From assembly GCA_964472755.1 (NCBI GenBank), contig CAYYMF010000005.1, positions 3,386 to 67,385 of the forward strand: 64,000 nt of DNA. Reading direction: 5' to 3'. The position numbers were made by a program, and so were the translations under genes. Shown here in pieces: positions 1-64,000 of this stretch. Each line of letters starts with the position of its first letter. Positions within the stretch are counted from its first letter, which is position 1. This DNA comes from an uncultured Chitinophagales bacterium (GTDB lineage: Bacteria; Bacteroidota; Bacteroidia; Chitinophagales; JADIYW01). The notes under the pieces were generated by a model that saw nothing but the letters and a program-made list of their open reading frames with translations, searched no databases and was not told where the DNA came from.

Positions 1-586
1 AAATAAAAGTTATTACGCTCGCAGTAAGATTGGCAATAAAAATATTTTCAACCTTAGAAATGCCAAAATCGATGTCTAAGGCTGGAAGACCAATAAACAA
101 AAGTCCATTAAAGAAAATAAAAATACCAATGTTCAGAATTTTATAAAATGCAAATTTAAATGGTCGATTTTGAGCTCTAAGTGATGCAAAAGGCAAAGCA
201 CAAAGCACATCAAAAACCATAATAAAAGCGAATATTTTTATCAAGCGATGGCTTTCCTCCACAAAATTACCGATAGGTGTAATGAAAATAAAGATAAGTG
301 CAATAAAAAATATAACTGCATTCGTGATGGAGGTAAACGCAACAGAATAGGCTTTATCTTTATAACCTTGTTTATGCAAAAATCTAAAGAAAGTTGTTTC
401 CATTCCATGTGTCAAGAAAACCAACAAAAAACCAGCATAAGCATAAAGTTTACTATAAATACCATACTCCTCGGTAGAAATATACTTTACGATAAATAAT
501 CCAAATAGATAATTGATAGCCTTTGCTAAAATACTACTCAAGCTATATGCTGCTGTTTCTGATGCTAATTTTTTTGCTATACTCAA
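1..586 (-). CDS. Polysaccharide/oligosaccharide flippase (MOP/Wzx-like), N-terminal part. The gene runs off the window start.
   Basis: The minus-strand frame is open from TTG at 586 to the window edge and translates LSIAKKLASETAAYSLSSILAKAINYLFGLFIVKYISTEEYGIYSKLYAYAGFLLVFLTHGMETTFFRF..., a multi-TM pattern typical of Wzx/RfbX N-termini. The listed ORF 248..499 (+) is antisense to it. Confidence 0.55.
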   Translation of the reverse strand, partial: MSIAKKLASETAAYSLSSILAKAINYLFGLFIVKYISTEEYGIYSKLYAYAGFLLVFLTHGMETTFFRFLHKQGYKDKAYSVAFTSITNAVIFFIALIFIFITPIGNFVEESHRLIKIFAFIMVFDVLCALPFASLRAQNRPFKFAFYKILNIGIFIFFNGLLFIGLPALDIDFGISKVENIFIANLTASVITFI

Positions 587-600
587 AATAAGATTTTACA

Positions 601-608
601 CAAAAATA
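601..608 (-). promoter_or_regulatory. Candidate Bacteroidetes -7 box (TATTTTTG) for the flippase gene
   Basis: The reverse complement of caaaaata is TATTTTTG, which matches TAnnTTTG. It lies 14 nt upstream of the TTG start at 586. Confidence 0.4.
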
Positions 609-727
609 GGAAAATGTAGTCATTCAATAATGAAATTATAAAATAATGAAACAATTAATAAAATACCTTAATTAATTATAGGGAAACATTAATAGTCGTA
701 TCTTTAGCTTTATAAAGTAATTTAATC

Positions 728-1870
728 ATGAAATTTGCCACTAAAGTAATCCACGCAGGAATTGAACCAGATGTGAGTTCAGGAGCGATAATGACGCCAA
801 TTTTCCAAACCTCAACTTATGTGCAACAAAGTGTAGGTGTTCACAAAGGTTTTGAATATGCACGAACTCAAAATCCAACTAGAAATGCATTACAAAATCA
901 ATTAGCTGCATTAGAGAATGGGAATTTTGGAATTTCTTTTGCAAGTGGTTTAGCTGCAACTGATGCCATTTTAAAATTATTAAAAAGTGGTGACCATATT
1001 ATTTCTTGTAATGATTTATATGGCGGCACTTATCGTATTTTCAATAAAATATATGGCAAATTAGGTATCCAATCAACGTTTGTAGATATGAATACGATTC
1101 AAAATATTAGTGATGCCATTACGCCAAACACTAAATTAATTTGGGTAGAAACGCCAACCAATCCAATGTTGAATTTAGTAGATATTGAAGCTGTGGTAAA
1201 AATTGCAAAACAACATCATATTTTGGTTTGTGTCGACAATACTTTTGCCTCTCCTTATCTACAAACACCTTTAGATTTAGGTGCAGATATTGTTATTCAT
1301 TCGGCAACAAAATATTTGGGTGGACATAGTGATGTAATTCATGGAGCGATAGTGATAAAAGACAAAGCCATTGCAGATGAATTGTATTTTATTCAAAATG
1401 CAAGTGGTGCAGTTCCTGGTCCACAAGATTGTTTCTTGATTTTAAGGGGCATTAAGACTTTGCATTTAAGAGTACAACGTGCTTGTGAAAATGCTCAAAA
1501 AATTGCAGATTTTTTAGTGGCACATCCAAAAGTTGAAAAAGTAAATTATCCAGGATTAAGTACACATCCATCGCACGAATTAGCAAAAAAACAAATGCGA
1601 GGATTTGGTGCAATGGTTTCTTTTTCATTAAAAGCAGATACATTAGCAGCGGCAGATAAAGTATTATCTTCCACTAAATTATTTTCATTAGCAGAAAGTT
1701 TAGGTGGTGTAGAATCTTTAATTGGACACCCAGCTACAATGACACACGCCTCTATTCCTTTGGAGGAAAGAAAGAAAACTGGTGTGGTGGATTCCTTAAT
1801 CAGATTAAGTATTGGAGTCGAAGATGCCGATGATTTAATCGCAGATTTAGAACAAGCTTTGAATGCTTAA
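728..1870 (+). CDS. Cys/Met-metabolism PLP-dependent enzyme (cystathionine gamma-synthase / beta-lyase / gamma-lyase family)
   Basis: 380 aa. It carries the PLP-lysine motif SATKYLGGHSD and family-typical N- and C-termini (KVIHAG..., LIRLSIGVED). Confidence 0.85.
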   Translation: MKFATKVIHAGIEPDVSSGAIMTPIFQTSTYVQQSVGVHKGFEYARTQNPTRNALQNQLAALENGNFGISFASGLAATDAILKLLKSGDHIISCNDLYGGTYRIFNKIYGKLGIQSTFVDMNTIQNISDAITPNTKLIWVETPTNPMLNLVDIEAVVKIAKQHHILVCVDNTFASPYLQTPLDLGADIVIHSATKYLGGHSDVIHGAIVIKDKAIADELYFIQNASGAVPGPQDCFLILRGIKTLHLRVQRACENAQKIADFLVAHPKVEKVNYPGLSTHPSHELAKKQMRGFGAMVSFSLKADTLAAADKVLSSTKLFSLAESLGGVESLIGHPATMTHASIPLEERKKTGVVDSLIRLSIGVEDADDLIADLEQALNA

Positions 1871-1895
1871 ATAAACCTTTCAACTTTTCTTGAAA

Positions 1896-1937
1896 TAAAA
1901 AAAGAGGCTGCCCATTTTGGGCAGCCTCTTTTTTTAT
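1896..1937. terminator. Bidirectional intrinsic terminator between convergent genes
   Basis: GC-rich hairpin agaggctgccc-attt-tgggcagcctct with an A-run on the 5' side and a T-run on the 3' side. Confidence 0.8.
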
Positions 1938-1955
1938 TTATTTTCTATTTCTAAA

Positions 1956-2468
1956 TTAATGGTGATGTCCGCCTGGTCCGTGTACATGTCCATGCTCAAT
2001 TTCTTCAGGAGTTGCAGGTCTTACATCAGCAACTGTAACTGAAAAATTCAAATCTTTTCCAGCTAATGGATGATTGAAATCCATCACTACATTATCGTCA
2101 TTGACTTCAACAACAATACCTTGAAATTGGTTGCCATCATTATCCATCATTGGTAAAACATTACCCACTTTTACCATTTCTGTATCTATTTTTCCATTTT
2201 CATCATGGAAAGATTCTGCTGGTATGTGAGCTATATTTTTCTCATCATGAACACCATAACCATTTTCAGCTTTGATAGTAAAACTTACAGAATCTCCAAC
2301 TGTTTTCCCAGCTAAATTTTGTTCAAACTCAGGCAATAACATTCCTGCACCGTGAATAAAAACCAAAGGTTGGTCTTGAGATTTATCTGCAACGGTCATA
2401 TTTCCGTCGTGCTCAACTTGTAGTTCGTAGTGGACACTTACCACCATGTCTTTTTGAATTAACAACAT
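1956..2468 (-). CDS. slyD: FKBP-type peptidyl-prolyl cis-trans isomerase SlyD
   Basis: 170 aa with an FKBP/IF-domain layout and a His-rich tail (HGHVHGPGGHHH) characteristic of SlyD. Confidence 0.85.
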   Translation of the reverse strand: MLLIQKDMVVSVHYELQVEHDGNMTVADKSQDQPLVFIHGAGMLLPEFEQNLAGKTVGDSVSFTIKAENGYGVHDEKNIAHIPAESFHDENGKIDTEMVKVGNVLPMMDNDGNQFQGIVVEVNDDNVVMDFNHPLAGKDLNFSVTVADVRPATPEEIEHGHVHGPGGHHH

Positions 2469-2622
2469 TGTAAAAATTTTTGCAAAGATACGTGAAATAT
2501 TTGAGAATAACTTATTCCTAAATTATTGGTACTTAATCGTATTCTTAATTATATGTCTTAGAAACACCTTAATATCATTTTTTCTTATTGTAAACTTTAT
2601 AAGCATTCATTTCATAAGTCCT

Positions 2623-2630
2623 AATTTTGT
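2623..2630 (+). promoter_or_regulatory. Candidate -7 box TAATTTTG
   Basis: Matches TAnnTTTG and ends 6 nt before the ATG at 2637. Confidence 0.4.
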
Positions 2631-2636
2631 AGACTG

Positions 2637-3830
2637 ATGCTTATGAATACATCAAATCCTAAAATATCAAAAACAGCCTACCCTATTCTATTAGCAATTG
2701 CAATGGCTCATGGACTAAATGATACCATACAGTCTGTAATTCCGGCTTTGTATCCAAAACTAGAACAGCGATACGATTTAACCATGACACAAATTGGAAT
2801 TATTACGCTATGTTTTCAGTTAGCAGCATCAATTTTTCAACCAATTGTCGGTGCTTATACAGATAAAAATCCCAAACCTTATTCTCAAGTTTTAGGTATG
2901 TTTTTCTCAGGAATGGGCATTATTGTATTAGCCTATGCACCAAGTTATCTTTGGATTTTATTGGCAGTTACTTTAGTAGGCATAGGCTCTTCCATTTTTC
3001 ACCCAGAATCATCAAGAGTGGCATTTATGGCATCTGGAGGCAAACGAAGTTTGGCACAATCTATATTCCAAATTGGTGGCAATACTGGTGCAGCTATGGC
3101 TCCATTATTGGTAGCTTGGATAGTTATTCCAAATGACCAACACTATATTATTTGGTTTTTATTAGTTGTTTTAACAGCAAAAGCAATTTTATTTTATATC
3201 GGAAAATGGTATAGCAAAATATTAAAAGCAGAACAAAAAGGCAAAAAGAAAACTATCATTTTGCCTAATTTAACTCAAAAACAAATCACTATTTCAGTGA
3301 TTATTTTATTGCTCCTAATATTTTCAAAATTCTTCTATATGGCATCAATTACTAGTTATTTCCAATTTTATACGATGGACAAATTTGGTTTAACAGAAGT
3401 ACAGGCACAAATCTATTTATTTTATTTTCTATTTGCGGTTGCTATTGGAACATTATTAGGTGGTTTTTTTGGAGACAAATTTGGCAGAAGATACGTAATT
3501 TGGTTTTCCATACTTGGAGCTGCTCCGCTTTCCCTTTTATTACCTTATGTTGGTATAGAATGGACTGGTATTTTAATTATATTAATTGGTTTAATATTGT
3601 CTTCTGCATTTCCTGCAATTTTAGTTTATGCTCAAGAATTATTACCAAAAAAATTGGGTATGGTTTCAGGTTTATTTTATGGTTTTGCTTTTGGAATGGG
3701 TGGTTTAGGTTCTGCTCTTTTAGGTATCCTTGCAGATAAAACAAGTGTAGAATATGTCTATTTTATCTGTTCATTCTTACCTTTAATTGGATTAATTGCT
3801 TATTTTTTGCCAGATTTGAGAAAGCAATAA
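2637..3830 (+). CDS. MFS transporter (Fsr-like)
   Basis: 397 aa with about 12 hydrophobic segments and an MFS-type loop motif (GAYTDKNPKP). Confidence 0.75.
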   Translation: MLMNTSNPKISKTAYPILLAIAMAHGLNDTIQSVIPALYPKLEQRYDLTMTQIGIITLCFQLAASIFQPIVGAYTDKNPKPYSQVLGMFFSGMGIIVLAYAPSYLWILLAVTLVGIGSSIFHPESSRVAFMASGGKRSLAQSIFQIGGNTGAAMAPLLVAWIVIPNDQHYIIWFLLVVLTAKAILFYIGKWYSKILKAEQKGKKKTIILPNLTQKQITISVIILLLLIFSKFFYMASITSYFQFYTMDKFGLTEVQAQIYLFYFLFAVAIGTLLGGFFGDKFGRRYVIWFSILGAAPLSLLLPYVGIEWTGILIILIGLILSSAFPAILVYAQELLPKKLGMVSGLFYGFAFGMGGLGSALLGILADKTSVEYVYFICSFLPLIGLIAYFLPDLRKQ

Positions 3831-3916
3831 CTCTTTTTAAATCTTAAATCTTCTCATTACTTAAAAGTAATTTATTTATTTTAGCAATTTGTTAATTTGG
3901 TGCCATTGAATTTTCT

Positions 3917-5149
3917 ATGCAAATCAATTCGAATAAATTTATAAAGCCATTACTATTCATTGCTGTACTTATTGAGTTTTTTTTAACTGTATATATTATT
4001 AAAATACCTTTAGAAAATAAAAAATTAAGTTCAATCATTTATTTTATTTCAGGGATTTCTATTGGCTTGTTATTCTTACTAAATATAAAAGTTAGAGAGC
4101 AACCAAAAATGATAGCAATGAGATATGCACATCATATTTACTATACACTCCTAATTCTAATTTTTGGGTACTTTATTTATCAAATTAATTTATTCTTTTA
4201 CAGCTATCCTTTGAATTACAAATGGGCAGATATGTTGCCCATTATGAAAATTATGGCTGAAAGGTTTATTCATAATGAAAATCCGTATAATCCAATCTAT
4301 GAAATATGGAATGGAATGGAGCCAATATATTTACCAGCAATGTGGATTTTATATAGTATTCCTATTGCCTTAAAAATAGATATCCGATGGATAAATATTA
4401 TCGTAATGCTATTTGGCATTTTTCTGTTTTTATATAAAAGTGATAAGAAAATACAAGTACTTGATTTTTATGTTTTAGCATTAGTCGCCTATTTTTTAAT
4501 TGAAAGTTTGCATCATAAAAATCAAGATTGGTATATCTTAACAGAAGAACCATTAATTGTTGGTTACTATCTCATTCTTGCTTTTGCACTATTCAAAAAT
4601 AAACCTATTTTGATTGGTATTGCAATTAGTTTATGTTTATTGAGTAGATACATTTTATTGTTTTGGTTTATAGGCTACCTATTATATGTTTATAAAGACA
4701 AAGTGTTCCTAAAAAAACTCCTGCTTACAACGATAATTTTAAGTATTTCATTATTTGTTATCACTCAGGCTTATACACAAATTGAGGTATTTTTAAATAC
4801 CCCAAAAGGCTATATAAATTTTATGTCCTCATCTTTTGGAGAAGGTGTATATAATACAACTATTAAAAAATCATTAGGCATCGCTAAGTTTTTTAAAATT
4901 ACACAATTGGGTTATTTACATTCCTTATCTATGATTTTTATGCTGATAGTTCCAATTTATCTATTCTATTTTTATAGAAACCTTGGCGTAACAACAGAGA
5001 TAAAAAATAAATATGCTATTGGCATCCTTAAATTAAGCTTAGTATTTTTTTTAAATATGCTAATCATACCAATGACCTATTTGTTTATAACATCTACCTT
5101 GTTTTCAATTGCCTTATTAAGTATAGTTATTAATAAAAAGGCAACGTAA
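3917..5149 (+). CDS. Polytopic membrane protein, possibly a GT-C-fold (DUF2029/GT87-like) glycosyltransferase
   Basis: 410 aa and very hydrophobic. The first large loop, WADMLPIMKIMAERFIHNENPYNPIYE...YLPAMW, resembles the acidic-loop/...PY pattern of GT87-type enzymes. This is recognition by eye only. Confidence 0.4.
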   Translation: MQINSNKFIKPLLFIAVLIEFFLTVYIIKIPLENKKLSSIIYFISGISIGLLFLLNIKVREQPKMIAMRYAHHIYYTLLILIFGYFIYQINLFFYSYPLNYKWADMLPIMKIMAERFIHNENPYNPIYEIWNGMEPIYLPAMWILYSIPIALKIDIRWINIIVMLFGIFLFLYKSDKKIQVLDFYVLALVAYFLIESLHHKNQDWYILTEEPLIVGYYLILAFALFKNKPILIGIAISLCLLSRYILLFWFIGYLLYVYKDKVFLKKLLLTTIILSISLFVITQAYTQIEVFLNTPKGYINFMSSSFGEGVYNTTIKKSLGIAKFFKITQLGYLHSLSMIFMLIVPIYLFYFYRNLGVTTEIKNKYAIGILKLSLVFFLNMLIIPMTYLFITSTLFSIALLSIVINKKAT

Positions 5150-5151
5150 AT

Positions 5152-7266
5152 CTATTTTCCATAAACACAAAAATCTGATAAATAAATCTGATTACCATTA
5201 ATAGTAAATCTAAGTTTCTTATATTTGTTATCAATACTTAATTCGTAATCCACACAAATCCAACCATCTTTATAATTATAAGTATTTGTATGAGATTCTC
5301 TCCAATCTTTTATAAAAATCTCTTTATTATTTTCATCGATTGAATACATAGAACAAATCGGAATACTAGAAACTTTGAAAGCATTTGGCGTGTACCAAAA
5401 TAAGATCCTAAGTTTATTATATGTTTTGCTGTTCAAGTCTAATTCTAAAATTTTTGTTGTTTGGTTGATTAATAATCCAGATTTATTTCCATTATTAAAA
5501 GTTTCTTGTTCGAGTAAGGTATAAGATGAATCAACCCAAAATACACCATTATTCTTATTGGTTCCTATTGAATTTAAGTCAATTTCCAAGAGTGCAATAT
5601 CATTGATACTATCAATAAATTTAGCATTCTGCACCAATGGAATATCGTCATTCAAACGTTCTGTTTTTAATAAAACTAATTGCTTTTTATTTGGCTTAAA
5701 TTTTTGAACAATTGGTTTTGGCATAGTATAAAATCCAGACAGTTGGAAAATTTGCATACAATTATCAAAACTTACTCTTGAAGAATGTACATTTGCCATA
5801 GGCAAACCTGTAAAATAGGAAACCCAGAAACTAGAAATTTTTGCATTCCAATCATTATCTATCCATAGTTTTTCTGTTCCTTCAGTAGATGGCGGATAGA
5901 CAATTATGCTTTCATATTCACTAATATTATCAAGTTTTCTTGTCAAGTTATCAGTGTAATTTTTATACGAATTATAAGCATCTTTATTACCATAACTATC
6001 GAATCTATTCTTCAAATAATTTGATGTATTATAAATATCAAACATTGTAATTAGACAAAAAATCCAAAATAATACTTTAAAAACATAAGCTTGATTTTTG
6101 TGATAAAGCTTCTCTATATAGACAAAAACAAAAACCATATAAACAAAATAGAAAACAAAAACAAATCGGCCTGTTCCTCTAAATTGTTTGAAAGGATTAA
6201 TAAAAGCAAAGAAATCTTCATTCCATCTAAACGGAATATAAAAAGCAAATACCAAAATAGGCATTGCTGCCAATACCCAAAGTTGAATAGAATCTCTTTG
6301 AATTTTGATATTTTTATGGGTATAAATATATCGAGTAAGATAAAATACCGAAATCAATAAAATAAAAATTCCAAATACAGTAATATAAGCATGTCCTTCA
6401 GTATATGATGGAACTATAGATGGGAATTTTTTAATAAAAAAATCTTTTATTGCACCATTAATTGGCAAGAGTAAATCGTACCAATTAGAACTAAAAGCAT
6501 TAGCACCCCAAGCTATTTTTGGTCTATCAGTCGTTGTGTCTGTCCACAAAATGCTACTATAAAAAAGTAAAAAAGCAATTATTGGAAAAACAAAATGTAC
6601 TGTTCTTTTTTTATAAAACAACAATAAAAGAACCTCGTATGAAAGCAAAAGCAATACGACCATAAAAAGCAGATATGGATGAATAAATCCGACAGTACTT
6701 AGAATGATAGCATAGAAAAAATAATTTATATTACTTGTTGTAATTTGCAAACGCCACCACCAAAAAAATGGAATTACAGCGATAGACCCTAATGCAAAAT
6801 GGTCGCCAATTCGATAGATTTGTGGTGATAATAACACAATCACAACTGTTCCAACAAATGCTATGAACAAGCTAACTTTGAAGTATTTTAAAATCAGAAA
6901 AACAAAAAATGCTGCAAAAAATATATTCAGCAAAATAATCAGATGAATATAAATAATTGGATTTTCAAACTTAAAATTAAAAACAGATTCTATTAGCCAT
7001 ATCAACCAAACATAGAATGGTTGTGCATCTACATAAGTAATATGCTCTCCAAAAGGATACAACATTCCATTGAAAAACAATCCTTTTCCATATTTCAAAT
7101 AATAGCTAAATGTATAGAGATTTTTTAGTCCATCACCAGAACCATCAATGATATTATTTCCAAGTGGAAAGAATATTTCAGTTGTCAAAATGCAAAAAAT
7201 GAACAGTACGAAAAGTGCTGTAAAAAATGCTCCAAAGCTTGGTTTTATTTTTTCAGATTGGAACAT
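5152..7266 (-). CDS. Large polytopic membrane protein with a C-terminal soluble domain (YfhO/GT-C-like candidate)
   Basis: 704 aa. The N-terminal ~420 aa are multi-TM, with DGSGDGLKNLY in the first loop. The C-terminal ~280 aa are hydrophilic. Confidence 0.4.
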   Translation of the reverse strand: MFQSEKIKPSFGAFFTALFVLFIFCILTTEIFFPLGNNIIDGSGDGLKNLYTFSYYLKYGKGLFFNGMLYPFGEHITYVDAQPFYVWLIWLIESVFNFKFENPIIYIHLIILLNIFFAAFFVFLILKYFKVSLFIAFVGTVVIVLLSPQIYRIGDHFALGSIAVIPFFWWWRLQITTSNINYFFYAIILSTVGFIHPYLLFMVVLLLLSYEVLLLLFYKKRTVHFVFPIIAFLLFYSSILWTDTTTDRPKIAWGANAFSSNWYDLLLPINGAIKDFFIKKFPSIVPSYTEGHAYITVFGIFILLISVFYLTRYIYTHKNIKIQRDSIQLWVLAAMPILVFAFYIPFRWNEDFFAFINPFKQFRGTGRFVFVFYFVYMVFVFVYIEKLYHKNQAYVFKVLFWIFCLITMFDIYNTSNYLKNRFDSYGNKDAYNSYKNYTDNLTRKLDNISEYESIIVYPPSTEGTEKLWIDNDWNAKISSFWVSYFTGLPMANVHSSRVSFDNCMQIFQLSGFYTMPKPIVQKFKPNKKQLVLLKTERLNDDIPLVQNAKFIDSINDIALLEIDLNSIGTNKNNGVFWVDSSYTLLEQETFNNGNKSGLLINQTTKILELDLNSKTYNKLRILFWYTPNAFKVSSIPICSMYSIDENNKEIFIKDWRESHTNTYNYKDGWICVDYELSIDNKYKKLRFTINGNQIYLSDFCVYGK

Positions 7267-7284
7267 TAAATTTATTTATTGTTC

Positions 7285-8439
7285 TTATTTTTCCAATTGC
7301 AATTCTTCGAAAATCATCTTCAATTCTTTATAAATATGATCTTTTTCAAAACCATATTGCTCTAAACTGTATTCATGTTTGCTACTATATTTTCTAGACT
7401 TTTGAGTTTCGGCAGTCAATTTTTCTAAAAAAGTTGGTGTAACTTCCAACTGCAATTGGTTATAAATTTTCAGAACCGTTTCTTTTGGATTTTTTATCAA
7501 ATCGGTATAAGGTATGGTAATTAAATTTTCTTGTTTAAAGTTTTGCTTTTGTTCATAAAAATATTTGTAATAAGCAATTCCAACTTCGCCCCATTCTCTA
7601 TAAGCTTCAGAATTTTCTGGTACTTCAGGATAAAATGTATTCCAAGGTTCAGCAAACATACTTGTAAAAGAAGGAATTGCTTCATAAGGATTTCTAAGTA
7701 GGAATATGATTTTCACATCTGGAAAAATATCGTGCAACATCTGTAAACGCCCTGTACTCATTACAGTTTTACATAGAAACATCTTATCATATCCTAATGC
7801 ATACATCCATCTTTGAATAGTTGCCTTATAAAATATTTTCATCTGATCATTAGCCTTATCATCTAATTTGTCAGGAATATAAAGCTCTTTAAACGCTTTT
7901 AAATGAGGTGTAATTAATCCTATACTTGGAGAAATTCCTGAAACAAAATGCAAACCTTCATCTTCCTCCGTTTTATTAAATCCTGTTGCGTGAATATCGT
8001 CCCAAGCACTAAACATTTTATTGTCTATATAGTCAAAAAACTTACGCATCGGGCGACCAATCTTCTTATCTATTTTACCAAAAAAATCTATCATCCTAAA
8101 CAAAGTAATAGAAGGCAAAATAGTATGATACAATAGATTATATACAAATTTATCTTCATCCATACACATCAAACGATGCAAGAAAGTTGTTCCACTTCTT
8201 GGATTGCTTATAATAAAAACAGGCTGTTTGATCTCAATATCTTTGTAGTTTGGAAACATCAATTCATCGATTAATCTGAATAGGACATTTACAAATGCAA
8301 CAATGACAACAATTATTAATCCATAAGCAATACCAATAAAGAAATTCTTTATGGTAAAATACTTTATACAATGTAAATAGACAAACTTTAAATGCGTTTT
8401 TGCTCTTGTATAAAAAACCGATGAATCAATAAAAACCAT
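7285..8439 (-). CDS. Membrane-anchored sulfotransferase
   Basis: 384 aa. One N-terminal TM segment (FFIGIAYGLIIVVIVAFVNVLF) is followed by a PAPS 5'-phosphosulfate-binding loop (PVFIISNPRSGTTFLHRLM). Confidence 0.75.
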   Translation of the reverse strand: MVFIDSSVFYTRAKTHLKFVYLHCIKYFTIKNFFIGIAYGLIIVVIVAFVNVLFRLIDELMFPNYKDIEIKQPVFIISNPRSGTTFLHRLMCMDEDKFVYNLLYHTILPSITLFRMIDFFGKIDKKIGRPMRKFFDYIDNKMFSAWDDIHATGFNKTEEDEGLHFVSGISPSIGLITPHLKAFKELYIPDKLDDKANDQMKIFYKATIQRWMYALGYDKMFLCKTVMSTGRLQMLHDIFPDVKIIFLLRNPYEAIPSFTSMFAEPWNTFYPEVPENSEAYREWGEVGIAYYKYFYEQKQNFKQENLITIPYTDLIKNPKETVLKIYNQLQLEVTPTFLEKLTAETQKSRKYSSKHEYSLEQYGFEKDHIYKELKMIFEELQLEK

Positions 8440-8494
8440 ACGTTATTATCTACAAAGATAGGTCTTTTAGAGAAAAAATTGTAGCTATTGGTTA

Positions 8495-8881
8495 TTATTT
8501 TTGGACAGTGTAAAATTGCTCACTTAGAATATATCCTTGTTCATCTAAAACCGATAAAATAAAATCACCAGGTTCTTTTAATTCAAAAAAGGTAATTGAT
8601 TCAACTTGTCCTTTTTGTACGGGAAATTCTTTTCCTTCGATTCTAATAAAAATATTTCCAACACGTTTACTAATAGAAATTTTATACGTTGTATTAAATG
8701 GATATTTGTCTTCATTATTATAATATACAAATACTTTTTTATCAGCATTTGTATTCCAACTTTGTGAGGTTTCCTTTGGAATTACATCTCCATTTTTTCT
8801 ATATAAAATAATATTTCCTGAAAATCCTACAAAAGTAGAACAACATAAAATAACAATGCACAAGAGTTTAATTATTTTCAT
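8495..8881 (-). CDS. Small secreted/lipoprotein of unknown function
   Basis: 128 aa with an N-terminal signal peptide (MKIIKLLCIVILCCSTFVG). I recognise no motif. Confidence 0.5.
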   Translation of the reverse strand: MKIIKLLCIVILCCSTFVGFSGNIILYRKNGDVIPKETSQSWNTNADKKVFVYYNNEDKYPFNTTYKISISKRVGNIFIRIEGKEFPVQKGQVESITFFELKEPGDFILSVLDEQGYILSEQFYTVQK

Positions 8882-8932
8882 AATTCAAACTTATTCAATT
8901 TTGATACACTTGTTCACTTAATTATCAACAAG

Positions 8933-9598
8933 TTATTGATAGTTCATCTGTCTCAAAATCCATCTTTGTCTTCTCCCAACATATCCAGACGGATTTTTAA
9001 CTCCCCATTTTCTTGGATTTGGCAAAATTGCAGCCATTAATGCAGCATCACTTTTTGTAAGCGAAGCCGCAGATTTATTAAAATAATACTCCGAAGCTGC
9101 TTCAGCACCATAGACACCAATACCCATTTCAATGACATTCAAATAAACAGTCATTATTCGTTCTTTACTCCAAAACAATTCGATTAATGCTGTAAAATAA
9201 ACTTCTAATCCTTTACGTATCCAATTTCTTCCTTGCCATAAAAATACATTTTTAGCACACTGCTGACTAATGGTACTACCGCCTTTTATCTTTCTACCTT
9301 TCTCATTATTTTTTGCAGCTTTTTTTATTGCTTCTAAATCAAAACCATAATGGACATAGAACTTTTGATCTTCAGCAGCAACAACTGCTCTTTTTAAATT
9401 ATTCGATATTTTATCGCCAGATCGCCACTTATATTTTAAAATTGGAGATTTGCCTTCTATTAAAAACTCCCCACTTCGAATCAACATCAAAGGTGTTATT
9501 GGAATTGGTGCAAACCGAAATAAAATTACAGTTAGAATACTCAAAACAAAAAACAAATAAACTATTCTTTTTAATATTCTAAAAACTGAAGTTAGCAT
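8933..9598 (-). CDS. mtgA: Monofunctional biosynthetic peptidoglycan transglycosylase (GT51)
   Basis: 221 aa with an N-terminal TM segment and GT51 motifs [14 protein letters not shown] and [12 protein letters not shown]. Confidence 0.9.
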
Positions 9599-9655
9599 AC
9601 GTTAATTTATAAGACAAAGATATTTAAAAATAAATATTATTGTGTAAATTCAACT

Positions 9656-11011
9656 ATGACTACAAATAATTTTACAACAATCCCAATTGTCAATATTTCA
9701 ATATTTGAATTACTTAAAAATTCAGCAAATATAAAATTAGATTTTTTCAAGGATATGCATACCAAATATGGGAACACTTTTCAATTAAATATTTTAGACA
9801 GAAGGGCTGTACTTTCAACTGAACCTGAAGTCGCAAAATATATTTTGGTGGACAATAATAAAAATTATACAAAAAGTTTTGCTTATGACATTATAAAAAT
9901 TTTCTTAGGCGAGGGATTATTGACCGCAGAAGGTGAATATTGGAAAAGACAAAGACGATTGGCACAACCAGCATTTCATAAGCAAAAATTAGATTTGATG
10001 TTTTCTAATATGCTCACAGAAACAGAAAAATCAATCTCTAAAATTAATAGATATGCAGATACTGAATTGCTCTTTGATTTTAATAAAGTTCTCTATGAGC
10101 TGACGCTAAATATAGTCAATAAAACATTGTTTTATAATGAAGTTGGAAATACAACTGATGCTGTCTATGATTTAGTTTCGCAAGCTAGCGAATTTATTAC
10201 GGATAGAATTAACCAACCAATTCGAATGCCAGATTGGATACCAAGTCCACAAAATTTAAGAGAAAAAAAAGTATTAAAATCAATGGATAAGGTATTTTAT
10301 GGCATAATAAAAAAGAGACGTAACACTACATCATCACACGAAGATTTATTATCTATGTTAATGGATGCAATTGATGAAGATACTGGAGCAGGTATGACTG
10401 ACAAACAATTAAGAGATGAAATTTTAACGATTTTTGTTGCAGGACACGAAACTACGCACAATGCTTTAGCTTGGATTTTTTATCTTTTAGATAAAAATTC
10501 TGATAAATTAGAAATATTATTAAATGAAATTGATGAACATATTACTGATGATAATATTGATGCCTTAATTTTTAGAAAAATGCCTTATTTAAAAATGGTA
10601 ATTGAGGAAGGTATGCGTATCTTCCCACCAGCTTGGATACTTGGAAGAAAAGCCATAGAAGATGATAATATTAATGGTTATGAAATCAAGAAAGGCACCA
10701 ATGTCTTATTGCCAATTTACTTAATACATCACGACAAAAATATTTGGAAAAATCCTGAAAAGTTTATACCTGAACGTTTTGAATCCGAGCAAATCAAGAG
10801 TAGACATAAATATGCTTATTTTCCTTTCGGTGGCGGACCAAGATTGTGTATTGGAAATAATTTTGCTATCCAAGAAATGCAAGTTGCTTTGTGTTTAATC
10901 TTAAAGCGTTTCCACGTTTCAATAGACAAAAATTTTCAACCAGAAATGGATCCGTTGGTTACTTTACGTCAAAAACAAATCATGTTTGCTAAAGTAAGTT
11001 TAAGAAAATAA
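9656..11011 (+). CDS. Cytochrome P450
   Basis: 451 aa with the heme-thiolate loop FPFGGGPRLCIGNNFA, the I-helix AGHETT and an ExxR motif. Confidence 0.9.
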   Translation: MTTNNFTTIPIVNISIFELLKNSANIKLDFFKDMHTKYGNTFQLNILDRRAVLSTEPEVAKYILVDNNKNYTKSFAYDIIKIFLGEGLLTAEGEYWKRQRRLAQPAFHKQKLDLMFSNMLTETEKSISKINRYADTELLFDFNKVLYELTLNIVNKTLFYNEVGNTTDAVYDLVSQASEFITDRINQPIRMPDWIPSPQNLREKKVLKSMDKVFYGIIKKRRNTTSSHEDLLSMLMDAIDEDTGAGMTDKQLRDEILTIFVAGHETTHNALAWIFYLLDKNSDKLEILLNEIDEHITDDNIDALIFRKMPYLKMVIEEGMRIFPPAWILGRKAIEDDNINGYEIKKGTNVLLPIYLIHHDKNIWKNPEKFIPERFESEQIKSRHKYAYFPFGGGPRLCIGNNFAIQEMQVALCLILKRFHVSIDKNFQPEMDPLVTLRQKQIMFAKVSLRK

Positions 11012-11014
11012 AAT

Positions 11015-11386
11015 TTATTTTTTCTTACTTAAACCATATAAGAAAAAGTACCCAACAATATAAAATATACTACTTAAAGCAAAGGCAATCATGATTTCTG
11101 GAGTTGTTTTTTCTTTAAAAACGACAAAGTAACCAACAACCGCAACAATAGTTAGCATAAATTTTATAGCAATTGCCCCTAGTGTATAGCCCATTTTTTT
11201 TTGTATCGTTTGCCTTTCCGCTAAATATATTATCGACCAAAATAAAAAAGCAATAAAAAAAGTTACTAAATCAAAATACAGCCATGTTTTTTGTAAAGTC
11301 GGTTGAATAAATGCAGGAATCAATCCAATCAACAACAATATTACTAAAGTTACCAACCATTTTTTCAAAAGTTGTTTTTGCATCAT
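11015..11386 (-). CDS. Small 4-TM membrane protein
   Basis: 123 aa with four hydrophobic segments. It is the last gene of the dLytM-bactofilin-AtpZ string. Confidence 0.5.
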   Translation of the reverse strand: MMQKQLLKKWLVTLVILLLIGLIPAFIQPTLQKTWLYFDLVTFFIAFLFWSIIYLAERQTIQKKMGYTLGAIAIKFMLTIVAVVGYFVVFKEKTTPEIMIAFALSSIFYIVGYFFLYGLSKKK

Positions 11387-11392
11387 TAATTA

Positions 11393-11617
11393 TTATAATT
11401 TTTTAAGTTGCTTAAAAATAAAATAGAATCCAACAGCCAATCCAAATAAACACATAACAACTGTAGCAAATGGTAATTTAAGTGCAATTCTTTTGTCAAT
11501 CTGAATTCCTATAACTGTAAAAATACCTATGGTAATTAAAAGTTCAAAAGCCATTCCACTAAATGCGAGTAATTGCTGTCGGAGTCCTTTGTTCTTATCC
11601 GATTTTTTCAGTTGCAT
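11393..11617 (-). CDS. AtpZ/AtpI-family small membrane protein
   Basis: 74 aa with two TM segments. The pattern LLAFSGMAFELLITIGIFTVIGIQIDKR...PFATVVMCLFGLAVG resembles the ATPase_gene1/AtpZ family. Confidence 0.55.
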   Translation of the reverse strand: MQLKKSDKNKGLRQQLLAFSGMAFELLITIGIFTVIGIQIDKRIALKLPFATVVMCLFGLAVGFYFIFKQLKKL

Positions 11618-11993
11618 CTTTACTAATTGCTGTATTATTCTTTTTATTATGCAATAAAGAACCTAAAATATCTGCTCCATTTTCAACAATTAGCGTATTA
11701 TATTTTATATTTCCTTCAAAAACTGCTGTAGATTTAAAATGAAGATTTTCCTCTGCAATAATATCTCCAATTACTGTTCCTTCTACCGTCAAATCTGAAC
11801 ACTTGATATTACCTTCTACTCTTGAAGTTCTACCAATAACGACTTTAGAAGTACAAACTATATTTCCTTTAACATTGCCATCAATTCGCATATCACTATT
11901 TGCCTGAATATCTCCATTGATATTAGTATTGTCATTAATATGATTAGCTACTAAACTAGAAGCATTATTATTAGAATTTTTTGAATTAAACAT
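11595..11993 (-). CDS. Bactofilin (polymer-forming cytoskeletal protein, CcmA-like)
   Basis: 132 aa. It shows the repetitive beta-helix pattern GN(I/V)xxxxxVxIxxxxxVEGNI typical of bactofilins. Confidence 0.8.
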   Translation of the reverse strand: MFNSKNSNNNASSLVANHINDNTNINGDIQANSDMRIDGNVKGNIVCTSKVVIGRTSRVEGNIKCSDLTVEGTVIGDIIAEENLHFKSTAVFEGNIKYNTLIVENGADILGSLLHNKKNNTAISKDATEKIG

Positions 11994-11996
11994 AAT

Positions 11997-12860
11997 TTAC
12001 TTTTTATAATATTTTTCTACATTTATAGGAATTCCTTTGTACCACAATTCATACTCTAAATTATTTTGAGCATCAGCAGTTCCAATTTCCTCGCCACTTT
12101 CTACAAAATTAGTACTTTTTTTGCTTACTTGTTTAATATTTCTATACTTAGAAACTAAATCACCTTGGTGTTGTATAATTACAGTAAAATCTCTATTCTG
12201 CTGTTCATCGATTGATAAAATATAACCATCTATCGTTGCAATAATTGATTGAGCATTAGGTGTTTTATAAATCGTTGTAAAAGCATTTTTACTGTTCTTA
12301 TATTTTGATACTATCGAAGCATTTACAGGCGGAACGGCTTTTAAAGCCGCTAATGTATTACTCGTTTTTTTGTATTGTAAATTATCATACAACTCAGCAT
12401 TTGTCAATCCTTTTTCAATATCTTTAATTAGTTTATGCTCATCAGGTGAAATTTGAACCAGCACATCTGGATCGACAATTACTGGACTAATATTTTCATC
12501 TAATGACTTGACTTCTATCTTATCCGTTAAAATATTTTTTAGATTTTTATTGTACTTTTCATTAGCCTCAATTTTATCTTCAACTGCTTCTGTTTTTAGT
12601 TTCAAGTCTATAATTTCTTTTCGACTATCCACAGTTCCATAGCCTGGAATATATTGCTTTAAAGGAGTATAAGCAATAAAAAGGAAATTCAACAAAGTCA
12701 ATATTGCGATTAAAATTCCAGAAACAGTAATAACATTCAATCTATTGAGTTCAAGAACAAACTTTACATCATAAGTTTTCTCTTCTACAACTTGAAAGCG
12801 ATAGACATTTTTTAGTTTTTGCCACCATTGTTTCCATCTATTATCTTTTACTTCGCTCAT
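11997..12860 (-). CDS. Membrane-anchored degenerate LytM (M23-like) domain protein
   Basis: 287 aa with an N-terminal TM segment and a coiled coil. The C-terminal M23-like fold has no metal ligands at the expected positions (HxxxD -> AFTTIYKT; HLHFE -> LEYELW). Confidence 0.6.
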   Translation of the reverse strand: MSEVKDNRWKQWWQKLKNVYRFQVVEEKTYDVKFVLELNRLNVITVSGILIAILTLLNFLFIAYTPLKQYIPGYGTVDSRKEIIDLKLKTEAVEDKIEANEKYNKNLKNILTDKIEVKSLDENISPVIVDPDVLVQISPDEHKLIKDIEKGLTNAELYDNLQYKKTSNTLAALKAVPPVNASIVSKYKNSKNAFTTIYKTPNAQSIIATIDGYILSIDEQQNRDFTVIIQHQGDLVSKYRNIKQVSKKSTNFVESGEEIGTADAQNNLEYELWYKGIPINVEKYYKK

Positions 12861-12982
12861 TCAAGACATTTCAATGTATAAAAATACCAAATAATGTTTA
12901 ATTAGAAAACGGAAAATAGAAATCTATGCAATAAGCCTTTGAATAATTTTAGATTATCTGTACATTGCATAAAAGTTTCAAT

Positions 12983-13966
12983 ATGTTTAAAAAGGGATTT
13001 TTATTGTTCTTATTTCCATTATGTATTATTTCGTGCAAGTCTGTTTCAAAAGAGGGAAATACCATAGAAACAATAGAAAAGAATATAGAAAAGCCATTAT
13101 TTTCTGCAGATTCTACTTATCGATTTATAGAAGAACAAATTGCATTTGGTCCAAGGATTCCAAATACACCAGCACAAAAAAAATGTGCCGATTACTTATC
13201 CAATAAATTAAAACAATATGGAGCAGAAGTGATTATTCAAACTACAAAATTACCTATCTATAATGGACAAATAGTACCGTGTTATAATATCATTGGAAGC
13301 TTTAATCCGAATATAAAAAGAAGATTGTTACTTTGTGCACATTGGGATACTAGACCATTTTCAGATAGAGCAGATAAAAACCAAAACACTCCAAACCTCG
13401 GTGTTGATGATGGTGCCAGTGGTGTTGCTGTACTCATAGAAATTGCGAGACAGATACAAATTAAACAACCCAATTTGGGTATTGATATCATATTCTTTGA
13501 TTTAGAAGATTATGGACCACCTGCTTCAGAAGAAACTAAATATACTGGCGGAGATTTCTATGCGTTAGGTACGCAATATTGGTGTAAAAATCCACATATA
13601 CCAAATTACAGTGCAAGTAATGGAATTTTATTGGATATGGTTGGAGCAAAAAATGCTACATTTACTTATGAAGGTGTTTCTATGCAATATGCTCCTGATT
13701 TTATGAAACAAATTTGGAACAATGCCGCAAGTTTAGGATACGGAAAATACTTTGTAAAAAGAATAAGCAATCCAATTATTGATGACCATTATTACATCAA
13801 TACATTAACCACAACACCCACTATCGATATTATTTTCAGAACTTTTGAGACAGAAAGCGGATTTGCAAAACATTGGCATACACACGATGATACAATTGAT
13901 AATATAGATAAGAATACACTTCAAGCAGTGGGAGAAACGGTTTTAGCAACTATTTATAATTATTAA
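12983..13966 (+). CDS. M28-family peptidase / glutaminyl-peptide cyclotransferase-like lipoprotein
   Basis: Motifs LLCAHWDTRPF and GVDDGASGVAVLIEIAR. The ORF-track start at 12965 is a TTG. The ATG at 12983 gives a lipoprotein signal (MFKKGFLLFLFPLCIISC). Confidence 0.8.
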   Translation: MFKKGFLLFLFPLCIISCKSVSKEGNTIETIEKNIEKPLFSADSTYRFIEEQIAFGPRIPNTPAQKKCADYLSNKLKQYGAEVIIQTTKLPIYNGQIVPCYNIIGSFNPNIKRRLLLCAHWDTRPFSDRADKNQNTPNLGVDDGASGVAVLIEIARQIQIKQPNLGIDIIFFDLEDYGPPASEETKYTGGDFYALGTQYWCKNPHIPNYSASNGILLDMVGAKNATFTYEGVSMQYAPDFMKQIWNNAASLGYGKYFVKRISNPIIDDHYYINTLTTTPTIDIIFRTFETESGFAKHWHTHDDTIDNIDKNTLQAVGETVLATIYNY

Positions 13967-14107
13967 TCTTTTATAGATTTTTATAAGTTAATTTTGATGT
14001 TTACTCTACAAACTAATGAGATTACAAATACAAATAATAAAAATTTTATTAGTTTTTATAAATTTTATATTTAACTTTAATGATAAAATCTATTCATCAT
14101 GAGAAAT

Positions 14108-14738
14108 ATGAAAAAATCATCGTCTTCACATTAGTAATTTGTAGTTTAAGTGTCGTTTTTATGCTTGTAAAAAAGACAAAAATAAGACTGCAAAACCTGA
14201 AACAATAGATGTTTATGTCGCTGGATACGAATCTAACGGAAGCATAAATGTTGCTAAAATTTGGAAGAATGGTCTAGCTCAAAATCTAACAGATGGTACA
14301 CAAGATGCTATTGCTAATTCTATTTTTGTTCATAACAATGATGTATATGTTGCAGGATATGAAATTAGCAGAGGTATACGTATTGCTAAAGTATGGAAAA
14401 ATGGCATAGCTCAAAATCTCACAAATGGTTCTCGAGATGCTCGTGCTAAATTCGTTTTTGTTCAGAATGATGATGTTTATGTTACAGGGTATGAATCCAA
14501 CGGAACTAAAGATATTGCAAAAATATGGAAGAATGGTATAGCTCAAAACCTATCAGATGGTACACAAAATGCTTCTGCTAATTCTGTTTTTGTTCAGAAC
14601 AATAATGTTTATGTCGCAGGAATTGAATCTAACGGAAGTAAAAATATTGCTAAACTTTGGAAGAATGGCATAGCCCAAAATTTAACAGAAGGCACAAAAG
14701 ATGCTCTTACACAATCTGTTTTTGTATATAAACACTAA
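14108..14738 (+). pseudogene. Tandem-repeat lipoprotein gene interrupted by two -1 frameshifts in homopolymers (A6 at 14111-14116, T5 at 14156-14160)
   Basis: The frame is open from 14145 to the TAA at 14736-14738 with no ATG/GTG/TTG. Adding one A and one T restores MKKIIVFTLVICSLSVVFYACKKDKNKTAKPETIDVYVAGYESNG... (about 210 aa). Confidence 0.75.
14208..14735 (+). repeat. 4 x 132-bp (44-aa) in-frame tandem repeat
   Basis: Units start at 14208, 14340, 14472 and 14604. The consensus is (D/N)VYVAGYESNGxxxIAKIWKNGIAQNLTDGTxxAxANSVFVQNN. Confidence 0.9.
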
Positions 14739-14870
14739 TACAACTCAATGGCAATTGTATTTTAAGTATAAAAAGCTATCTAAATTCAATTGTTTAAAAT
14801 CATAATAACTACAAAATTTACTTTAAAGTTTCCTACTATTAAGTTTAAAATTTGTATTTTCATTGATTGA

Positions 14871-16721
14871 ATGAGGAAATTTAAACTCTCGCTATTAATA
14901 ATTATATTGGCACTCGTTTCATTGAATTATGAAACCTATCATACTCATTTCATTCAACAAACTAAAGGCTATTTAAGCGCATCTTCTAAAGATTTACAAG
15001 TAAGTCTTGATAAAATTATTACTGAAATAAATCTGCAAGACAGTATTATAGAAGACAAAAAAACTATCATTGAGCTTTTTAAACAATCTAGATTTCATTT
15101 TAAGAAAATAGAATTCATTGCGGATTATAATGCAGAAGATATTTTTAAAATTCCACTTGTATTAGATAAAAAACGAAATTATATTATCGAAGCTTTTGCT
15201 TTTCACGTGTTGATTGACATTGAAGCTAAGCTTGCTGAAGATAAAATAGAAAAACAAGCTTTAAAAAATTTAATCAAGGAATTTCAATATAGAAACTTAA
15301 AATTTTATGAGATGGTACAATCTGAACTAATTTCAGAATCTACCATTTTGGAAGCCTTAAAATATAACATTATAAAAATAGAAACCTTAAATATTACTGA
15401 TTTTGATTGCGAAACCACTCGTAATTCTATTAAAGATATTCAAGCAAATTTTCAATCTATTGATACCTGTTTGACTTTATTAGCTCCACAATCTCAATCA
15501 ACTGTACAAGAGAAAATTAATCAAACACGTTTACTAATTAAATCCGCTAATAGTTATCTGGAACAAAAGAATTTTGAAAACTTAGAACGTTTATATTTTA
15601 CAAAAAAATATCTTCATCCACTAAATGCATTATTTTCACAAATTTTAAAAGAAAGTAAGATTCCGCTCAATGAAACAATATACAATATCATTCGTGCAGT
15701 TAACTTATATACTGAAAACATTTACAATAAGGATTTTCTTAATACATCATTTTATAGTGTCAATAAATATAAAATTCCTAGTCAAGCAGAGATTGAATTA
15801 GGTAAACATCTATTCTTTGATAAAAGATTGTCTGGCGACGGACAAATGAGTTGTGCCACTTGCCATCAACCTGAACTTTCTTTCACAGATGGACTTCCCA
15901 CTTCGATAACCAATAAAGTAGGGATTTTCCAAGATAGAAATACACCAACCATTTTGAATAGTGTATTTCAACGCAATCTATTTTATGATTTAAGAGCTAA
16001 AAATTTAGAACATCAAGCCAGTCAGGTAGTAGAGAATCATCAAGAATTTAATGCTAATTATGATAGCATAGTTTTTCGTTTAAAGAACGACAAATATTAT
16101 AATGAAACATTTAAACAATTATATCCTTCATCTGAAAATTATATCAACGCAGCCACTATCAATGCTGCCATTGCAGCTTTTGAACACCAACTAACGGCAC
16201 TCGATTCTAAGTTTGATAAATATATGCGCAATGAATTGCCATTAATTGATAAAGAAATTGAAAAGGGTTACAATTTATTTATGGGCAAAGCAAAATGCGG
16301 TACTTGTCATTTTGCACCTACTTTCTACGGAACAGTGCCTCCATTTTATTCAGAATCAGAATCAGAAGTTTTGGGTGTTCCAATTATTTGGGATACTTTA
16401 AATTATGTTCAAAGTCCTGATATCGGTCGATACAAGTTACTAAAGTTTGATTTTTTTAAAAATTCCTTCAAAACTTCAACGATAAGAAATGCTGAATTTA
16501 CAGCACCGTATATGCACAACGGAAGTTTTAAAACCCTTGAAGCTATTTTAGATTTTTACAATCGTGGTGGTGGTACAGCTTTTACTACTATCCCAAACCA
16601 AACCTTATCTGACCAAATTTTAGGATTAAATAAACAAGAAAAACAGGCTATAATTGCATTTATTAAAAGTCTAAGTGATAGTAGTTTAAATTCTATAAAA
16701 GCACCTAAACATTTAGAATAA
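14871..16721 (+). CDS. Di-heme cytochrome c peroxidase (CCP/MauG family) with a long N-terminal extension
   Basis: 616 aa with two CxxCH motifs (CATCHQP, CGTCHFAP). The first is at about residue 328. Confidence 0.8.
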   Translation: MRKFKLSLLIIILALVSLNYETYHTHFIQQTKGYLSASSKDLQVSLDKIITEINLQDSIIEDKKTIIELFKQSRFHFKKIEFIADYNAEDIFKIPLVLDKKRNYIIEAFAFHVLIDIEAKLAEDKIEKQALKNLIKEFQYRNLKFYEMVQSELISESTILEALKYNIIKIETLNITDFDCETTRNSIKDIQANFQSIDTCLTLLAPQSQSTVQEKINQTRLLIKSANSYLEQKNFENLERLYFTKKYLHPLNALFSQILKESKIPLNETIYNIIRAVNLYTENIYNKDFLNTSFYSVNKYKIPSQAEIELGKHLFFDKRLSGDGQMSCATCHQPELSFTDGLPTSITNKVGIFQDRNTPTILNSVFQRNLFYDLRAKNLEHQASQVVENHQEFNANYDSIVFRLKNDKYYNETFKQLYPSSENYINAATINAAIAAFEHQLTALDSKFDKYMRNELPLIDKEIEKGYNLFMGKAKCGTCHFAPTFYGTVPPFYSESESEVLGVPIIWDTLNYVQSPDIGRYKLLKFDFFKNSFKTSTIRNAEFTAPYMHNGSFKTLEAILDFYNRGGGTAFTTIPNQTLSDQILGLNKQEKQAIIAFIKSLSDSSLNSIKAPKHLE

Positions 16722-16792
16722 TTTTATAAAAATATCCCTACTATTTTTGAAAAGATAAAATACTGTCGCAAGTAGTATAATATAAAAATTTG

Positions 16793-16800
16793 TATTTTTG
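16793..16800 (+). promoter_or_regulatory. Candidate -7 box TATTTTTG for mutS2
   Basis: Matches TAnnTTTG. It lies inside the ORF-track TTG start (16790) and 7 nt before the ATG at 16808, so it favours 16808 as the start. Confidence 0.45.
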
Positions 16801-16807
16801 TATTGCT

Positions 16808-19180
16808 ATGCATTTTTTTCCAATTAATACGCCTGAGAAAATAAATTTCAATACAATTCTAGAACTTCTATCCAATAAATGCATTGGAACTTTAGGCAAA
16901 AAATATATTAATGAAGCAAAATTCATTACGGATTATGAAAAATTAGTTGTCGAATTAAAAATAGTTCATCAATTAAAATCTTGGATTGAAGAAGGATTTC
17001 AAGTGTCTCATCAAGGCTTTAATTCCATGTCTTTTTTAAAAAAATTTGATATTGAAAATTACATTATCCAAATTTCAGAATTTATTCAATTATATAATGC
17101 ACTAAAAACCGTAAAGCAATTAAAAAATACAGCTAAAAAAATTGATTCAGAAAGATATACTGCATTAACTGAGATTATTAATCAAGTGCCAGAATTAGAT
17201 GCAGTACTTATTGATATAGAAAAGACTATTATTATAGAACAAGAAATTATCAATGAAAATGTTTCTAAAGTTTTGCAACAAATTAGAAAACAAAAATCGC
17301 AAATACAACAACAGATACAACAGAATTTTAAACGTATTTTGACACATTATAAAGCCCAAGAATTCTTACATGAAACTGAAGAAAGTATTAGAAATGAAAG
17401 AAAAGTTTTGGCAGTATTAAGTGAAAAAAAACGAAGTGTAAAAGGAATTTTTGTTGATGAATCTTCTAATGGAAGCATTACATTTATTGAGCCTGAAGAA
17501 ACTGTCCATTTAAACAATGAATTGATTTCATGTATATTGGAAGAAAAGAAAGAAATTGAGAAAATTCTTATTCATTTATCTAATAAAATTCGTCCTGAAT
17601 TAGATGCCATTCAAACAACACAAGAATTTTTAGCTTATTTTGATGCACAACAAGCAAAAGCAAATCTTGCAATAGAATACCAATGTACCTTACCTGAAAT
17701 TAGAAAAGAGAAAGTTATTTATCTAAAAAATTTCAGAAATTTAGCTTTAGAATATCACCTTAGAAAACATAAACACCAAATTATTCCAAATACCTTACAA
17801 TTAGACGAGCAACATCGAATTTTAGTAATTAGCGGACCAAACGCTGGTGGCAAATCTGTTGTTTTAAAATCATTAGGTTTGATGCAATTGATGTTGCAGT
17901 TTGGTTTATTATTACCTGTAGATGAAGGTTCAATTGCATGTATTTTCAAGCAAATTTTTTCAGATATTGGCGATGAACAATCTTTTGAAAATGATGTAAG
18001 TACCTATTCTGCTCATTTGCAAAAAATGAAATATTTTGTTCAAAAAGCAAATAAAGATACCTTGATTTTATTAGATGAAATGGGTGTTGGCACCGATCCA
18101 AGTTTGGGTGGAGCAATGGCGGAGGCTGTTTTAGAAACCTTGCATCAAAAAAATGTTTTTGGTTGTGTTACTACGCATTTTAATAATTTGAAAGTTTATG
18201 CTGCACAAACCAAAGGAATGCAAAGTGCGGCAATGGCATTTGATAAAGTAGCTTTACAACCCAAATATGAATTGCAAATTGGTCAGCCAGGAAGTTCTTT
18301 TACTTTCGAGATTGCTCAAAAAATTGGTATGCCACAAAATGTCATTCAATTAGCAAAACAAAAAACAGCACATAACCAAAAAGCTCTAGATGAAACTTTG
18401 AATGAAGTACAAATTGAAAAACACTATATCAAAGGTTTGCGAAAAAATGTGCAACAAAAGGAAACTCAATTGAATACTATTGTTAAGGATTACGAGCAAT
18501 TAAAAGAAGATTTTGAGAAAAATAAAAAGCGTTTAACAAAAGCATACGAACAAAGGCTGTTGGATTTTTATAATGAACAAAGTCGTTTATTAGAAAAACA
18601 AATGAGAGAATGGAAGGAAAGCCTCCAAAAAAAAGAAGACTATTTGGAATTACGTCAAAACATCGATGAACAACGTAAAACGATAGAACAAAAAGAAATT
18701 TCTAATTTCCAACAGAAAAAAGATGGTATCATTCAGGTTGGTTCAAAAGTTCGCTTAGAAGAAGGTACTGAAATTGGCGAAATAATTTCTTTAGATAATA
18801 AGAAAGCTATTGTTGGCTTTGGAAATATGCGAACAACATTTAAAATACATCAATTGGTTTTAATTGATGAGAAAACGCCAACAAAAAGAGAATTTAGGAT
18901 ACAAAAATCTTCCAAACAAATTATAGAAAAAAGTAGATTTGAAAGTGAAATTGATTTGCGTGGCAAATTGATTGAAGAAGCCCACAATGAACTCGAAGTA
19001 TTTATGGATCAATCTATTATGTATGGCATCCACCATTTAAAAATAATTCATGGAAGAGGCACTGGAAAGTTACGAACTTATATCCATCAGTATTTAAAAA
19101 GCTATCCTTATATTAAAAATTATCATTTTGAAAAAGAAGAATTTGGCGGAAACGGCGTTACCTTAGTAGAACTAAAATAA
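16808..19180 (+). CDS. mutS2: Endonuclease MutS2 (MutS ATPase + C-terminal Smr domain)
   Basis: Walker A motif GPNAGGKS, a long coiled-coil linker and a C-terminal Smr domain (IDLRG...HGRGTGKLR). Confidence 0.9.
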   Translation: MHFFPINTPEKINFNTILELLSNKCIGTLGKKYINEAKFITDYEKLVVELKIVHQLKSWIEEGFQVSHQGFNSMSFLKKFDIENYIIQISEFIQLYNALKTVKQLKNTAKKIDSERYTALTEIINQVPELDAVLIDIEKTIIIEQEIINENVSKVLQQIRKQKSQIQQQIQQNFKRILTHYKAQEFLHETEESIRNERKVLAVLSEKKRSVKGIFVDESSNGSITFIEPEETVHLNNELISCILEEKKEIEKILIHLSNKIRPELDAIQTTQEFLAYFDAQQAKANLAIEYQCTLPEIRKEKVIYLKNFRNLALEYHLRKHKHQIIPNTLQLDEQHRILVISGPNAGGKSVVLKSLGLMQLMLQFGLLLPVDEGSIACIFKQIFSDIGDEQSFENDVSTYSAHLQKMKYFVQKANKDTLILLDEMGVGTDPSLGGAMAEAVLETLHQKNVFGCVTTHFNNLKVYAAQTKGMQSAAMAFDKVALQPKYELQIGQPGSSFTFEIAQKIGMPQNVIQLAKQKTAHNQKALDETLNEVQIEKHYIKGLRKNVQQKETQLNTIVKDYEQLKEDFEKNKKRLTKAYEQRLLDFYNEQSRLLEKQMREWKESLQKKEDYLELRQNIDEQRKTIEQKEISNFQQKKDGIIQVGSKVRLEEGTEIGEIISLDNKKAIVGFGNMRTTFKIHQLVLIDEKTPTKREFRIQKSSKQIIEKSRFESEIDLRGKLIEEAHNELEVFMDQSIMYGIHHLKIIHGRGTGKLRTYIHQYLKSYPYIKNYHFEKEEFGGNGVTLVELK

Positions 19181-19194
19181 GCTTAATCACTATA

Positions 19195-19443
19195 TTAAAT
19201 CTCAGAAATATTTATTTTATAAAATTCCATCACAGGATTGTACAATAATTTTTTACAAGCATTTTCTACCAATTCAAAAGCGTCCTCTTTTGAAGCAGCT
19301 TCTACTTTTAATTCTATTCTTTTACCTACTCTAACATTTGAAGTAGGAATGCTTAAATTATTTAAACTTTGTTCAACTGCTTTTCCTTGAGGATCTAACA
19401 ATTCCTTCAATGGCATTACGTTTATTTCTACTTGATATTGCAT
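19195..19443 (-). CDS. purS: Phosphoribosylformylglycinamidine synthase subunit PurS
   Basis: 82 aa. The sequence pattern VEINVMPLKELLDPQGKAVEQSLNNL is typical of PurS. Confidence 0.85.
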   Translation of the reverse strand: MQYQVEINVMPLKELLDPQGKAVEQSLNNLSIPTSNVRVGKRIELKVEAASKEDAFELVENACKKLLYNPVMEFYKINISEI

Positions 19444-19478
19444 AGCTACAAAATTACGCTTTATTTCTTATCGAATTC

Positions 19479-20732
19479 CTATTTTTTCTTTTTCTTTTTC
19501 TTTTCTTTATACAATTGCTCTTCTTCTTCCGCTTTTGCCATCAAAGAACGCCAATCACCCTCAGGAATTTCTTTTTCTTTAGCCAAAAATAAAATCTCTT
19601 CCTGTTCTGCTTGTTCCATATCTATCACATGAATTGGATTATGCAAAAAAGTTTCTATTTCTTTCAAAATTTCTTTTTCTTCAGTGCTACAAAAAGAAAT
19701 GGCTTGTCCTTTTTGGACTCCACGTCCAGTTCTTCCTACTCGATGTACATAATTTTCAGATTTTTCTGGCAAATCATAATTCACAACATAGTCCACATTT
19801 GGAATATCAATACCTCGAGCATTTATATCTGTTGCAATTAATATTTTTATTTTTCCATCTTTAAATTCTTTTAAAGTAGAAAATCTTTCATCTTGAGATT
19901 TATCGCTATGCATGGTCAAAGTTTCAATACCCACACGCTCCATTGCTTTAGCAACACGCTCGGCTCTTACTTTTGTTCTTACAAAAACAAGAATTTTACT
20001 TTCCTTATGTTCCGTAATAATTCGTTCTAAAAAATAACGTTTAGCATCCATTTCTATAAAAGCTACTGCATGTTGGACGTTTCTAGAAACTGGATCTTTG
20101 GGAGAAATCTGAATTCGGATAGGATTATGAACCAATGAATAAGCTAACTTTTTAATTGTTTCATTGATAGTAGCAGAAAAGAAAAGCGTTTGCCTTCTAG
20201 GTGGCAAAAATCGAATCATATCTTGAATATCTTTGATAAAGCCTAAATCCAACATGTGATCAGCTTCGTCCAAAATTAGATAATTGATTTTATTTAAGGC
20301 TAATGCTCCTTGATGTACTAAATCAAACACTCTTCCAGGTGTAGCAATGACAATATCCACGCCTTTATACAAAGCCTCAATTTGTGGAGCTTGATCTACA
20401 CCACCATGAATACATAATGTTTTTACTCTTGTTTTAAAAGCAATTTTTTCAAAAACTTCTGTTATCTGAATTGCCAACTCATGTGTTGGTACCATAATAA
20501 TACATTTTATAGCATCACTCCTACTTGATTTTTTTTGCTCGTAAATCAAATGAATGATGGGAATGGCAAAAGCTGCCGTTTTTCCAGTTCCTGTTTGTGC
20601 AATTGCCAATACATCTTCTCCTTTTAAAATAGATGGAATAGCTTTGTATTGTATATCAGTCGGCTTTTTGAAGCCTAATTGCTCCAGATTCCTTTTGATG
20701 TCTTCATTTATTCTATAATCTGAAAATTTCAT
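19479..20732 (-). CDS. DEAD-box ATP-dependent RNA helicase
   Basis: Motifs AQTGTGKT, PTHELA, DEAD, SAT and HRVGRTGR. The C-terminal tail is poly-Lys (KEKKKKKKK). Confidence 0.9.
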   Translation of the reverse strand: MKFSDYRINEDIKRNLEQLGFKKPTDIQYKAIPSILKGEDVLAIAQTGTGKTAAFAIPIIHLIYEQKKSSRSDAIKCIIMVPTHELAIQITEVFEKIAFKTRVKTLCIHGGVDQAPQIEALYKGVDIVIATPGRVFDLVHQGALALNKINYLILDEADHMLDLGFIKDIQDMIRFLPPRRQTLFFSATINETIKKLAYSLVHNPIRIQISPKDPVSRNVQHAVAFIEMDAKRYFLERIITEHKESKILVFVRTKVRAERVAKAMERVGIETLTMHSDKSQDERFSTLKEFKDGKIKILIATDINARGIDIPNVDYVVNYDLPEKSENYVHRVGRTGRGVQKGQAISFCSTEEKEILKEIETFLHNPIHVIDMEQAEQEEILFLAKEKEIPEGDWRSLMAKAEEEEQLYKEKKKKKKK

Positions 20733-20779
20733 AATAATAATTAATTGAACGATAAACTTACTCTTTGTATAGAATAAAT

Positions 20780-21388
20780 TTAAGCGATTAATTCGAAAAT
20801 ATCTCTATCCACCAAAATTGTTTGCCAACCCATTTTTCTAGGCTCTACTAAATTCTCTGGCTTATCATCTAAAAAAATAAAGTTAGCAGAATTGGAATCT
20901 CCAATAGACTGTTGAACATGCTCATAAATTTCAGCATCTGGCTTTCTCATACCCACTAATTGAGAATAAAATTGAATATCAAAAATAGTATCAAAAATAT
21001 TCACTCCAAAATCATGTTCTAAGGATTCGTGGATAGTCTTTGTATGTATGGTATTTGTGTTACTCAATAAATAAACCTGATTATTTTCTCTCAGACGATA
21101 CAATAAATCTATCCTATGTTTTGGAATCGTTTTTAAAATGCCATTCCAAGCTTTTTCAACTGCAATTACAGAATTTATTTTAATGTCTTCCATCACTTTT
21201 AAAAAATCTGCTGTGCTAATTTTTCCAGTTTCAAAATCATGAAAAAAGCCTTCTTTAAATAGCTTTTCTAATTGCTCTTGATTAAAATTTGGAAATAAAT
21301 CTTCCTTCCACCAATCTGATTCTGATTTTAAATCAATGATGACTGCACCTAAATCAAAAATGATTTTTTTATGGTTAATATTCTCCAA
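20780..21388 (-). CDS. HAD-superfamily hydrolase (subfamily IA-like)
   Basis: 202 aa with the N-terminal nucleophile motif IIFDLGAVIIDL and a distal LDD motif. Confidence 0.7.
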   Translation of the reverse strand: MENINHKKIIFDLGAVIIDLKSESDWWKEDLFPNFNQEQLEKLFKEGFFHDFETGKISTADFLKVMEDIKINSVIAVEKAWNGILKTIPKHRIDLLYRLRENNQVYLLSNTNTIHTKTIHESLEHDFGVNIFDTIFDIQFYSQLVGMRKPDAEIYEHVQQSIGDSNSANFIFLDDKPENLVEPRKMGWQTILVDRDIFELIA

Positions 21389-21397
21389 AGCTATAAA

Positions 21398-22813
21398 TTA
21401 AAACTCTGCACTTTTTGGGGTTCTTGGAAATGGGATAACATCTCTAATATTCGTCATTCCTGTAACAAATAATACTAAACGTTCAAATCCTAAACCAAAT
21501 CCAGCGTGTGGACAAGCACCGAATTGCCTTGTTTCTAAATACCACCAAATCTGTTCTGCATGGATACCCACTTGAGCTGCACGATTTTTCAATTTTTCGT
21601 AATTATCTTCTCTTTGAGAACCGCCAATTATTTCGCCAATTCCAGGAAATAAAACATCCATCGCTCTTACCGTTTTTCCATCTTCACTTTGCTTCATATA
21701 AAAAGCTTTTATTTCCGTTGGGTAATCTGTAAGAATTACAGGTTTTTTGAAGTGTTTTTCTACCAAATATCGTTCATGTTCACTCTGCAAATCGGTTCCC
21801 CAATCAACAGGATATTGAAACTTCTTTTTAGCATTCTTCAATATTTCAACTGCATTGGTATAAGTCAATTTTTCAAAATCATTAGAAACAACAAAATTCA
21901 ACTTATCTAATAACGCTAATTCACTTCGTTCATTTTGAGGTTTAGATTTTTCTTCTTCTAATAATCTTTTCTCTAAAAATTCTAAATCGTCTTTGCAATT
22001 TTTTAAAGCATACGCAATTACATATTTTAAGAAATCTTCAGCTAATGCCATATTATCTTCCAATTCATAAAAAGCAACTTCAGGTTCTATCATCCAAAAC
22101 TCAGCAAGATGTCTAGAAGTATTAGAATTTTCTGCTCTAAATGTTGGGCCAAAAGTATATATTTTACTCAATGCCATAGCACCCAATTCTCCTTCTAATT
22201 GTCCAGAAACTGTAAGATTTGTTTCCTTTCCAAAAAAATCTTCCTTATAATTGATATTATTATTTTCGTCCTTTGGCAATTTATTCAAATCTAAAGTTGT
22301 TACTCTAAACATTTCGCCTGCACCCTCTGCATCAGATGCTGTAATAATTGGCGTATGTAAATAGAAAAAACCATTATCATTAAAATATTGATGAATTGCA
22401 AATGCTAAAGCATGTCTAATTCTAAAAATCGCACTAAAAGTCTGGGTTCTTGGACGCAAATGCGCAATTTCTCTCAAAAATTCTAAGGAATGTTTTTTAG
22501 GTTGCAAAGGATATTTTTCAGGATCAGCTTCGCCTAATATCGTAATCGTTTCTGCATTCAATTCTATGGCTTGTTGCCCTGAACTTTCTACAATATTTCC
22601 TTCCACTTTAATACAAGCACCTGTATTTATTTTAGCTAAAATATCTTCTGCAATTGTTTCTGCAACTACTTGTAAATTATGAATTGTTGAACCATCATTC
22701 AAATTTATAAATGCAACATTTTTACTTTGTCTTTTTGTTCTTACCCACGCAGATATTGTTGCTTGTGTGCCAATACTTTTTTGTTCTAATAATTGTTTTA
22801 TATTCATTTTCAT
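21398..22813 (-). CDS. asnS: Asparagine--tRNA ligase
   Basis: 471 aa with an OB-fold N-terminus, class II motifs ([15 protein letters not shown]) and a C-terminal PRTPKSAEF. Confidence 0.9.
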
Positions 22814-22885
22814 TCCAAGGAATTTTGACTGCTAAGTTAATTATTATGATTTAAAAATGTTAAGAGCTGTTGTTATGTATTAATG

Positions 22886-22918
22886 AAATAAAAAAGAACC
22901 TGCAATCATACAGGTTCT
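22886..22918 (-). terminator. Intrinsic terminator of the Lys/Ala-rich protein gene
   Basis: Hairpin agaacctg-N8-caggttct, followed on the minus strand by TTTTT. Confidence 0.7.
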
Positions 22919-22947
22919 TAAAATAAATATCCCACTAAACAAAAAAA

Positions 22948-23709
22948 CTATTTCTTAGAGGCTGCTTTTTTAGCAGGTGCTTTAACTGCAGCTTTCTTTG
23001 CTGGAGCTTTAGCGACTGGAGCGACTGCTTTTTTTGCAGGGGCTTTAGGTGCTGCTGTTTTTTTTACTGGAGCTTTAACTACAGCTTTTTTTGTTGCAAC
23101 ATTTTTTTGAACATCTTCAGCAACTTTTTCTACTTTTTTAGCAACTTTAGCAACATTTGCTTTTACTTCTTTCTCTGCTTTAGCAACTGTTTGTTTTACT
23201 TCTTTCTCAATATTTTTCTCAGCTTTCTTTACTTTCGTTTCTACTTCTTTTGCAGTTTTTTCAATTTCTTTTTCAGCTTTTTTCACTTTTGCTTCTACGT
23301 CTTTCGCTGCTTTTTTTATTTCTTTTTCTACAGACTCTGTTGCTTGTTTTGCTTGTTTTGCAACATTATTTGCTGCTTCTTTAGCCTTTTTTTCTCCTGC
23401 ATTTACTTTATCAGTAATTACTTTAAAGAAATCATCTAATCTTTGTTTTGCATCATCCATTACATTTTCAGCTTCTGCCAACAAATCTTCTCTTACTTTA
23501 TCGATTTTATTTACATCAACAATACTTGTAATTCTTGATTTTAATTTTTCACCATACTCTTGTAAGTTTTCTCTTTGTCCTTGTACTTGAACTTGAACAT
23601 CAGAAGAAAAATTTTGAAGATTAATTCTAAACTCTTCAACTTTAATATTAAAATCATTTACTAAAGCATCTAAAGCTTCTCTGAATTTGTCGATTTGGTC
23701 TGTTTTCAT
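22948..23709 (-). CDS. Lys/Ala/Glu-rich protein: helical N-terminal half plus a histone-H1-like PAKKA tail
   Basis: 253 aa with internal EKE(I/V)xKxxK repeats. The C-terminus is AAPKAPAKKAVAPVAKAPAKKAAVKAPAKKAASKK. Confidence 0.6.
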   Translation of the reverse strand: MKTDQIDKFREALDALVNDFNIKVEEFRINLQNFSSDVQVQVQGQRENLQEYGEKLKSRITSIVDVNKIDKVREDLLAEAENVMDDAKQRLDDFFKVITDKVNAGEKKAKEAANNVAKQAKQATESVEKEIKKAAKDVEAKVKKAEKEIEKTAKEVETKVKKAEKNIEKEVKQTVAKAEKEVKANVAKVAKKVEKVAEDVQKNVATKKAVVKAPVKKTAAPKAPAKKAVAPVAKAPAKKAAVKAPAKKAASKK

Positions 23710-23729
23710 TATTGTATATTTTGATAATA

Positions 23730-23737
23730 CAAAAATA
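23730..23737 (-). promoter_or_regulatory. Candidate -7 box TATTTTTG for the Lys/Ala-rich protein gene
   Basis: The reverse complement of caaaaata matches TAnnTTTG. It lies 20 nt upstream of the ATG at 23709. Confidence 0.4.
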
Positions 23738-23847
23738 GTATATGTAGTTTAACAGAGTTTTAGAAATCTTTTAAGAAAAAATCACTAATAATCAATACTA
23801 TGTAAAGTAATTACTAAAACAACACCTTTTCTAACCAATATTAGTGA

Positions 23848-24024
23848 GTTTAACCCGAATTATACAATAGGATTCGTTATGAAAGTGAAAACACCAATAA
23901 AATATAAACTTTTGCGATTGAAACATAGTAACCTCTATGGTAAATGAGCAAAAGTTAGCGTAGCGTTATATTTTGCAGGCATTTTCGATTGCAATAGAAT
24001 ATCTATTGCATAATTCGGGTTTAA
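23848..24024 (+). ncRNA. Candidate structured small RNA, or alternatively a MITE-like element, closed by 20-bp inverted repeats
   Basis: aacccgaattatAcaatag (23852-23870) against ctattgCataattcgggtt (24003-24021) matches 18 of 19 positions. An internal nested hairpin reads cttttgc...catag-taacct-ctatg...gcaaaag. A plus-strand terminator lies 19 nt downstream. The strand assignment is tentative. Confidence 0.3.
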
Positions 24025-24042
24025 TAGCATTTGACAATAATT

Positions 24043-24067
24043 ACAAGTTTATTAAACTTGTTTTTTT
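24043..24067 (+). terminator. Plus-strand intrinsic terminator not assignable to any annotated plus-strand gene
   Basis: Hairpin acaagttt-att-aaacttgt followed by T7 on the plus strand. On the minus strand the hairpin is followed by aattattg, which makes a poor terminator for proS. Confidence 0.55.
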
Positions 24068-24081
24068 AATAGAAGAAATAA

Positions 24082-25563
24082 TTAATATGCTCTTGCAAAT
24101 AACACCCTTTCTTGACTTGGTTTACCAGTTAGCACACACTTTCCATCTTCCTTTTTATTATCTAATGGAATACAACGAATCGTAGCCTTAGTCAATTCTT
24201 TAATTTTCTCTTCAGTTTCTGGAGTGCCGTCCCAATGTGCAGCAATAAAACCACCCTTTTCTTCTAATACTTTTTGAAAAGTATCAAAGTCATCTACTTC
24301 TGTAATATGACTATCTCTAAAACTTTTTGCCTTAGCAAATAAACTATTTTGAATATCATCTAATAAACCAACAATCGTTTCTTGCAAGTTTTCTATAGGA
24401 AAAGTTGATTTTTCTTTGGTATCTCTTCGAGCAATTTCTACAACACCATTTGCTAAATCTCTAGGTCCAATTACCACTCTCAAAGGAATCCCTTTTAATT
24501 CATATTCTGCAAATTTAAATCCAGGGCGTTTGGTTTCATCACTATCTACCAAAGCACGAATTCCATTTTTTGCAAGATTTTGTTTTAATTCATTGGCTTT
24601 ATCAATCATAGATTGTGTTTCTTCAACATTCTTAGATAAAAATGGAATAATAACCACTTGATAAGGTGCAATTTTTGGCGGAATAATCAAGCCTTCATCA
24701 TCAGAATGTGCCATAATTAATGCCCCAATCAAACGTGTTGAAACGCCCCAACTCGTTGCCCAAACATATTCCTCGTTATTCTCTTTATTAACAAATTTTA
24801 CATCAAATGCTTTTGCAAAGTTTTGGCCTAAAAAATGCGATGTTCCTGATTGCAAAGCCTTTCCATCTTGCATTAAAGCCTCAATTGTATAGGTATCTTC
24901 AGCACCTGCAAAACGTTCGTTAGCAGATTTTACACCTTTAATAACTGGAATTGCCATGTATTTTTCTACAAAATCTGCATACACATTAATCATTTGTACA
25001 GTTTCTTCAACTGCTTCTGATTTTGTAGCATGTGCAGTATGTCCTTCTTGCCATAAAAATTCAGCTGTACGTAAAAACAAACGAGTTCGCATTTCCCAAC
25101 GAACTACATTCGCCCATTGATTTACTAAAATTGGCAAATCTCGATATGATTGAATCCATTTTTTATAAGTATTCCAAATAATAGCTTCTGAAGTTGGTCG
25201 CACTACCAATTCTTCTTCTAATTTAGCTTCTGGATCAACGATTAATTTGCCTTTATTTTCAGGATCTGTTTTTAATCTATAATGTGTTACCACTGCACAT
25301 TCTTTGGCAAAACCCTCCGCATTGGTTTCCTCCGCTTCAAACAGACTTTTGGGCACAAACAGTGGAAAATAGGCATTAACATGACCAGTTTCTTTAAATT
25401 TTTTATCCAAAACATCACGCATATTTTCCCAAAGTGTAAATCCATAAGGCTTAATGACCATACAACCACGAACTGCACTATAATCTGCTAATCCCCCTTT
25501 CAATACTAAATCATTATACCACTCACTGTAATTTTCTGCTCTTGATGTAATTCCTTTACTCAT
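24082..25563 (-). CDS. proS: Proline--tRNA ligase (archaeal/eukaryote-like type)
   Basis: 493 aa with class II core motifs, and a length and C-terminal domain typical of the short-type ProRS found in Bacteroidetes. Confidence 0.9.
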
Positions 25564-25706
25564 TTTATTGTATGTTTTTATAAAAATCTAACTATTTATC
25601 AGACCAATTAACAAATATTGGTACACTTTTTGAAACTTATTTATTGTAATTTTGGTTTTACAAATGTAGGATAATTTATTTTGCTAAATAATTAAATTAT
25701 AAAACG

Positions 25707-26711
25707 ATGAAAAGATTCATTTTAAATATGTTTTTAGTTTTGCCTTTGGCAATAAATTCAACTTATGCAGATGATGTGTATGATGACTTTACACCAACAG
25801 AGAAAAAAGTAAAGACAGAAAAAACATATTCGCCTTCAAGTTCTGGCAGTTCGAATTATAACAACAATAGTTATCAATATGATAACTACAATAATAACGA
25901 CTATACAAGCAATAACTATAATAACGGAAATAGCAATTATTATGAAGAAGATGGCTATGATTCTTATAATAATAATGGCAATTCAAGATACGCCGATAGA
26001 ATTAGAAGATTTCATAATCCAAACGTACGTTTTAGTGTAAACTTTAATGCTGGCAGACCTTCTTATTATGGTTATAACGGGTACAACTCTTATTATAATG
26101 ATTGGATGTGGAACTCAGGTTCTTCGTTCTATCCAAGTTGGTATGGTGGAAATACGCAGATAATTATTTTAAACAATTATAATCCTTGGAACAGATGGAA
26201 CTCATGGAGTAATCCGTGGCATGGTTTCAATCATTGGAACTATTGGAATAGTTGGAACAGTTGGTCTAATCCTTGGAACAGCTGGGGACCTTATGGATAT
26301 GACAATTATTATGGGAATAATTACTATGGCAACACTTGGAATAATAATTATTACCCATCGGTGAATAAGCCATCTAAACCTGCTCCAACTTACACACCTA
26401 GACCAAATATCTCTACGAATAAACCGAGTTATAACAACAATTCTTATCCTGAAAACAATAATAAGAATAACAACAACGAGAACTATCAGATCAATAAGAA
26501 AACAAATTCAAATTACTCTAAACCACAAAACCAACCTATTGAAAAAGGCGATAATAATAATTACAAACCTCAATATAAAAACAATAACAACGGTGGTGGC
26601 AATTACAAACAAGCTCCATCAATGAATAATAATAACAATAATTACAAAACACCTTCACCATCTAATACAACAACACCTTCAGGTATTAAAATAACTAAAA
26701 CGCCTAAATAA
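25707..26711 (+). CDS. Secreted low-complexity Asn/Tyr/Trp-rich protein
   Basis: 334 aa. The signal peptide is MKRFILNMFLVLPLAINSTYA. It is followed by N/Y tracts, an RIRRFHNP motif, the W-N periodic block NPWNRWNSWSNPWHGFNHWNYWNSWNSWSNPWNSW, and an N/K/P-rich tail. Confidence 0.7.
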   Translation: MKRFILNMFLVLPLAINSTYADDVYDDFTPTEKKVKTEKTYSPSSSGSSNYNNNSYQYDNYNNNDYTSNNYNNGNSNYYEEDGYDSYNNNGNSRYADRIRRFHNPNVRFSVNFNAGRPSYYGYNGYNSYYNDWMWNSGSSFYPSWYGGNTQIIILNNYNPWNRWNSWSNPWHGFNHWNYWNSWNSWSNPWNSWGPYGYDNYYGNNYYGNTWNNNYYPSVNKPSKPAPTYTPRPNISTNKPSYNNNSYPENNNKNNNNENYQINKKTNSNYSKPQNQPIEKGDNNNYKPQYKNNNNGGGNYKQAPSMNNNNNNYKTPSPSNTTTPSGIKITKTPK

Positions 26712-26731
26712 TTCTAATAAAAACAAAACCT

Positions 26732-28237
26732 ATGATTAAGCAACTTGTTTCCATATTCACTTTGGGATTACTAATTAGTACAAGCAATCTATTTGCACAA
26801 TCAGATGTTGATGCATTGCGATTGGGTATGCAATATAGTAACGGAAGTGCCAGAAATATGGGATTAGGAAATACAATGGGTGCTATCGGTGGAGAATTAA
26901 GTGTTATACATACCAATCCCGCAGCTTTAGGTAGAATAAGTGCTTCTGAAGTATCACTTACCCCTGTTGTTTCTATCTTTAATTCCAATTCAAATTATAT
27001 TGGTAAGATTACAGAAGATTCCAAATTAAAATTTGGTGTATATAATTTTAGTGCTGCTATGGTAAGTAAATACGCATCAAATTATGGCAAATGGAGTAGC
27101 CCAAAAGTGGGTTTTAGTTTTAATAATTTAGCAAATCTAAATCAAAATTTTTATAGCTCTGGGTTCAACCAACACAACAGTTTAGTTGATAAATATTTTG
27201 AGCTATTAGATGAACATGCTTCCACAACAAATGACTTGGAAAATATGTTTCCATTTAATGCAAGTTTAGCATACCATACTGATTTAATTTATTTTGATAC
27301 TACTGACCACCGAATTTACAGTTCCATCAATAATGGAAATGTACAGCAAGATATCGTTATTCAGAGAAAAGGCAACCTAAATGAAATGGCAATTGCAGTA
27401 GCAAGTACGTATTCTGGAGAAAAAAGAAAAATACATATTGGTGCTACAATCGGTGTTCCGACTTTAAATTTCACTGAAAGTACTGTCCATAAAGAAACAG
27501 ATACGCCTGATTCAAGCTTTAATTTTAATTATTTTAAACAAAATTCAACCTTTAGAGTGAGTGGCTTAGGTGTAAATCTGAAATTAGGTTTATTGGCTGA
27601 ATTATCTAAAAACATTCGTTTATCTCTCGCCTTTCAAACACCAAGTGTATTATTTTTGAATGATGCTTTTAACTCAAAAATATATGCTGATTATGTTACC
27701 TACACCGCAGAAGCAGAATCTCCAGAAGGTTTAATGAAATACAATTTGCGTTTACCTTGGAGGTTAAATACTGGAATGAGTTATATTTCGAAAATAGGTT
27801 TAGTTGCAGTCGAATATGAATTAAGTGATGCAGGTGCTTCAAAGTATAATTACAAAAATGCTGATGCTGATACTAAAGAAGAACAAAGTGCATTAAACCA
27901 AATAATTAAAAATAAGTACAAACTATACCATACATTAAAAATGGGATTGGAAGCAAAAATAGATCCTATTAGAATAAGAGGTGGTGTACAAATCCAAAGT
28001 AGTCCTTTCGATAAAAATTTTGTTGCTGACCAATCTGGACAATTGAATTTCATTTACAGTGCAGGCGTTGGTTATAGAAAAAATAAATTTGCAATTGATT
28101 TAGCTTATCAATTTACAAAAGGAAAAGAGAGTTACACACCGTATGTATTACAAAATGAAGCTCCACAATTTCAATATACTGCAGAAAACAATTTCAAACG
28201 CTCGGTAATTGCACTCACACTGGGTTATAAATTTTAA
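26732..28237 (+). CDS. Outer-membrane beta-barrel protein (FadL/PorV-like)
   Basis: 501 aa. The signal peptide ends ...NLFAQ. The N-terminal motif is GSARNMGLGNTMGAIGGELSVIHTNPAALG. Amphipathic strands alternate along the sequence, and the C-terminus is ...LTLGYKF. Confidence 0.7.
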   Translation: MIKQLVSIFTLGLLISTSNLFAQSDVDALRLGMQYSNGSARNMGLGNTMGAIGGELSVIHTNPAALGRISASEVSLTPVVSIFNSNSNYIGKITEDSKLKFGVYNFSAAMVSKYASNYGKWSSPKVGFSFNNLANLNQNFYSSGFNQHNSLVDKYFELLDEHASTTNDLENMFPFNASLAYHTDLIYFDTTDHRIYSSINNGNVQQDIVIQRKGNLNEMAIAVASTYSGEKRKIHIGATIGVPTLNFTESTVHKETDTPDSSFNFNYFKQNSTFRVSGLGVNLKLGLLAELSKNIRLSLAFQTPSVLFLNDAFNSKIYADYVTYTAEAESPEGLMKYNLRLPWRLNTGMSYISKIGLVAVEYELSDAGASKYNYKNADADTKEEQSALNQIIKNKYKLYHTLKMGLEAKIDPIRIRGGVQIQSSPFDKNFVADQSGQLNFIYSAGVGYRKNKFAIDLAYQFTKGKESYTPYVLQNEAPQFQYTAENNFKRSVIALTLGYKF

Positions 28238-28327
28238 CTGAATTAGAATAAAATTTAATTTGTAGATAATTCAACAATTTAAGTTTCTAATTTTATTTTA
28301 GATATATTTGGTACTTAAAAAAATACA

Positions 28328-28714
28328 ATGAGTACTAGAGTAAATTATTTAGAAGGTAGTGAATGGGAAACAAAAATTGGCTATTGCAGAGCAGTAAAAA
28401 TTGGAAATACAATTGAAATTGCAGGAACAACCGCAACTGTTAATGGCGAAGTTGTTGGCAAAGGAGATATGTATTTACAAACCAAAACAATTCTAGAAAA
28501 ATTTGAAAAAGTACTTAGCGAATTAGGTGCAAGCTATAAAGATGTAGTGCGTACAAGAATATTCTGTACGGATATTAGTCGTTGGGAAGAAATTGGAAAA
28601 GCTCATGGAGAAATATTTGCTGAAATAAAACCAACAACAGCAATGTACGAAATCCCCAAACTAATTAATCCTGATTTATTAATTGAGATTGAGGCTACTG
28701 CAATAATAGAGTAA
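28328..28714 (+). CDS. RidA/YjgF-family protein
   Basis: 128 aa with a pattern typical of the Rid family (RTRIFCTDI..., IEIEATA). Confidence 0.7.
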   Translation: MSTRVNYLEGSEWETKIGYCRAVKIGNTIEIAGTTATVNGEVVGKGDMYLQTKTILEKFEKVLSELGASYKDVVRTRIFCTDISRWEEIGKAHGEIFAEIKPTTAMYEIPKLINPDLLIEIEATAIIE

Positions 28715-28776
28715 TCTTTAGAATAGTAATAAAAATTTGTTCTATTCATTTAGAATAGAAATTTGCATGATATTTG

Positions 28777-28784
28777 TACATTTG
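28777..28784 (+). promoter_or_regulatory. Candidate -7 box TACATTTG
   Basis: Matches TAnnTTTG and ends 6 nt before the ATG at 28791. It lies inside the ORF-track TTG-started extension. Confidence 0.4.
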
Positions 28785-28790
28785 ATTTTT

Positions 28791-29966
28791 ATGAAGCGTA
28801 TCACATATCTTGGACTAATATTATTTTGCCTTTATTCTAATTTTTCTTTTGGCAAAGAAGTAATTGTGGCAGCAGAAAGGACAAAGGAATATTTGCCATT
28901 ATTACAAAATAAAAAAGTAGGATTGGTCGTTAATCAAACTTCAGTTGTTGGCAATACACACCTTTTAGATACTTTAATTGCATTAAAAATAAATGTAGTC
29001 AAAGTTTTTGCACCTGAACATGGATTCCGAGGAACAGCTGATGCTGGCGAGAGTGTAAAAAGCGGTATTGATGCTAAAACAAAAACACCAATTATTTCAT
29101 TATATGGCAATAATAAAAAACCCAAACCAGAACAATTAGTTGATGTAGATATTTTATTGTTCGATATTCAAGATGTGGGCGTTCGTTTCTATACTTATAT
29201 TTCTACTTTAGAATATGTAATGGAAGCTTGTGCTGAAAATAATAAATCTCTCATCGTTTTAGATAGACCCAACCCAAATGGATATTATATCGATGGTCCT
29301 ATCTTGGAAACTACCCAAAAAAGTTTTATTGGAATGCAACAAATTCCAATTGTTTACGGAATGACGATAGGAGAATATGCTCAAATGTTGAATGGAGAAA
29401 AGTGGCTAACTAATAAAGCTCAATGCAAATTAACTGTTATTAAAAATCAAAACTACGACCACAATACTTTTTATAGTTTACCTATAAAACCATCTCCTAA
29501 CTTACCAAATATACAAAGTATTTATTTATACCCAAGTTTGTGCTTTTTTGAAGGCACCAATACTGTAAGTTTGGGCAGAGGAACGGATTTCCCATTTCAA
29601 ATTTATGGGAGTCCAGATTTTCCTAAAAATTTATCTTATAATTTTACTCCAATACCAAAAGAAGGCGCCAAAACCCCACCTTTACTAAATCAAAAATGCT
29701 ATGGATATAATTTATCAGAAATAAATTTAGATACTTTAAAACAGCAAAAATTTACTTTAAAATATCTTATTAATGCTTATCAATTAAGCAACTCAAAGGC
29801 TAATTTTTTCACTTCATTCTTTGAAAAATTAGCGGGAACTTCAACCTTACGAAAACAAATTGAAAGTGGAATGAATGAAAATGCTATTAAAAAAACTTGG
29901 CAAAAAGATTTGAATTGCTTTAAATTAATTCGTAAAAAGTATCTACTTTATCCTGATTTTGAATAG
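28791..29966 (+). CDS. namZ: DUF1343-family exo-beta-N-acetylmuramidase (NamZ-like)
   Basis: Motifs VGLVVNQTS, FAPEHGFRG and DIQDVGVRFYTY. The ATG at 28791 gives a signal peptide (MKRITYLGLILFCLYSNFSFG). Confidence 0.75.
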   Translation: MKRITYLGLILFCLYSNFSFGKEVIVAAERTKEYLPLLQNKKVGLVVNQTSVVGNTHLLDTLIALKINVVKVFAPEHGFRGTADAGESVKSGIDAKTKTPIISLYGNNKKPKPEQLVDVDILLFDIQDVGVRFYTYISTLEYVMEACAENNKSLIVLDRPNPNGYYIDGPILETTQKSFIGMQQIPIVYGMTIGEYAQMLNGEKWLTNKAQCKLTVIKNQNYDHNTFYSLPIKPSPNLPNIQSIYLYPSLCFFEGTNTVSLGRGTDFPFQIYGSPDFPKNLSYNFTPIPKEGAKTPPLLNQKCYGYNLSEINLDTLKQQKFTLKYLINAYQLSNSKANFFTSFFEKLAGTSTLRKQIESGMNENAIKKTWQKDLNCFKLIRKKYLLYPDFE

Positions 29967-30020
29967 TATATTATATACTTTAGTTTGTTAATAAAGTTCG
30001 ATACAATATATTTGTGAAGA

Positions 30021-31523
30021 ATGAAAAGTAATTTTATATTAATTTGTTGTTTCTTTGCTTTTATTTTTGCGTGCAAAAAAGATAAAAAGTTATCTACAAA
30101 TAATTCCAAACTACTCTTTGCTAAAGTAGGCGAAAAACCTGGCATATTTGACCAACAAGGAAGATATGTTATTCTTAGAGGTGCGAATTACAATGTACTT
30201 GGAGATTATTGGGTTGGAAACCCTGACATTGCAACTGTTAAAAATTATAGTAAAGACGACTTTAAAATAATGGCTTCCTATGGGTTGAATTGTATCAGAT
30301 TAATTTTTAATTGGAGTAAGTTAGAACCCATAAAAGGACAATACAACCAAGAATATATAAATTCAATAAAAACAGCCATAGAAGATGCTGCAAAGTACAA
30401 TATCTATGTTTTAGTAGATATGCACCAAGATGCATATAGCAAATTTATTTTTACGAAAGCAGATGAAACTTGTGAATATCCACTTAAAGGTTGGGATGGG
30501 GCACCTGAATGGGCTGTAATTACTGACAATATTCCAACTTGTATGGGTAGTTCAAATGGTGTTGGTGGTCGTGAAACAAGCAAGGCTGTTGTACATGCAT
30601 TTCAAAATTTTTGGGACAATACCAATCAAATACAAGATCATTGTATAAATGCGTGGTTATATTTAGTTAAGCAAATTGGAAATTATGATAATGTTTTAGG
30701 TTATGATATGCTCAATGAACCTAGTTTAGGTTATAAAGACTTAGTTGGAGAAGCTGTTAAGCTTGGAAGATTTTATGATAAACTAGGACATAAAATCAGA
30801 GCAACAGAAAGAGAATATCAACTTTTAGAGCATACTTTATTTTTTGAGATGAGTATCTCTTGGAATGGGCAACCAATTCCTTTTATTCCACCAACAAATT
30901 TTACTCAATTGGATAATATTTGCTTTGCTCCACATTCCTATTTTGAAGCAATTTCATATCTCCTAACCGTAGAACAAGGATATGGTTTATTAAAATCTTT
31001 TGCTTCAGGCTATGAAACTGGACTTTTTATGGGCGAATATGGTTTTTTTGAAGACCCTTCAACTGGAGTGCCTAAACTAATTCGATTTGCAAAGCAAGAA
31101 GACCAATATTTTAATAGCTCTACAATATGGAGTTGGGCACAAGCACCTGGAGATCCACATGTTATTGATTACACTGGATCAATATATCCTGAAAAAGAAT
31201 ATATTATTACAGAAGTGGACAAAAACGGAAATGCGACAGGCAGATTAAATACAGCATTTTTAGAAATACTTGGAAGAACACGACCTAATGCAATTGTCGG
31301 GTATCCAACTTTTTTAGAATCAGATCCATTAACTGGCAAACTATTACTCAAGGCAGAGAGTAACAAATCAGGAACAACAATTTTATGGATTCCAAACAGA
31401 TTTGGAACGCCTATTATTTCAGGTAAAAACATTAAGCGTTATCATCTTAATGAAGTTGATGGAGGATATTTAGCTCAAATTGATGTTGAAAATAATTACG
31501 AAATTAATGTTGATTTTAATTAA
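30021..31523 (+). CDS. Glycoside hydrolase family 5 lipoprotein (endoglycoceramidase/cellulase-like)
   Basis: 500 aa with a lipobox (FAFIFAC). GH5 motifs are GLNCIRLIFNWSKLEP and VLGYDMLNEP (acid/base Glu). Confidence 0.75.
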   Translation: MKSNFILICCFFAFIFACKKDKKLSTNNSKLLFAKVGEKPGIFDQQGRYVILRGANYNVLGDYWVGNPDIATVKNYSKDDFKIMASYGLNCIRLIFNWSKLEPIKGQYNQEYINSIKTAIEDAAKYNIYVLVDMHQDAYSKFIFTKADETCEYPLKGWDGAPEWAVITDNIPTCMGSSNGVGGRETSKAVVHAFQNFWDNTNQIQDHCINAWLYLVKQIGNYDNVLGYDMLNEPSLGYKDLVGEAVKLGRFYDKLGHKIRATEREYQLLEHTLFFEMSISWNGQPIPFIPPTNFTQLDNICFAPHSYFEAISYLLTVEQGYGLLKSFASGYETGLFMGEYGFFEDPSTGVPKLIRFAKQEDQYFNSSTIWSWAQAPGDPHVIDYTGSIYPEKEYIITEVDKNGNATGRLNTAFLEILGRTRPNAIVGYPTFLESDPLTGKLLLKAESNKSGTTILWIPNRFGTPIISGKNIKRYHLNEVDGGYLAQIDVENNYEINVDFN

Positions 31524-31537
31524 AAAACTAATATTTA

Positions 31538-33913
31538 TTATTTCGTTTTTTTCTTTAGCAAAAGTGTGTGTTTTTTATGTTCCTCCACTTTTTTTCTAGA
31601 AAAACACATTGCAATACTTTCGCCTTTAAACCATTTATCTAATTGATTTTTATAAAATGGACTAGCCATATTGGCACTATTTCCGAGAGGCATAATAATC
31701 GTCGAGTTATCAAAATCTGCAAAGTCAATAGTTTGCCTATACGAAACTGAATTTAATTCTCCGCCATAAGCATTTTCTGCCATTACGTACGTTTGAAATG
31801 GTGTATCTGTATCTCCACCAATTGGAAATGGACCAACATTAAATACTTTGTCCAATGGCGGTTTTACAGAAAATGCATGAGGAAATACAATTGCATGAAC
31901 ATTACCCCAATTCCATTTTTTAGGATTTGTACCAAAATTTAATTTCAACCAATCAATTCCATATTTAATACCTGTTTTTAGTACATGTTCTTTGCCTCCT
32001 GCATTCTTTAACAAGATAGAATCTGGATTGTCTAATATTCTGAAAAGTGCTACGGTATTGTGTCCAAGGAATGCATTTAGAGGTTGAAAAATCTCATGAA
32101 ATCCTGCTCCCAACAATTCTTTTACTAAGTTTTTATCTTCAATATTTCTATCGTAAATATATTTTACCATTTCCTTTTTGCAGACTTTATACAAAGTGCC
32201 TTCAATTTGTTCAGGTCGCAATACGCCATCCCAATTTAGAAGCATTTGTACATATTGTTGAAGTTCTGCATTCGCCATATCAATATTGATATAGTAATCT
32301 TTAAATTGATTTGCAGGCAAACACGTCCAATCCATTTGCATTTCAGTAAAATCTTTTGGGCTTAAATTAGCTCTACCTTCAATCATTTTTTCCAAACGAT
32401 TCGCACGATAACCATTCATATAAATATCACCAAGAAAATATGGATAATTATCATCTACAATTTTATGGTTGGCCGTAATTACATGACCTTGTTGTGGATT
32501 TAAAACGTGTGGCATTTCTTCAAATGGAACAAAATCTGACCATTTATTTTCGCTTTTCCAACCTGGCATTGGCACAGAAGCAATTTGCTTATCTCTTATG
32601 GGTACTTTTCCTGAATTATAATAACCAATATTGCCTACAATATCTGCATAAACTATATTTAAACCAGGAGCTTGAATACACTCGACAGCTTTTACAAAAT
32701 CATTCCAATCTCTTGCCTTGTTTAGATTGAACCAACCTTCAAACATTTTTCCTGGTCGAAAAGCCATAGAACTTAATGTATATGCTTGTGCTTTATGGTT
32801 TGTAACATGAGAAATTAAAGTACCGTTTACTGTACTGATTACTTTTTCAATATGTGGCATATTTTCCCCTTTGATATAGATTTTTTCTTCTATAATCTCT
32901 GAGTCCATAATTTTTCCATCATACATATAAGTTTTCATCGTTTCGTCTGTAAATTTCTCTACATAAACATCTTCAATATCGGTAAAAGATAAAGTAATTC
33001 CCCAACCTATATTATCATTATGTCCAATCAATATCGCTGGAATTGCAGGACAGGAAACGCCTGAAACATGGTAGTCTTTGGTGTGAATATGCATCTGATA
33101 CCAAATATTCGGATTTTTAAGTGTTAGATGTGGGTCATTACATAAATATGGCTTACCTGTTTTCGTTTTACTTCCATGAATTGTCCAAGCATTACTTCCA
33201 CTTATTTTTGGAATATATGGCCCATTCATTGCATTGAATTTATTATCAATACCAATGGTATTAAATTCTACACCTTTGGGTAAAGTTACTGGATTGTTTT
33301 CTGGATAAGAATTATCTAACTCCATAGCTGCATCTAATCCGACAAGTTCTATCAGTTTCGCTCTAATGATTTCATCATACCAACCAAAAGTCAATAAAGA
33401 TGACAACATTTTAGAAAAGGCACAAACATCAATAGGATTCCATAATTCTGGTTTTAAGCCTAACAATTTATATTCTACAGGAAATTTTGAAGTATTATTT
33501 TGGATAAAAGCATTAACGCCGTTACAATATGCCTTCAGATAAGATTTTAAATCATCTGTCAATAACTCCCAATCTTTTTTGCCTATTCTATCATAACCAA
33601 AAGTTCGAGCTATACGGTCGGCATCTAAGGCATCTTTTCCGATAATTTCAGCTAATTTACCACGAGCCGCACGCCGATTCAAATCCATTTGCCACAATCT
33701 GTCTTGTGCATGAATGTAACCTTGAGCAAAAAGTGCATCTTCTAATTTATCTGTATAAATATGAGCAATTCCCCATTCATCACGTATAATTTCTACTTCA
33801 TTGCTCAAGCCATCTACATAAATATTTCCGTCAATTTTGGGTAATGCAGCACGACTCATTTCTTTAATTATTGGTTTGAGTACTGTACCTGCTATATTAT
33901 TGAGTACTGACAT
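31538..33913 (-). CDS. Penicillin/AHL-acylase family Ntn-hydrolase
   Basis: 791 aa. The autoproteolytic nucleophile context is ISGSNAWTIHG, and the family-typical N-terminus is RDEWGIAHIY. Confidence 0.85.
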   Translation of the reverse strand: MSVLNNIAGTVLKPIIKEMSRAALPKIDGNIYVDGLSNEVEIIRDEWGIAHIYTDKLEDALFAQGYIHAQDRLWQMDLNRRAARGKLAEIIGKDALDADRIARTFGYDRIGKKDWELLTDDLKSYLKAYCNGVNAFIQNNTSKFPVEYKLLGLKPELWNPIDVCAFSKMLSSLLTFGWYDEIIRAKLIELVGLDAAMELDNSYPENNPVTLPKGVEFNTIGIDNKFNAMNGPYIPKISGSNAWTIHGSKTKTGKPYLCNDPHLTLKNPNIWYQMHIHTKDYHVSGVSCPAIPAILIGHNDNIGWGITLSFTDIEDVYVEKFTDETMKTYMYDGKIMDSEIIEEKIYIKGENMPHIEKVISTVNGTLISHVTNHKAQAYTLSSMAFRPGKMFEGWFNLNKARDWNDFVKAVECIQAPGLNIVYADIVGNIGYYNSGKVPIRDKQIASVPMPGWKSENKWSDFVPFEEMPHVLNPQQGHVITANHKIVDDNYPYFLGDIYMNGYRANRLEKMIEGRANLSPKDFTEMQMDWTCLPANQFKDYYINIDMANAELQQYVQMLLNWDGVLRPEQIEGTLYKVCKKEMVKYIYDRNIEDKNLVKELLGAGFHEIFQPLNAFLGHNTVALFRILDNPDSILLKNAGGKEHVLKTGIKYGIDWLKLNFGTNPKKWNWGNVHAIVFPHAFSVKPPLDKVFNVGPFPIGGDTDTPFQTYVMAENAYGGELNSVSYRQTIDFADFDNSTIIMPLGNSANMASPFYKNQLDKWFKGESIAMCFSRKKVEEHKKHTLLLKKKTK

Positions 33914-34097
33914 GGTTTTCTATTTGTTTGGAAAATAAAGATAAACTAAATTGTAGAAATTATTGGATTTTATTATTCAATATTACTTTAATAGACAACA
34001 TCTATTTGAATAAATTTTAGGGCAATGCAATATTCTATTTGTCAAAATATTAATTGTCCCAATCTTAATCGTTCAGCCTATTTTCAATATCTATTTG

Positions 34098-34364
34098 TTA
34101 ATGCAATATTCTAATTATTTCAACTAAATTTTCTTTTGTATTGATTTTGTAAAAAATAAAATGTGATTTTACCTTTGAACGAAAATAGCCCATTCTAATA
34201 TGGCTATAATCCTTTTCTTAATTTGGATTTTCGATTATGAATTCAATTTCATCAAAAATCAAGTCATAATATCGGTCAGCTTGTTCTTTTGACCAAGTTA
34301 TGAAAGTATAAAGCCAAATATTTTCAAGGTCGTTTTGAGCTTCATTACTAATTTTATACTTCAT
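34098..34364 (-). pseudogene. parE: ParE/RelE-family toxin gene with an in-frame TAA at codon 49
   Basis: Translates MKYKISNEAQNDLENIWLYTFITWSKEQADRYYDLIFDEIEFIIENPN*EKDYSHIRMGYFRSKVKSHFIFYKINTKENLVEIIRILH*. The stop at 34218-34220 sits where I would expect a sense codon (TTA Leu is one substitution away). Confidence 0.7.
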
Positions 34365-34412
34365 TATTTTACAAGATGTTTTTGATGAAGTTTGTTCAAA
34401 AAGTTATCTTTA

Positions 34413-34614
34413 TTAAAGTTTTTTTACAAATCCAGATTTCTCTCCTTTTTTAAGTTCGTTAATAAGTTCGCTTTTTTTTAGACTCTTCATATTCAAACAT
34501 TCTTAAAGCAGCTCGCACTACTTCACTTGCGGAAGAAAATTTTCCAGATTGGACTTGTTTATTAATAAAGTTATCAAAATAATCTCCTAATAATATCGAT
34601 GTATTTTTAGCCAT
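34413..34614 (-). pseudogene. parD: ParD-family antitoxin gene with frameshifts in A-runs
   Basis: Translates MAKNTSILLGDYFDNFINKQVQSGKFSSASEVVRAALRMFEYEESKKK, then the frame is lost. The continuation ANLLTNLKK / GEKSGFVKKL* is readable only after two frame changes at poly-A tracts. Confidence 0.6.
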
Positions 34615-34634
34615 AATTCTAATCTTTGCTTAAA

Positions 34635-34653
34635 GATACCAAATATTGGTATC
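34635..34653. promoter_or_regulatory. Candidate operator palindrome upstream of parD
   Basis: gatacca-N5-tggtatc lies 21 nt upstream of the parD ATG and overlaps a near -7 box (AATATTTG on the minus strand). Confidence 0.4.
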
Positions 34654-34774
34654 CATTGCAACAATTATCCGTTAAATTTTAGGATAATTATTTCAAACTA
34701 TTTACATTAATTGTTCATATAGCTTTTCGATGAAGCCGAAATTTCGCACATATATTGAATAGAATTCCTAGTAA

Positions 34775-35704
34775 TTATGAATATCTCTCAAGACATTGAA
34801 TAATAATCTCCTCTGAGTTTTGAGGAGTTTCGATAGGTTCAAAAGTTTTACCTAAGATATGTTCATATAACTCAATATATCTTTTAGAAATATTTTCAAT
34901 AACTTCTGGAGTCATTTCAGGAACTGTTTGTCCTTCTTTACCCATAAAATTATTTGCAATCAACCATTCACGTACAAACTCCTTTGACAATTGTTTTTGT
35001 GGTTCGCCTTTCTTTAATCTTTCTTCATAGCCATCTGCATAAAAATATCTTGAAGAATCGGGCGTATGAATTTCATCCATCAAATAAATTTGATTACCAA
35101 TTTTTCCAAATTCATATTTCGTATCTACCAAGATTAAATTATGTTCTTTTGCCAAATCAGTACCGCGTTGGAAAATTGCTTGTGTGTATTCTTCCAATTG
35201 CTCATAATCCGCTAACGATGCAATCCCATTTGCAATAATTTCTTCTTTAGAAATATCTTCATCATGACCAGCAGAAGCTTTTGTCGTTGGTGTAATAATA
35301 GGCTGTTCTAGCTTTTGATTTTCAACTAATCCATCTGGAAGCGTAACACCACAAATTGTTCTGATGCCACTTTTGTATGCTCGCCAAGCAGAACCTGCTA
35401 AATAACCACGTATCACCATCTCCAATTTGAAAGATTCACATTTTCTGCCTATTGTTACATTTGGCAAAGGAACTTCCAATACCCAGTTTGGCAATATATC
35501 AATGGTTTGTGCTAAATGATGATTGGCAATTTCATTCAAAATTTGTCCTTTATAAGGAATTGGTTTTGGTAAGATAACATCAAATGCAGAAATCCTATCA
35601 GAAACAACCATGACCATCAAATCATTATTAATCGTATAAACATCACGTACTTTTCCGCTATAAAAATTAGTTTGATTTGGAAATTGGAAATTAGTTAAAT
35701 TCAT
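34775..35704 (-). CDS. purC: Phosphoribosylaminoimidazole-succinocarboxamide synthase
   Basis: 309 aa, the long-form SAICAR synthetase, with motifs GKVRDVY and DTKYEFG. Confidence 0.9.
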
Positions 35705-35713
35705 TTATCTAAA

Positions 35714-36718
35714 TTATACTTTTTCTGAATTTTCGTGTGTTGCTTTTTCTTTATCTTTTAAAGTATCAATTCTATCCTTTTCTTTATCAAAAGCTTTGAT
35801 AATTGCTTTTACCAATCGATGCCGAACAACATCTTCCTCTGTCAATTTTATAATACCGATACCTTGAATATTTTTTAAAATTTCTACTGTACTTTTCAAT
35901 CCAGACTGTTGATTTTTAGGCAAATCTATTTGTGATAAATCTCCAGTAATGATACATTTTGCTGAAGGTCCAATCCTCGTTAGAAACATTTTAAGTTGTA
36001 ATTGCGTCGCATTTTGTGCTTCATCTAGAATCATAAAAGCATGATCTAAAGTACGACCTCTCATATAAGCCAAAGGGGCCACTTCTATTATTCTATTTTG
36101 CATAAAATATGCTAACTTATCAGCTGGTATCATATCATCTAATGCATCATACAATGGACGTAAATAAGGGTCTACTTTATCTTTTAAATCTCCTGGTAAG
36201 AAGCCCAGATTTTCACCTGCTTCAACTGCTGGTCGTGTTAAGATAATTTTCTTAACTGTTTTATTTTTCAAAGCACGTACAGCCAAAGCCACAGCAGTGT
36301 ATGTTTTTCCAGTTCCAGCTGGTCCAATTGCAAATAAAATATCATTCTCAGATGATAAATCCACCATATTTTGTTGGTTGGTCGTTCTTGCTTTGATTAA
36401 TAAGCCATTATTACCATGTACTAATACATTATCTTTGAATTGAGGAAAAACAGTTTCATACGGATTTTCTTCATTCAGAATATCAACGATATGCTCTTCG
36501 GTAATTTTGCCATAACGTTCTAAATATTCAACCAATAGTTTTATTTTTTGCTCAAATTCTACTAAATCATCTTGATTGCCAATTGCAATAATTTTATTTC
36601 CACGTGCGACAATATTTAACTTGTTAAATATCTTTTTGATGATTTTTAATTTACCTTCATTGTATCCCAAAAAATCGATTGGATCAATTGTATCTAATTT
36701 AATTGTTAGTTCGCTCAA
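35714..36718 (-). CDS. phoH: PhoH-family ATPase
   Basis: 334 aa with Walker A GPAGTGKT, Walker B ILDEAQN, and GDLSQIDL. Confidence 0.85.
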   Translation of the reverse strand: MSELTIKLDTIDPIDFLGYNEGKLKIIKKIFNKLNIVARGNKIIAIGNQDDLVEFEQKIKLLVEYLERYGKITEEHIVDILNEENPYETVFPQFKDNVLVHGNNGLLIKARTTNQQNMVDLSSENDILFAIGPAGTGKTYTAVALAVRALKNKTVKKIILTRPAVEAGENLGFLPGDLKDKVDPYLRPLYDALDDMIPADKLAYFMQNRIIEVAPLAYMRGRTLDHAFMILDEAQNATQLQLKMFLTRIGPSAKCIITGDLSQIDLPKNQQSGLKSTVEILKNIQGIGIIKLTEEDVVRHRLVKAIIKAFDKEKDRIDTLKDKEKATHENSEKV

Positions 36719-36759
36719 TTATTCCTATTTTAGTACTTGAAATTAACTTTTTTTACAGA

Positions 36760-37521
36760 ATGGCGATAATTACTTTATTAACAGACTTTAGCGATAAAGA
36801 TTATTATGTTAGTATATTTAAAGGTGACTTGCTTACAACTTGTCCATCTGTTCAAATTGTAGATATTTCAAATTCAATTCCTTCTTATGATATTTATGCC
36901 GCAGCTTTATTTTTAAAAAGCACTTATCATCATTTTCCAAAAAATACTATACATATTATTCGTGTTTTTGAAAAGGGCATTAAACATCAACAATTATTGG
37001 CAATGAAATATAAAGATTATTATTTTATTGCTCCTGACAACGGCATTTTGACTTTAGCATTGGAGGAGAAACCTGATTTGATGGTTAGAATTGATGATTT
37101 ACAATTAAAAACATTAGATGAATATTATTGTAGAGTAGTTAAAGAAATTGTTTTCAATAACAATATTGGTAGCATTGGCAAAGCTACAAACGATTATGTA
37201 GTATTGAAAGATTTCAAACCTGCTTTAAACAATGACAATATAGAAGGTCAAGTTATTTATATAGATAGTTTTGGAAATGTGATAAGCAATATCAGAAAAA
37301 AAGATATAGAAGAATATGGCGACGATATAAATTTTAGGATATATTATAGAAGAAAGGATTATATCGATAAATTTGTAAATAATTATGCTGATGTTCCACG
37401 AGGAATGGCAATGGCTTATTTTAATTCTGTTGGTTATTTAGAAATTGGTATAAATTATGGACCTGCTGCACAATTATTAGGATTAAAGATTGGCTCACTT
37501 ATAAAAATTGAAATAATATGA
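36760..37521 (+). CDS. SAM hydrolase / SAM-dependent halogenase family protein (DUF62)
   Basis: The N-terminus MAIITLLTDFSDKDYYVSIFKG is typical of the family. The ORF-track start at 36703 is a TTG that overlaps phoH. Confidence 0.7.
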   Translation: MAIITLLTDFSDKDYYVSIFKGDLLTTCPSVQIVDISNSIPSYDIYAAALFLKSTYHHFPKNTIHIIRVFEKGIKHQQLLAMKYKDYYFIAPDNGILTLALEEKPDLMVRIDDLQLKTLDEYYCRVVKEIVFNNNIGSIGKATNDYVVLKDFKPALNNDNIEGQVIYIDSFGNVISNIRKKDIEEYGDDINFRIYYRRKDYIDKFVNNYADVPRGMAMAYFNSVGYLEIGINYGPAAQLLGLKIGSLIKIEII

Positions 37522-37811
37522 TTACAAGAATCGTAAAATTAACGATGGCTGAAGAAAATATAGATATATTCAAAACCTATTTTGATACCGTATGCAATAC
37601 AATTAGAAATCAGCCAGGCTGCCACAAATTACAAGTTTGGCAAGATATTCACCACCCACAAATATTTTTCACTTATAGTATTTGGGATAGCGAAGATGAT
37701 TTAGATAAATATAGATATTCTGATTTTTTTGCTGTGTTTTGGAAAACTGTAAAACCTTGGTTCGGTGCAAAGGCTGAGGTATGGAGTTTTGATGTCTTAA
37801 TGGATTTATAA
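37518..37811 (+). CDS. Antibiotic-biosynthesis-monooxygenase (ABM)-like small protein
   Basis: 97 aa with a ferredoxin-like ABM pattern (...GCHKLQVWQD...FFTYSIWDSEDDL). It overlaps the upstream gene by 4 nt. Confidence 0.5.
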   Translation: MITRIVKLTMAEENIDIFKTYFDTVCNTIRNQPGCHKLQVWQDIHHPQIFFTYSIWDSEDDLDKYRYSDFFAVFWKTVKPWFGAKAEVWSFDVLMDL

Positions 37812-39314
37812 ATTATCCAATTGCTTATAAGCATTTCCAATATGCTCAATTATATCCGATGCTATCAAACTATGTGGATGGGAAATTGAACTAGCGATAT
37901 CGCCTGATAGTCCATGTAAATAAACACCTAAAATTGTAGCATTAATTGGTGTGTAACCTTGAGCCAAAAGAGATGCAATTATACCAGACAATACATCACC
38001 AGAACCACCTGTTGCCATTCCCCAATTTCCTGTGCTATTGAAATAAATATTATCATCAGGACAAATAATAGTCGAAAAAGCTCCCTTTATCAATATAATA
38101 ATTTGATATTGCTTTGCAACAATTCTCACTTTCTCTATTTTTTCATAATCATTTGTCCAAGGTCCAATTAATCGTTCTAATTCCTTGGGATGTGGTGTTA
38201 AAACACTACCTTTTGGAATATAATGAAATGGTTCATTCGTTTCGGATAAGATATTCAAAGCATCAGCATCTAAAACTAAAGGCGTTGTTGGACTAGAAAT
38301 TAAAAAACTCAATAATGCATTTTGGGTGGCTTCATTTCTTCCCAATCCCATTCCTATTGCAATTGCATTAAAATTTGATGTCTGAGGTATTATGCTTATC
38401 CAATTGGTTGCTTCATCTGCCATACACATCGCTTCAGGAAAATTTGTTTGCACAATTTCATAACCACATTTTGGAACTGCACATGTAACTAGACCACAAC
38501 CCGTTTTCAAAGCGGCTTTTGTTGTTAAAATTGGAGCTCCAATACTTCCATAATTCCCTCCAACTACTAATACATGACCAAATGTGCCTTTATGTGCAAA
38601 TACATTAGGCAATTTCAATAACTTTTTAATGAATTTTTCTTTAATGTAATAAATATTTGTAGGCGTTTCTGTAATACTTTCCTTATCCAATCCAATATCT
38701 AAAACTTTAAAATCCTTTGCATATTCTTGATTTTCTGGAAGCAATAGGGATAACTTAGGCGATTGCAAGGTAAACACTAAATCTGCGGACAAACAAGTCG
38801 CATTTTCGCACATTGGAAAGCCATCTAATAAGCCACTTGGCATATCTAAAGCAAATATTTTTTTAGGCTGTGCTACTTTTATTTGTTTAAAAATATTATT
38901 CCAAATAGGTTCTAAAACACGATTCAATCCAGAGCCAAAAAGAGCGTCTATATAAATTGCATTGGTTGGTAGTTGCAAAGTATCATGCAGTTCAAAAAAA
39001 TGAATTTTAGTTTGAGTGGCAACCAACAATTCTTGATTTCTAATATTATCAGGGCTATAATTTTCAGATTTTAATAAAAAAACTTGTACGCTATATTTCT
39101 GAGCCATCATTCTTGCAACAGCCAAACCATCTCCACCATTATTGCCACTTCCACACAAAAATAGTATTGGAACCTTAGGTGAAATATTTTGCTCTAATAA
39201 AGCTTTAAATAATTCTATTGAAGCATTCTCCATTAATTCCCAAGAATTGGAATATTTTTTCTGAATAGTTAATCTATCCAATTCTTTCATTTGATGTGTA
39301 CTAAAAATCTTCAT
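37806..39314 (-). CDS. nnr: Bifunctional NAD(P)H-hydrate repair enzyme (epimerase/dehydratase)
   Basis: 502 aa. The N-terminal YjeF_N domain has GSGNNGGDG. The C-terminal carbohydrate-kinase domain has GGSGDVLSG. Confidence 0.85.
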   Translation of the reverse strand: MKIFSTHQMKELDRLTIQKKYSNSWELMENASIELFKALLEQNISPKVPILFLCGSGNNGGDGLAVARMMAQKYSVQVFLLKSENYSPDNIRNQELLVATQTKIHFFELHDTLQLPTNAIYIDALFGSGLNRVLEPIWNNIFKQIKVAQPKKIFALDMPSGLLDGFPMCENATCLSADLVFTLQSPKLSLLLPENQEYAKDFKVLDIGLDKESITETPTNIYYIKEKFIKKLLKLPNVFAHKGTFGHVLVVGGNYGSIGAPILTTKAALKTGCGLVTCAVPKCGYEIVQTNFPEAMCMADEATNWISIIPQTSNFNAIAIGMGLGRNEATQNALLSFLISSPTTPLVLDADALNILSETNEPFHYIPKGSVLTPHPKELERLIGPWTNDYEKIEKVRIVAKQYQIIILIKGAFSTIICPDDNIYFNSTGNWGMATGGSGDVLSGIIASLLAQGYTPINATILGVYLHGLSGDIASSISHPHSLIASDIIEHIGNAYKQLDNL

Positions 39315-39361
39315 TTATATTTTAAAAGATAAATCAGAATAGCCTTTTATAAACGAAAAAA

Positions 39362-40426
39362 CTATGATTTTGTTTCTAAGATTTTTTGATTAATTTCTTT
39401 GACCAAATCTAAACCTTTATAAATAAATCCAGAATATAATTGAACTAAGCTTGCACCAGCATTAATTTTTTCTATTGCATCTTGAGCCGTCATAATGCCA
39501 CCAACTGCAATAATTGGTAGTTTACCTTCTGTCTTTTCAGAAAGGTATTGAATAACTTCAGTAGCTTTTTTAGTAAGAGGCCTCCCACTCAATCCGCCTG
39601 CTCCAATTTGTTCAATAGCTGCTTGATTAATACTTAATCCATCACGAGTTATTGTAGTATTGGTTGCGATAATTCCGCTTAATTTTGTTGCTGTTATCAC
39701 TTCAATAATTTCGTCTAATTGAGTAAAACTTAAATCTGGTGCAATTTTTAGTAAAATAGGCTTAGGTGTTTGTTTTTTGTTATTTTCCAATTGAAGTGCC
39801 GTAAGTAAATTCTCGAGAGGTTCTCTTTCTTGTAAATCTCTCAAATTGGGTGTATTTGGTGAACTAATATTCACTACAAAATAATCTACTACATCATATA
39901 AAATATGATAACATTTGATATAATCATCTACCGCATTTTCATTAGGTGTTACTTTATTTTTGCCAATATTTCCACCTATCAAAATATTCCTATTTTTAAG
40001 TTTTATTAATTGAGAAGAAAGAATATTTTGCCTTACGATTTCTGCACCTTCATTATTAAAACCCATTCTATTAATAATTGCCTCATCTTGGATAATTCTA
40101 AACAATCTAGGTTTATCATTTCCTGGTTGAGCCAATGGTGTAACTGTTCCAATTTCAATAAAACCAAAACCCATTGCAGCAAAAGCATCAATACATTCAG
40201 CATTTTTATCTAATCCAGCTGCAAGTCCAACAGGATTTTTAAAAGTCAGACCAAATACACTTCTTTCTAATCTTTTATCTTCAATTTGATATAAAGCTTT
40301 TAAAGTACTTTTAGCAAAAGGTAATTTGATAGTTCTTTTGAGCATCTTTAAAGTAAAATGATGTGCAGCTTCAGCATCCATTTTAAACAAGAAAAAGCGT
40401 GGAAGTTTATATAAATTTTTAAGCAT
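39362..40426 (-). CDS. pyrD: Dihydroorotate dehydrogenase (quinone), class 2
   Basis: Typical N-terminus [24 protein letters not shown] and a GIIATNTT motif. The ORF-track ATG at 40468 is less likely because a -7 box lies inside that extension. Confidence 0.85.
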
Positions 40427-40449
40427 TATCCGTTTAAGTTTGTATTGCA

Positions 40450-40457
40450 CAAAGATA
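40450..40457 (-). promoter_or_regulatory. Candidate -7 box TATCTTTG for pyrD
   Basis: The reverse complement of caaagata matches TAnnTTTG. It lies 23 nt upstream of the ATG at 40426. Confidence 0.4.
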
Positions 40458-40614
40458 TTATTATTCATTTATCTGGAAATCAAAACTATATTAACTTGTT
40501 TGTTGATTGATGTTAATTTATTTTCGCTTAGTCGCCAAAATTTGTAATTTTGATGTATGTTTCTGCTAATTCTACAATCAAACACACCTATTCATTTATT
40601 TAAAATACATTCTT

Positions 40615-41820
40615 ATGAACACAAAAAAAAGAAGTTTTGAATCTATTTGCATCAAAGATGAAATGATTGAAAACCATCATGCACACATATTGCCCATTTA
40701 TGCGACTTCAACTTTTGTATATGAAGATATTGAAAAAGCAATGGATTATTTTAAAGGAAAATCTGATACGCATGCCTATTCGAGAATGAGCAACCCTACA
40801 CCAGATTTTGTAGCGAAAAAGATTGCTCGATTAGAAGGTTTTGATGAAACAAATAACCTAGAAACTTTTGGAGTTTTATTTGGTTCAGGAATGGCTGCAA
40901 TTAGCTCAGCAATTTTGGCTTGTATTGAAGCAGGACAAAAAGTGCTGACAACAAACAATATTTATGGAACTAGCAATCAGTTTTTAGCATCAACCTTACA
41001 AACATTAGGCGTTGGATTAGTATATTCAGATTTGAAAGATATGCAAGTTTTTGAGCAACAATTACTCGCAGACAAAAGTATCAAAATCATTTATATTGAA
41101 ACGCCCACCAATCCAACTTTAGAATGTTACGACTTAAAATCTATTGCATCTATTGCAAAAAAATATCAAGTTTATACTATTGTAGATAATACTTTTTCAA
41201 CACCATATTTACAACGTCCATTAACATTAGGCTTTGATATTGTTGTACATTCTGGAACTAAATTTTTAAACGGACACGGAACCGGAGTTTCAGGTGTGGC
41301 AGTTACTACAAATGAAGAATTATACAAAAAAATCAATCAAAATAAAAAAGTTTTTGGTGGTATTTGTTCTCCTTTTGAAGCTTATTTATTAAACAATGGC
41401 ATTCGTACACTATGCCTAAGAATGCAACAACATCAAGCCAATGCTCAACAATTAGCCGAATTTTTAGAGCAACATCCAAAAATTACTAAAGTAAATTATT
41501 TAGGATTAAAAAGTCATGCAGACCACGAATTATCAAAACAGCAAATGTTTGGTTTTGGTGGCATGTTGAGTTTTGAAATCGATGGAAATTTCGACACTGC
41601 AATTCATTTCATGAAGCAGATACAATTTTGTACAGTAACTGCAACACTTGGCACAACAGATACTTTGCTTACACATTCTGCAAGCACAAGTCATTCAAAC
41701 GTTCCATCTGAACAGCGAAAAGTAGCAGGTATTTCTGATAGTTTAATTAGATGTTCTGTTGGGATTGAAGCTATACAAGATGTTATTGATGATATTCAAA
41801 ATGCTCTGACAAAAATATAA
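40615..41820 (+). CDS. Cys/Met-metabolism PLP-dependent enzyme (O-acyl-homoserine sulfhydrylase / methionine gamma-lyase-like)
   Basis: 401 aa with the PLP-Lys motif SGTKFLNGHG. It is a paralog of 728..1870. Confidence 0.8.
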   Translation: MNTKKRSFESICIKDEMIENHHAHILPIYATSTFVYEDIEKAMDYFKGKSDTHAYSRMSNPTPDFVAKKIARLEGFDETNNLETFGVLFGSGMAAISSAILACIEAGQKVLTTNNIYGTSNQFLASTLQTLGVGLVYSDLKDMQVFEQQLLADKSIKIIYIETPTNPTLECYDLKSIASIAKKYQVYTIVDNTFSTPYLQRPLTLGFDIVVHSGTKFLNGHGTGVSGVAVTTNEELYKKINQNKKVFGGICSPFEAYLLNNGIRTLCLRMQQHQANAQQLAEFLEQHPKITKVNYLGLKSHADHELSKQQMFGFGGMLSFEIDGNFDTAIHFMKQIQFCTVTATLGTTDTLLTHSASTSHSNVPSEQRKVAGISDSLIRCSVGIEAIQDVIDDIQNALTKI

Positions 41821-41851
41821 TCAGTAGCAATTTATAAAAGAATAAGAATAA

Positions 41852-42676
41852 TTATTTAGAAAAAATACCTTTGCGTTTTTTCAAACCTTCGTTGATTAGA
41901 TCTTTTACTGCACTTTTCACTTGCTTATTCATATCTTCCATAATATGCTCTCTGCCAATATCGCCATCAAAATAAATTGGCTTACCAAAATGAATAATGA
42001 CCTTAGATGGAAAAACAAACGGAAATAATGTTGGAAAAGATGGGGCTTTTGTCAACTTACTTATAAAATCTATATTTCCATAGTTGATTAAAATTTCCTC
42101 ACAACCCACTATCCCAACTGGTATAATTGGTGTTTTAGTTTTAACTGCCATATAAATATAACCATTACCAAATCTTTGAAGTTGATACTTCAATTTTGTT
42201 GGCTTAGCAATTCCTCTTGCTCCTTCTGGAAAAACCATAACCGCTTCATCATTTTCCAGCATCTTGATACAGTTTTCTGGATCTCCTAAAGTACCGCCCC
42301 AAGAAGAAAACAATGAACTAAAAAAAGGAATAGTTGGTATAAATCGTTCATACATACCTTTTGGAACTCTCGGCGAATACTGGTTTGTAATTAATGCGTA
42401 CCCTAATAATACAGCATCAATAGGCAATTGTCCACTATGATTGGCAATAATCAATACACGCCCATCTTTAGGAATATTTTCTAAGCCATAGGTTTCAACA
42501 CGGAAATATTTTTCATAAAAAAATCGACCTGCTTCTACAAAAGGCTCTATTCCTTTTAAATTAAAACCCCAAGCATCATAACCATAACTTCCAACCTTAT
42601 TTGGAAACTTAGAAATAAAGTCCTTATTCTTGTCTTTATCTCCTATTAAATTCTGAATGCTATCTAAGAAACCCAT
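41852..42676 (-). CDS. Lysophospholipid / glycerol-phosphate acyltransferase family protein
   Basis: Motifs IIANHSGQLPIDAV and VFPEGARG. The ORF-track start at 42724 is a TTG. The ATG at 42676 gives MGFLDSIQN.... Confidence 0.6.
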   Translation of the reverse strand: MGFLDSIQNLIGDKDKNKDFISKFPNKVGSYGYDAWGFNLKGIEPFVEAGRFFYEKYFRVETYGLENIPKDGRVLIIANHSGQLPIDAVLLGYALITNQYSPRVPKGMYERFIPTIPFFSSLFSSWGGTLGDPENCIKMLENDEAVMVFPEGARGIAKPTKLKYQLQRFGNGYIYMAVKTKTPIIPVGIVGCEEILINYGNIDFISKLTKAPSFPTLFPFVFPSKVIIHFGKPIYFDGDIGREHIMEDMNKQVKSAVKDLINEGLKKRKGIFSK

Positions 42677-42786
42677 ACTCAAACCTACATAATAAAATTG
42701 ATAATTGAAAGCAATCTCCAACAAACAAAAGATAATATTTTCATTTTTTATTGAATCGTGTTTATCGTATTCAACAATCTTGAAAG

Positions 42787-44910
42787 TTATGCTTTATAAG
42801 CACTTTCCAATACGATTTTTTCTGCATTGGTTATTGTTGCTCTGTGTGCCAATACTTCTTCGATAAAACTATTATAACGAGCGACATATTGCTGTGCAAA
42901 ATCAGCATCAGGTTCATTCTTATTAATACTCAATACCAAATTCTCAAACCCACCATCTATTGGAACAATTGCAGTTTCAACATAATGTTCATCAAAATCC
43001 TTTAATATTTTTATTTGAGTATTACACTCCACATCTTTACTCAATAAAAGTGCTTTTGCCGCAACTACAAATCCTGTATAGGCATAATAAATTGCTTCTG
43101 CAAATAAGTTATTTTCCAATGCTTCTTGAGCTTCTGCTTGTTTTATTTTAGCATCATTTACAATTATGCCTACCATATCATATGATGCTCCTGCACACTC
43201 TCCCACACCAACTTCTGGTGTAAAATAATTTTCATGTCCGTGGTCAAAATAATCATCATCTACAAACTTGGTTGGGTCTGCAAATGGTTTCAATAGTGTA
43301 TAAAAATAATTTTTCCCTTGTCTTCTATAATAAGTATTAAAATATTCATCATCTGTTGCGTTGGCATCATAGTCATTCAGAATAGTGCGTAAAGCATCAG
43401 TCATTTTTTTAGTTGGCAATTTCACCACCTTGTCGCCAATAACACCAACACCAGTTTCATCAACACCTCCACCTAATATCACTTGCATCGCTGGTGCAAC
43501 TTTATCACCGACTCTGATAGAACTTCCATGTAAGCCAATATTTGCTGCCATGTGTTGTCCACAAGCATTCATACAGCCACTCATTCTAATATTTAAGTAT
43601 TTGTCATAAATTAATTCTGGATATTCATTTTGAATTACATCTTCTAAAATTCTTGCCAATGTCATACTATTTGTAACACCCAAATTACAAGTATCTGTAC
43701 CTGGACAAGTTGTAATATCTGCAATAGTTCCAAACCCTGGATTAGCCAAACCTAGACTATCCAAAACTGAATACACATAAGGCAAAGCCTCTGGTCGAAT
43801 AAACTTCAACAACAAGCCTTGATTCATAGTTACACGCATATCTTGTGATGCAAAATCATTGGCTAATTGAGCAATTGCTCTTGCAGTGTCAGGTTTTATA
43901 TCCCCGTTTGTTACTTTTAAATATACACCATAAAAACCTTTCTGTTTTTGTTCAAATGTATTCGTATTTAACCAATCTTGGTATCTCTTTTTATCTTCAA
44001 TAATTACCTCTGGAGCTTGTTTTTCAGGAGCAGGTTGTGCTTCAGGAATTATATTCAAATCTATTTTAAAAGATTTATGCTTAGTAGCCGTACGCTCTTC
44101 TTCAACCAATTCCATCCATTTCTCCATTCCTAAATCCTTTATCAGATATTTCATTCTAGCTTTATGACGACGCAATCTTTCTCCATATCTATCAAACACT
44201 CTCAATCCTGCTTCCATAAATGGAATAATCTGATCTTCTTCTAAAAAATCATAAGCTTTCTGAGCCATAAAAGCTTGAGCTCCTAATCCACCTCCTATAA
44301 CTACACTAAAGCCTCGCTTTCCATCTTGGATTTTAGGTATAAATCCAAAGTCATGAATAAATGTAAAGGCACTATCCTCCTCAGATGCAGAGAATCCAAT
44401 TTTCATTTTCCTACCCATTTCCTGACATATTGGATTACGAATAAATGTACTATAGGAAGTATAGGCATAAGGTGAAACATCAAACAACTCATTTGGGTCT
44501 ATACCTGCCGTGGAAGATGCGGTAACATTTCTTACTGTATTTCCACAAGCTTCTCTTGCATGTAACCCACAATCCGCTAAACCTGCCCAAACATAAGGAG
44601 CGTCTGTTACTTTTACGTAGTGTAATTGTATATCCTGTCTAGTTGTAAAATGTAAATTAGAAGATGCATAAGTTTCTGATAATTCTGCAATTCGAACCAG
44701 CTGTGCTGGATTCAATCTTCCCATCGGAATTTTAATCCTGAACATGTGAACACCCAACTGACGTTGTCCATAAACACCACGGGTCAATCTAAATTGCTTA
44801 AATTTATCTCCATGTAATTGGCCGTCAATAAATGCCCCAATTTTATGTTGTAATTCATGAATATCTTTTGCAGTTTCCGAAGATACATTTTCTGTGATTG
44901 TTACGCTCAT
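42787..44910 (-). CDS. Sulfite/nitrite reductase hemoprotein (siroheme-[4Fe-4S]) with a C-terminal helical extension
   Basis: 707 aa with Cys cluster motifs TCPGTDTCNLG and SGCMNACGQH. About 135 additional residues follow the reductase core. Confidence 0.85.
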   Translation of the reverse strand: MSVTITENVSSETAKDIHELQHKIGAFIDGQLHGDKFKQFRLTRGVYGQRQLGVHMFRIKIPMGRLNPAQLVRIAELSETYASSNLHFTTRQDIQLHYVKVTDAPYVWAGLADCGLHAREACGNTVRNVTASSTAGIDPNELFDVSPYAYTSYSTFIRNPICQEMGRKMKIGFSASEEDSAFTFIHDFGFIPKIQDGKRGFSVVIGGGLGAQAFMAQKAYDFLEEDQIIPFMEAGLRVFDRYGERLRRHKARMKYLIKDLGMEKWMELVEEERTATKHKSFKIDLNIIPEAQPAPEKQAPEVIIEDKKRYQDWLNTNTFEQKQKGFYGVYLKVTNGDIKPDTARAIAQLANDFASQDMRVTMNQGLLLKFIRPEALPYVYSVLDSLGLANPGFGTIADITTCPGTDTCNLGVTNSMTLARILEDVIQNEYPELIYDKYLNIRMSGCMNACGQHMAANIGLHGSSIRVGDKVAPAMQVILGGGVDETGVGVIGDKVVKLPTKKMTDALRTILNDYDANATDDEYFNTYYRRQGKNYFYTLLKPFADPTKFVDDDYFDHGHENYFTPEVGVGECAGASYDMVGIIVNDAKIKQAEAQEALENNLFAEAIYYAYTGFVVAAKALLLSKDVECNTQIKILKDFDEHYVETAIVPIDGGFENLVLSINKNEPDADFAQQYVARYNSFIEEVLAHRATITNAEKIVLESAYKA

Positions 44911-44940
44911 ATTCTTTTAGTTATTGTGTTTAATTTGATT

Positions 44941-44973
44941 TATAAAAAAACCTATCTTCAAAGAGATAGGTTT
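44941..44973 (-). terminator. Intrinsic terminator downstream of the amidase gene
   Basis: Hairpin aacctatct-N6-agataggtt, followed on the minus strand by a T-run (the reverse complement of A7 at 44944-44950). Confidence 0.65.
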
Positions 44974-45089
44974 ACATTTATTTTAATAGTAATTTTGCCC
45001 TATCTTTCCTTTAGGTTAGACAACAGCTACAACAATTTGAATTTTTAAAAAATGATTTCATCATAACAAATATAAAAAGAAATCTAGTA

Positions 45090-46529
45090 TTATGTAACTT
45101 TTGTTACACAAGACAATTGAAATTCATTAATTTTTAAAAATTTATTAACACGTTCTAACTCAAATGCCAAAGACAATAACTTAGCTTCTTCGCCAACATT
45201 ACCTGCAAACTGAATACCGATAGGCAACTTATCCTTACTCATTCCCATCGGCAAAGAAATTGCTGGTGCTCCTGTAATATTTTGCAAAGTAGTAAAATTC
45301 ACATAACTATTTAATCTAAAAATTACTTCTAAGGTATCTACATTAGGACCAAAATGCCCAATTGGCGGAGCAGGATGCGAAAGTGTTGGACTTAATAAAA
45401 CATCATACTTATTAAATAATTGACTATAAAGTTCATTATATTGTTTCAGTCTTTTTATGCTAAAAACAGAAGGAATAGACAAGAATGGATAGGCTTTTGC
45501 TAAATCTTTTGTAAACTTTGTAGCCTTTAATGGGTTAAACTTTAAGCCATATTTTTGAAATTCCATCAAAATACTTCCAAAAGACAAAAACGACCAATAC
45601 AATAAAAAATCTTTATTAAACTGATAGCTAATTGGGTTATCAATAAATTCAATTTGATGACCTAAGCTTTCACAAAGCTTAGCAGCATTCATCGTCGCAT
45701 CAACTACATCTCCATGGCTTTCAACATCGGTTGTAGATTTTGTAAAAACAGCTATCTTTAATCGCTTTTTATCAGGATGTTCAATTTTGCCAATTTTAGG
45801 CAAATTTGGATTTGTATAAAACTGTTCTAATCCATAAAAATAATTTGCAGCATCTCGTACACTTCGACAAACAATGCCATCAACTGCCATATCAATTGGT
45901 GCCATTGCTGACTGAGAAGAAATATTTCGACCTCTTGATGGCTTTAAACCCACTAACCCACAACAAGATGCAGGAATACGAATAGAACCACCTCCATCAT
46001 TAGCATGTGCAAAAGGCACTACACCAGCAGCCACCAAAGCTGATGAACCCGCTGAAGATCCTCCTGTCGAATGCCCTAAATTCCAGGGATTACGTGTATC
46101 TCCTTGTTGTAAGGTTTCTCCACAAGGCAATAAGCCATATTCTGAAGAACTACTTTTACCTAAAACTATGCTATCTGTAACTTTTAAGATTTGTTCTACA
46201 ACCGGATCGTTCTTCTTCTTAGGAACTGAGGGTGTTCCGCTGCTACCCATCAATGTAGGCAACCCTTCATAATCGTTCAAATCTTTAATAAAAGTTGGAA
46301 CACCAGCAAATACACCATTTTCACTATATTTCTTATTTGCATTGACTAATGCTCGTTCAAAATCAGGCGTTACAATTGCATTAATAGTTGGATTCACAAA
46401 ATTTGCTCTTTCTATGGCACAAGCCACAACCTCCTCTCTTGAGATTTCTTTTTTATTAATTTTTAAAGTTGTTTCAGTCGCATCATAATCTTCTAAGATG
46501 CCAATATTATACGCATGGATTGTTTTCAT
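45090..46529 (-). CDS. Amidase-signature family amidase
   Basis: 479 aa with motifs GGSSAGSSALVAAG and GGSIRIPASCCGLVGLKPSRG. Confidence 0.85.
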   Translation of the reverse strand: MKTIHAYNIGILEDYDATETTLKINKKEISREEVVACAIERANFVNPTINAIVTPDFERALVNANKKYSENGVFAGVPTFIKDLNDYEGLPTLMGSSGTPSVPKKKNDPVVEQILKVTDSIVLGKSSSSEYGLLPCGETLQQGDTRNPWNLGHSTGGSSAGSSALVAAGVVPFAHANDGGGSIRIPASCCGLVGLKPSRGRNISSQSAMAPIDMAVDGIVCRSVRDAANYFYGLEQFYTNPNLPKIGKIEHPDKKRLKIAVFTKSTTDVESHGDVVDATMNAAKLCESLGHQIEFIDNPISYQFNKDFLLYWSFLSFGSILMEFQKYGLKFNPLKATKFTKDLAKAYPFLSIPSVFSIKRLKQYNELYSQLFNKYDVLLSPTLSHPAPPIGHFGPNVDTLEVIFRLNSYVNFTTLQNITGAPAISLPMGMSKDKLPIGIQFAGNVGEEAKLLSLAFELERVNKFLKINEFQLSCVTKVT

Positions 46530-46652
46530 CTATTTATTTATATTTTATAAAAATACCTATAATTTCAATTAAAAAACAACATTATTATAATAATTTCTAA
46601 AACAAAAGAGATTCCTAAATCCTATGTTTATACATATAACTATTATTTAAAA

Positions 46653-46680
46653 TTGCTCTATCGAAATATACTTATCTTTG
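46653..46680 (+). promoter_or_regulatory. Candidate promoter (TTG-N17-TATCTTTG) upstream of the his leader
   Basis: TTG at 46653-46655 and TATCTTTG at 46673-46680. The spacing fits the Bacteroidetes -33/-7 architecture. Confidence 0.45.
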
Positions 46681-46687
46681 TTGGTAG

Positions 46688-46757
46688 ATGAAAGCAATCG
46701 CATTTATTTTACATTCACAATTCCATCACTCCAAGTAGGAGTGTATTTTATATTTTC
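46688..46757 (+). promoter_or_regulatory. Candidate his leader peptide (MKAIAFILHSQFHHSK) plus a terminator-like hairpin
   Basis: The 16-codon mini-ORF at 46688-46738 has 3 His codons. His14-Ser15 (cactcc, 46727-46732) forms the left arm of a hairpin with ggagtg (46738-46743). A T-rich tract follows, and hisG starts 54 nt later. Confidence 0.35.
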
Positions 46758-46811
46758 ATCAATCTTTATATTTATTTATATTTTCTCACTTTACTAAAGT
46801 AATTTTATACT

Positions 46812-47669
46812 ATGTCAATATTAAAATTAGCGATACAAAAAAAAGGGCGTTTAAGCGAAAAATCTATCGAATTGATAAACGAATGTGCTATTTCATTTCC
46901 AAATAGTACTGGAAAATTAGTGGCAAAATGTTATGATTTTCCTATGGAAATATTATTCTTGCGTGATGATGATATTCCAGATTATGTACAAGACGGTGTT
47001 GCAGATATTGGGATTGTTGGAGAGAATGTTGCCGTTGAATCTGATAAAAATGTCGATGATATATTAAAAATGGGCTTTGGAAAATGTCGCTTATCATTGG
47101 CAGTACCTCGAAGTTTTGAATACAACTCTATTCAAGATTTGCAAGGAAAATCTATCGCAACATCTTACCCAAAAATTCTAAAAAACTATTTAGATAAGCA
47201 CAATATTCAAGCTGAAATACATGTCATTTCTGGCTCAGTAGAAATTGCTCCAAGTATTGGTTTAGCAGATGCCATTTGTGATATTGTTTCTACAGGTTCA
47301 ACGTTATTGAGTAATGGGCTGAAAGAGGTAGAGCAAATATTTCATTCAGAAGCTATCATTATTGGCAATAAAAATTTATCGGAAGATAAAAAAGCAATTT
47401 TAGATGATTTCTTATTCCGATTAAATGCAGTAAGAAAAGCTAAAAAGAATAAATATATTTTATTAAATGCACCAAATGCAAGTTTAGATAAAATAATTCA
47501 AATTTTACCAGGCATTAAAAGTCCAACAGTTTTGCCTTTGGCTGAAAATGGTTGGAGTTCTATACATTCTGTAATAACAGAAAAAGATTTTTGGCAAATT
47601 ATCCAAAAACTGAAAGAAGCTGGAGCAGAAGGCATCTTAGTAATGCCTATCGAACAAATGATTGACTAA
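46812..47669 (+). CDS. hisG: ATP phosphoribosyltransferase (long form)
   Basis: 285 aa with the typical N-terminus LKLAIQKKGRL and a C-terminal regulatory domain. Confidence 0.9.
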   Translation: MSILKLAIQKKGRLSEKSIELINECAISFPNSTGKLVAKCYDFPMEILFLRDDDIPDYVQDGVADIGIVGENVAVESDKNVDDILKMGFGKCRLSLAVPRSFEYNSIQDLQGKSIATSYPKILKNYLDKHNIQAEIHVISGSVEIAPSIGLADAICDIVSTGSTLLSNGLKEVEQIFHSEAIIIGNKNLSEDKKAILDDFLFRLNAVRKAKKNKYILLNAPNASLDKIIQILPGIKSPTVLPLAENGWSSIHSVITEKDFWQIIQKLKEAGAEGILVMPIEQMID

Positions 47670-47679
47670 AACTGAGATT

Positions 47680-48975
47680 ATGCAAATTGTAAAATATCCT
47701 CAAAAAGGAAAAGAATATATTGAAATCACTAAAAGAGCCACTTCCGATACTGTGGAAATTACAGAACTTGTTAGAAATATCTTACAAGAAGTACAACACA
47801 ATGGAGATGTAGCATTGCAAAACTTTTCTGAAAAATTTGATAAAGTACAATTAAAGACTTTTCTAATTAGCCAAAATGAAATTAACGAAGCAATTGATTT
47901 AGTTTCTGAAGAATTAAAACAGGCCATTCAAACAGCTTATCATAATATTGAAAAATTCCACAAACATCAAATTCCAAATATTGATGTAGTAGAAACTACT
48001 TTAGGCGTAAATTGTTGGCGACAAAATAGTGCAATTTCTAATGTAGGTATTTATATTCCTGGAGGAACTGCACCTTTATTCTCAACAGTTTTAATGCTAG
48101 CAATTCCTGCAAGAATAGCAGGCTGTCAAAATGTCGTTCTTTGTTCGCCTCCAAATCAAGAAGGAAAAATCCACGAAGCAATTCTTTACACTGCTAATCT
48201 CTGTGGCGTTACACAAATTTATAAAATTGGAGGGGCTCAAGCTATTGCTGCTATGGCTTATGGTACGGAAAGTATTTCAAAAGTAGATAAAATATTTGGG
48301 CCTGGAAACCAATATGTAACCATCGCTAAACAATTAGTAAATGTTAATGGTGTTGCCATTGATATGCCTGCTGGCCCTAGTGAAGTATTGGTTATCGGAG
48401 ATAAAAAAGCAAATGCTGATTTTATCGCTGCCGATTTATTAGCACAATCAGAACACGGAATAGATAGCCAATCTATATTTGTTACTGATAATGAAAACAA
48501 ATTAAAAGAAGTAGAAATTGCCATTTTACAACAATTAGAGCAATTACCTAGAAAAGAAATAACTAAAAAAGCATTAGAAAATGCAAGGTTGGTATTATTT
48601 CAAAATTTAGATGAGTGTATGGATTTTTCTAATTTTTATGCACCTGAACATTTAATTATTCAAACTGAAAATGCTGATAATTTAGCTCAAAAAGTAATCA
48701 ATGCTGGTTCTGTTTTTATAGGAGCATATTCTCCTGAAAGTGCTGGTGATTATGCCAGTGGCACCAACCATACTTTGCCTACACATGGATTTGCTACAGC
48801 TTATAGTGGTGTAAGTTTAGATAGCTTTGTTAAAAAAATTACTTTTCAAAAACTAAGTAAAGAAGGATTGCAAAATATTGGAAAAACTGTAGAAATTATG
48901 GCAAAATATGAAGCATTAGATGCACACAAAAATTCAGTAAGCATCCGCCTAAATGCAATTACTAATAAAGATTAA
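47680..48975 (+). CDS. hisD: Histidinol dehydrogenase
   Basis: Motifs SEHGIDSQ and APEHL. The ORF-track start at 47662 is a TTG that overlaps hisG, so the ATG at 47680 is preferred. Confidence 0.9.
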   Translation: MQIVKYPQKGKEYIEITKRATSDTVEITELVRNILQEVQHNGDVALQNFSEKFDKVQLKTFLISQNEINEAIDLVSEELKQAIQTAYHNIEKFHKHQIPNIDVVETTLGVNCWRQNSAISNVGIYIPGGTAPLFSTVLMLAIPARIAGCQNVVLCSPPNQEGKIHEAILYTANLCGVTQIYKIGGAQAIAAMAYGTESISKVDKIFGPGNQYVTIAKQLVNVNGVAIDMPAGPSEVLVIGDKKANADFIAADLLAQSEHGIDSQSIFVTDNENKLKEVEIAILQQLEQLPRKEITKKALENARLVLFQNLDECMDFSNFYAPEHLIIQTENADNLAQKVINAGSVFIGAYSPESAGDYASGTNHTLPTHGFATAYSGVSLDSFVKKITFQKLSKEGLQNIGKTVEIMAKYEALDAHKNSVSIRLNAITNKD

Positions 48976-48983
48976 AAACAATA

Positions 48984-50048
48984 ATGAAAAAAATAAACAC
49001 AGACAATATTGTCAATACGCACGTAAAAAAGATGAGTGCGTATTCCTCTGCACGAGCAGAATACAAAGGCAAGAGTGCTATTTTTTTAGATGCTAATGAA
49101 AATAGCATAGGCTCTGTAACTCAAACCATTCACAACAGATATCCTGATCCATTACAAATAAAAGTAAAAGAAGAATTAGCAAAAATTGAATTAATATCTA
49201 TTGAACAAATATTTTTAGGTAATGGAAGTGATGAATGTATTGATGTTTTAATTCGTTGTTTTTGTGAATCTGGCAATGATAGCATAATGACATTTCCCCC
49301 TGTATTTTCGATGTATGAACATGCCGCACATATTCAGAACATTGGGGTTGAAGAAATTCTATTACTTCCAGAAACTTTCCAATTAGATATGGAAAACATT
49401 CTATTAAAAATAGAATCAGAAAAAAATCTAAAAATTATATTTATTTGTTCTCCAAATAATCCTACTGGAAATTTAATTAATAAAGAAGACATCGAAACTA
49501 TTTTGAATAAATTTGATGGTTTGGTAGTTGTTGATGAAGCATATCAAGATTTCTCTGGCAATACATCTTGGGTAAGTAAAATCAATGAGTTTGAGAATTT
49601 AGTTGTCATTAAAACTTTCTCTAAAGTTTGGGGAATGGCAGATGCACGAATTGGAATGTTGTTTTCAAATAAATCTATTATTGATTATATGAACATTATT
49701 AAAATGCCTTATAATGTAAACCAGAATTCACAAAACTTAGCTCTTGAAGCCTTACAAAATATAGCACAAAAAAATAATTTTGTTGTAAAATTAAATGAAG
49801 GCAAAGAATATTTATTAGAGGAACTAAACCAAATCTCTTATATCCAAAAAGTATATCCATCTGATGCTAATTTTTTAGTTATAAAAACTGCTGATGCCAA
49901 TCATTTATACAATTATCTAACAAACAATCATATTATTGTAAGGAATCGAGATAAAGCTCCATTAATGAAAGGCTGTTTGCGTATAAGTATTGGAACAAAA
50001 GCAGAAAACGAGCAACTTATAAATATACTAAAAAAATATACTAATTAG
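48984..50048 (+). CDS. hisC: Histidinol-phosphate aminotransferase
   Basis: 354 aa. It is a class II aminotransferase with the PLP-Lys context KTFSKVWGMA, in his-operon context. Confidence 0.85.
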   Translation: MKKINTDNIVNTHVKKMSAYSSARAEYKGKSAIFLDANENSIGSVTQTIHNRYPDPLQIKVKEELAKIELISIEQIFLGNGSDECIDVLIRCFCESGNDSIMTFPPVFSMYEHAAHIQNIGVEEILLLPETFQLDMENILLKIESEKNLKIIFICSPNNPTGNLINKEDIETILNKFDGLVVVDEAYQDFSGNTSWVSKINEFENLVVIKTFSKVWGMADARIGMLFSNKSIIDYMNIIKMPYNVNQNSQNLALEALQNIAQKNNFVVKLNEGKEYLLEELNQISYIQKVYPSDANFLVIKTADANHLYNYLTNNHIIVRNRDKAPLMKGCLRISIGTKAENEQLINILKKYTN

Positions 50049-50066
50049 TTGAATGCTAAAAAAAAT

Positions 50067-50104
50067 AAAAGTATCAAACTTTATAAAGTTTGATACTTTT
50101 ATTA
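50067..50104 (+). terminator. Intrinsic terminator after hisC
   Basis: Hairpin gtatcaaact-N6-agtttgatac followed by TTTT. Confidence 0.7.
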
Positions 50105-50142
50105 TATTTGAGCATTAAAAATTTTAAATAAAACAATAAACA

Positions 50143-51405
50143 ATGCCATATTTATTCACATCAGAATCTGTTTCAGAAGGACATCCAGATAAAGTAGCAG
50201 ATCAAATTTCAGATGCGCTTATTGATAACTTCTTAGCTTATGACCCATCTTCAAAAGTTGCTTGCGAAACATTAGTTACAACTGGTCAAGTCGTATTAGC
50301 TGGAGAAGTAAAATCCAAAGCCTATTTAGATGTACAAGAAATTGCAAGAGAAGTAATCAGAAATATTGGATATACAAAATCTGAGTATATGTTTGAGGCC
50401 AATTCTTGTGGTATTCTTTCTGCAATACATGAGCAATCTGCGGATATTAATCAAGGTGTAGAAAGAAAAAATCCAGAAGAACAAGGAGCAGGCGACCAAG
50501 GCATGATGTTTGGTTATGCTACTAAAGAAACCGATACTTATATGCCTTTACCTTTAGAACTTTCTCACTTATTATTAAGAGAACTTTCTGCCATTAGAAG
50601 AGAAGGCAAAGTAATGAAATATTTACGTCCCGATGCAAAATCTCAAGTTACCATAGAATATGATGACAATAATCAACCAATAAGAATTGACGCCATTGTT
50701 ATCTCTACACAACATGATGATTTTGGTAAAGAAGCAGCAATGTTGAAACAAATCAAACAAGATGTTATAGATATCTTAGTTCCAAGAGTAATGAAAAAAT
50801 TACCTAAACGTATTCAAGCATTATTCAATAATAAAATAAAATACCATATCAACCCAACTGGAAAATTTGTAATTGGTGGACCACATGGCGATACTGGATT
50901 AACGGGAAGAAAAATCATTGTAGATACTTATGGAGGCAAAGGAGCTCACGGTGGTGGTGCATTTTCAGGCAAAGATCCAAGCAAAGTTGATAGAAGTGCG
51001 GCTTATGCAACAAGACATATTGCTAAACATTTAGTAGCTGCTGGGATTTGCGATGAAGCTTTAGTTCAAGTTGCTTATGCTATTGGTGTGGCTAAACCAG
51101 TCGGCTTATATGTAAATACTTATGGCACTTCAAAAGTAAAGAAAACAGATGGTGAAATTGCTCAAATTATAGGAAGCTTACCTGAATTTGATATGCGTCC
51201 TTATTTTATCGAAAAACGATTTAATTTAAGAACACCTATTTATAGTGAAACTGCTGCTTATGGACACATGGGTAGAGAATCAAAAGTGGTGGAAAAGACT
51301 TTCAATAAAGGAAAAGATAATCAATTAAAAATAAAAGTAAAATTATTCCCTTGGGAAGAATTAAATGCTTTGGCTACTGTAAAAAAGGCATTTGGTATTA
51401 AATAA
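50143..51405 (+). CDS. metK: S-adenosylmethionine synthase
   Basis: 420 aa with [19 protein letters not shown] and GGGAFSGKD. Confidence 0.95.
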
Positions 51406-51415
51406 AAATTATCCA

Positions 51416-51446
51416 TTTGATTTATCAGAATAAATACGTATATTTG
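51416..51446 (+). promoter_or_regulatory. Candidate promoter (TTG-N20-TATATTTG) for rpsU
   Basis: TTG at 51416-51418 and TATATTTG at 51439-51446. Confidence 0.45.
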
Positions 51447-51475
51447 CAACTCAAAAATAAAAAAAATACTAACTT

Positions 51476-51667
51476 ATGTTAATAGTTGATGCAAGAGAGC
51501 AAGACTCAATAGACAAGGCACTAAAAGTTTACAAGAAAAAACACGACAAAGCAGGTGTTGTAAAAGAACTTAGAAGAAGACAAGCATTTACATTATCTTC
51601 TGTAAACAGACGTATCCAAAAACAAAAAGCTGCTTATATCGAGCAATTAAGAAAAAACGAAGAATAA
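51476..51667 (+). CDS. rpsU: 30S ribosomal protein S21
   Basis: 63 aa and basic, with the pattern IDKALKVYKKK...ELRRRQAF... typical of bS21. Confidence 0.9.
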   Translation: MLIVDAREQDSIDKALKVYKKKHDKAGVVKELRRRQAFTLSSVNRRIQKQKAAYIEQLRKNEE

Positions 51668-51725
51668 TATTTGCATCTTTCGTTTTTTTATATTACCTTA
51701 ATGTTCTAAATGACATTGAGGAAGT

Positions 51726-52637
51726 ATGGTAAACGAATTTCTGAATTATTTAAAATTTGAGAAACGTTATTCTGACAAAACAATCTTATCCTATAAGATT
51801 GATATTCAGCAGTTCGTTTCTTTTTTATTTAATGAATTTCCTGAGACCGATTTAGAAAAAGCTACTTATAATCAGATAAGAAGCTGGGTAGTACAACTTT
51901 CGCTACAAGAGACCCAAGCTAGTAGTTTAAAAAGAAAAGTTTCCGCATTAAAAAGTTTCTTTAAGTTTATCATCAAAAAAGGTATTATTGAAACCAATCC
52001 TGCGGATAAAATTACAACTCCAAAACTAAAAGAGCGACTTCCAAAATATTTTGAGCAAAAAAATATCAATAACCTGCTCAATGAACCCAATCTATTTGAC
52101 GAAAATGATGCTAGTCCTACATTTAAAGACACACCAGAAGGCAAACAAGAACGTTTAATTATTGAGATGCTCTACCAAACTGGAATGAGACGACAAGAAC
52201 TCATTGATTTAAAATGGGGAGCCATTGATTTCAGTCAAAAGCAACTAAAAATAACTGGAAAAGGTAATAAACAAAGATTAATGCCTTGTTCAGAAAAACT
52301 TCTCCAACTATTAATAGAACACAAAGAAATACAAAGTCGGCTTTTTGAAATTGAAAAAGATAAAAACTATATCTTTTTAACAAATAACGGACAACAATTG
52401 TATCCAAACTACGTTTATAGGTTAATAAGAGAAAAGTTTAAAAACGTGGTTGCAGAAAAGAAAAGCCCTCATGTATTAAGACATTCATTTGCTACGCACA
52501 TTAGCAACAACGGAGCCAAATTATCAGACATTAAAGAACTAATGGGGCATGCAAGTCTTGCTTCCACACAAGTATATACACACAATACGATTGAGCAATT
52601 AAAAGAAGTTTATAAAAAAGCTCATCCGAAAGCATAA
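51726..52637 (+). CDS. Tyrosine site-specific recombinase (XerC/XerD-like)
   Basis: 303 aa with an N-terminal SAM-like domain and the catalytic R...HxLRH...Y pattern (HVLRHSFATH, STQVYTH). Confidence 0.8.
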   Translation: MVNEFLNYLKFEKRYSDKTILSYKIDIQQFVSFLFNEFPETDLEKATYNQIRSWVVQLSLQETQASSLKRKVSALKSFFKFIIKKGIIETNPADKITTPKLKERLPKYFEQKNINNLLNEPNLFDENDASPTFKDTPEGKQERLIIEMLYQTGMRRQELIDLKWGAIDFSQKQLKITGKGNKQRLMPCSEKLLQLLIEHKEIQSRLFEIEKDKNYIFLTNNGQQLYPNYVYRLIREKFKNVVAEKKSPHVLRHSFATHISNNGAKLSDIKELMGHASLASTQVYTHNTIEQLKEVYKKAHPKA

Positions 52638-52663
52638 TTTTTTTCACCACTAAATAAAGTACG

Positions 52664-52963
52664 ATGAAAGTAGAAATTCAATCTTTACATTTTAATGCCG
52701 ACGCAAGTCTTGTAGAATTCATCAACAAGAAAATGGAAAAACTAGACCGTTTTTATGACAAAATCATTGGGTCTGATGTCGTTTTGAGTTTAGAGCAACT
52801 CAATACTCAAGTTAAAGACAAAGTGGTCATTATCAAAACCCAAATTCCTGGGCAAATTTTGATAGCAAAAGAAACAAGTAAAAAATTTGAAGAAGCTGTG
52901 GACTTAGCCGTTGAATCGATAAAGAAACAGATGGAAAAATTCAAAGCCAAACAAGCAAGCTAA
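52664..52963 (+). CDS. hpf: Ribosome hibernation promoting factor (HPF/RaiA, short form)
   Basis: 99 aa with the sigma-54-modulation-protein fold pattern (LVEFINKKMEKLDRFYD). Confidence 0.8.
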   Translation: MKVEIQSLHFNADASLVEFINKKMEKLDRFYDKIIGSDVVLSLEQLNTQVKDKVVIIKTQIPGQILIAKETSKKFEEAVDLAVESIKKQMEKFKAKQAS

Positions 52964-52975
52964 CTAACACAAAAA

Positions 52976-53006
52976 AGAGGCTGTCTAAAAAGGCAGCCTT
53001 TTTTAT
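52976..53006. terminator. Bidirectional terminator between hpf and hisS
   Basis: Hairpin aggctg-N10-cagcct with an A-run on the 5' side and a T-run on the 3' side. Confidence 0.7.
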
Positions 53007-54301
53007 ACTAATTTTTCCAACAACTCATTAAAATCAATCAAATTTTGCTGACCTGTTTTCATTTCTTTTAATGTAATTTTGTTTTGAGCAATTTCCTCAC
53101 TTCCTAAAATAGCCATAAATGGTATTTGTTTTTTATCACAGTATGAAAATTGTTTTTTCATTTTTGTTGCTTCAGGATAAAACTCTGTATTTATACCATT
53201 GGCTCTTAATTTTTTTACTAATTTCAAAGATGCTGATAAAGTATCTGCACCAAAATTTCCAACCAAAACCTGTGTAGATGTTTTCACTTCAGTTAATAGA
53301 TTTAATTGTTGCATAGCAGTAAAAATTCTATCTAAACCTAAAGATGTTCCAACAGAAGGTAAATCTTTCCCCCCGAATGAAGCAATTAATCCATTGTACC
53401 TTCCACCACCATTTAATGAACCAATATGCGGATGCTTAGGTAATTTTGTTTCAAAAATTGGACCTGTGTAATAATCCAATCCTCTTGCTAAAGAAATATC
53501 GAATGTATAATATTGTTCTGGGATTCCTAAAATTTGCAAGGAATAAAAAATCTCTTCGATTTCAGCAATGCCTTCTTGAGCGATTTCAATTTCTGCTAAT
53601 GCTGATTTTAACTGAGCTAAATTTAATTTTTGAGTCAATAAATCATGTAATTTATCAATACTTGTGGTATGAATATTTTTATCCTTTAATTCTTTGGCAA
53701 CCTCCTTCCACTCCACTTTATCTAATTTATCAATACTTACACAAACATCACCGACAAAATTATTATCCAATCCAATATATTGTGTAATACCATTTAATAT
53801 TTTCCTATTATTGATTTTTATTAAAAAATCAGGAATAGATAAGCTGCTTAAAACTTCGTAGGTAATTGCAACTAATTCAGCTTCTATCAGCATAGAAGTT
53901 GAGCCTACACAATCAACATCACATTGATAAAATTCTCTAAATCTTCCTTGATGTGGCTGTGGTCTATCTGCTCGCCAAACGGGTTGCATTTGGTATCTTT
54001 TAAAAGGCATTGCCAAATCATTATTCATTGCCACCATTCTAGAAAACGGCACTGTTAAATCATAATGCAAAGCAGCTTCATCTTTTGTGCCTGTTTTATA
54101 ATTCAATTTATAAATTAAACGGTCAGCCTCCTCTCCATATTTACCTGTTAGTACATCTAAATATTCAATAGCTGGTGTTTCCACTGGTGCATAGCCATAT
54201 TTTTTAAATACAGTACGCATCGTATCTAAAATACGTTCCCGATGTAACATTTGCTCTGGCAAAAAATCTCTCGCTCCTTTGAATGTTCTTGGTTGTATCA
54301 T
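53003..54301 (-). CDS. hisS: Histidine--tRNA ligase
   Basis: 432 aa with a class II HisRS pattern (KGARDFLP, RYQMQPVWRADRPQ, GGGRYNGL). Confidence 0.9.
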   Translation of the reverse strand: MIQPRTFKGARDFLPEQMLHRERILDTMRTVFKKYGYAPVETPAIEYLDVLTGKYGEEADRLIYKLNYKTGTKDEAALHYDLTVPFSRMVAMNNDLAMPFKRYQMQPVWRADRPQPHQGRFREFYQCDVDCVGSTSMLIEAELVAITYEVLSSLSIPDFLIKINNRKILNGITQYIGLDNNFVGDVCVSIDKLDKVEWKEVAKELKDKNIHTTSIDKLHDLLTQKLNLAQLKSALAEIEIAQEGIAEIEEIFYSLQILGIPEQYYTFDISLARGLDYYTGPIFETKLPKHPHIGSLNGGGRYNGLIASFGGKDLPSVGTSLGLDRIFTAMQQLNLLTEVKTSTQVLVGNFGADTLSASLKLVKKLRANGINTEFYPEATKMKKQFSYCDKKQIPFMAILGSEEIAQNKITLKEMKTGQQNLIDFNELLEKLV

Positions 54302-54323
54302 AATAACTGTAGAATTATTTTAG

Positions 54324-54331
54324 CAAAAATA
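54324..54331 (-). promoter_or_regulatory. Candidate -7 box TATTTTTG for hisS
   Basis: The reverse complement of caaaaata. It lies 22 nt upstream of the ATG at 54301. Confidence 0.4.
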
Positions 54332-54418
54332 TTAAAATAAAACTGCATAACAGTCTATTATCTACTATTTAATGTTTTTGTAGTATTTATTATAAAATGA
54401 ATAAACAAGTTGTAACAA

Positions 54419-56539
54419 CTATCTTACTTCCATTCCAGCATTAACATTTGCTTGAGCAAAATGCAATTTTCCATCAGCATCTTCTGCCATTAAAATCATA
54501 CCATTACTTTCGATTCCTCGTAATTTTCTTGGAGCTAAATTGACTAACACTAAAACTTGCTGACCAACAATAGCTTCTGGTTTAAAATGCTCTGCAATTC
54601 CAGATACAATTGTACGTTGCTCAATTCCAATATCAACTAGAAGCTTTAATAATTTATCAGCTTTTGGCACTTTCTCTGCTTCTAAAATTCTGCCTGTTCT
54701 AATGTCCATTTTAGCAAAATCATCGTATTGTATTTCTGATTTAAGCGGTAAAAAACAAGAAGGCTCAACCCCTGAATTGTCAAGCTGATTGTTTTTAGAT
54801 TGTTGTAATTTATCTACTTGAAAAGCAATTTGTTCATCAGTAATTTTTTCAAATAATAGAACTGTAGAGTTAATATGCTCGGCCTTTGGTTGATAATTAA
54901 ATGGGTCATTGTTCCTTACATCAGCATTCAACATCGTAAATATTTTATCTGCTGATTTTGGCAAAAGCGGCTTCGAAAAGATACCTAAAGCATATACCCA
55001 GTCCAACGCAATCGATAGAATACTTCTTGTTTTATTAGGATCTTCTTTTACTAACTTCCAAGGTTCAGTATCTGCCAAAAACTTATTTCCTGCACGTGCA
55101 AAAGCCATTAATTCAGATAAAGCATCTTTAAACTTAAACTGCTCTATAGAATTTGCAATATTTTGTTCTGTTTCAGAAATAATTTTACTTAAAACAGAAT
55201 CATTTTCTCGCATAGTTTGTCTAAATGATTCTCCTAGTGTACCTAAATAATATTTGTGGATAAGCGTAACTACACGATTGACAAAATTTCCATAGGTTGC
55301 CACTAGCTCATTATTCACTCTATCCTGATACTCTTTCCAAGTAAACTCAGAATCTTTATTTTCGGGCATATTTGCAATCAAACAGTAGCGTAATTCATCT
55401 TCTTTCCCGGGAAACTCCTCTAAATATTCGTGTAGCCAAACTGCCCAATTTCTTGAAGTTGAAATTTTATCACCTTCTAAATTCATAAATTCATTAGCAG
55501 GCACATTACTTGTCAGAATATATTGATCTGTGATTTTTAAAATAGCTGGAAAAGTGATACAATGAAATACGATATTATCTTTCCCAATAAAATTGATGAG
55601 TGTAGTATCTTCATTCTGCCAATATTTACGCCAATCCTCCACATTTTTATTTTGCAAATGCTTGCTAAAATTTTGAGGATAAGCAAACTCAAATTTATTG
55701 TTTTCAATTTCTTTAAACAATTGCTTAGTTGCAGAAATATAGCCAATTGGTGCATCTAACCAAACATATAAAACTTTACCTTCTGAGCCTTCGATATTAG
55801 CCGGAACAGGAATTCCCCAATCTAAATCTCTAGTCATCGCTCTAGGACGAAGACCATCATTTAGCCAACTTTTACATTGACCAATAACATGTGCTTTCCA
55901 ATTATTTTTTTCTGCAGTTGACTCCAACCATTCTTTAATAGCATCTTGCTGCTGATCTAATTTCAAAAACCAATGTTTTGTTTTTTTGAGAATTGGTGTT
56001 GAATTTGTTAAGGTTGATTTGGGATGAATTAAATCTGTTGGATTTAAAGAAGTACCACATTTTTCACACTGATCGCCATAGGCATTTTCATTTGCACATT
56101 TTGGGCATGTTCCTATAATGTATCTATCTGCCAAAAACTGATTTGCTTCAGCATCATAATATTGTTCATTTTCAATGATGTCAAATGCATTTTTATCATT
56201 CAAAATATTAAAAATCTCTTGAGACGTTTCGTAATGAATTGGCTCTGAAGTCCTATGATAAATATCAAATGCGATTCCAAATTGCTCAAAACTTTTTCTA
56301 ATAACTTGATTGTATTTATCGACAATATTTCTTGGTGTTGTATGCTCTTTTTTTGCTTTGATAGTAATTGCGGCACCATGTTCATCACTACCACATACAA
56401 AAATAACATCCTCTCCTTTTAATCTAAGATGACGTGCATAAATATCTGCAGCAATATAAGCCCCAGCTAAATGTCCGATATGTAAAGGACCATTTGCATA
56501 AGGCAAAGCCGCTGTAATTGTGTATCTTTTTTTACTCAT
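54419..56539 (-). CDS. metG: Methionine--tRNA ligase with a C-terminal tRNA-binding domain
   Basis: 706 aa with HIGH (PLHIGHLAG), KMSKS-like KISTS, a Zn knuckle (CPKC...CEKC) and a C-terminal Trbp111/EMAP-like domain. Confidence 0.95.
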   Translation of the reverse strand: MSKKRYTITAALPYANGPLHIGHLAGAYIAADIYARHLRLKGEDVIFVCGSDEHGAAITIKAKKEHTTPRNIVDKYNQVIRKSFEQFGIAFDIYHRTSEPIHYETSQEIFNILNDKNAFDIIENEQYYDAEANQFLADRYIIGTCPKCANENAYGDQCEKCGTSLNPTDLIHPKSTLTNSTPILKKTKHWFLKLDQQQDAIKEWLESTAEKNNWKAHVIGQCKSWLNDGLRPRAMTRDLDWGIPVPANIEGSEGKVLYVWLDAPIGYISATKQLFKEIENNKFEFAYPQNFSKHLQNKNVEDWRKYWQNEDTTLINFIGKDNIVFHCITFPAILKITDQYILTSNVPANEFMNLEGDKISTSRNWAVWLHEYLEEFPGKEDELRYCLIANMPENKDSEFTWKEYQDRVNNELVATYGNFVNRVVTLIHKYYLGTLGESFRQTMRENDSVLSKIISETEQNIANSIEQFKFKDALSELMAFARAGNKFLADTEPWKLVKEDPNKTRSILSIALDWVYALGIFSKPLLPKSADKIFTMLNADVRNNDPFNYQPKAEHINSTVLLFEKITDEQIAFQVDKLQQSKNNQLDNSGVEPSCFLPLKSEIQYDDFAKMDIRTGRILEAEKVPKADKLLKLLVDIGIEQRTIVSGIAEHFKPEAIVGQQVLVLVNLAPRKLRGIESNGMILMAEDADGKLHFAQANVNAGMEVR

Positions 56540-56546
56540 TAGAAAG

Positions 56547-56554
56547 CAAAGATA
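56547..56554 (-). promoter_or_regulatory. Candidate -7 box TATCTTTG for metG
   Basis: The reverse complement of caaagata, with only 7 nt between the box and the ATG at 56539. Confidence 0.45.
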
Positions 56555-56665
56555 CTTAGAAAAAAATTCTGAAAAAAGTATCCAATATTGATTTTTCTTT
56601 CAAAATAAATAACCGTCATAATATTATATAACATTACTATAAGTATAGAAAGTATCAATTTAATA

Positions 56666-56710
56666 TTATGCTTGAAAATCAAAAATAGAATTTTTGATTT
56701 TCAAGCATAA
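56666..56710. repeat. Perfect palindrome, copy 1 (19-21 bp arms, 3-nt loop)
   Basis: The sequence is (tt)atgcttgaaaatcaaaaat-aga-atttttgattttcaagcat(aa). It lies in the divergent metG/ATPase intergenic region. Confidence 0.9.
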
Positions 56711-56749
56711 ATGTTTTAATAATCCAAAAATAATATGTACTTTTGAATT

Positions 56750-57922
56750 ATGATAAAGCGAAAATTACAATATACCATTCAGTCTCTACTAAGTGATTTT
56801 CCAGCAGTTGCTATTCTTGGACCAAGGCAAATTGGGAAAACAACTTTAGTAAAAAGTATTGCAAAGCAGTTAAAAAAGCCTCCCATTTATTTAGATGTAG
56901 AAAAGCCATCTGATTATGCGAAACTGCAAGATGCGGAAACATATTTACAAATGCACAAAGACAAATGTGTGATTATTGATGAAGTTCAATTTATGCCTTC
57001 ACTTTATAATGTATTGCGTTCTCTTATAGATACACATAGAAAACCAATGCGTTTTATTTTAACTGGCTCAGCATCTCCGAATTTAATTAAAGGCATATCA
57101 GAATCTCTTGCTGGCAGAATTGCCTATACAGAATTAAGTCCTATTGGCTTAGATGAATTACCTAGGAATATTGCTAGAAACAAACATTACTTTTATGGAG
57201 GTTTTCCGACACCACTCACGTACAAAGACACTTCTAAAGCTACTCATTGGTTAGATTATTTCATCAAAAGTTATATTGAAAGAGATTTAAGTATGCTATA
57301 CGATGTAAAAATGGACACTAGAGTAGTGCGACATTTCTGGCAAATGTTAGCCAATAACAATAGTGGCTTGTGGAATGCTGAAACCTATGCAAGAGCTTTA
57401 GGCGTTACTGCTCCAACTGTGAATCGATATCTAGATTTCTTAGAAGGAGCTTATTTAGTTAGACGACTCTATCCGTGGTTTCCAAATACAAATAAACGAT
57501 TAGTGAAATCACCTAAAGTATATATTCGAGATAGTGGATTACTACACCGTTTGGTAGACATTCATCAACTAGATGAGCTATATGGGAATGTAATTATAGG
57601 AGCATCTTGGGAAGGATATGTCATAGAACAAATTATTACCAACTTACCTAATAATATTACGCCCTATTTTTATAGAACACATGCAGGTACTGAAGTAGAT
57701 TTAGTATTAGTAAAACAAAATAAACCCTATATTTTGATTGAAATAAAACTCAATAATCTAAGCAAACCCAAACGTGGTTTCTATGAAGCTATTGAAGACT
57801 TAAAGCCAACTAAATCATTTGTAATTTCTAAAGATACTGAAACCTACACAGGCTCTGGAAATGTAACTTATATAAGTTTATATAATTTTATTATGCTTGG
57901 AAATCAAAAATCACATTTTTGA
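56750..57922 (+). CDS. AAA+ ATPase with a wHTH and a C-terminal PD-(D/E)xK-like domain (AAA_14/DUF4143-type architecture)
   Basis: 390 aa. Walker A is GPRQIGKTTL and Walker B is VIIDEVQ. An HTH-like segment reads ARALGVTAPTVNRYLDFL. The C-terminal GTEVDLVL...ILIEIK is a D...ExK pattern. Confidence 0.75.
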   Translation: MIKRKLQYTIQSLLSDFPAVAILGPRQIGKTTLVKSIAKQLKKPPIYLDVEKPSDYAKLQDAETYLQMHKDKCVIIDEVQFMPSLYNVLRSLIDTHRKPMRFILTGSASPNLIKGISESLAGRIAYTELSPIGLDELPRNIARNKHYFYGGFPTPLTYKDTSKATHWLDYFIKSYIERDLSMLYDVKMDTRVVRHFWQMLANNNSGLWNAETYARALGVTAPTVNRYLDFLEGAYLVRRLYPWFPNTNKRLVKSPKVYIRDSGLLHRLVDIHQLDELYGNVIIGASWEGYVIEQIITNLPNNITPYFYRTHAGTEVDLVLVKQNKPYILIEIKLNNLSKPKRGFYEAIEDLKPTKSFVISKDTETYTGSGNVTYISLYNFIMLGNQKSHF

Positions 57923-57933
57923 TTTCCAAGCAT
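57893..57933. repeat. Perfect palindrome, copy 2 (19-bp arms, 3-nt loop)
   Basis: The sequence is atgcttgGaaatcaaaaat-cac-atttttgatttCcaagcat. It overlaps the last 10 codons and the stop of the ATPase gene. It differs from copy 1 by a compensatory a:t -> g:c pair. Confidence 0.9.
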
Positions 57934-57938
57934 CAATA

Positions 57939-58490
57939 TTATTTAGTTATTGAATAAATATAAGTATCTACAGGCATTTCATCGTAAGTTTTATAATTCT
58001 GATAAATTGTACCTTCGTATTGCATTCCAGCCCGTTGCATTACTTTTTCGCTCTCTATATTATTAATATTACAACGTGCTTTAATGGTTTGAATATTTAG
58101 TTGGTTAAAAATAAATTTCTTCCTATTCTCAATAATTTGAAATATAATACCTCTTTTTTCGAAGTCCTTATCAATAAAATAGGATAATTCAACTGTGCTT
58201 TTTTTAATATTTATATCCTTGATATTAAAGTGTCCTATCAATAATTCTTCAAAGAAAATCAGGTTGGCATATTCTATATTTTTATTCCAAAAAATATTCT
58301 TTTCTTCAAAATAGTTTTTAGTTCCATCTAATGTGCCATTTTTCCTAACCATATTTGGAAAACTATCTTTCAATCTGTCTATATTCTTTTGAACAAGATT
58401 AAAGAAGTCAAATTCAAATCCATTTTGGTATGGGACTAAAAAAATAGAATCTCCTATAGTTACACGTTCTTTTTTTGTACAATATTTCAT
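57939..58490 (-). CDS. GNAT-family N-acetyltransferase (RimJ/RimL-like)
   Basis: 183 aa with an acetyl-CoA-binding-type segment (KDFEKRGIIFQIIEN) and a GNAT fold pattern. Confidence 0.6.
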   Translation of the reverse strand: MKYCTKKERVTIGDSIFLVPYQNGFEFDFFNLVQKNIDRLKDSFPNMVRKNGTLDGTKNYFEEKNIFWNKNIEYANLIFFEELLIGHFNIKDINIKKSTVELSYFIDKDFEKRGIIFQIIENRKKFIFNQLNIQTIKARCNINNIESEKVMQRAGMQYEGTIYQNYKTYDEMPVDTYIYSITK

Positions 58491-58543
58491 TCAAAACAAA
58501 TGTAAATAAAAAATTATGTTTATATTTATACTAATACAAGCTT

Positions 58544-59581
58544 ATGAAGACTTTTTTCTTAGAAAATGGAAAAACTTACCCTTTAGTAGTTGCTCCAGAA
58601 ACTGATAATTCCTTAGAAGAATTACAAAATTGGATTACAAAAAATCATGAAGATTTAGAGCAAAAACTATTGCATTATGGTGCAATTCTTTTTAGAGGAT
58701 TTGATATCCAAACGCCTTTAGATTTTGAGCAAGTTGCAAAAAGTGTAGATAATGATTTGAAAAATGATTACATGGGAACTTCTCCTCGTGATAAAAAAAC
58801 TGACTTTGTATTTTCTGCTAGTGAATTGCCTCCACATTATCCGATTATGCAACATTGTGAAATGAGTTTTTTGCCTTCAGCTCCAAGACGTTTATTTTTT
58901 TACTGCCATACTGCTCCGCCTTTTGGTGGAGAAACGCCAATTTGCGATTTTAGAAAAGTATATAAAGATTTAAAAACTGAAGTAAAAAATGCTTTTGAAA
59001 CTAAAGGCGTAAATCATATCCGAAATTATGCATCACCAAATACAAAAGCAAGAACAGGGTTTCAGCTAAAAAGTTGGCACGATATGTTTCATACTGATGA
59101 CAAAAAGATTGTTGAGGAAAAATGCAAAGAACATGACATTATTTGCGAATGGAAAGAAAATGATGGTTTAAGAATGACAAACAAAAGTAATGCATTTAAA
59201 ACGCACCCAATTACTGGAGAAAAAACGTGGTTTAATCATACGCAAGTTTTTCATATTGATGCTGCGGCAATTGAATACGACTATATTCATAAAAGGCAAA
59301 AAAGATGGGAAACTTTTAAAACCGAATTACTTTTAGAGCTAATGACTTTCTATAAAAAAATAGCCACAAATTCTAACGACCAAAGTATGCATGTTACTTT
59401 TGGAGATAGCACTGAAATTCCAAAAGATTATGTGCAACATATTCAAGATGTGATTTGGGATAATATGTCTATTTATTCTTGGCAAAAAGGAGATATAATT
59501 GTAATTGACAATTTTTCTACTTCACATGGAAGATTGCCTTATTATGGCGACCGAGAAGTAATGGTTTGCTGGACTTCTTAA
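58544..59581 (+). CDS. TauD/TfdA-family Fe(II)/2-oxoglutarate dioxygenase
   Basis: 345 aa with H-x-E in MQHCEMSF, a distal His in FSTSHGRLPY, and a clavaminate-synthase-like pattern. Confidence 0.65.
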   Translation: MKTFFLENGKTYPLVVAPETDNSLEELQNWITKNHEDLEQKLLHYGAILFRGFDIQTPLDFEQVAKSVDNDLKNDYMGTSPRDKKTDFVFSASELPPHYPIMQHCEMSFLPSAPRRLFFYCHTAPPFGGETPICDFRKVYKDLKTEVKNAFETKGVNHIRNYASPNTKARTGFQLKSWHDMFHTDDKKIVEEKCKEHDIICEWKENDGLRMTNKSNAFKTHPITGEKTWFNHTQVFHIDAAAIEYDYIHKRQKRWETFKTELLLELMTFYKKIATNSNDQSMHVTFGDSTEIPKDYVQHIQDVIWDNMSIYSWQKGDIIVIDNFSTSHGRLPYYGDREVMVCWTS

Positions 59582-59590
59582 TTTGCTTGA

Positions 59591-60487
59591 ATGAACGAAA
59601 TAGATCAAATTCAAGTTAATTTCTCAGAAAATTTATGGATACTCAATATTTGTTTGAGTTTTATAATGTTCAGTGTTGCCTTAGATTTAAAAGTCTCCGA
59701 TTTTAAAACAATTATTAAACAACCAAAAATTGCTTTAGCAGGAATTTTCTCTCAATACATTGCCTTTCCTTTTATCGCTTTTATATTCATAAAAATTACT
59801 CAACCTCATCCTACAATTGCATTAGGTTTATTATTAGTGGTAGTTTGTCCTAGTGGTAATATTTCTAATTTCCTTACACATACTGCCAAAGGAAATATTG
59901 CACTAGCTATTAGTTTAACTGGCATTTCTACCATCTTAGCTCCAATTTCTGCTCCGTTTCTTTTTACATTTTACGCCAATATGGATAATGGTATGCAATC
60001 TATTTTAAAAAGTTTTCATATTGATTTCTTAGAGATGTTACAAAGTGTTTCTATTCTTTTATTATTTCCGATTCTATTGGCATTACTACTCAATTACAAG
60101 TTTCCAAACATTATTCTGAAAATAAAAAAAACTGTAAAAACCTTGTCTTTAATAATCTTTATTGCCTTTTTAATTTTTGCATTCAAGGCAAATTTTGAAG
60201 TCTTTAAAAAGTATGTATCTCTAGTTTTATGGGTTGTTTTCTTACTTGATTTATTAGGATTTATCGTTGGTTTTTATGCTGGAAAATTATTTAGATTAAG
60301 CTACTCTGATTGCAAAACACTTTCTATAGAAACAGGCATACACAATGCTGGATTAGGGTTGGTTCTGATATTTAGTTTTTTTGGTGGCAGGGGTGGTATG
60401 GCATTAGTTGCCGCTTGGTGGGGAATTTGGCATCTTTTTGCCGGAATGGCAATTGCTCAATATTGGAAAAGAAAAGTTGAAAACTAA
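59591..60487 (+). CDS. Bile acid:sodium symporter (BASS) family transporter
   Basis: 298 aa and polytopic, with a family-like motif (CPSGNISNFLT...ETGIHNAGLG). Confidence 0.7.
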   Translation: MNEIDQIQVNFSENLWILNICLSFIMFSVALDLKVSDFKTIIKQPKIALAGIFSQYIAFPFIAFIFIKITQPHPTIALGLLLVVVCPSGNISNFLTHTAKGNIALAISLTGISTILAPISAPFLFTFYANMDNGMQSILKSFHIDFLEMLQSVSILLLFPILLALLLNYKFPNIILKIKKTVKTLSLIIFIAFLIFAFKANFEVFKKYVSLVLWVVFLLDLLGFIVGFYAGKLFRLSYSDCKTLSIETGIHNAGLGLVLIFSFFGGRGGMALVAAWWGIWHLFAGMAIAQYWKRKVEN

Positions 60488-60991
60488 ATGATGAAAATTG
60501 GTATTATTTCGGATACGCATAGTTATTTAGACAAACAAGTTCTGCACTATTTTAAAGATGTTGACGAAATTTGGCACGCTGGAGATATTGGCAACTTAGA
60601 AGTTACAAATTCTTTAGCTCAAGTAAAAAAACTACGTGCTGTATTTGGTAATATTGATAATGCTGAAGCAAGAAAACAATATGCAAAATTTGAAATTTTC
60701 TCCATTGAAAATTGCAAAATACTAATCATTCATATTGCTGGTAGCTTTGGCAAATACAACAAAGAAACGCAAAATTTAATCAATGAACATCAACCTAATA
60801 TTTTAGTGTGTGGCCATTCTCATATCGTGAAAGTTGCAAATGATATTAAATATAAATTATTATACATTAATCCTGGTGCAGCTGGAATTCATGGATTTCA
60901 TAAGGTCAAAACTATTATTCGTTTTGAAATAGAAAATGGCAACCCTAAAAATATGGAATTAATAGAATTAGGACAGAGAGGAAAAATCTAA
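60488..60991 (+). CDS. YfcE/MJ0936-type metallophosphoesterase
   Basis: 167 aa with motifs GIISDTHS, HAGD and CGHSH. Confidence 0.8.
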   Translation: MMKIGIISDTHSYLDKQVLHYFKDVDEIWHAGDIGNLEVTNSLAQVKKLRAVFGNIDNAEARKQYAKFEIFSIENCKILIIHIAGSFGKYNKETQNLINEHQPNILVCGHSHIVKVANDIKYKLLYINPGAAGIHGFHKVKTIIRFEIENGNPKNMELIELGQRGKI

Positions 60992-61014
60992 AAACTAAAC
61001 GCTATTTATCTATA

Positions 61015-62085
61015 CTATCTTTCCTCCTCAAATTTTGCTAATTTCTTTAATGGATTGCTTCGCATTTCTGCATAATTTAATCTATTGTTGAAAATATCTA
61101 CTGCTTTATAAATTGCATTTCTAAAGGAAGTTTCATCAGCAACACCTTTCCCAGCAATATTTTCGGCAGTACCATGATCTGGCGAAGTTCTAACTACACT
61201 TAATCCAGCTGTAAAGTTTACGCCTTCTGCCCCAGCTATATATTTGAATGGTATTAATCCTTGGTCGTGATACATAGCCAATATTGCATCAAATTTTGTC
61301 CAATTATCTGAAGCAAAAAAACCATCAGCCGGATAAGGTCCAAATGCAATAATATTTTGTTGGTCTCTCATCTCCTTCACTGCTGGAAAAATTATATCTA
61401 ACTCTTCTTGTCCAACCAATCCCTTATCTCCAGCATGTGGATTTAATCCAAGCACCGCAACTTTAGGCTTATCTATTCCAAAATCTTCTTGTAAAGATTT
61501 ATTTATTAATTGAATTTTTCTTTGAATTTTTTCTTTAGTAATATTTTTTGCGACTTCACTAATTGGCTCATGATTCGTAACCAATCCCACTTTGATATCA
61601 TCTGCAACTAAAAACATTAAATTATCTTTAGCACCAAAAAACTTCTGTAAATATTCAGTATGCCCTGTATTATTAAACTCTGCTGATTGAATTACATTTT
61701 TATTAATCGGTGCTGTAACTAGAACATCAATATCTCCATTTTTCAATGCCTCACAAGCTGCTTTTAAAGATAAAAAAGCAAATTTTCCAGTTTCACTAGA
61801 TGGTTGTCCCGGACTAATTGCAAATTCATCTTCCCACACTGGAACAATATTAATAGAATTATGACTTAAATTCTTATAATCTTTTATAGATGCATATTGG
61901 AATTTTTCAATATTGAGTGCTTTTTTATAGAAAGAAAAAACTCTAGGATTGCCAAAAACAATTGGAGTAAACTGCTTAAACAGTCTATCATCACTAAAAG
62001 TTTTCATAATTATTTCTGGACCAACGCCTGCTGCATCACCTATTGTTATTCCTACTCTTATTTTTTCTCGGTTGGGATTTGACAT
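61015..62085 (-). CDS. pdxA: 4-hydroxythreonine-4-phosphate dehydrogenase
   Basis: 356 aa with GDAAGVGPEI, NTGHTEY, GLNPHAG and MYHDQG. Confidence 0.9.
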   Translation of the reverse strand: MSNPNREKIRVGITIGDAAGVGPEIIMKTFSDDRLFKQFTPIVFGNPRVFSFYKKALNIEKFQYASIKDYKNLSHNSINIVPVWEDEFAISPGQPSSETGKFAFLSLKAACEALKNGDIDVLVTAPINKNVIQSAEFNNTGHTEYLQKFFGAKDNLMFLVADDIKVGLVTNHEPISEVAKNITKEKIQRKIQLINKSLQEDFGIDKPKVAVLGLNPHAGDKGLVGQEELDIIFPAVKEMRDQQNIIAFGPYPADGFFASDNWTKFDAILAMYHDQGLIPFKYIAGAEGVNFTAGLSVVRTSPDHGTAENIAGKGVADETSFRNAIYKAVDIFNNRLNYAEMRSNPLKKLAKFEEER

Positions 62086-63517
62086 TTTTAATTTGTTTTT
62101 GTTGCTTACTTAAATTTTTTACAAATTTACATAATAATCTAACACCAAATGCAGTTGCATGAATCCCTCTGTAATTATATCTTGAGGTTACAAAGGCTGG
62201 CGATAAATCAATATGTAGCCATGAATAATCTGTAAAATGTTCTAAAAATTTACCCGCAGTAATAGCTCCTGCTTCGGCTCCTCCTATATTTTTTATATCT
62301 GCAATCTCAGAATCTAAATAAGATTTATAATCGTCCCAAAGAGGAAAATAAACGATCTTCTCATCAGTTTTATAGGCAACTTTTTCAAGTTTTTTTCTAA
62401 TTTTTTTATCTGCATTACCCATTACGACAGCGGCTTCTTTACCCACTGCTCGAATGGCAGCACCTGTTAATGTCGCTAAATCAATAACTAATTCTGGTTT
62501 TAATCTTTTTGCATAATGCAAGGCATCTGCTAAAATCAATCGACCTTCAGCATCTGTATTCATCACTTCTACAGTTGTACCATCATACATAGTTATTACA
62601 TCTCCTGGACAAATAGATTTATCGTTGATTTTATTTTCTACTGTTGGAAATAAACCTATTACATAATAAGGCAAATTCAACTTTGAAATTGCCAATATTG
62701 CTCCCAAAACAGTTGCAGAACCCGCCATATCACATTTCATCAAATCCATACTATTTGGTGTGGGCTTGATAGACAACCCTCCAGTATCGTACATTACCCC
62801 TTTCCCAACTAAAACCAATGGTTGTTTATTGATAGCATTAGTTGGTTTATATTCCAAAATATGAAAAAAAGCAGGATTTTCACTTCCTCGATTTACTGCT
62901 AAAATTCCACCCATTTTCTCTTTAGTAATTTTTTCTTGATTCCAATAAGTATATCTTACATTAGATTTTGTAAATGTTTTTTTTATTTCTGCATTGTATT
63001 GTGTTGTAGTCATAAAGTTTTGTGGCTCATTGACTAAATTCTTAGTTAACCGAACTGACTCTTGAAGTATATTTAATTCTTGCAAGTCTGCTTTAGACAG
63101 AAGTTGATTGTCAACAAAAATTTCTACCAATTCCTTTTTATTTTTTTTATATTTATCAAAAATATACTGAGAAAGTAGCAAACCCTCTAAAAAAGCCTTT
63201 ATAAACTTAGGTTCTATTGTAGTTATACTTTGAACAAAAACACTTTTTTCTTTCTTAGATTGAAGTTCTTGATATATTTGATGAGCATCTCTCCTTAACT
63301 TTTCTTTTGTTTGGGCATTAGTTTTTTCAGTTTTGAAAACATATAGAATGTAATTTTTATTTAATGCCTGAATAAGTATAGGATTTTGATTTTCTTCTAT
63401 TTTTTTCTGTACGATTACTGCTTCTTCTTTTTCTAAAAAAGCTAAGTAATCATCTTGCAACGCGTCAATAATAATAATTTGATTGTCGGTATCTATATTT
63501 TTATTTACTCTTAGCAT
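62036..63517 (-). CDS. pepA: Leucyl aminopeptidase (M17)
   Basis: 493 aa with VGKGVMYDTGG and NTDAEGRL. The basic C-terminal tail overlaps the pdxA start by 50 nt. Confidence 0.85.
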   Translation of the reverse strand: MLRVNKNIDTDNQIIIIDALQDDYLAFLEKEEAVIVQKKIEENQNPILIQALNKNYILYVFKTEKTNAQTKEKLRRDAHQIYQELQSKKEKSVFVQSITTIEPKFIKAFLEGLLLSQYIFDKYKKNKKELVEIFVDNQLLSKADLQELNILQESVRLTKNLVNEPQNFMTTTQYNAEIKKTFTKSNVRYTYWNQEKITKEKMGGILAVNRGSENPAFFHILEYKPTNAINKQPLVLVGKGVMYDTGGLSIKPTPNSMDLMKCDMAGSATVLGAILAISKLNLPYYVIGLFPTVENKINDKSICPGDVITMYDGTTVEVMNTDAEGRLILADALHYAKRLKPELVIDLATLTGAAIRAVGKEAAVVMGNADKKIRKKLEKVAYKTDEKIVYFPLWDDYKSYLDSEIADIKNIGGAEAGAITAGKFLEHFTDYSWLHIDLSPAFVTSRYNYRGIHATAFGVRLLCKFVKNLSKQQKQIKNVKSQPRKNKSRNNNR

Positions 63518-63827
63518 ACTAATATTTTTATTTTTATATAAAAATAGAAAAAATAAACTCTATTTTAATAATGATAATTGAAATTCAATTGCAATAAATT
63601 ATAAATTTCATTGAGTATAAAGATACGATAATGAATGAAGTAATTAAAATAAATTATAGCTCAAATTGTTGTGTAGCAATATGATTTTTGTTATCCTAAA
63701 ATAATATTATAATAAAAAATTAAATATATTTATTTTAAATTATTACTAAATAATCTTTTGTACGGATAAATTATTGCTTATATTCGTTCTTATAATAATT
63801 ATATTTTTTCAACATGAATACTGGTAA

Positions 63828-63844
63828 TGTTTCAAAGTTAGTGA
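63828..63844 (+). repeat. 17-nt direct repeat, copy 1 (tgtttcaaagttagtga)
   Basis: Identical to 63984-64000 at the window edge. Confidence 0.8.
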
Positions 63845-63907
63845 TGGTGTTATTTTATAAATATAAATACTTGTAAATCAATACATAATCATAAAATTAT
63901 AAAAAAG

Positions 63908-63940
63908 ACGGATACTATGTTGTATCCGTTTTTGTATTTT
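63908..63940 (+). terminator. Orphan plus-strand intrinsic terminator in an AT-rich intergenic region
   Basis: Hairpin acggatac-N6-gtatccgt followed by TTTTTgTATTTT. No annotated plus-strand gene lies upstream. Confidence 0.6.
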
Positions 63941-63983
63941 AAAATGTCTTAAAACAACTACAATGATAAAAAACAGTACCTCG

Positions 63984-64000
63984 TGTTTCAAAGTTAGTGA
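63984..64000 (+). repeat. 17-nt direct repeat, copy 2 (tgtttcaaagttagtga)
   Basis: Identical to 63828-63844. It may continue beyond the window. Confidence 0.8.

Follow-up and report, generated by a model that had tools for sequence, protein, structure and literature searches.

The locus lies within 64,000 nucleotides of DNA from an uncultured Chitinophagales bacterium (the whole stretch analysed, hereafter the window), and it comprises six open reading frames and an adjacent transporter gene.

2637-3830, plus strand: MFS transporter (Pfam MFS_1, 1.7e-49), separated by 86 nt from TM410, which follows on the same strand
3917-5149, plus strand: TM410, 410 aa, polytopic membrane protein
5152-7266, minus strand: TM704, 704 aa, predicted GT-C glycosyltransferase, remote DUF6311 member
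7285-8439, minus strand: ST384, 384 aa, by its sequence a PAPS-dependent sulfotransferase like the mycobacterial Stf enzymes, with a membrane anchor
8495-8881, minus strand: sec128, 128 aa, predicted secreted protein
8933-9598, minus strand: mtgA, 221 aa, monofunctional peptidoglycan glycosyltransferase (GT51)
9656-11011, plus strand: cytochrome P450, 451 aa, divergent from mtgA

When re-read in the window, all six reading frames, the gaps between them and the quoted motifs agree with the original prediction: on the minus strand the gaps are 51 nt (mtgA-sec128), 55 nt (sec128-ST384) and 18 nt (ST384-TM704), while the convergent TM704 and TM410 genes have 2 nt between their stops. Closely spaced genes on one strand are commonplace in bacterial genomes, so that the layout of the cluster is by itself statistically unremarkable.

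ST384 matches the Pfam families Sulfotransfer_3 (5.6e-26) and Sulfotransfer_1 (5e-12), and its nearest solved structures are 2zq5_A (5e-20) and 2z6v_A, which we take to be the mycobacterial Stf1 and Stf9. The expected combination of a membrane anchor and a PAPS loop is borne out, with a single strongly hydrophobic segment at approximately residues 33-54 and intact PAPS motifs; residues 79-90 read NPRSGTTFLHRL, and P80, R81, S82, G83 and T85 of the PSB loop are invariant, as are the 3'-PB residues R249 and S257. The 469 homologues are almost all 383-391 aa long, and several of them (46-68% identity) carry the JGI label "omega-hydroxy-beta-dihydromenaquinone-9 sulfotransferase", which is an automatic annotation. 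Judged from these sequences, ST384 is a member of a broad, Stf-like, membrane-anchored, PAPS-dependent family of the Bacteroidota, which otherwise occurs amid housekeeping genes. Averaged over 43 family members, 3.1 K/R and 0 D/E lie in the flank N-terminal to the anchor and 2.6 K/R and 2.3 D/E in the flank C-terminal to it, from which the positive-inside rule predicts an N-in, C-out orientation with the sulfotransferase domain facing the periplasm, flank charges alone being a weak guide to the topology of a single-anchor protein. It has to be noted that sulfation is assumed to take place in the cytoplasm, with which a periplasmic domain is at odds.

The GT-C fold that had been claimed for the 704-aa protein is well supported by its AF2 model (pLDDT 92.5, pTM 0.92), the top Foldseek matches of which in the PDB are STT3, AglB, AftA, ALG12 and EmbB, with E-values of 8e-6 to 1e-3; STT3 8pn9_A (7.6e-6), AglB 7e9s, Stt3 6ezn_F, AftA 8if8_B and ALG12 9s6t_A all have a probability of 1.0. 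The membrane module spans approximately residues 1-445 and is followed, at approximately 450-704, by periplasmic alpha/beta and CBM-like jelly-roll domains, the C-terminus matching CBM22, the CDTb receptor-binding domain and the Eph ligand-binding domain at approximately 1e-3. Alignment with DUF6311 proteins by hhalign gives a probability of 99.9 (E 3.5e-32, 489 columns), and PF19830 is precomputed for every TM704 homologue except one weak match (P0070). The DGSGDG motif occupies residues 41-46 in loop 1; its D45 is invariant in 64 homologues, further invariant residues being H156, E290, R367 and R497. The strong structural match leads to the prediction that TM704 is a glycosyltransferase of the GT-C fold and a remote homologue of DUF6311.

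For the 410-aa protein the same claim is supported by weaker matches. All of the first 21 Foldseek matches of its AF2 model (pLDDT 93.8, pTM 0.93) in the PDB are GT-C enzymes, led by GPI mannosyltransferase I 9wno_A (TM 0.51/0.52, 358 columns, probability 1.0), but their E-values are only 0.09-0.8. The "GT87-like loop" attributed to it finds no support, as there is no GT87 match, and neither TM410 nor its 77 aligned homologues have a significant match in Pfam, including its GT-C families, or in NCBIfam. The family comprises 1107 representative clusters at E<=1e-3, with D105, R116, D155, R157, E211 and R244 invariant. These comparisons, weak in their E-values, point to a predicted small GT-C glycosyltransferase of the PIG-M/ALG3/ALG12 type.

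Although hhalign detects no relation between TM704 and TM410, their genes form a conserved convergent pair, 0-8 nt apart, that is kept in the sister genome L001 and in the related loci L007/L008 and L009-L011 (TM704 59-80% identical). An approximately 237-aa GT2 adjoins TM704 or TM410 in L002, L003, L007, L009-L011 and L012, and a weaker GT2 match adjoins TM704 in L004. The best solved relatives of this GT2 are GtrB 5ekp (6e-11) and ArnC 9bhc, and its matches to the NCBIfam models ArnC, PpgS and AglJ are full-length but sub-threshold, so that it is presumed to make a polyprenyl-phosphate-sugar donor. Relatives carry the order metC-GT2-TM410 where the window has the MFS gene, which occupies the GT2 position and is linked to TM410 in the window and L001 only. 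Neither a GT2 nor a flippase is found within the 64-kb window, and the missing donor synthase is a point against a lipid-linked mechanism, the donor side of which is hypothetical for this genome. We refer to the TM704/TM410 pair as module B.

The remaining genes form a second block, module A, in which the order P450 <-> mtgA -> (sec128) -> sulfotransferase recurs in approximately 18 contigs from metagenomes, none of them with the GT-C genes. The product of mtgA is MtgA (TIGR02070 1.6e-85, 286 bits against a cutoff of 183; Pfam Transgly 2e-50), and the gene lies directly upstream of an ST384 homologue in 18 metagenome loci and in L001. By direct reading, sec128 has a signal-peptide-like N-terminus, and it has no significant Pfam or NCBIfam match; homologues are found at this place in L015, L024, L030 and L084 (32-37% identity) and in L001 (96%), whereas most other mtgA-sulfotransferase loci lack it there, which marks it as an optional insert. 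The P450 (Pfam p450, 3e-93) has as its best solved relatives the carotenoid hydroxylases CYP97A3 (9e-56) and CYP97C1, and its best NCBIfam matches are terpene oxygenases, all under cutoff. An orthologous relation to CYP128 is ruled out by an identity with CYP128A1 of 24% over 167 aa only. The P450 diverges from mtgA in 11 of the contigs, each of the two being approximately 55-61% identical to its counterpart in the window, and it is missing from L001, L014 and L032 with the sulfotransferase kept, which makes it a variable member. The window retains the block within flanks other than IF-2B/AhpC...holA/PGM, which surround it in the other contigs; as those contigs also share their flanks, part of the conservation of module A reflects general collinearity.

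TAnnTTTG is the Bacteroidetes -7 promoter element. It occurs as TAtcTTTG 24 nt upstream of the mtgA start and 21 nt upstream of the ST384 start, and as TAnnTTTG 12 nt upstream of sec128, against a background rate of 0.0011 per nt per strand. In L033 and L052, an opposite-strand gene lies between mtgA and the sulfotransferase. Both observations are counted for separate transcription inside module A, which the sequences suggest.

The original prediction tied the sulfotransferase and the GT-C genes into a single envelope pathway of sulfation and glycosylation, and this is not supported by the neighbourhoods in related genomes, where the genes are largely unlinked. TM704 adjoins the sulfotransferase in only one (L017) of 83 sulfotransferase-homologue loci, plus the sister genome L001, and the adjacency is absent from the other TM704 contexts (L002-L013, L099) and from approximately 80 other sulfotransferase loci. 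Relatives with a TM704 59-61% identical to that of the window have it paired with TM410 and GT2 and have no sulfotransferase upstream; L010 and L011 have aldolase genes at that side, and L007-L009 show no sulfotransferase remnant there. At approximately 55 loci whose sulfotransferase homologues are more distant (35-56% identity), TM704 is missing from the neighbourhood and a distant TM410 homologue occurs in one only (L081), the neighbours being the housekeeping genes Aminotran_3, PolA, MVD and murF-alr. What stands of the pathway interpretation are the predicted GT-C folds, the anchor and the caution that the link to peptidoglycan may be positional only. It is probable that the region is a mosaic, in which two modules, each conserved on its own, adjoin only in one narrow Chitinophagales lineage.

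An alternative, possible though rather unlikely, is that ST384 and the TM704/TM410 pair, ST384 and TM704 both being membrane-bound, act on one molecule in this lineage. Like ArnD, which modifies Und-P-Ara4FN ahead of ArnT, ST384 might act at the cytoplasmic face and sulfate a sugar linked to polyprenyl phosphate, and the GT-C enzymes would pass the sulfated sugar to an envelope glycan; in a second version, the glycan made by the GT-C enzymes would bear a sulfate added earlier. In L017, mtgA and sec128 are swapped for orthologues of window genes at 57.9-61.0 kb with the ST384-TM704 junction kept, an operon-like picture of two genes that argues for some lineage-specific coupling. Together with the 18-nt gap and the absence of a TAnnTTTG motif within 150 nt upstream of TM704, this survival leaves room for a functional link confined to the lineage. 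However, the spacer, approximately 30 nt in L017, is 200 nt in L001, the sulfotransferase family is far wider than that of TM704 (469 vs 72 matches), and the window has no GT2 or flippase; with two separately conserved blocks and a junction seen only in the window, L001 and L017, an integrated pathway is not backed by conservation.

A further proposal, also doubtful, concerns the substrate of ST384 only and is compatible with the mosaic: by analogy with sulfomenaquinone synthesis by Cyp128 and Stf3 of M. tuberculosis, the P450 would hydroxylate a terpenoid, for example a carotenoid or the tail of menaquinone, after which ST384 would sulfate the hydroxyl so made, with mtgA and the GT-C genes as bystanders. 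In M. tuberculosis, cyp128 and stf3 form one operon, and hydroxylation is followed by sulfation (PMC7404182). The Stf3 activity name given to homologues by JGI, the nearest structures 2zq5 and 2z6v, the similarity of the P450 to terpenoid and carotenoid hydroxylases, and the presence of both genes within approximately 2.5 kb in 11 contigs and the window are consistent with it. Against this, the P450 is not the CYP128 orthologue, lies on the opposite strand with mtgA in between, is lost where the sulfotransferase stays and is not found near distant sulfotransferase homologues; the contigs with both genes have common flanks, and the JGI name is automatic.

Far less probable is periplasmic sulfation, in which the ST384 domain, placed outside like that of a type II Golgi sulfotransferase, would join MtgA, sec128 and the GT-C enzymes in acting on a periplasmic polymer, be it peptidoglycan or a different one: it draws on the flank charges and on the periplasmic domains of the mtgA, sec128 and TM704 products, but the flank-charge prediction is weak, ST384 retains canonical PAPS-binding motifs, PAPS is a cytoplasmic metabolite for which we know of no bacterial exporter, and the adjacent MFS transporter is linked in so few genomes.

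For the preferred reading, the mosaic of two modules, the analysis shows which genes are present, which folds are predicted, how the gene order recurs and which residues are conserved; donor, acceptor, topology and chemistry we infer as follows. In module B, a cytoplasmic GtrB/ArnC/PpgS-like GT2, adjacent in relatives but absent from the window, would load a sugar onto polyprenyl phosphate, the lipid-linked sugar would be flipped, and TM704 and TM410, as a periplasm-facing pair, would move sugars from the lipid carrier onto an envelope glycan. The CBM-like domain of TM704 may hold the acceptor, as in Emb and AftD enzymes, and D45 may act as catalytic acid or base. Module A would be an inherited gene block, in which ST384 most likely works at the cytoplasmic face and sulfates a hydroxyl on either a membrane lipid or an intermediate linked to a lipid, and MtgA would be an ordinary peptidoglycan glycosyltransferase whose place beside ST384 is positional.

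The GT-C proteins and ST384 would be further members of known enzyme kinds. Module B resembles the polyprenyl-phosphate-sugar three-component systems (GtrA/GtrB/GtrC-type, ArnC/ArnT, CsbB/YfhO, PpgS/GT-C) in that a small GT2, closest among solved structures to GtrB and ArnC, adjoins polytopic GT-C-fold enzymes in the relatives, and in the acidic residue that both TM704 and TM410 conserve in a loop outside the cytoplasm. It differs from them in having two unrelated GT-C proteins in a convergent pair, in the lack of a GT2 and of an identified flippase gene in the window, and in that both proteins fall outside the ArnT/PMT_2, YfhO and GtrC sequence families. With the mycobacterial Emb/AftA/AftD enzymes and STT3/AglB, TM704 shares the modelled fold and, at the C-terminus, an extracytoplasmic domain that includes a CBM-like jelly-roll, whereas sequence identity is only 10-12%, neither WWDxG nor the Emb proline motif is seen by eye, and the family, a DUF6311 relative, has no characterised member. 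TM410 equals GPI mannosyltransferase I (PIG-M/Gpi14, GT50) and the ALG3/ALG12-type enzymes in size and has its best structural match among them, but with an E-value of only 0.1 and 14% identity, and as a bacterial family without a Pfam model. In comparison with Cyp128-Stf3 of M. tuberculosis and with Stf1/Stf9, ST384 differs by its clear hydrophobic anchor and its phylum, Bacteroidota, and by a P450 that is neither orthologous to CYP128 nor in one operon with it; it is like them in being an approximately 384-aa PAPS sulfotransferase of the same sequence neighbourhood, with a P450 nearby that would fit the same logic of hydroxylation and then sulfation (PMC7404182).

On balance, the region is probably a mosaic of two modules, and it is the gene neighbourhoods that provide the decisive evidence. 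In module A a P450 gene diverges from mtgA, which is followed, in some genomes via the gene for a 128-aa predicted secreted protein (sec128), by a sulfotransferase gene (ST384). Module B is the convergent pair of genes for two polytopic membrane proteins of 704 and 410 aa (TM704 and TM410), joined in relatives by a small GtrB/ArnC-like glycosyltransferase (GT2), a presumed polyprenyl-phosphate-sugar synthase. In the window these genes are laid out as follows:

3917–5149, forward strand, TM410, 410 aa
5152–7266, reverse strand, TM704, 704 aa
7285–8439, reverse strand, sulfotransferase ST384, 384 aa
8495–8881, reverse strand, sec128, 128 aa
8933–9598, reverse strand, mtgA, 221 aa
9656–11011, forward strand, P450, 451 aa

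All six open reading frames of the original prediction were confirmed in position, as were their gaps (51, 55, and 18 nt from mtgA through sec128 and ST384 to TM704, with the convergent stops of TM410 and TM704 2 nt apart) and the two motifs it had singled out, NPRSGTTFLHRL at residues 79–90 of ST384 and DGSGDG at residues 41–46 of TM704. The G+C content is 26–30%. Among genomes, a metagenome-assembled one from Chitinophagales (locus L001, JACJXS010000010) comes closest, the proteins of the region being 80–99% identical to those of the window. The mtgA product is MtgA, the monofunctional peptidoglycan glycosyltransferase, scoring 286.2 bits against TIGR02070 (equivalog cutoff 182.65), and the P450 assignment is likewise upheld by family scans. 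The 20 larger open reading frames scanned between 14 and 52 kb of the window are housekeeping genes, and none of them is a PAPS-synthesis (APS kinase, sulfate adenylyltransferase), carotenoid, or menaquinone gene. Sulfur-metabolism genes are scattered in the window (two Cys/Met PLP enzymes, a sulfite/nitrite reductase, and a SAM synthetase; 728–1870, 40615–41820, 42787–44910, and 50143–51405), and a NamZ-type exo-β-N-acetylmuramidase and a penicillin-amidase-family protein (28737–29966 and 31538–33913) belong to cell-wall or amide turnover unrelated to the cluster. A bactofilin-like 132-aa gene and a 287-aa gene, “M23_287” (both labels provisional), adjoin the cluster at 11595–12860, also in L001; distant homologues of both are found in L055 and L057 (3417–4732), approximately 3.3 kb upstream of a 44%-identical sulfotransferase homologue.

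Judged by its domain and its 5′-PSB and 3′-PB motifs, ST384 is a predicted PAPS-dependent sulfotransferase: it matches Sulfotransfer_3 with 92.6 bits against a cutoff of 27, the Sulfotransfer_1 domain is also matched, and PRSGTT (residues 80–85), R249, and S257 are invariant or nearly so among 43 sequences. The family counts at least 469 homologues, nearly all of 383–391 aa, and the first ~30 residues are conserved across it. The best solved relatives of the family profile are 2zq5_A (384 aa, 5e-20) and 2z6v_A, which we take to be the mycobacterial Stf1 and Stf9, followed by the CurM sulfotransferase and SULT2 enzymes. A single hydrophobic anchor spans residues 33–54, and in the 43 sequences its N-terminal flank carries on average 3.1 K/R and no D/E and its C-terminal flank 2.6 K/R and 2.3 D/E, so that the positive-inside rule predicts an N-in orientation with the PAPS-binding domain outside the cell. 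This conflicts with the location of PAPS, which is in the cytoplasm. A literature search for membrane sulfotransferases of Bacteroidota returned nothing specific.

The neighbourhoods of the sulfotransferase were compared in 80 loci from a metagenome scan and three from exact look-ups. In the clade of homologues with 60% or more identity to ST384, the order P450(−), mtgA(+), optional sec128, sulfotransferase(+) recurs: mtgA directly precedes the sulfotransferase in 18 loci, the P450 is transcribed divergently from mtgA in 11, and sec128 lies between mtgA and the sulfotransferase in four. In L033 and L052 mtgA and the sulfotransferase are separated by a gene on the opposite strand. Contigs with module A have flanking genes in common, IF-2B and AhpC at one end and holA and PGM at the other, so that general collinearity accounts for part of the conservation; in the window the block of four genes is intact between flanks that differ at both ends. 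Some 55 loci with more distant homologues (35–56% identity) have none of the module A partners, their neighbours being a class III aminotransferase (20 loci), PolA, mevalonate-diphosphate decarboxylase, an NTP transferase, and murF-alr. Module A would be an inherited block, its sulfotransferase belonging to a broad family that usually stands alone, and the link to peptidoglycan synthesis appears positional, in agreement with the caution voiced in the original prediction.

TM704 has no match in Pfam or NCBIfam (hmmscan, PF19830.4 included, none at E ≤ 1), and PF19830.4 recognizes only 3 of 64 members of its family, although the precomputed PF19830.5 (DUF6311) label is carried by all 72 homologues except one weak match, P0070. 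An hhalign comparison of the family with bona fide DUF6311 proteins, one of which bears the UniRef name [quoted passage not shown], gives a probability of 99.9 and an E-value of 3.5e-32 over 489 columns, and this profile–profile comparison settles the homology, placing TM704 as a remote DUF6311 member; a literature search for DUF6311 found no papers. The AlphaFold (AF2) model built from the 64-sequence alignment is confident (pLDDT 92.5, pTM 0.92), and its best Foldseek matches in the PDB are the oligosaccharyltransferase catalytic subunit STT3 (8pn9_A, 7.6e-6; 6s7t_A; 6ezn_F), AglB, AftA, ALG12, and EmbB, the GT-C matches spanning E-values of 7.6e-6 to 1.1e-3 at probabilities of 0.98–1.0. The N-terminal polytopic module is accordingly modelled as a GT-C fold, which bears out the assignment first made for TM704 from its sequence. 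Residues ~450–704 of the model form an α/β domain and a β jelly-roll, the latter matching CBM22, the CDTb receptor-binding domain, and the Eph ligand-binding domain at ~1e-3 in Foldseek. Across the 64 sequences D45, within DGSGDG just after TM1, is invariant and D80 nearly so, and H156, E290, R367, and R497 are also invariant across the family; the loop bearing D45 would be periplasmic, judging from K6 and K8 ahead of TM1.

For TM410 the same assignment held up in part. Neither TM410 nor the other family members scanned gave a meaningful match in Pfam or NCBIfam, and the AF2 model (pLDDT 93.8) finds GT-C enzymes at all of Foldseek ranks 1–21 (STT3, GPI mannosyltransferase I, ArnT, EmbB, ALG3, ALG12, PIG-U, and AftA), but with E-values of 0.09–0.8, probabilities of 0.41–1.0, and a best TM-score of 0.51/0.52 (against 9wno_A). 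The model thus points, with moderate confidence, to a GT-C-like fold. The more specific label “GT87-like” finds no support in the sequences, as 0 of 78 family members match a GT87 model at E ≤ 1; no GT87 structure is among the Foldseek matches listed. D105 (in an ADMLP motif) and D155 are invariant in the 78 sequences, D105 following the third predicted helix in a loop topology drawn from charge distribution alone. The family is large (1107 representative clusters at E ≤ 1e-3 and 493 at E ≤ 1e-30), and an hhalign profile comparison finds it unrelated to TM704. Apparent fusions among its homologues were considered as clues to partner domains and rejected, being tandem duplications of the whole 400-aa module (P0313, P0314, P0315, and P0410; 812–889 aa). 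The 620-aa homologue P0426 has an extra C-terminal β-rich domain of ~200 aa, the ending of which resembles that of the TM704 jelly-roll.

The contexts of TM704 were collected by a genome scan with an alignment of the 16 closest sequences. The convergent TM704/TM410 pair, with 0–8 nt between the genes, is found in L001, L007/L008, and L009–L011, where TM704 is 59–80% identical to that of the window, and in L007 and L009–L011 a Cys/Met PLP enzyme is followed by the ~237-aa GT2 and then TM410. In L002 and L012 TM704 again converges on this GT2, and a DUF6311 paralogue of 604 aa (8178–9965 in L002, 6180–7994 in L012) is encoded directly upstream of TM704, making a tandem DUF6311 GT-C pair there. 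TM704 also converges on GT2 in L003, with a distant TM410-like gene 1.5 kb beyond, and in L004 a GT2 of 30% identity lies upstream; L005, L006, L013, and L099 have no TM410, GT2, or paralogue partner near TM704. The nearest solved relatives of GT2 are the polyprenyl-phosphate glucosyltransferase GtrB (5ekp, 6e-11) and ArnC, and its full-length alignments to the ArnC, PpgS, and AglJ models stay below threshold. The neighbour that accompanies TM704 most regularly is therefore a predicted lipid-phosphate-sugar synthase, which is what one would expect of a GT-C enzyme. The 64-kb window contains no GT2 at E ≤ 1e-3, and slyD and an MFS transporter gene occupy the place between the metC-like gene and TM410 where relatives have it. 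From the linkage in relatives, TM704 and TM410 are putative users of a polyprenyl-phosphate-linked sugar donor, and module B would carry out periplasmic glycosylation of the Gtr/Arn/Emb kind, with GT2 supplied from elsewhere in the genome. Because of the CBM-like domain of TM704, module B probably acts on a glycan.

The original prediction had read the sulfotransferase and the GT-C enzymes as one envelope pathway, and here the related genomes speak against it: the junction is specific to one sub-lineage, TM704 lying downstream of a sulfotransferase only in the window, L001, and L017. In L010 and L011 aldolase genes lie upstream of TM704 (59% identical), and in L007–L009 no sulfotransferase remnant was found upstream of it; a tRNA suspected at that place was rejected, as ARAGORN finds none. 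In L017, four orthologues (913–3967; 64–86% identical) of the window genes at 57939–60991, which stand ~50 kb from the sulfotransferase in the window, lie directly upstream of the sulfotransferase and TM704, and by this comparison a rearrangement breakpoint is placed just upstream of the sulfotransferase. The junction thus outlasted a rearrangement in which mtgA and sec128 were lost. The sulfotransferase and TM704 genes are 18 nt apart in the window, ~30 nt apart in L017, and 200 nt apart in L001. A σ70 promoter scan was uninformative, at background (47 sites against 52 expected), and terminator-like hairpins are absent from the intergenic gaps of the cluster, the few matches lying inside coding regions. 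TAnnTTTG is the −7 promoter element of Bacteroidetes. It precedes the start codons of mtgA, sec128, and ST384 by 24, 12, and 21 nt (background 0.0011 per nt per strand), the motif starting at 9622, 8893, and 8460, and at 2622 for the MFS gene (12–24 nt upstream in all), and is missing from the 150 nt upstream of TM704, TM410, and P450. The pattern suggests that mtgA, sec128, and ST384 each have their own promoter and that TM704 is transcribed by read-through from ST384.

A functional coupling of ST384 to the GT-C enzymes within the sub-lineage would fit the short gap lacking TAnnTTTG before TM704 and the persistence of the junction in L017, but given the three-locus limit of the adjacency and the wide spacer in L001 we consider it unlikely. 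Still more doubtful is the fuller proposal that an Stf-like ST384 was recruited into a small operon with TM704 and, together with TM410, builds a sulfated envelope glycoconjugate; sulfation would then take place on the polyprenyl-phosphate-linked sugar before flipping or, should the topology predicted from the flank charges hold, at the periplasmic face. We know of no sulfated-glycoconjugate pathway of this kind described in Bacteroidota. In the mosaic reading, modules A and B meet at this junction.

For module A itself, an attractive analogy pairs the P450 with the sulfotransferase, the former hydroxylating and the latter sulfating an isoprenoid lipid. The model is the Cyp128/Stf3 sulfomenaquinone system of M. 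tuberculosis, whose two genes share an operon: MK-9 is first hydroxylated by the P450 and then sulfated by Stf3 (PMC7404182). The window P450 has carotenoid hydroxylases (CYP97A3 and CYP97C1, 9e-56) as its nearest solved relatives and terpene oxygenases as its nearest NCBIfam models, all below their cutoffs, while several ST384 homologues carry the automatic JGI name for Stf3 activity, and the similarity of ST384 to 2zq5 and 2z6v points the same way. Against the pairing, the P450 is not co-transcribed with ST384, being on the opposite strand with mtgA and sec128 in between; it is absent from L001 (7375–7449, where the gene of a 123-aa membrane protein abuts mtgA) and from L014 and L032 (where AhpC abuts mtgA), and has therefore been repeatedly lost or relocated; and the more distant sulfotransferase homologues have no P450 nearby. 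That the P450 is a CYP128 orthologue was rejected, since BLASTP against CYP128A1 (sequence from the supplement of PMC7404182) gives 24% identity over 167 aa (E 1e-9), which reads as generic P450 similarity. In eight loci (L016, L034–L039, and L042; homologues 50–55% identical) an MVD gene converges on the sulfotransferase, a weak hint of isoprenoid chemistry that collinearity may explain.

Every component of modules A and B falls within an established superfamily (GT-C, PAPS sulfotransferase, GT51, or P450). The novelty is descriptive: a family outside Pfam that is predicted to fold as a GT-C enzyme, a branch of DUF6311 that is divergent in sequence, carries a CBM-like domain, and has GT2 as its partner, and a conserved membrane-anchored Stf-like sulfotransferase family in Bacteroidota. 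The three uncharacterized families, the DUF6311-type GT-C proteins with a CBM-like domain, the 410-aa GT-C-fold family (~1100 clusters), and the Stf-like sulfotransferases, are common in environmental Bacteroidota, and for each the analysis supplies a predicted fold, conserved candidate catalytic residues, and the steadiest genomic partner, which for the GT-C enzymes is the polyprenyl-phosphate GT2. If ST384 and the GT-C enzymes did act together, their product would be an envelope glycan or lipid bearing sulfate, of which no example is known from the phylum, and the widespread occurrence of the ST384 family among housekeeping genes suggests an unrecognized sulfated membrane component in many Chitinophagales and Sphingobacteriales.

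What the first reader, a model, noticed from the sequence alone, without database searches (positions are those of the whole stretch)
14099..14738. Gene missed by the ORF track: a repeat lipoprotein ORF with no start codon, silenced by two 1-nt homopolymer deletions in its signal peptide
The only ORF listed here (14286..14546, minus) is antisense noise. On the plus strand a frame is open from 14145 to the TAA at 14736-14738. It contains no ATG, GTG or TTG, which is why it is missing from the track. Upstream, the ATG at 14108 is followed by A6 and a stop after 11 codons. With one extra A, the ORF reads MKKIIVFTLVICSLSVVF. With one extra T in the T5 run at 14156-14160, it continues in frame as ...VVFYACKKDKNKTAKPETIDVYVAGYE..., a textbook lipoprotein signal with a Cys. 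Both lesions are -1 events in homopolymers, about 45 nt apart, and both fall in the export signal. Three explanations are possible: homopolymer sequencing errors, a very recent pseudogene, or slipped-strand ON/OFF switching of a surface lipoprotein. parD at 34.4-34.6 kb is also broken at A-runs, so a technical cause must be taken seriously.
Basis: seen in the sequence. Interest (0 to 1): 0.7.

Follow-up and report, generated by a model that had tools for sequence, protein, structure and literature searches.

The report
Decaying lipoprotein pseudogene, not a switch
The start-less open frame is the real remnant of a beta-propeller surface lipoprotein gene that this uncultured sludge bacterium has lost through small slips in runs of A and T; it is an ordinary dying gene, not a sequencing error or an on/off switch.

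Summary
The + frame 14145-14738 is open for 197 codons, has no ATG/GTG/TTG, and encodes four 44-aa repeats. It is preceded by a signal-peptide remnant with an A6 run (14111-16) and a T5 run (14156-60). The product belongs to a large uncharacterised family (>2,400 homologs, no Pfam model) of ~340-aa lipoproteins with seven repeats, predicted to form a beta-propeller.

- **Technical error is excluded.** Ten independent assemblies from four projects all show A6/T5, and the other ~49 long ORFs in the window are intact.
- **A switch is not supported.** Run lengths do not vary within the species and the runs are short. Eight of the ten assemblies also carry TGG->TGA at 14262-64 in the remnant.
- **The sister species is also broken.** Its ortholog sits at the same site (neighbour dS 0.5-0.8) with A7, T7 (also out of frame) and five repeats. 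The in-frame T6 was never seen.
- **The breaks look recent and independent.** Simulation shows both frames could not have stayed open if inactivation were ancestral, so the longest homopolymers were probably hit separately in each lineage.

Verdict: a species-fixed, still-decaying pseudogene. Interest is low.

The parts
14099..14101 (+). Ancestral ATG start codon of the lipoprotein gene. The frame now terminates after 11 codons (MRNMKKSSSSH*).
   Evidence: The sister-species ortholog starts at the homologous ATG (ATGAAAAATATTAAAAAAATC...).
14111..14116 (+). A6 run, lesion 1. It is A7 in the sister species, where A7 keeps the signal peptide in frame with the start codon.
   Evidence: A6 in all 10 window-type assemblies; A7 in all 10 sister-type assemblies.
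14080..14208 (+). 42-aa ORF from a lineage-specific upstream ATG. It reads the hydrophobic core of the signal peptide in frame through A6, then runs out of the lipoprotein frame at the T5 run.
   Evidence: This ATG is absent at the homologous position in the sister species. There is no evidence that it is used.
14117..14168 (+). Remnant of the signal-peptide hydrophobic region and lipobox (IIVFTLVICSLSVVF-YAC). The Cys codon TGT is at 14166-14168.
   Evidence: The sister-species sequence is IIFITFIFCSVSTLF-YAC, with hydrophobic character kept. Family members have signal peptide plus Cys.
14156..14160 (+). T5 run, lesion 2. T6 would join the signal peptide to the mature frame. The sister species has T7, which is also out of frame.
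14145..14738 (+). Start-less open frame of 197 codons plus TAA. It holds the mature lipoprotein remnant: a 16-aa linker (ACKKDKNKTAKPETID, from 14163) followed by four repeats.
   Evidence: Homology.
14211..14735 (+). Four tandem 132-nt (44-aa) blade repeats: 14211-14342, 14343-14474, 14475-14606, 14607-14735. The family norm is seven and the sister species has five.
   Evidence: The AF2 model of this part has pLDDT 94, and its Foldseek matches are to parts of 6-7-bladed propellers.
14262..14264 (+). TGG, the conserved Trp of repeat 1 (KIWKNG). It is TGA (G14264A) in 8 of 10 other assemblies of the same species, a third lesion that is polymorphic.
14286..14546 (-). 86-aa antisense ORF across the repeats. 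It is not a gene.
   Evidence: It lies entirely opposite the conserved sense frame, whose homologs are found.

Best explanation
The region is an unannotated pseudogene in an uncultured Chitinophagales bacterium from activated-sludge-type metagenomes.

**The ancestral gene (inferred).** It encoded a lipoprotein: a signal peptide, a lipobox Cys, a short linker and tandem ~44-aa blades of a beta-propeller. Seven blades is the family norm. The gene sat between an M28 peptidase gene and a cytochrome c peroxidase gene.

**What happened in the window's species.** The two longest homopolymers of the gene, both in the signal-peptide region, each lost one base by replication slippage (A7->A6 and T6->T5). 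This separates the start codon from the mature frame, so no lipoprotein precursor can be made by standard translation. Only four blades are present, against five in the sister species and seven in the family. Unequal recombination between repeats is the likely cause, and such deletions are automatically in frame.

**Evidence that selection no longer protects the frame.** The most frequently sampled haplotype of the species has since gained a TGG->TGA stop in blade 1.

**The sister species.** Its ortholog is broken at the same T run but in the opposite direction (T7). Both mature frames are still open, and the signal peptides kept their hydrophobic character. The gene was therefore under purifying selection for most of the time since the two species split, and was inactivated late and independently in each.

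**Shown:** the lesions are real, they are fixed, there is an additional nonsense allele, and the family, fold and copy number are as stated.
**Inferred:** the ancestral T6 length, the order of events and the lack of expression.
For: 1. **Homology.** 2,430 homologs, best E = 1.5e-113, typical length 326-368 aa. Those inspected carry a signal peptide with Cys followed by repeated ~44-aa units, and the 20-sequence consensus shows seven units. AF2 pLDDT is 91, all-beta. Foldseek matches Kelch/Keap1 and CylK propellers; the 4-repeat model also matches TolB.
2. **The lesions are real.** A6/T5 is identical in L004-L011, L014 and L015, which come from four projects. Elsewhere in the 64-kb window, ~49 long ORFs are intact although they contain 647 A/T runs of >=5 nt. 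Only two ORF-free gaps exceed 800 nt.
3. **Further decay.** G14264A (TGG->TGA) is present in 8 of 10 assemblies. That haplotype differs from the window at 10 sites in 4.1 kb, and 7 of them fall in the 708 nt of remnant plus spacer.
4. **Sister species.** In L016, L049, L055-58 and L060-63 the site is the same, with A7/T7, five repeats and 233 open codons.
5. **Dating.** Neighbour-gene dS is 0.47-0.80 between the two species. In simulation, at 0.2 substitutions/site P(frame open) is 0.013 for the window frame and 0.003 for the sister frame. At 0.35 it is 0.0007 and 0 of 3,000 trials. The inactivations were therefore late and separate.
6. **Target choice.** The gene has 11 homopolymers of >=5 nt. 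A7 and T6 would be the longest or joint longest, with the A6 at 14169, so they are the expected first targets.
7. **Dispensability.** A more distant relative has the M28 and CCP genes 53 nt apart with no such gene between them.
Against: - Both species are broken at the same T run and no assembly shows T6. This is a mild coincidence, roughly 1 in 3 to 1 in 11 depending on how mutability scales with run length. It would also fit a tract that toggles on evolutionary time.
- The sister-species remnant has a single lesion and no polymorphism in 10 assemblies, so relaxed constraint is not shown directly there.
- Consensus assemblies cannot reveal minority run-length variants.
- No expression data were available.
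- The dN/dS values between repeats (0.1-0.4) reflect old history, because the repeats are not clearly orthologous. They do not date the loss.
Confidence: 0.85

Rival explanations
1. Slipped-strand phase variation. On this reading the T run, and perhaps the A run, is a contingency tract that reversibly turns a surface lipoprotein ON (T6) and OFF (T5 or T7). The sampled populations would all happen to be OFF.
For: The run lengths differ between the sister species by two units that straddle the in-frame length: T5 against T7. Both mature frames are still open despite neighbour-gene dS of 0.5-0.8. The product is a predicted surface or periplasmic lipoprotein, a class that is often phase-variable in other bacteria (general knowledge).
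Against: - There is no length variation within either species: 10 of 10 and 10 of 10 assemblies agree.
- The ON length was never seen.
- The runs are 5-7 nt, against a poly-A/T >=10 cut-off used for candidate phase-variable tracts (PMC6321876).
- The window holds 226 A/T runs of >=6 nt inside intact long ORFs (148+64+13+1), so such runs are ordinary here.
- In the window species a second lesion (A6) and, in most assemblies, a TGA stop make a single slip insufficient to restore the gene.
Confidence: 0.06
2. Homopolymer sequencing or assembly error. The real genome would have A7 and T6 and an intact gene.
For: Both lesions are 1-nt length changes in homopolymers. A second broken gene, parD, is also broken at A/T runs.
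Against: - The identical A6/T5 appears in 10 independent assemblies from different projects and assemblers.
- T7 in the sister species is reproduced in 10 assemblies.
- The parD fragment is reproduced exactly in 60 blocks of the collection and in both species.
- 647 A/T runs of >=5 nt lie within intact long ORFs in this window.
- The additional TGA allele is a substitution, not a homopolymer length call.
Confidence: 0.01
3. Recoding. The gene would still be expressed at a low level through ribosomal frameshifting or transcriptional slippage at the T run.
For: In the sister species the start-codon frame presents T_TTT_TTA, a classic -1 slippery heptamer (sequence; motif from general knowledge). 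Runs of T can cause RNA polymerase slippage.
Against: - The two species need shifts of opposite sign: -1 at T5 and +1 at T7. That is not how conserved programmed frameshifts behave.
- A -1 shift on the sister heptamer leads to the wrong frame (MLVKK...), not the mature frame. This was worked out from the sequence.
- The window species would need two recoding events from its ancestral start.
- T5 is too short for appreciable transcriptional slippage (general knowledge).
- The TGA allele in most assemblies is not rescued by any frameshift.
- No Rfam family matches the region.
Confidence: 0.03

Closest known systems
Uncharacterised Bacteroidota family of ~340-aa lipoproteins with seven ~44-aa 'VYVAGYE...AKLWKNG.AQNLTDG' repeats (for example Flavobacterium chungangense 'Kelch repeat-containing protein' and Aureibaculum algae FF125_11730, as named by the sources)
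   Same: Up to 49-57% identity over the repeats. The same signal peptide, Cys, linker and repeat layout, and the same conserved W-K-N-G and VYV motifs.
   Different: Only four repeats instead of seven. No start codon is joined to the frame. The best hit is only ~50% identical, and no intact close ortholog was found.
Kelch-type and TolB-type beta-propellers (Keap1 Kelch domain, CylK C-terminal propeller, TolB)
   Same: The predicted fold of the intact family is an all-beta propeller with four strands per repeat. Foldseek E-values are 5e-9 to Keap1 and designed SAKe propellers, and TMq is 0.63 to CylK.
   Different: There is no significant sequence relationship. The profile against PDB gives E = 0.13 and no Pfam Kelch hit passes threshold. 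Sequence identity is 11-16%. The family is not a Kelch family member by sequence criteria.
Homopolymer-frameshift pseudogenes of bacteria under relaxed selection
   Same: The first lesions are +/-1 changes at the longest A/T runs. The rest of the frame is still open. Further lesions are polymorphic in the population. A neighbouring dispensable module (parDE) is also degraded.
   Different: The genome region is otherwise densely coding and intact, so this is not genome-wide erosion.
Simple-sequence-repeat contingency loci (for example Campylobacter or Neisseria poly-G/C phase-variable surface genes)
   Same: A frameshifting homopolymer lies near the 5' end of a surface-protein gene. The run length differs between related lineages.
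   Different: The runs are A/T and only 5-7 nt long. They are invariant within a species, no ON allele was seen, and extra inactivating mutations are present.

Membership tests
Pseudogene (inactivated copy of a protein-coding gene) | Clear homology to a family of intact protein-coding genes | tested here: met
   2,430 homologs, best E = 1.5e-113. The repeat and lipobox architecture is shared.
Pseudogene (inactivated copy of a protein-coding gene) | The reading frame is disrupted relative to homologs, and the disruption is real rather than technical | tested here: met
   No start codon in the mature frame. A6/T5 is reproduced in 10 independent assemblies.
Pseudogene (inactivated copy of a protein-coding gene) | Signs of relaxed constraint or further decay | tested here: met
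   TGG->TGA at 14262-64 in 8 of 10 assemblies. 7 of 10 haplotype SNPs in 4.1 kb fall in the remnant plus spacer. Four repeats against the family's seven.
Pseudogene (inactivated copy of a protein-coding gene) | No functional product is made | not testable with these tools
   This needs transcript or protein data from the source communities.
SSR-mediated phase-variable (contingency) gene | A hypermutable repeat tract of sufficient length (poly-A/T >=10 in the PhasomeIt cut-offs) | tested here: not met
   A6 and T5 here, A7 and T7 in the sister species. Cut-off taken from PMC6321876.
SSR-mediated phase-variable (contingency) gene | Tract length varies among closely related genomes and includes ON lengths | tested here: not met
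   10 of 10 window-type assemblies have T5/A6 and 10 of 10 sister-type have T7/A7. T6 was never seen. These are consensus sequences only; read-level variation was not testable.
SSR-mediated phase-variable (contingency) gene | The gene is otherwise intact, so a single slip restores expression | tested here: not met
   The window species has two frameshifts relative to the ancestral start, plus a TGA allele in most assemblies. This feature is met in the sister species, which has a single lesion.
Bacterial lipoprotein (signal peptidase II substrate) | An N-terminal signal peptide with a basic n-region and hydrophobic core, ending in a lipobox Cys, joined in frame to the mature protein | tested here: not met
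   All the elements are present (MRNMKK / IIVFTLVICSLSVVF / YAC), but they are spread over three frames. The feature is met only after in-silico repair.
Seven-repeat propeller lipoprotein family (uncharacterised) | Seven ~44-aa repeats that close a propeller | tested here: not met
   Four repeats. The AF2 model of the four repeats matches parts of 6-7-bladed propellers (TMq 0.5-0.66, TMt 0.2-0.4) and no four-bladed fold among the top 50 hits. Its C-terminal strand is not formed. This is model-based and weak.
Kelch repeat family (Pfam Kelch_1-6) | A significant match to a Kelch profile | tested here: not met
   No Pfam family passes its cut-off for the window protein. 1 of 20 family members gives a sub-threshold Kelch_6 hit at E = 0.0055. 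The PDB profile search gives E = 0.13 to KLHL22.
Programmed frameshift or transcriptional-slippage recoding site | A slippery site and shift direction conserved among orthologs and leading into the downstream frame | tested here: not met
   The window needs a -1 shift at T5 and the sister needs +1 at T7. A -1 shift at the sister's T_TTT_TTA enters the wrong frame (sequences).

The most novel reading that the evidence does not exclude
The short T run at the signal-peptide/lipobox junction may be a preferred breakpoint through which this propeller lipoprotein is repeatedly lost, or slowly toggled. Two sister Chitinophagales species kept the gene under purifying selection for most of their divergence. 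Both then disabled it at the same run, in opposite directions (T5 and T7). That would point to parallel adaptive loss of a surface protein, for example under phage or grazer pressure in activated sludge, or to a low-rate evolutionary on/off toggle, rather than to neutral decay.
Probability: 0.1. Interest if true: 0.4.

Novelty: new member of a known kind. Interest (0 to 1): 0.13.

Why it matters
There are three practical consequences.
- The 904-nt 'empty' gap between the M28 peptidase and cytochrome c peroxidase genes should be annotated as a pseudogene.
- Homopolymer breaks in this genome can be trusted as biological rather than technical.
- The case illustrates that an AT-rich genome loses accessory genes first at its longest A/T runs.

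The parent family is a very large, unnamed group of seven-bladed propeller lipoproteins in Bacteroidota with no Pfam model. That family may be more worth studying than this dead copy.

Tried and rejected
- **Exact-DNA scans.** The scan of genome contigs found nothing. The scan of metagenome contigs gave two chance matches, L047 and L048, which are unrelated genes.
- **L001 as a third lineage.** L001 (GCA_020436285.1) first looked like an independent lineage with A7/T7 joined to window-type repeats. Sliding identity showed it is a chimeric MAG contig that switches between genotypes, so it was discounted.
- **Dating the loss by dN/dS.** This failed. Repeats within a genome are as similar to each other as repeats between genomes, and dS between 'positional orthologs' (1.2-2.4) exceeds the neighbour-gene dS. 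The repeats are therefore not clean orthologs.
- **Promoters, terminators and RNA families.** The sigma-70 scan and a Bacteroidota-type TTTG...TAnnTTTG search gave nothing above chance. No terminator and no Rfam family were found in 13700-15000.
- **Paralogs.** None found in the window.
- **Pfam and NCBIfam.** Nothing above the curated cut-offs.
- **Polymorphism in the sister species.** Uninformative: 0 SNPs in the remnant against 12 in the flanks, with ~1.3 expected.
- **More distant CCP orthologs.** P0123, P0125 and P0128 sit in different gene neighbourhoods and say nothing about this locus.

Full report
**1. Observation**

Reading the sequence and translating all three + frames confirms the description.
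- The frame bounded by TAG 14142-14144 and TAA 14736-14738 is open for 197 codons. Shuffles of the same 640 nt give a mean of 50 and a maximum of 114.
- The frame has no ATG, GTG or TTG, which is why the mechanical ORF list omits it.
- Tandem Repeats Finder reports 4.0 copies of a 132-nt unit, that is four 44-aa repeats of the form VYVAGYE-NG---AK-WKNG-AQNLT-G---A---S-FV.
- Upstream, ATG 14099 opens MRNMKKSSSSH*. A6 is at 14111-16 and T5 at 14156-60.

There are two corrections. The 11-codon count runs from ATG 14099, not 14108. And a 42-aa ORF from ATG 14080 reads the hydrophobic core in frame through A6, so from that ATG only the T-run lesion blocks a precursor.

**2. What the gene was**

The repaired protein finds 2,430 homologs, best E = 1.5e-113. 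Nearly all of the best 120 are 326-368 aa long.

The members inspected have a signal peptide ending in Cys followed by repeats of the same ~44-aa unit, and the 20-sequence consensus shows seven units. No Pfam or NCBIfam model reaches threshold. A family profile against PDB sequences gives only E = 0.13 to a Kelch protein.

An AlphaFold2 model of a seven-repeat member has pLDDT 91 with four strands per repeat. Its Foldseek matches are Kelch/Keap1 and CylK beta-propellers. The family is therefore an unnamed seven-bladed propeller lipoprotein family, Kelch-like in fold only.

The window copy has four blades. Its model is locally confident (pLDDT 94). It superposes on parts of 6-7-bladed propellers rather than on any four-bladed fold, and its last strand is unformed. 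This is weak, model-based evidence that four blades cannot close the ring.

**3. Is it a technical error?**

No. Exact-protein look-ups of the neighbouring genes and of the 42-aa ORF returned independent contigs from several sources:
- NCBI (GCA_041392965.1, named 'Chitinophagales bacterium' by the source);
- ENA (WANG18-1 samples);
- two Logan run series (DRR4384xx and SRR345785xx).

All ten contigs that span the site show exactly A6 and T5.

The rest of the 64-kb window is densely coding. About 49 long ORFs are intact and contain 647 A/T runs of >=5 nt. Only two ORF-free gaps exceed 800 nt: this one and the parDE remnant.

The exact 51-aa fragment is on record in 60 blocks of the collection, including the sister species.

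**4. Further decay**

Eight of the ten assemblies carry G14264A, which turns the conserved Trp codon of blade 1 (TGG, 14262-64) into TGA. TGG is ancestral, since it is conserved in every repeat and in the sister species.

That haplotype differs from the window at 10 positions in 12901-17000. Four fall in the remnant and three in the 132-nt spacer after it. Only two fall in the 1.85-kb peroxidase gene and none in the M28 gene.

**5. The sister species**

A protein-guided scan found L016 (MAG 'Chitinophagales bacterium HK-STAS-BACT-18'), whose peroxidase is 87% identical. The ortholog sits at the same place, between the M28 and CCP genes. It has A7 (in frame), T7 (one too many) and five repeats. 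Its mature frame is open for 233 codons. Nine further assemblies agree exactly.

L001, which seemed to combine A7/T7 with window-type repeats, is a chimeric MAG contig.

A more distant relative (peroxidase 61% identical) has the M28 and CCP genes 53 nt apart with no gene between them. The lipoprotein gene is therefore accessory at this site.

**6. History**

Neighbour genes give dS of 0.47-0.80 between the two species.

I simulated neutral substitutions on the two mature frames.

| Substitutions/site | P(window frame open) | P(sister frame open) |
|---|---|---|
| 0.10 | 0.09 | 0.03 |
| 0.20 | 0.013 | 0.003 |
| 0.35 | 0.0007 | 0 of 3,000 trials |

An inactivation inherited from the common ancestor is therefore excluded.

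The repaired signal peptides differ at many positions but both remain good signal peptides: IIVFTLVICSLSVVF against IIFITFIFCSVSTLF. The linker differs by an in-frame 6-nt indel. The gene was thus functional for most of the divergence and was disabled late and separately in each lineage.

The gene has 11 homopolymers of >=5 nt. A7 and T6, together with the A6 at 14169, would be the longest. Hitting them first is what ordinary slippage bias predicts. The shared T-run target is a mild coincidence and does not call for a special mechanism.

**7. Switch or recoding?**

Run lengths are invariant within each species at consensus level, and T6 was never seen. The runs are far shorter than the poly-A/T >=10 cut-off used for candidate phase-variable tracts (PMC6321876). 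The window has 226 A/T runs of >=6 nt inside intact long ORFs, so such runs are commonplace here.

In the window species one slip would not restore the ancestral gene, and in most populations a stop codon follows.

Programmed frameshifting would need opposite directions in the two species. A -1 shift on the sister's T_TTT_TTA enters the wrong frame. No Rfam family, promoter or terminator signal stands out.

I cannot exclude minority run-length variants or low-level slippage without reads or transcripts.

**8. Verdict**

This is a real, unannotated, species-fixed and still-decaying pseudogene of an uncharacterised propeller-lipoprotein family.
- Confidence in the pseudogene reading: 0.85.
- The only mildly unusual point is parallel, opposite-sign inactivation at the same T run in two sister species. 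I give about 10% to the idea that this reflects adaptive loss or slow toggling rather than mutational bias.
- Interest is low.

Noticed in passing
window 34218-34614 (- strand): A degraded parDE toxin-antitoxin module. A 51-aa ParD N-terminal fragment (34459-34614) loses its frame at a T8 run on the + strand. The ParE part is a 48-aa stub (34218-34364). The exact ParD fragment is on record in 60 blocks of the collection and in both sister species, so it is an old, shared remnant rather than a sequencing error.
   Followed up: partly
L001 (GCA_020436285.1, JAGQYC010000099.1), whole 5.4-kb contig: A chimeric MAG contig. It is ~65-70% identical to both species over the M28 gene. It is then 100% sister-type up to the T run, 100% window-type to about window position 17274, sister-type again for ~200 nt, and then window-type. 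It should not be used as an independent genome.
   Followed up: yes
protein family (for example P0001, P0042, P0058): A very large family (>2,400 hits) of ~340-aa Bacteroidota lipoproteins with seven 44-aa repeats. It has no Pfam or NCBIfam model. AF2 predicts a confident all-beta propeller-type fold (pLDDT 91). The function is unknown.
   Followed up: partly
L051 2952-5833 and L054 131-3012: In a more distant relative (peroxidase 61% identical) the M28 peptidase and cytochrome c peroxidase genes are 53 nt apart with no lipoprotein gene between them. The lipoprotein gene was therefore either inserted in the ancestor of the two sister species or cleanly lost in this relative.
   Followed up: partly
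window 14690: The window carries a private allele (GAA, Glu) where every other assembly of the species has GAT (Asp, the repeat consensus 'TDG'). The window also differs from GCA_041392965.1 at 13825. It therefore comes from a different genome of the same species.
   Followed up: partly
window 14000-14820 (ends of L002, L003, L005, L012, L013): Short-read metagenome contigs frequently end inside or next to the 132-nt repeats. This is probably why the locus is fragmented in many assemblies.
   Followed up: no

Follow-up and report, generated by a model that had tools for sequence, protein, structure and literature searches.

The locus studied here lies in an AT-rich window (30.6% GC; the window is the whole 64-kb stretch of DNA that was analysed) from a Chitinophagales bacterium, the ProS of which finds its best genome match in the activated-sludge MAG HK-STAS-BACT-18 (96% amino-acid identity). 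Two minus-strand genes, proS and an ORF encoding a Lys/Ala-rich protein, enclose a gap of 372 bp (23710-24081), as the first-pass annotation of this DNA had correctly reported. The features of this gap and its flanking genes are listed in Table 1. The 253-aa Lys/Ala-rich protein has no Pfam match among the precomputed ones; a coiled-coil-like N-terminal half is followed by a histone-H1-like C-terminal tail rich in Lys, Ala and Pro (AKKA/APAKK repeats). The protein is 100% identical in many samples, including that of a contig (L093) that carries an empty site (see below) and a proS flank similar to that of HK-STAS-BACT-18 (L005). The 140 nt surrounding the -7 box that precedes its gene are likewise nearly identical in L005 and L093. 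Upstream of proS, a plus-strand ORF of 334 aa (25707-26711) displays a signal-peptide-like start and an extreme Asn/Tyr/Trp/Ser low complexity (NNNYN, WNSW repeats). It also has no Pfam match among the precomputed ones, but its presence in relatives is indicated by L005, where proS is preceded by an ORF of comparable length.

Table 1. Coordinates of the features of the proS downstream region (positions in the window)
Feature	Coordinates	Strand	Remarks
Lys/Ala-rich 253-aa ORF	22948-23709	minus	downstream flanking gene
TAnnTTTG-type -7 box, TATTTTTG	23730-23737	minus	precedes the ATG of the Lys/Ala-rich gene by 21 nt
Left TSD copy, TTTAA	23849-23853	no strand	identical to 24020-24024; family consensus TTNAA
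166-bp non-coding element, very probably a foldback MITE	23854-24019	no strand	runs CCCGAATTAT...ATAATTCGGG
Left terminal inverted repeat, CCCGAATTATACAATAG	23854-23870	plus	A23864 replaces the consensus G of the family
22-codon mini-ORF	23879-23947	plus	judged spurious
Apical nested hairpin, CTTTTGC...CATAG-TAACCT-CTATG...GCAAAAG	23907-23956	no strand	CATAG/CTATG tip conserved in subfamily A
Subterminal palindrome, TGCAATAGA-ATA-TCTATTGCA	23990-24010	no strand	repeats the inner TIR motif in inverted orientation; conserved in subfamily A
Right terminal inverted repeat, CCCGAATTATGCAATAG on the minus strand	24003-24019	minus	agrees with the consensus
Right TSD copy, TTTAA	24020-24024	no strand	perfect match to the left copy
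Weak AU-rich hairpin followed by A7 on the proS-sense strand (T7 on the plus strand)	24043-24067	minus	20 nt past the proS stop
proS (prolyl-tRNA synthetase)	24082-25563	minus	PF00587, PF03129, PF09180; upstream flanking gene

Within the gap, the first-pass annotation had delimited a unit of 177 bp closed by inverted repeats of 20 bp. These repeats are present, as AACCCGAATTATACAATAG (23852-23870) and its inverse with one mismatch (24003-24021). By chance, 0.04 inverted-repeat matches are expected per window, and two matches were obtained in 0 of 100 shuffles. The features of the unit thus stand, while its limits were refined: as the outer TTTAA is a direct repeat of target DNA, it is excluded from the inverted repeat, leaving an element of 166 bp with terminal inverted repeats (TIRs) of 17 bp that are complementary at 16 of their 17 positions. 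The unit is, moreover, an imperfect palindrome from end to end, with 59-nt arms that display 71% complementarity and a nested 22-nt pair. A single long rod is predicted for both the plus strand (-58.1 kcal/mol, z -5.3) and the minus strand (-59.6 kcal/mol, z -7.3), and on the latter the one TIR mismatch becomes a G-U pair; in the family-wide fold comparison, the rod of the 166-bp element reaches a z of -7.5. The limited complementarity of the arms, together with the G-to-A change at the left end, would fit an older and possibly inactive copy.

The closest relative lacks this element. The L005 locus of HK-STAS-BACT-18 is collinear with the window over 7.5 kb, with 90-92% nucleotide identity, and BLAST comparison of the two sequences yields two segments that abut at L005 position 4544, positions 23853-24023 of the window being the sole gap. 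According to a gapped alignment in which the flanks match on both sides, these 171 nt correspond to the 166-bp element plus one 5-bp copy of the TSD. Such a gap, made up of the element and of one copy of the direct repeat, is the signature of an insertion. The empty site of L005 itself consists of a single diverged copy, CTTAT, which differs from TTTAA at two of five positions and is adjacent to a flank with an indel. A second empty site was found in L093, a Logan contig from another sample, and the filled site was recovered in four independent assemblies (L085, L086, L088 and L092), L086 showing a single base difference, in the apical loop.

The same polymorphism could be read in the other direction, as an ancestral structured element that has been precisely deleted in the lineage of L005 and L093. 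The polarity is indeed indirect: it rests on two lineages that share synteny, as L006 and L007, whose ProS is 86% identical, carry no Lys/Ala-rich gene downstream of proS, are not syntenic and are unusable as outgroups. However, a deletion would have had to remove exactly the element and one copy of its 5-bp direct repeat, and dozens of copies at unrelated sites, as well as transposase-bearing insertion sequences (see below), have these ends and a duplication of this type, which makes this scenario very unlikely.

The Logan contigs that carry proS or the Lys/Ala-rich gene all stop 24-42 nt inside the element, whichever side they come from (3' ends of L001-L004, 5' ends of L087 and L089-L091, i.e. 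around positions 23894 and 23997-24005 of the window). The ENA megahit and SPAdes assemblies read through it. These breaks are ambiguous, since they fit a shared repeat and, equally, a loss of coverage at a strong hairpin.

The terminus of the element is widely dispersed. A scan of JGI metagenome contigs with AACCCGAATTATNCAATAG detected it at at least 120 loci from many biomes, the number of chance matches to this pattern being about 15 according to the author's own rough estimate, which is not a tool output. Pairing each terminus with the nearest inverse terminus delimited 58-60 complete elements among the matches listed, most of them 160-195 bp long, with CCCG...CGGG ends. Among the matches listed, 38 of 60 complete copies are flanked by a perfect 5-bp TSD with the consensus TTNAA. 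The 5-bp length of the duplication is set by atypical TSDs, namely ATAAA/ATAAA in L100, ATTAA/ATTAA in L158 and ATAAT/ATAAT in L175. A 3-bp TNA duplication, as in IS5/IS1031- or Harbinger-like elements, is ruled out by these atypical flanks and by ends that begin with CCCG, and the partner described below proved to belong to the IS1380 family. The short elements are intergenic in 58 of 59 cases and occupy convergent, tandem and divergent gene contexts. Many copies with different flanks occur within the same samples and three contigs (L175, L199 and L202) harbour two copies each; the 64-kb window contains only one.

Behind their common terminus, these elements carry unrelated interiors and therefore fall into several subfamilies. 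The window copy belongs to subfamily A, which is characterised by GGATTCGTTATGA..., the CATAG/CTATG apical hairpin and the subterminal AATAGA...TCTATTGCA palindrome. It shows 66-73% identity over its full length with subfamily-A copies from other metagenomes, and the change at position 23864 is its only departure from the TIR consensus (A instead of G).

The size of the copies deserves a few additional remarks. Measured between the CCCG and CGGG ends, copies from several unrelated subfamilies cluster at a narrow mode of about 161-165 bp; the longer copies (186-195 bp) contain additional hairpin insertions in their interior. Shorter forms of 64-67 bp (L100, L169 and L196) were also observed, as well as minimal elements of 39-41 bp that consist of two TIRs and a few bases (L119 5434-5472, L205 37-75, L127 267-306 and L163 1027-1067), some of which are flanked by TTNAA duplications (TTTAA/TTTAA in L205). 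Judging from these minimal sequences, the ends alone may suffice for mobility. Furthermore, some copies adjoin other copies, sit inside them or adjoin full-length insertion sequences (L202 1557-1720 and 1726-2059; L190 around 1430-1445; L220 1314-1351 and 2894), and these tandem and nested arrangements suggest that the TTNAA junctions at the ends of the elements are themselves good targets.

The same ends also delimit larger elements that encode a transposase. In L133 (274-1668), an element of 1,395 bp with these ends harbours one ORF of 434 aa that matches NF033539 (IS1380-family transposase; 250.9 bits, cutoff 180), PF13701 (157.5 bits, cutoff 34.7, E 4e-46) and also PF01609. This transposase likewise adjoins the terminus in L148, L129 and L108. 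Altogether, insertion sequences of 1.4 kb that combine the family ends with a DDE transposase of 432-434 aa are present in L133, L148 and L215-L222. Homologues of this transposase (3,417 proteins, E up to 1e-20) include proteins named IS1380-family transposases by their source in Polaribacter, Salegentibacter, Lunatimonas, Algoriphagus and Thermophagus, all of which are Bacteroidota. Eight IS copies were checked, four in Polaribacter batillariae (CP071795.1) and four in a contig of 6.39 Mb. Their ends read CC[CT][GC][AG]ATTAT.CA.TAG and CTA.TG.ATAAT.CGGG, and their 5-bp TTNAA flanks are identical in five of the eight and differ at one position in two others, the left end of L217 being unpaired. 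One of these copies is flanked by two ORFs that share one MacB/FtsX domain set, an arrangement that would be consistent with a gene split by the insertion sequence.

The IS1380 family, of which IS1247 and ISEcp1 are examples, is described in ISfinder by ends beginning with CC and a direct repeat of 4-5 bp. The window element agrees with these traits through its CCCG...CGGG ends and its 5-bp duplication, and its assignment to the family relies on these two features. A direct repeat of 5 bp is recorded for the family member IS1247 (PMC3281130, Table 2). Like the IS1380-family insertion sequences of Bacteroidota (copies L133, L148 and L215-L222), the window element has 17-bp TIRs that begin with CC and a 5-bp TTNAA duplication. 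Unlike them, it is only 166 bp long, is devoid of any transposase gene, folds back over its whole length and has an interior that is not detectably derived from the IS ends sampled. No transposase homologue was found within the 64-kb window. In some copies of subfamily B, both halves match the first 90 nt or so of the Polaribacter IS. An origin as two inverted IS left ends is not claimed for the window copy, since, beyond the 17-bp ends, its interior shows no significant similarity to those IS ends that were sampled (best z 2.6).

The element is thus small and non-coding, bears TIRs and a TSD, shows a presence/absence polymorphism and has ends in common with a transposase-bearing element, which are traits by which MITEs are recognised; a further such trait, the presence of multiple dispersed copies, is displayed at the level of the family. 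There is little doubt that the 166-bp unit is a foldback MITE that uses IS1380-family ends and that has inserted downstream of proS. A MITE with TIRs had been put forward in the first-pass annotation as its second choice, and it is this proposal that the TSDs, the empty site, the dispersed family and the IS1380 partner bear out.

In DDE transposition, both ends of the element are bound, the cuts made in the target are staggered by 5 bp and the repair of the gaps duplicates these 5 bp. In the case of the window element, the 17-bp ends would be recognised by a transposase from a clade of IS1380-family DDE enzymes that is widespread in Bacteroidota. This transposase would have acted in trans, being probably provided by a full-length 1.4-kb IS that is, or formerly was, located elsewhere in the genome. 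After binding both ends, it would have inserted the element at a TTNAA site, and repair of the 5-bp staggered cut would have generated the flanking TTTAA duplication. The element would have come in this way to lie in the spacer that separates the 3' end of proS from the promoter of the Lys/Ala-rich gene, and this insertion would have taken place in the window lineage, after its split from that of HK-STAS-BACT-18. An insertion at such a place is likely to be close to neutral, and the element probably has no local function.

Elements of this kind are well known in other bacteria. The Correia elements of Neisseria, the ERIC/IRU sequences of enterobacteria and the RUP elements of Streptococcus pneumoniae are small, non-coding, intergenic sequences with TIRs, target duplications, long hairpins and the ends of resident insertion sequences. 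The MITEs of Porphyromonas gingivalis (MITEPgRS and BrickBuilt) display the same characteristics, and their ends are of the IS5 type (GAGACC...) (PMC4596501). The window element resembles all these MITEs in its size, its TIRs, its TSD and its foldback structure. It differs from them in its ends, those of the P. gingivalis MITEs being of the IS5 type, as well as in its IS1380 partner and its 5-bp TTNAA duplication.

Palindromic intergenic repeats can, however, be mobilised in quite another manner. REPINs, whose mobility depends on a Y1 transposase, are not known to generate target-site duplications. If a RAYT (Y1, IS200/IS605-type) transposase had mobilised the window element as a REP/REPIN-like palindromic doublet, its intergenic location and its long hairpin architecture would be accounted for. 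Nevertheless, it is flanked by 5-bp TSDs and has the very ends of DDE-type IS1380-family elements, and such an origin is extremely improbable.

A very different reading had been preferred in the first-pass annotation, namely that the plus strand encodes an sRNA of about 180-220 nt that is transcribed independently, is closed by a long helix and has its own terminator, the hairpin and T7 of positions 24043-24067. Some of the data are in keeping with it, since the rod is stable on the plus strand (see above), a hairpin and its T7 tract are found 19-23 nt downstream and subfamily A has a somewhat better consensus fold in this orientation (-34.2 kcal/mol forward versus -25.9 kcal/mol reverse). However, no TAnnTTTG box is present on the plus strand or inside the unit (23650-24150), as the first-pass annotation had itself remarked for the plus strand, and the only such box of this region is the minus-strand one at 23737-23730. 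The comparison with Rfam that it had proposed returned no match at gathering score in the whole window, only chance-level matches to unrelated models in 23650-24150 when E values up to 10 were accepted, and no match in 20 loci with other subfamilies. The window copy folds slightly better on the minus strand, and copies of the family are found in every orientation class relative to their neighbour genes. The unit is missing in the closest collinear relative, which keeps the T/A-run region downstream of proS. Dispersed copies with TSDs, an observation that the first-pass annotation had itself regarded as incompatible with an sRNA, do exist, at the level of the family. Such an sRNA is consequently very improbable. 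The closing helix and the nested hairpins belong to a foldback architecture that is common to the whole family, and they therefore provide no evidence for an sRNA gene.

The rod shape also suggested a 6S-like or another known RNA, as a rod of about 170 nt interrupted by internal loops is predicted here, as in 6S RNA (including 6S-Flavo). This candidate was rejected, as neither the window nor the 20 loci provide any Rfam support; unlike 6S RNA, the unit is missing in the sister genome and belongs to a family that is dispersed elsewhere with TSDs.

The hairpin of positions 24043-24061 and the T7 that follows it are present as first described, but the label of clean terminator does not suit them: the stem consists of eight AU-rich pairs (-5.9 kcal/mol, z -1.8), a weakness that also speaks against the sRNA, and a terminator scan did not call it. 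At the corresponding position, the empty-site locus L005 carries a homologous A-run and a weak hairpin, and AATTATTGTCAAA comes next in both sequences. The presence of this homologue in a genome devoid of the element indicates that the hairpin region belongs to the 3' end of proS and predates the insertion; from its sequence and position, it is most likely the 3'-end or terminator region of proS, located outside the element. As for the mini-ORF of 22 codons, the only ORF of the element, it exists and its ATG is conserved, but the frame opened by this ATG ranges in length between 3 and 36 codons among 12 related copies, so that it is ruled out as a coding gene.

If the foldback structure reveals no sRNA gene, it is nevertheless a general property of the family. 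The median z over 51 elements is -8.6, and all the predicted pairs of the median element span its midpoint. An alignment of 13 subfamily-A sequences (A2), whose consensus rod comprises 50 pairs, shows standard pairs in 92% of the cells, versus about 35% (32-38%) in slid-partner controls. Both-sided changes affect 15 pairs; in an internal helix, helix 4, 8 of 11 pairs show them. These compensatory changes could reflect a constraint beyond transposition.

An element that is a MITE by origin may thus have a hairpin that is used by the host or by the element itself. In the RNA, the hairpin would stabilise the 3' end of proS read-through transcripts, serve as an RNase III target or block transcription; in the DNA, the foldback would join the two ends for the transposase. 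Besides the compensatory changes of subfamily A, this proposal draws on the foldback shape and the length mode of about 161-165 bp that unrelated subfamilies share, and on the position of the window element directly after the weak terminator region of proS. Nevertheless, sub-lineages founded separately as inverted duplications, with arms complementary at birth, would mimic covariation, and the arms of the window copy have decayed to a complementarity of 71%. Counts of G-U versus A-C pairs, from which the strand of a putative RNA was sought, show no clear bias either; the consensus is better in the forward orientation whereas the window copy is better on the minus strand, and no RNA strand was retained. 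A function of the hairpin is therefore unlikely.

A broader proposal can be formulated with the same reserve: the elements might constitute an undescribed superfamily of foldback MITEs that extends across Bacteroidota, with a near-invariant IS1380-type terminus of 17-19 bp, unrelated interiors, a common length of about 165 bp and a rod shape preserved through compensatory substitutions, in which the hairpin itself is under selection. This is unlikely; if it were true, the selected hairpin would be either a DNA structure needed for transposition by this clade of transposases or a structured RNA module, such as a 3'-end stabiliser or a transcription block, that the host tolerates or uses.

Whatever the role of the hairpin, interpretation of the 166-bp unit as a foldback MITE with IS1380-family ends has several practical consequences. 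It removes a false sRNA candidate from the annotation, explains an odd intergenic hairpin and accounts for the single large indel between two close Chitinophagales genomes. Furthermore, the signature made up of CCCGAATTATGCAATAG ends and of a 5-bp TTNAA duplication identifies a large complex of MITEs and IS1380-family elements in Bacteroidota metagenomes, and it can be used for repeat masking, for understanding some contig breaks and for tracing recent insertions between strains. The element is ordinary mobile DNA, and the finding has no bearing on any long-standing open question. The terminus string was not found in the literature searched, and a large survey of Bacteroidota MITEs does not mention IS1380. 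Therefore, although this kind of element is well known, the present family appears not to have been specifically described so far.

Other mobile elements were encountered in the vicinity of some copies. On the 6.39-Mb contig, an ORF fragment of the Y1_Tnp type (IS200/IS605-type; L221 2773-3078) adjoins an IS1380-family copy, and this neighbourhood looks like a mobile-element cluster. The metagenome contig L211, which carries a subfamily-A MITE copy, also contains a group II intron domain (11684-11801; RF02003, 53 bits) that has no relation to the finding.
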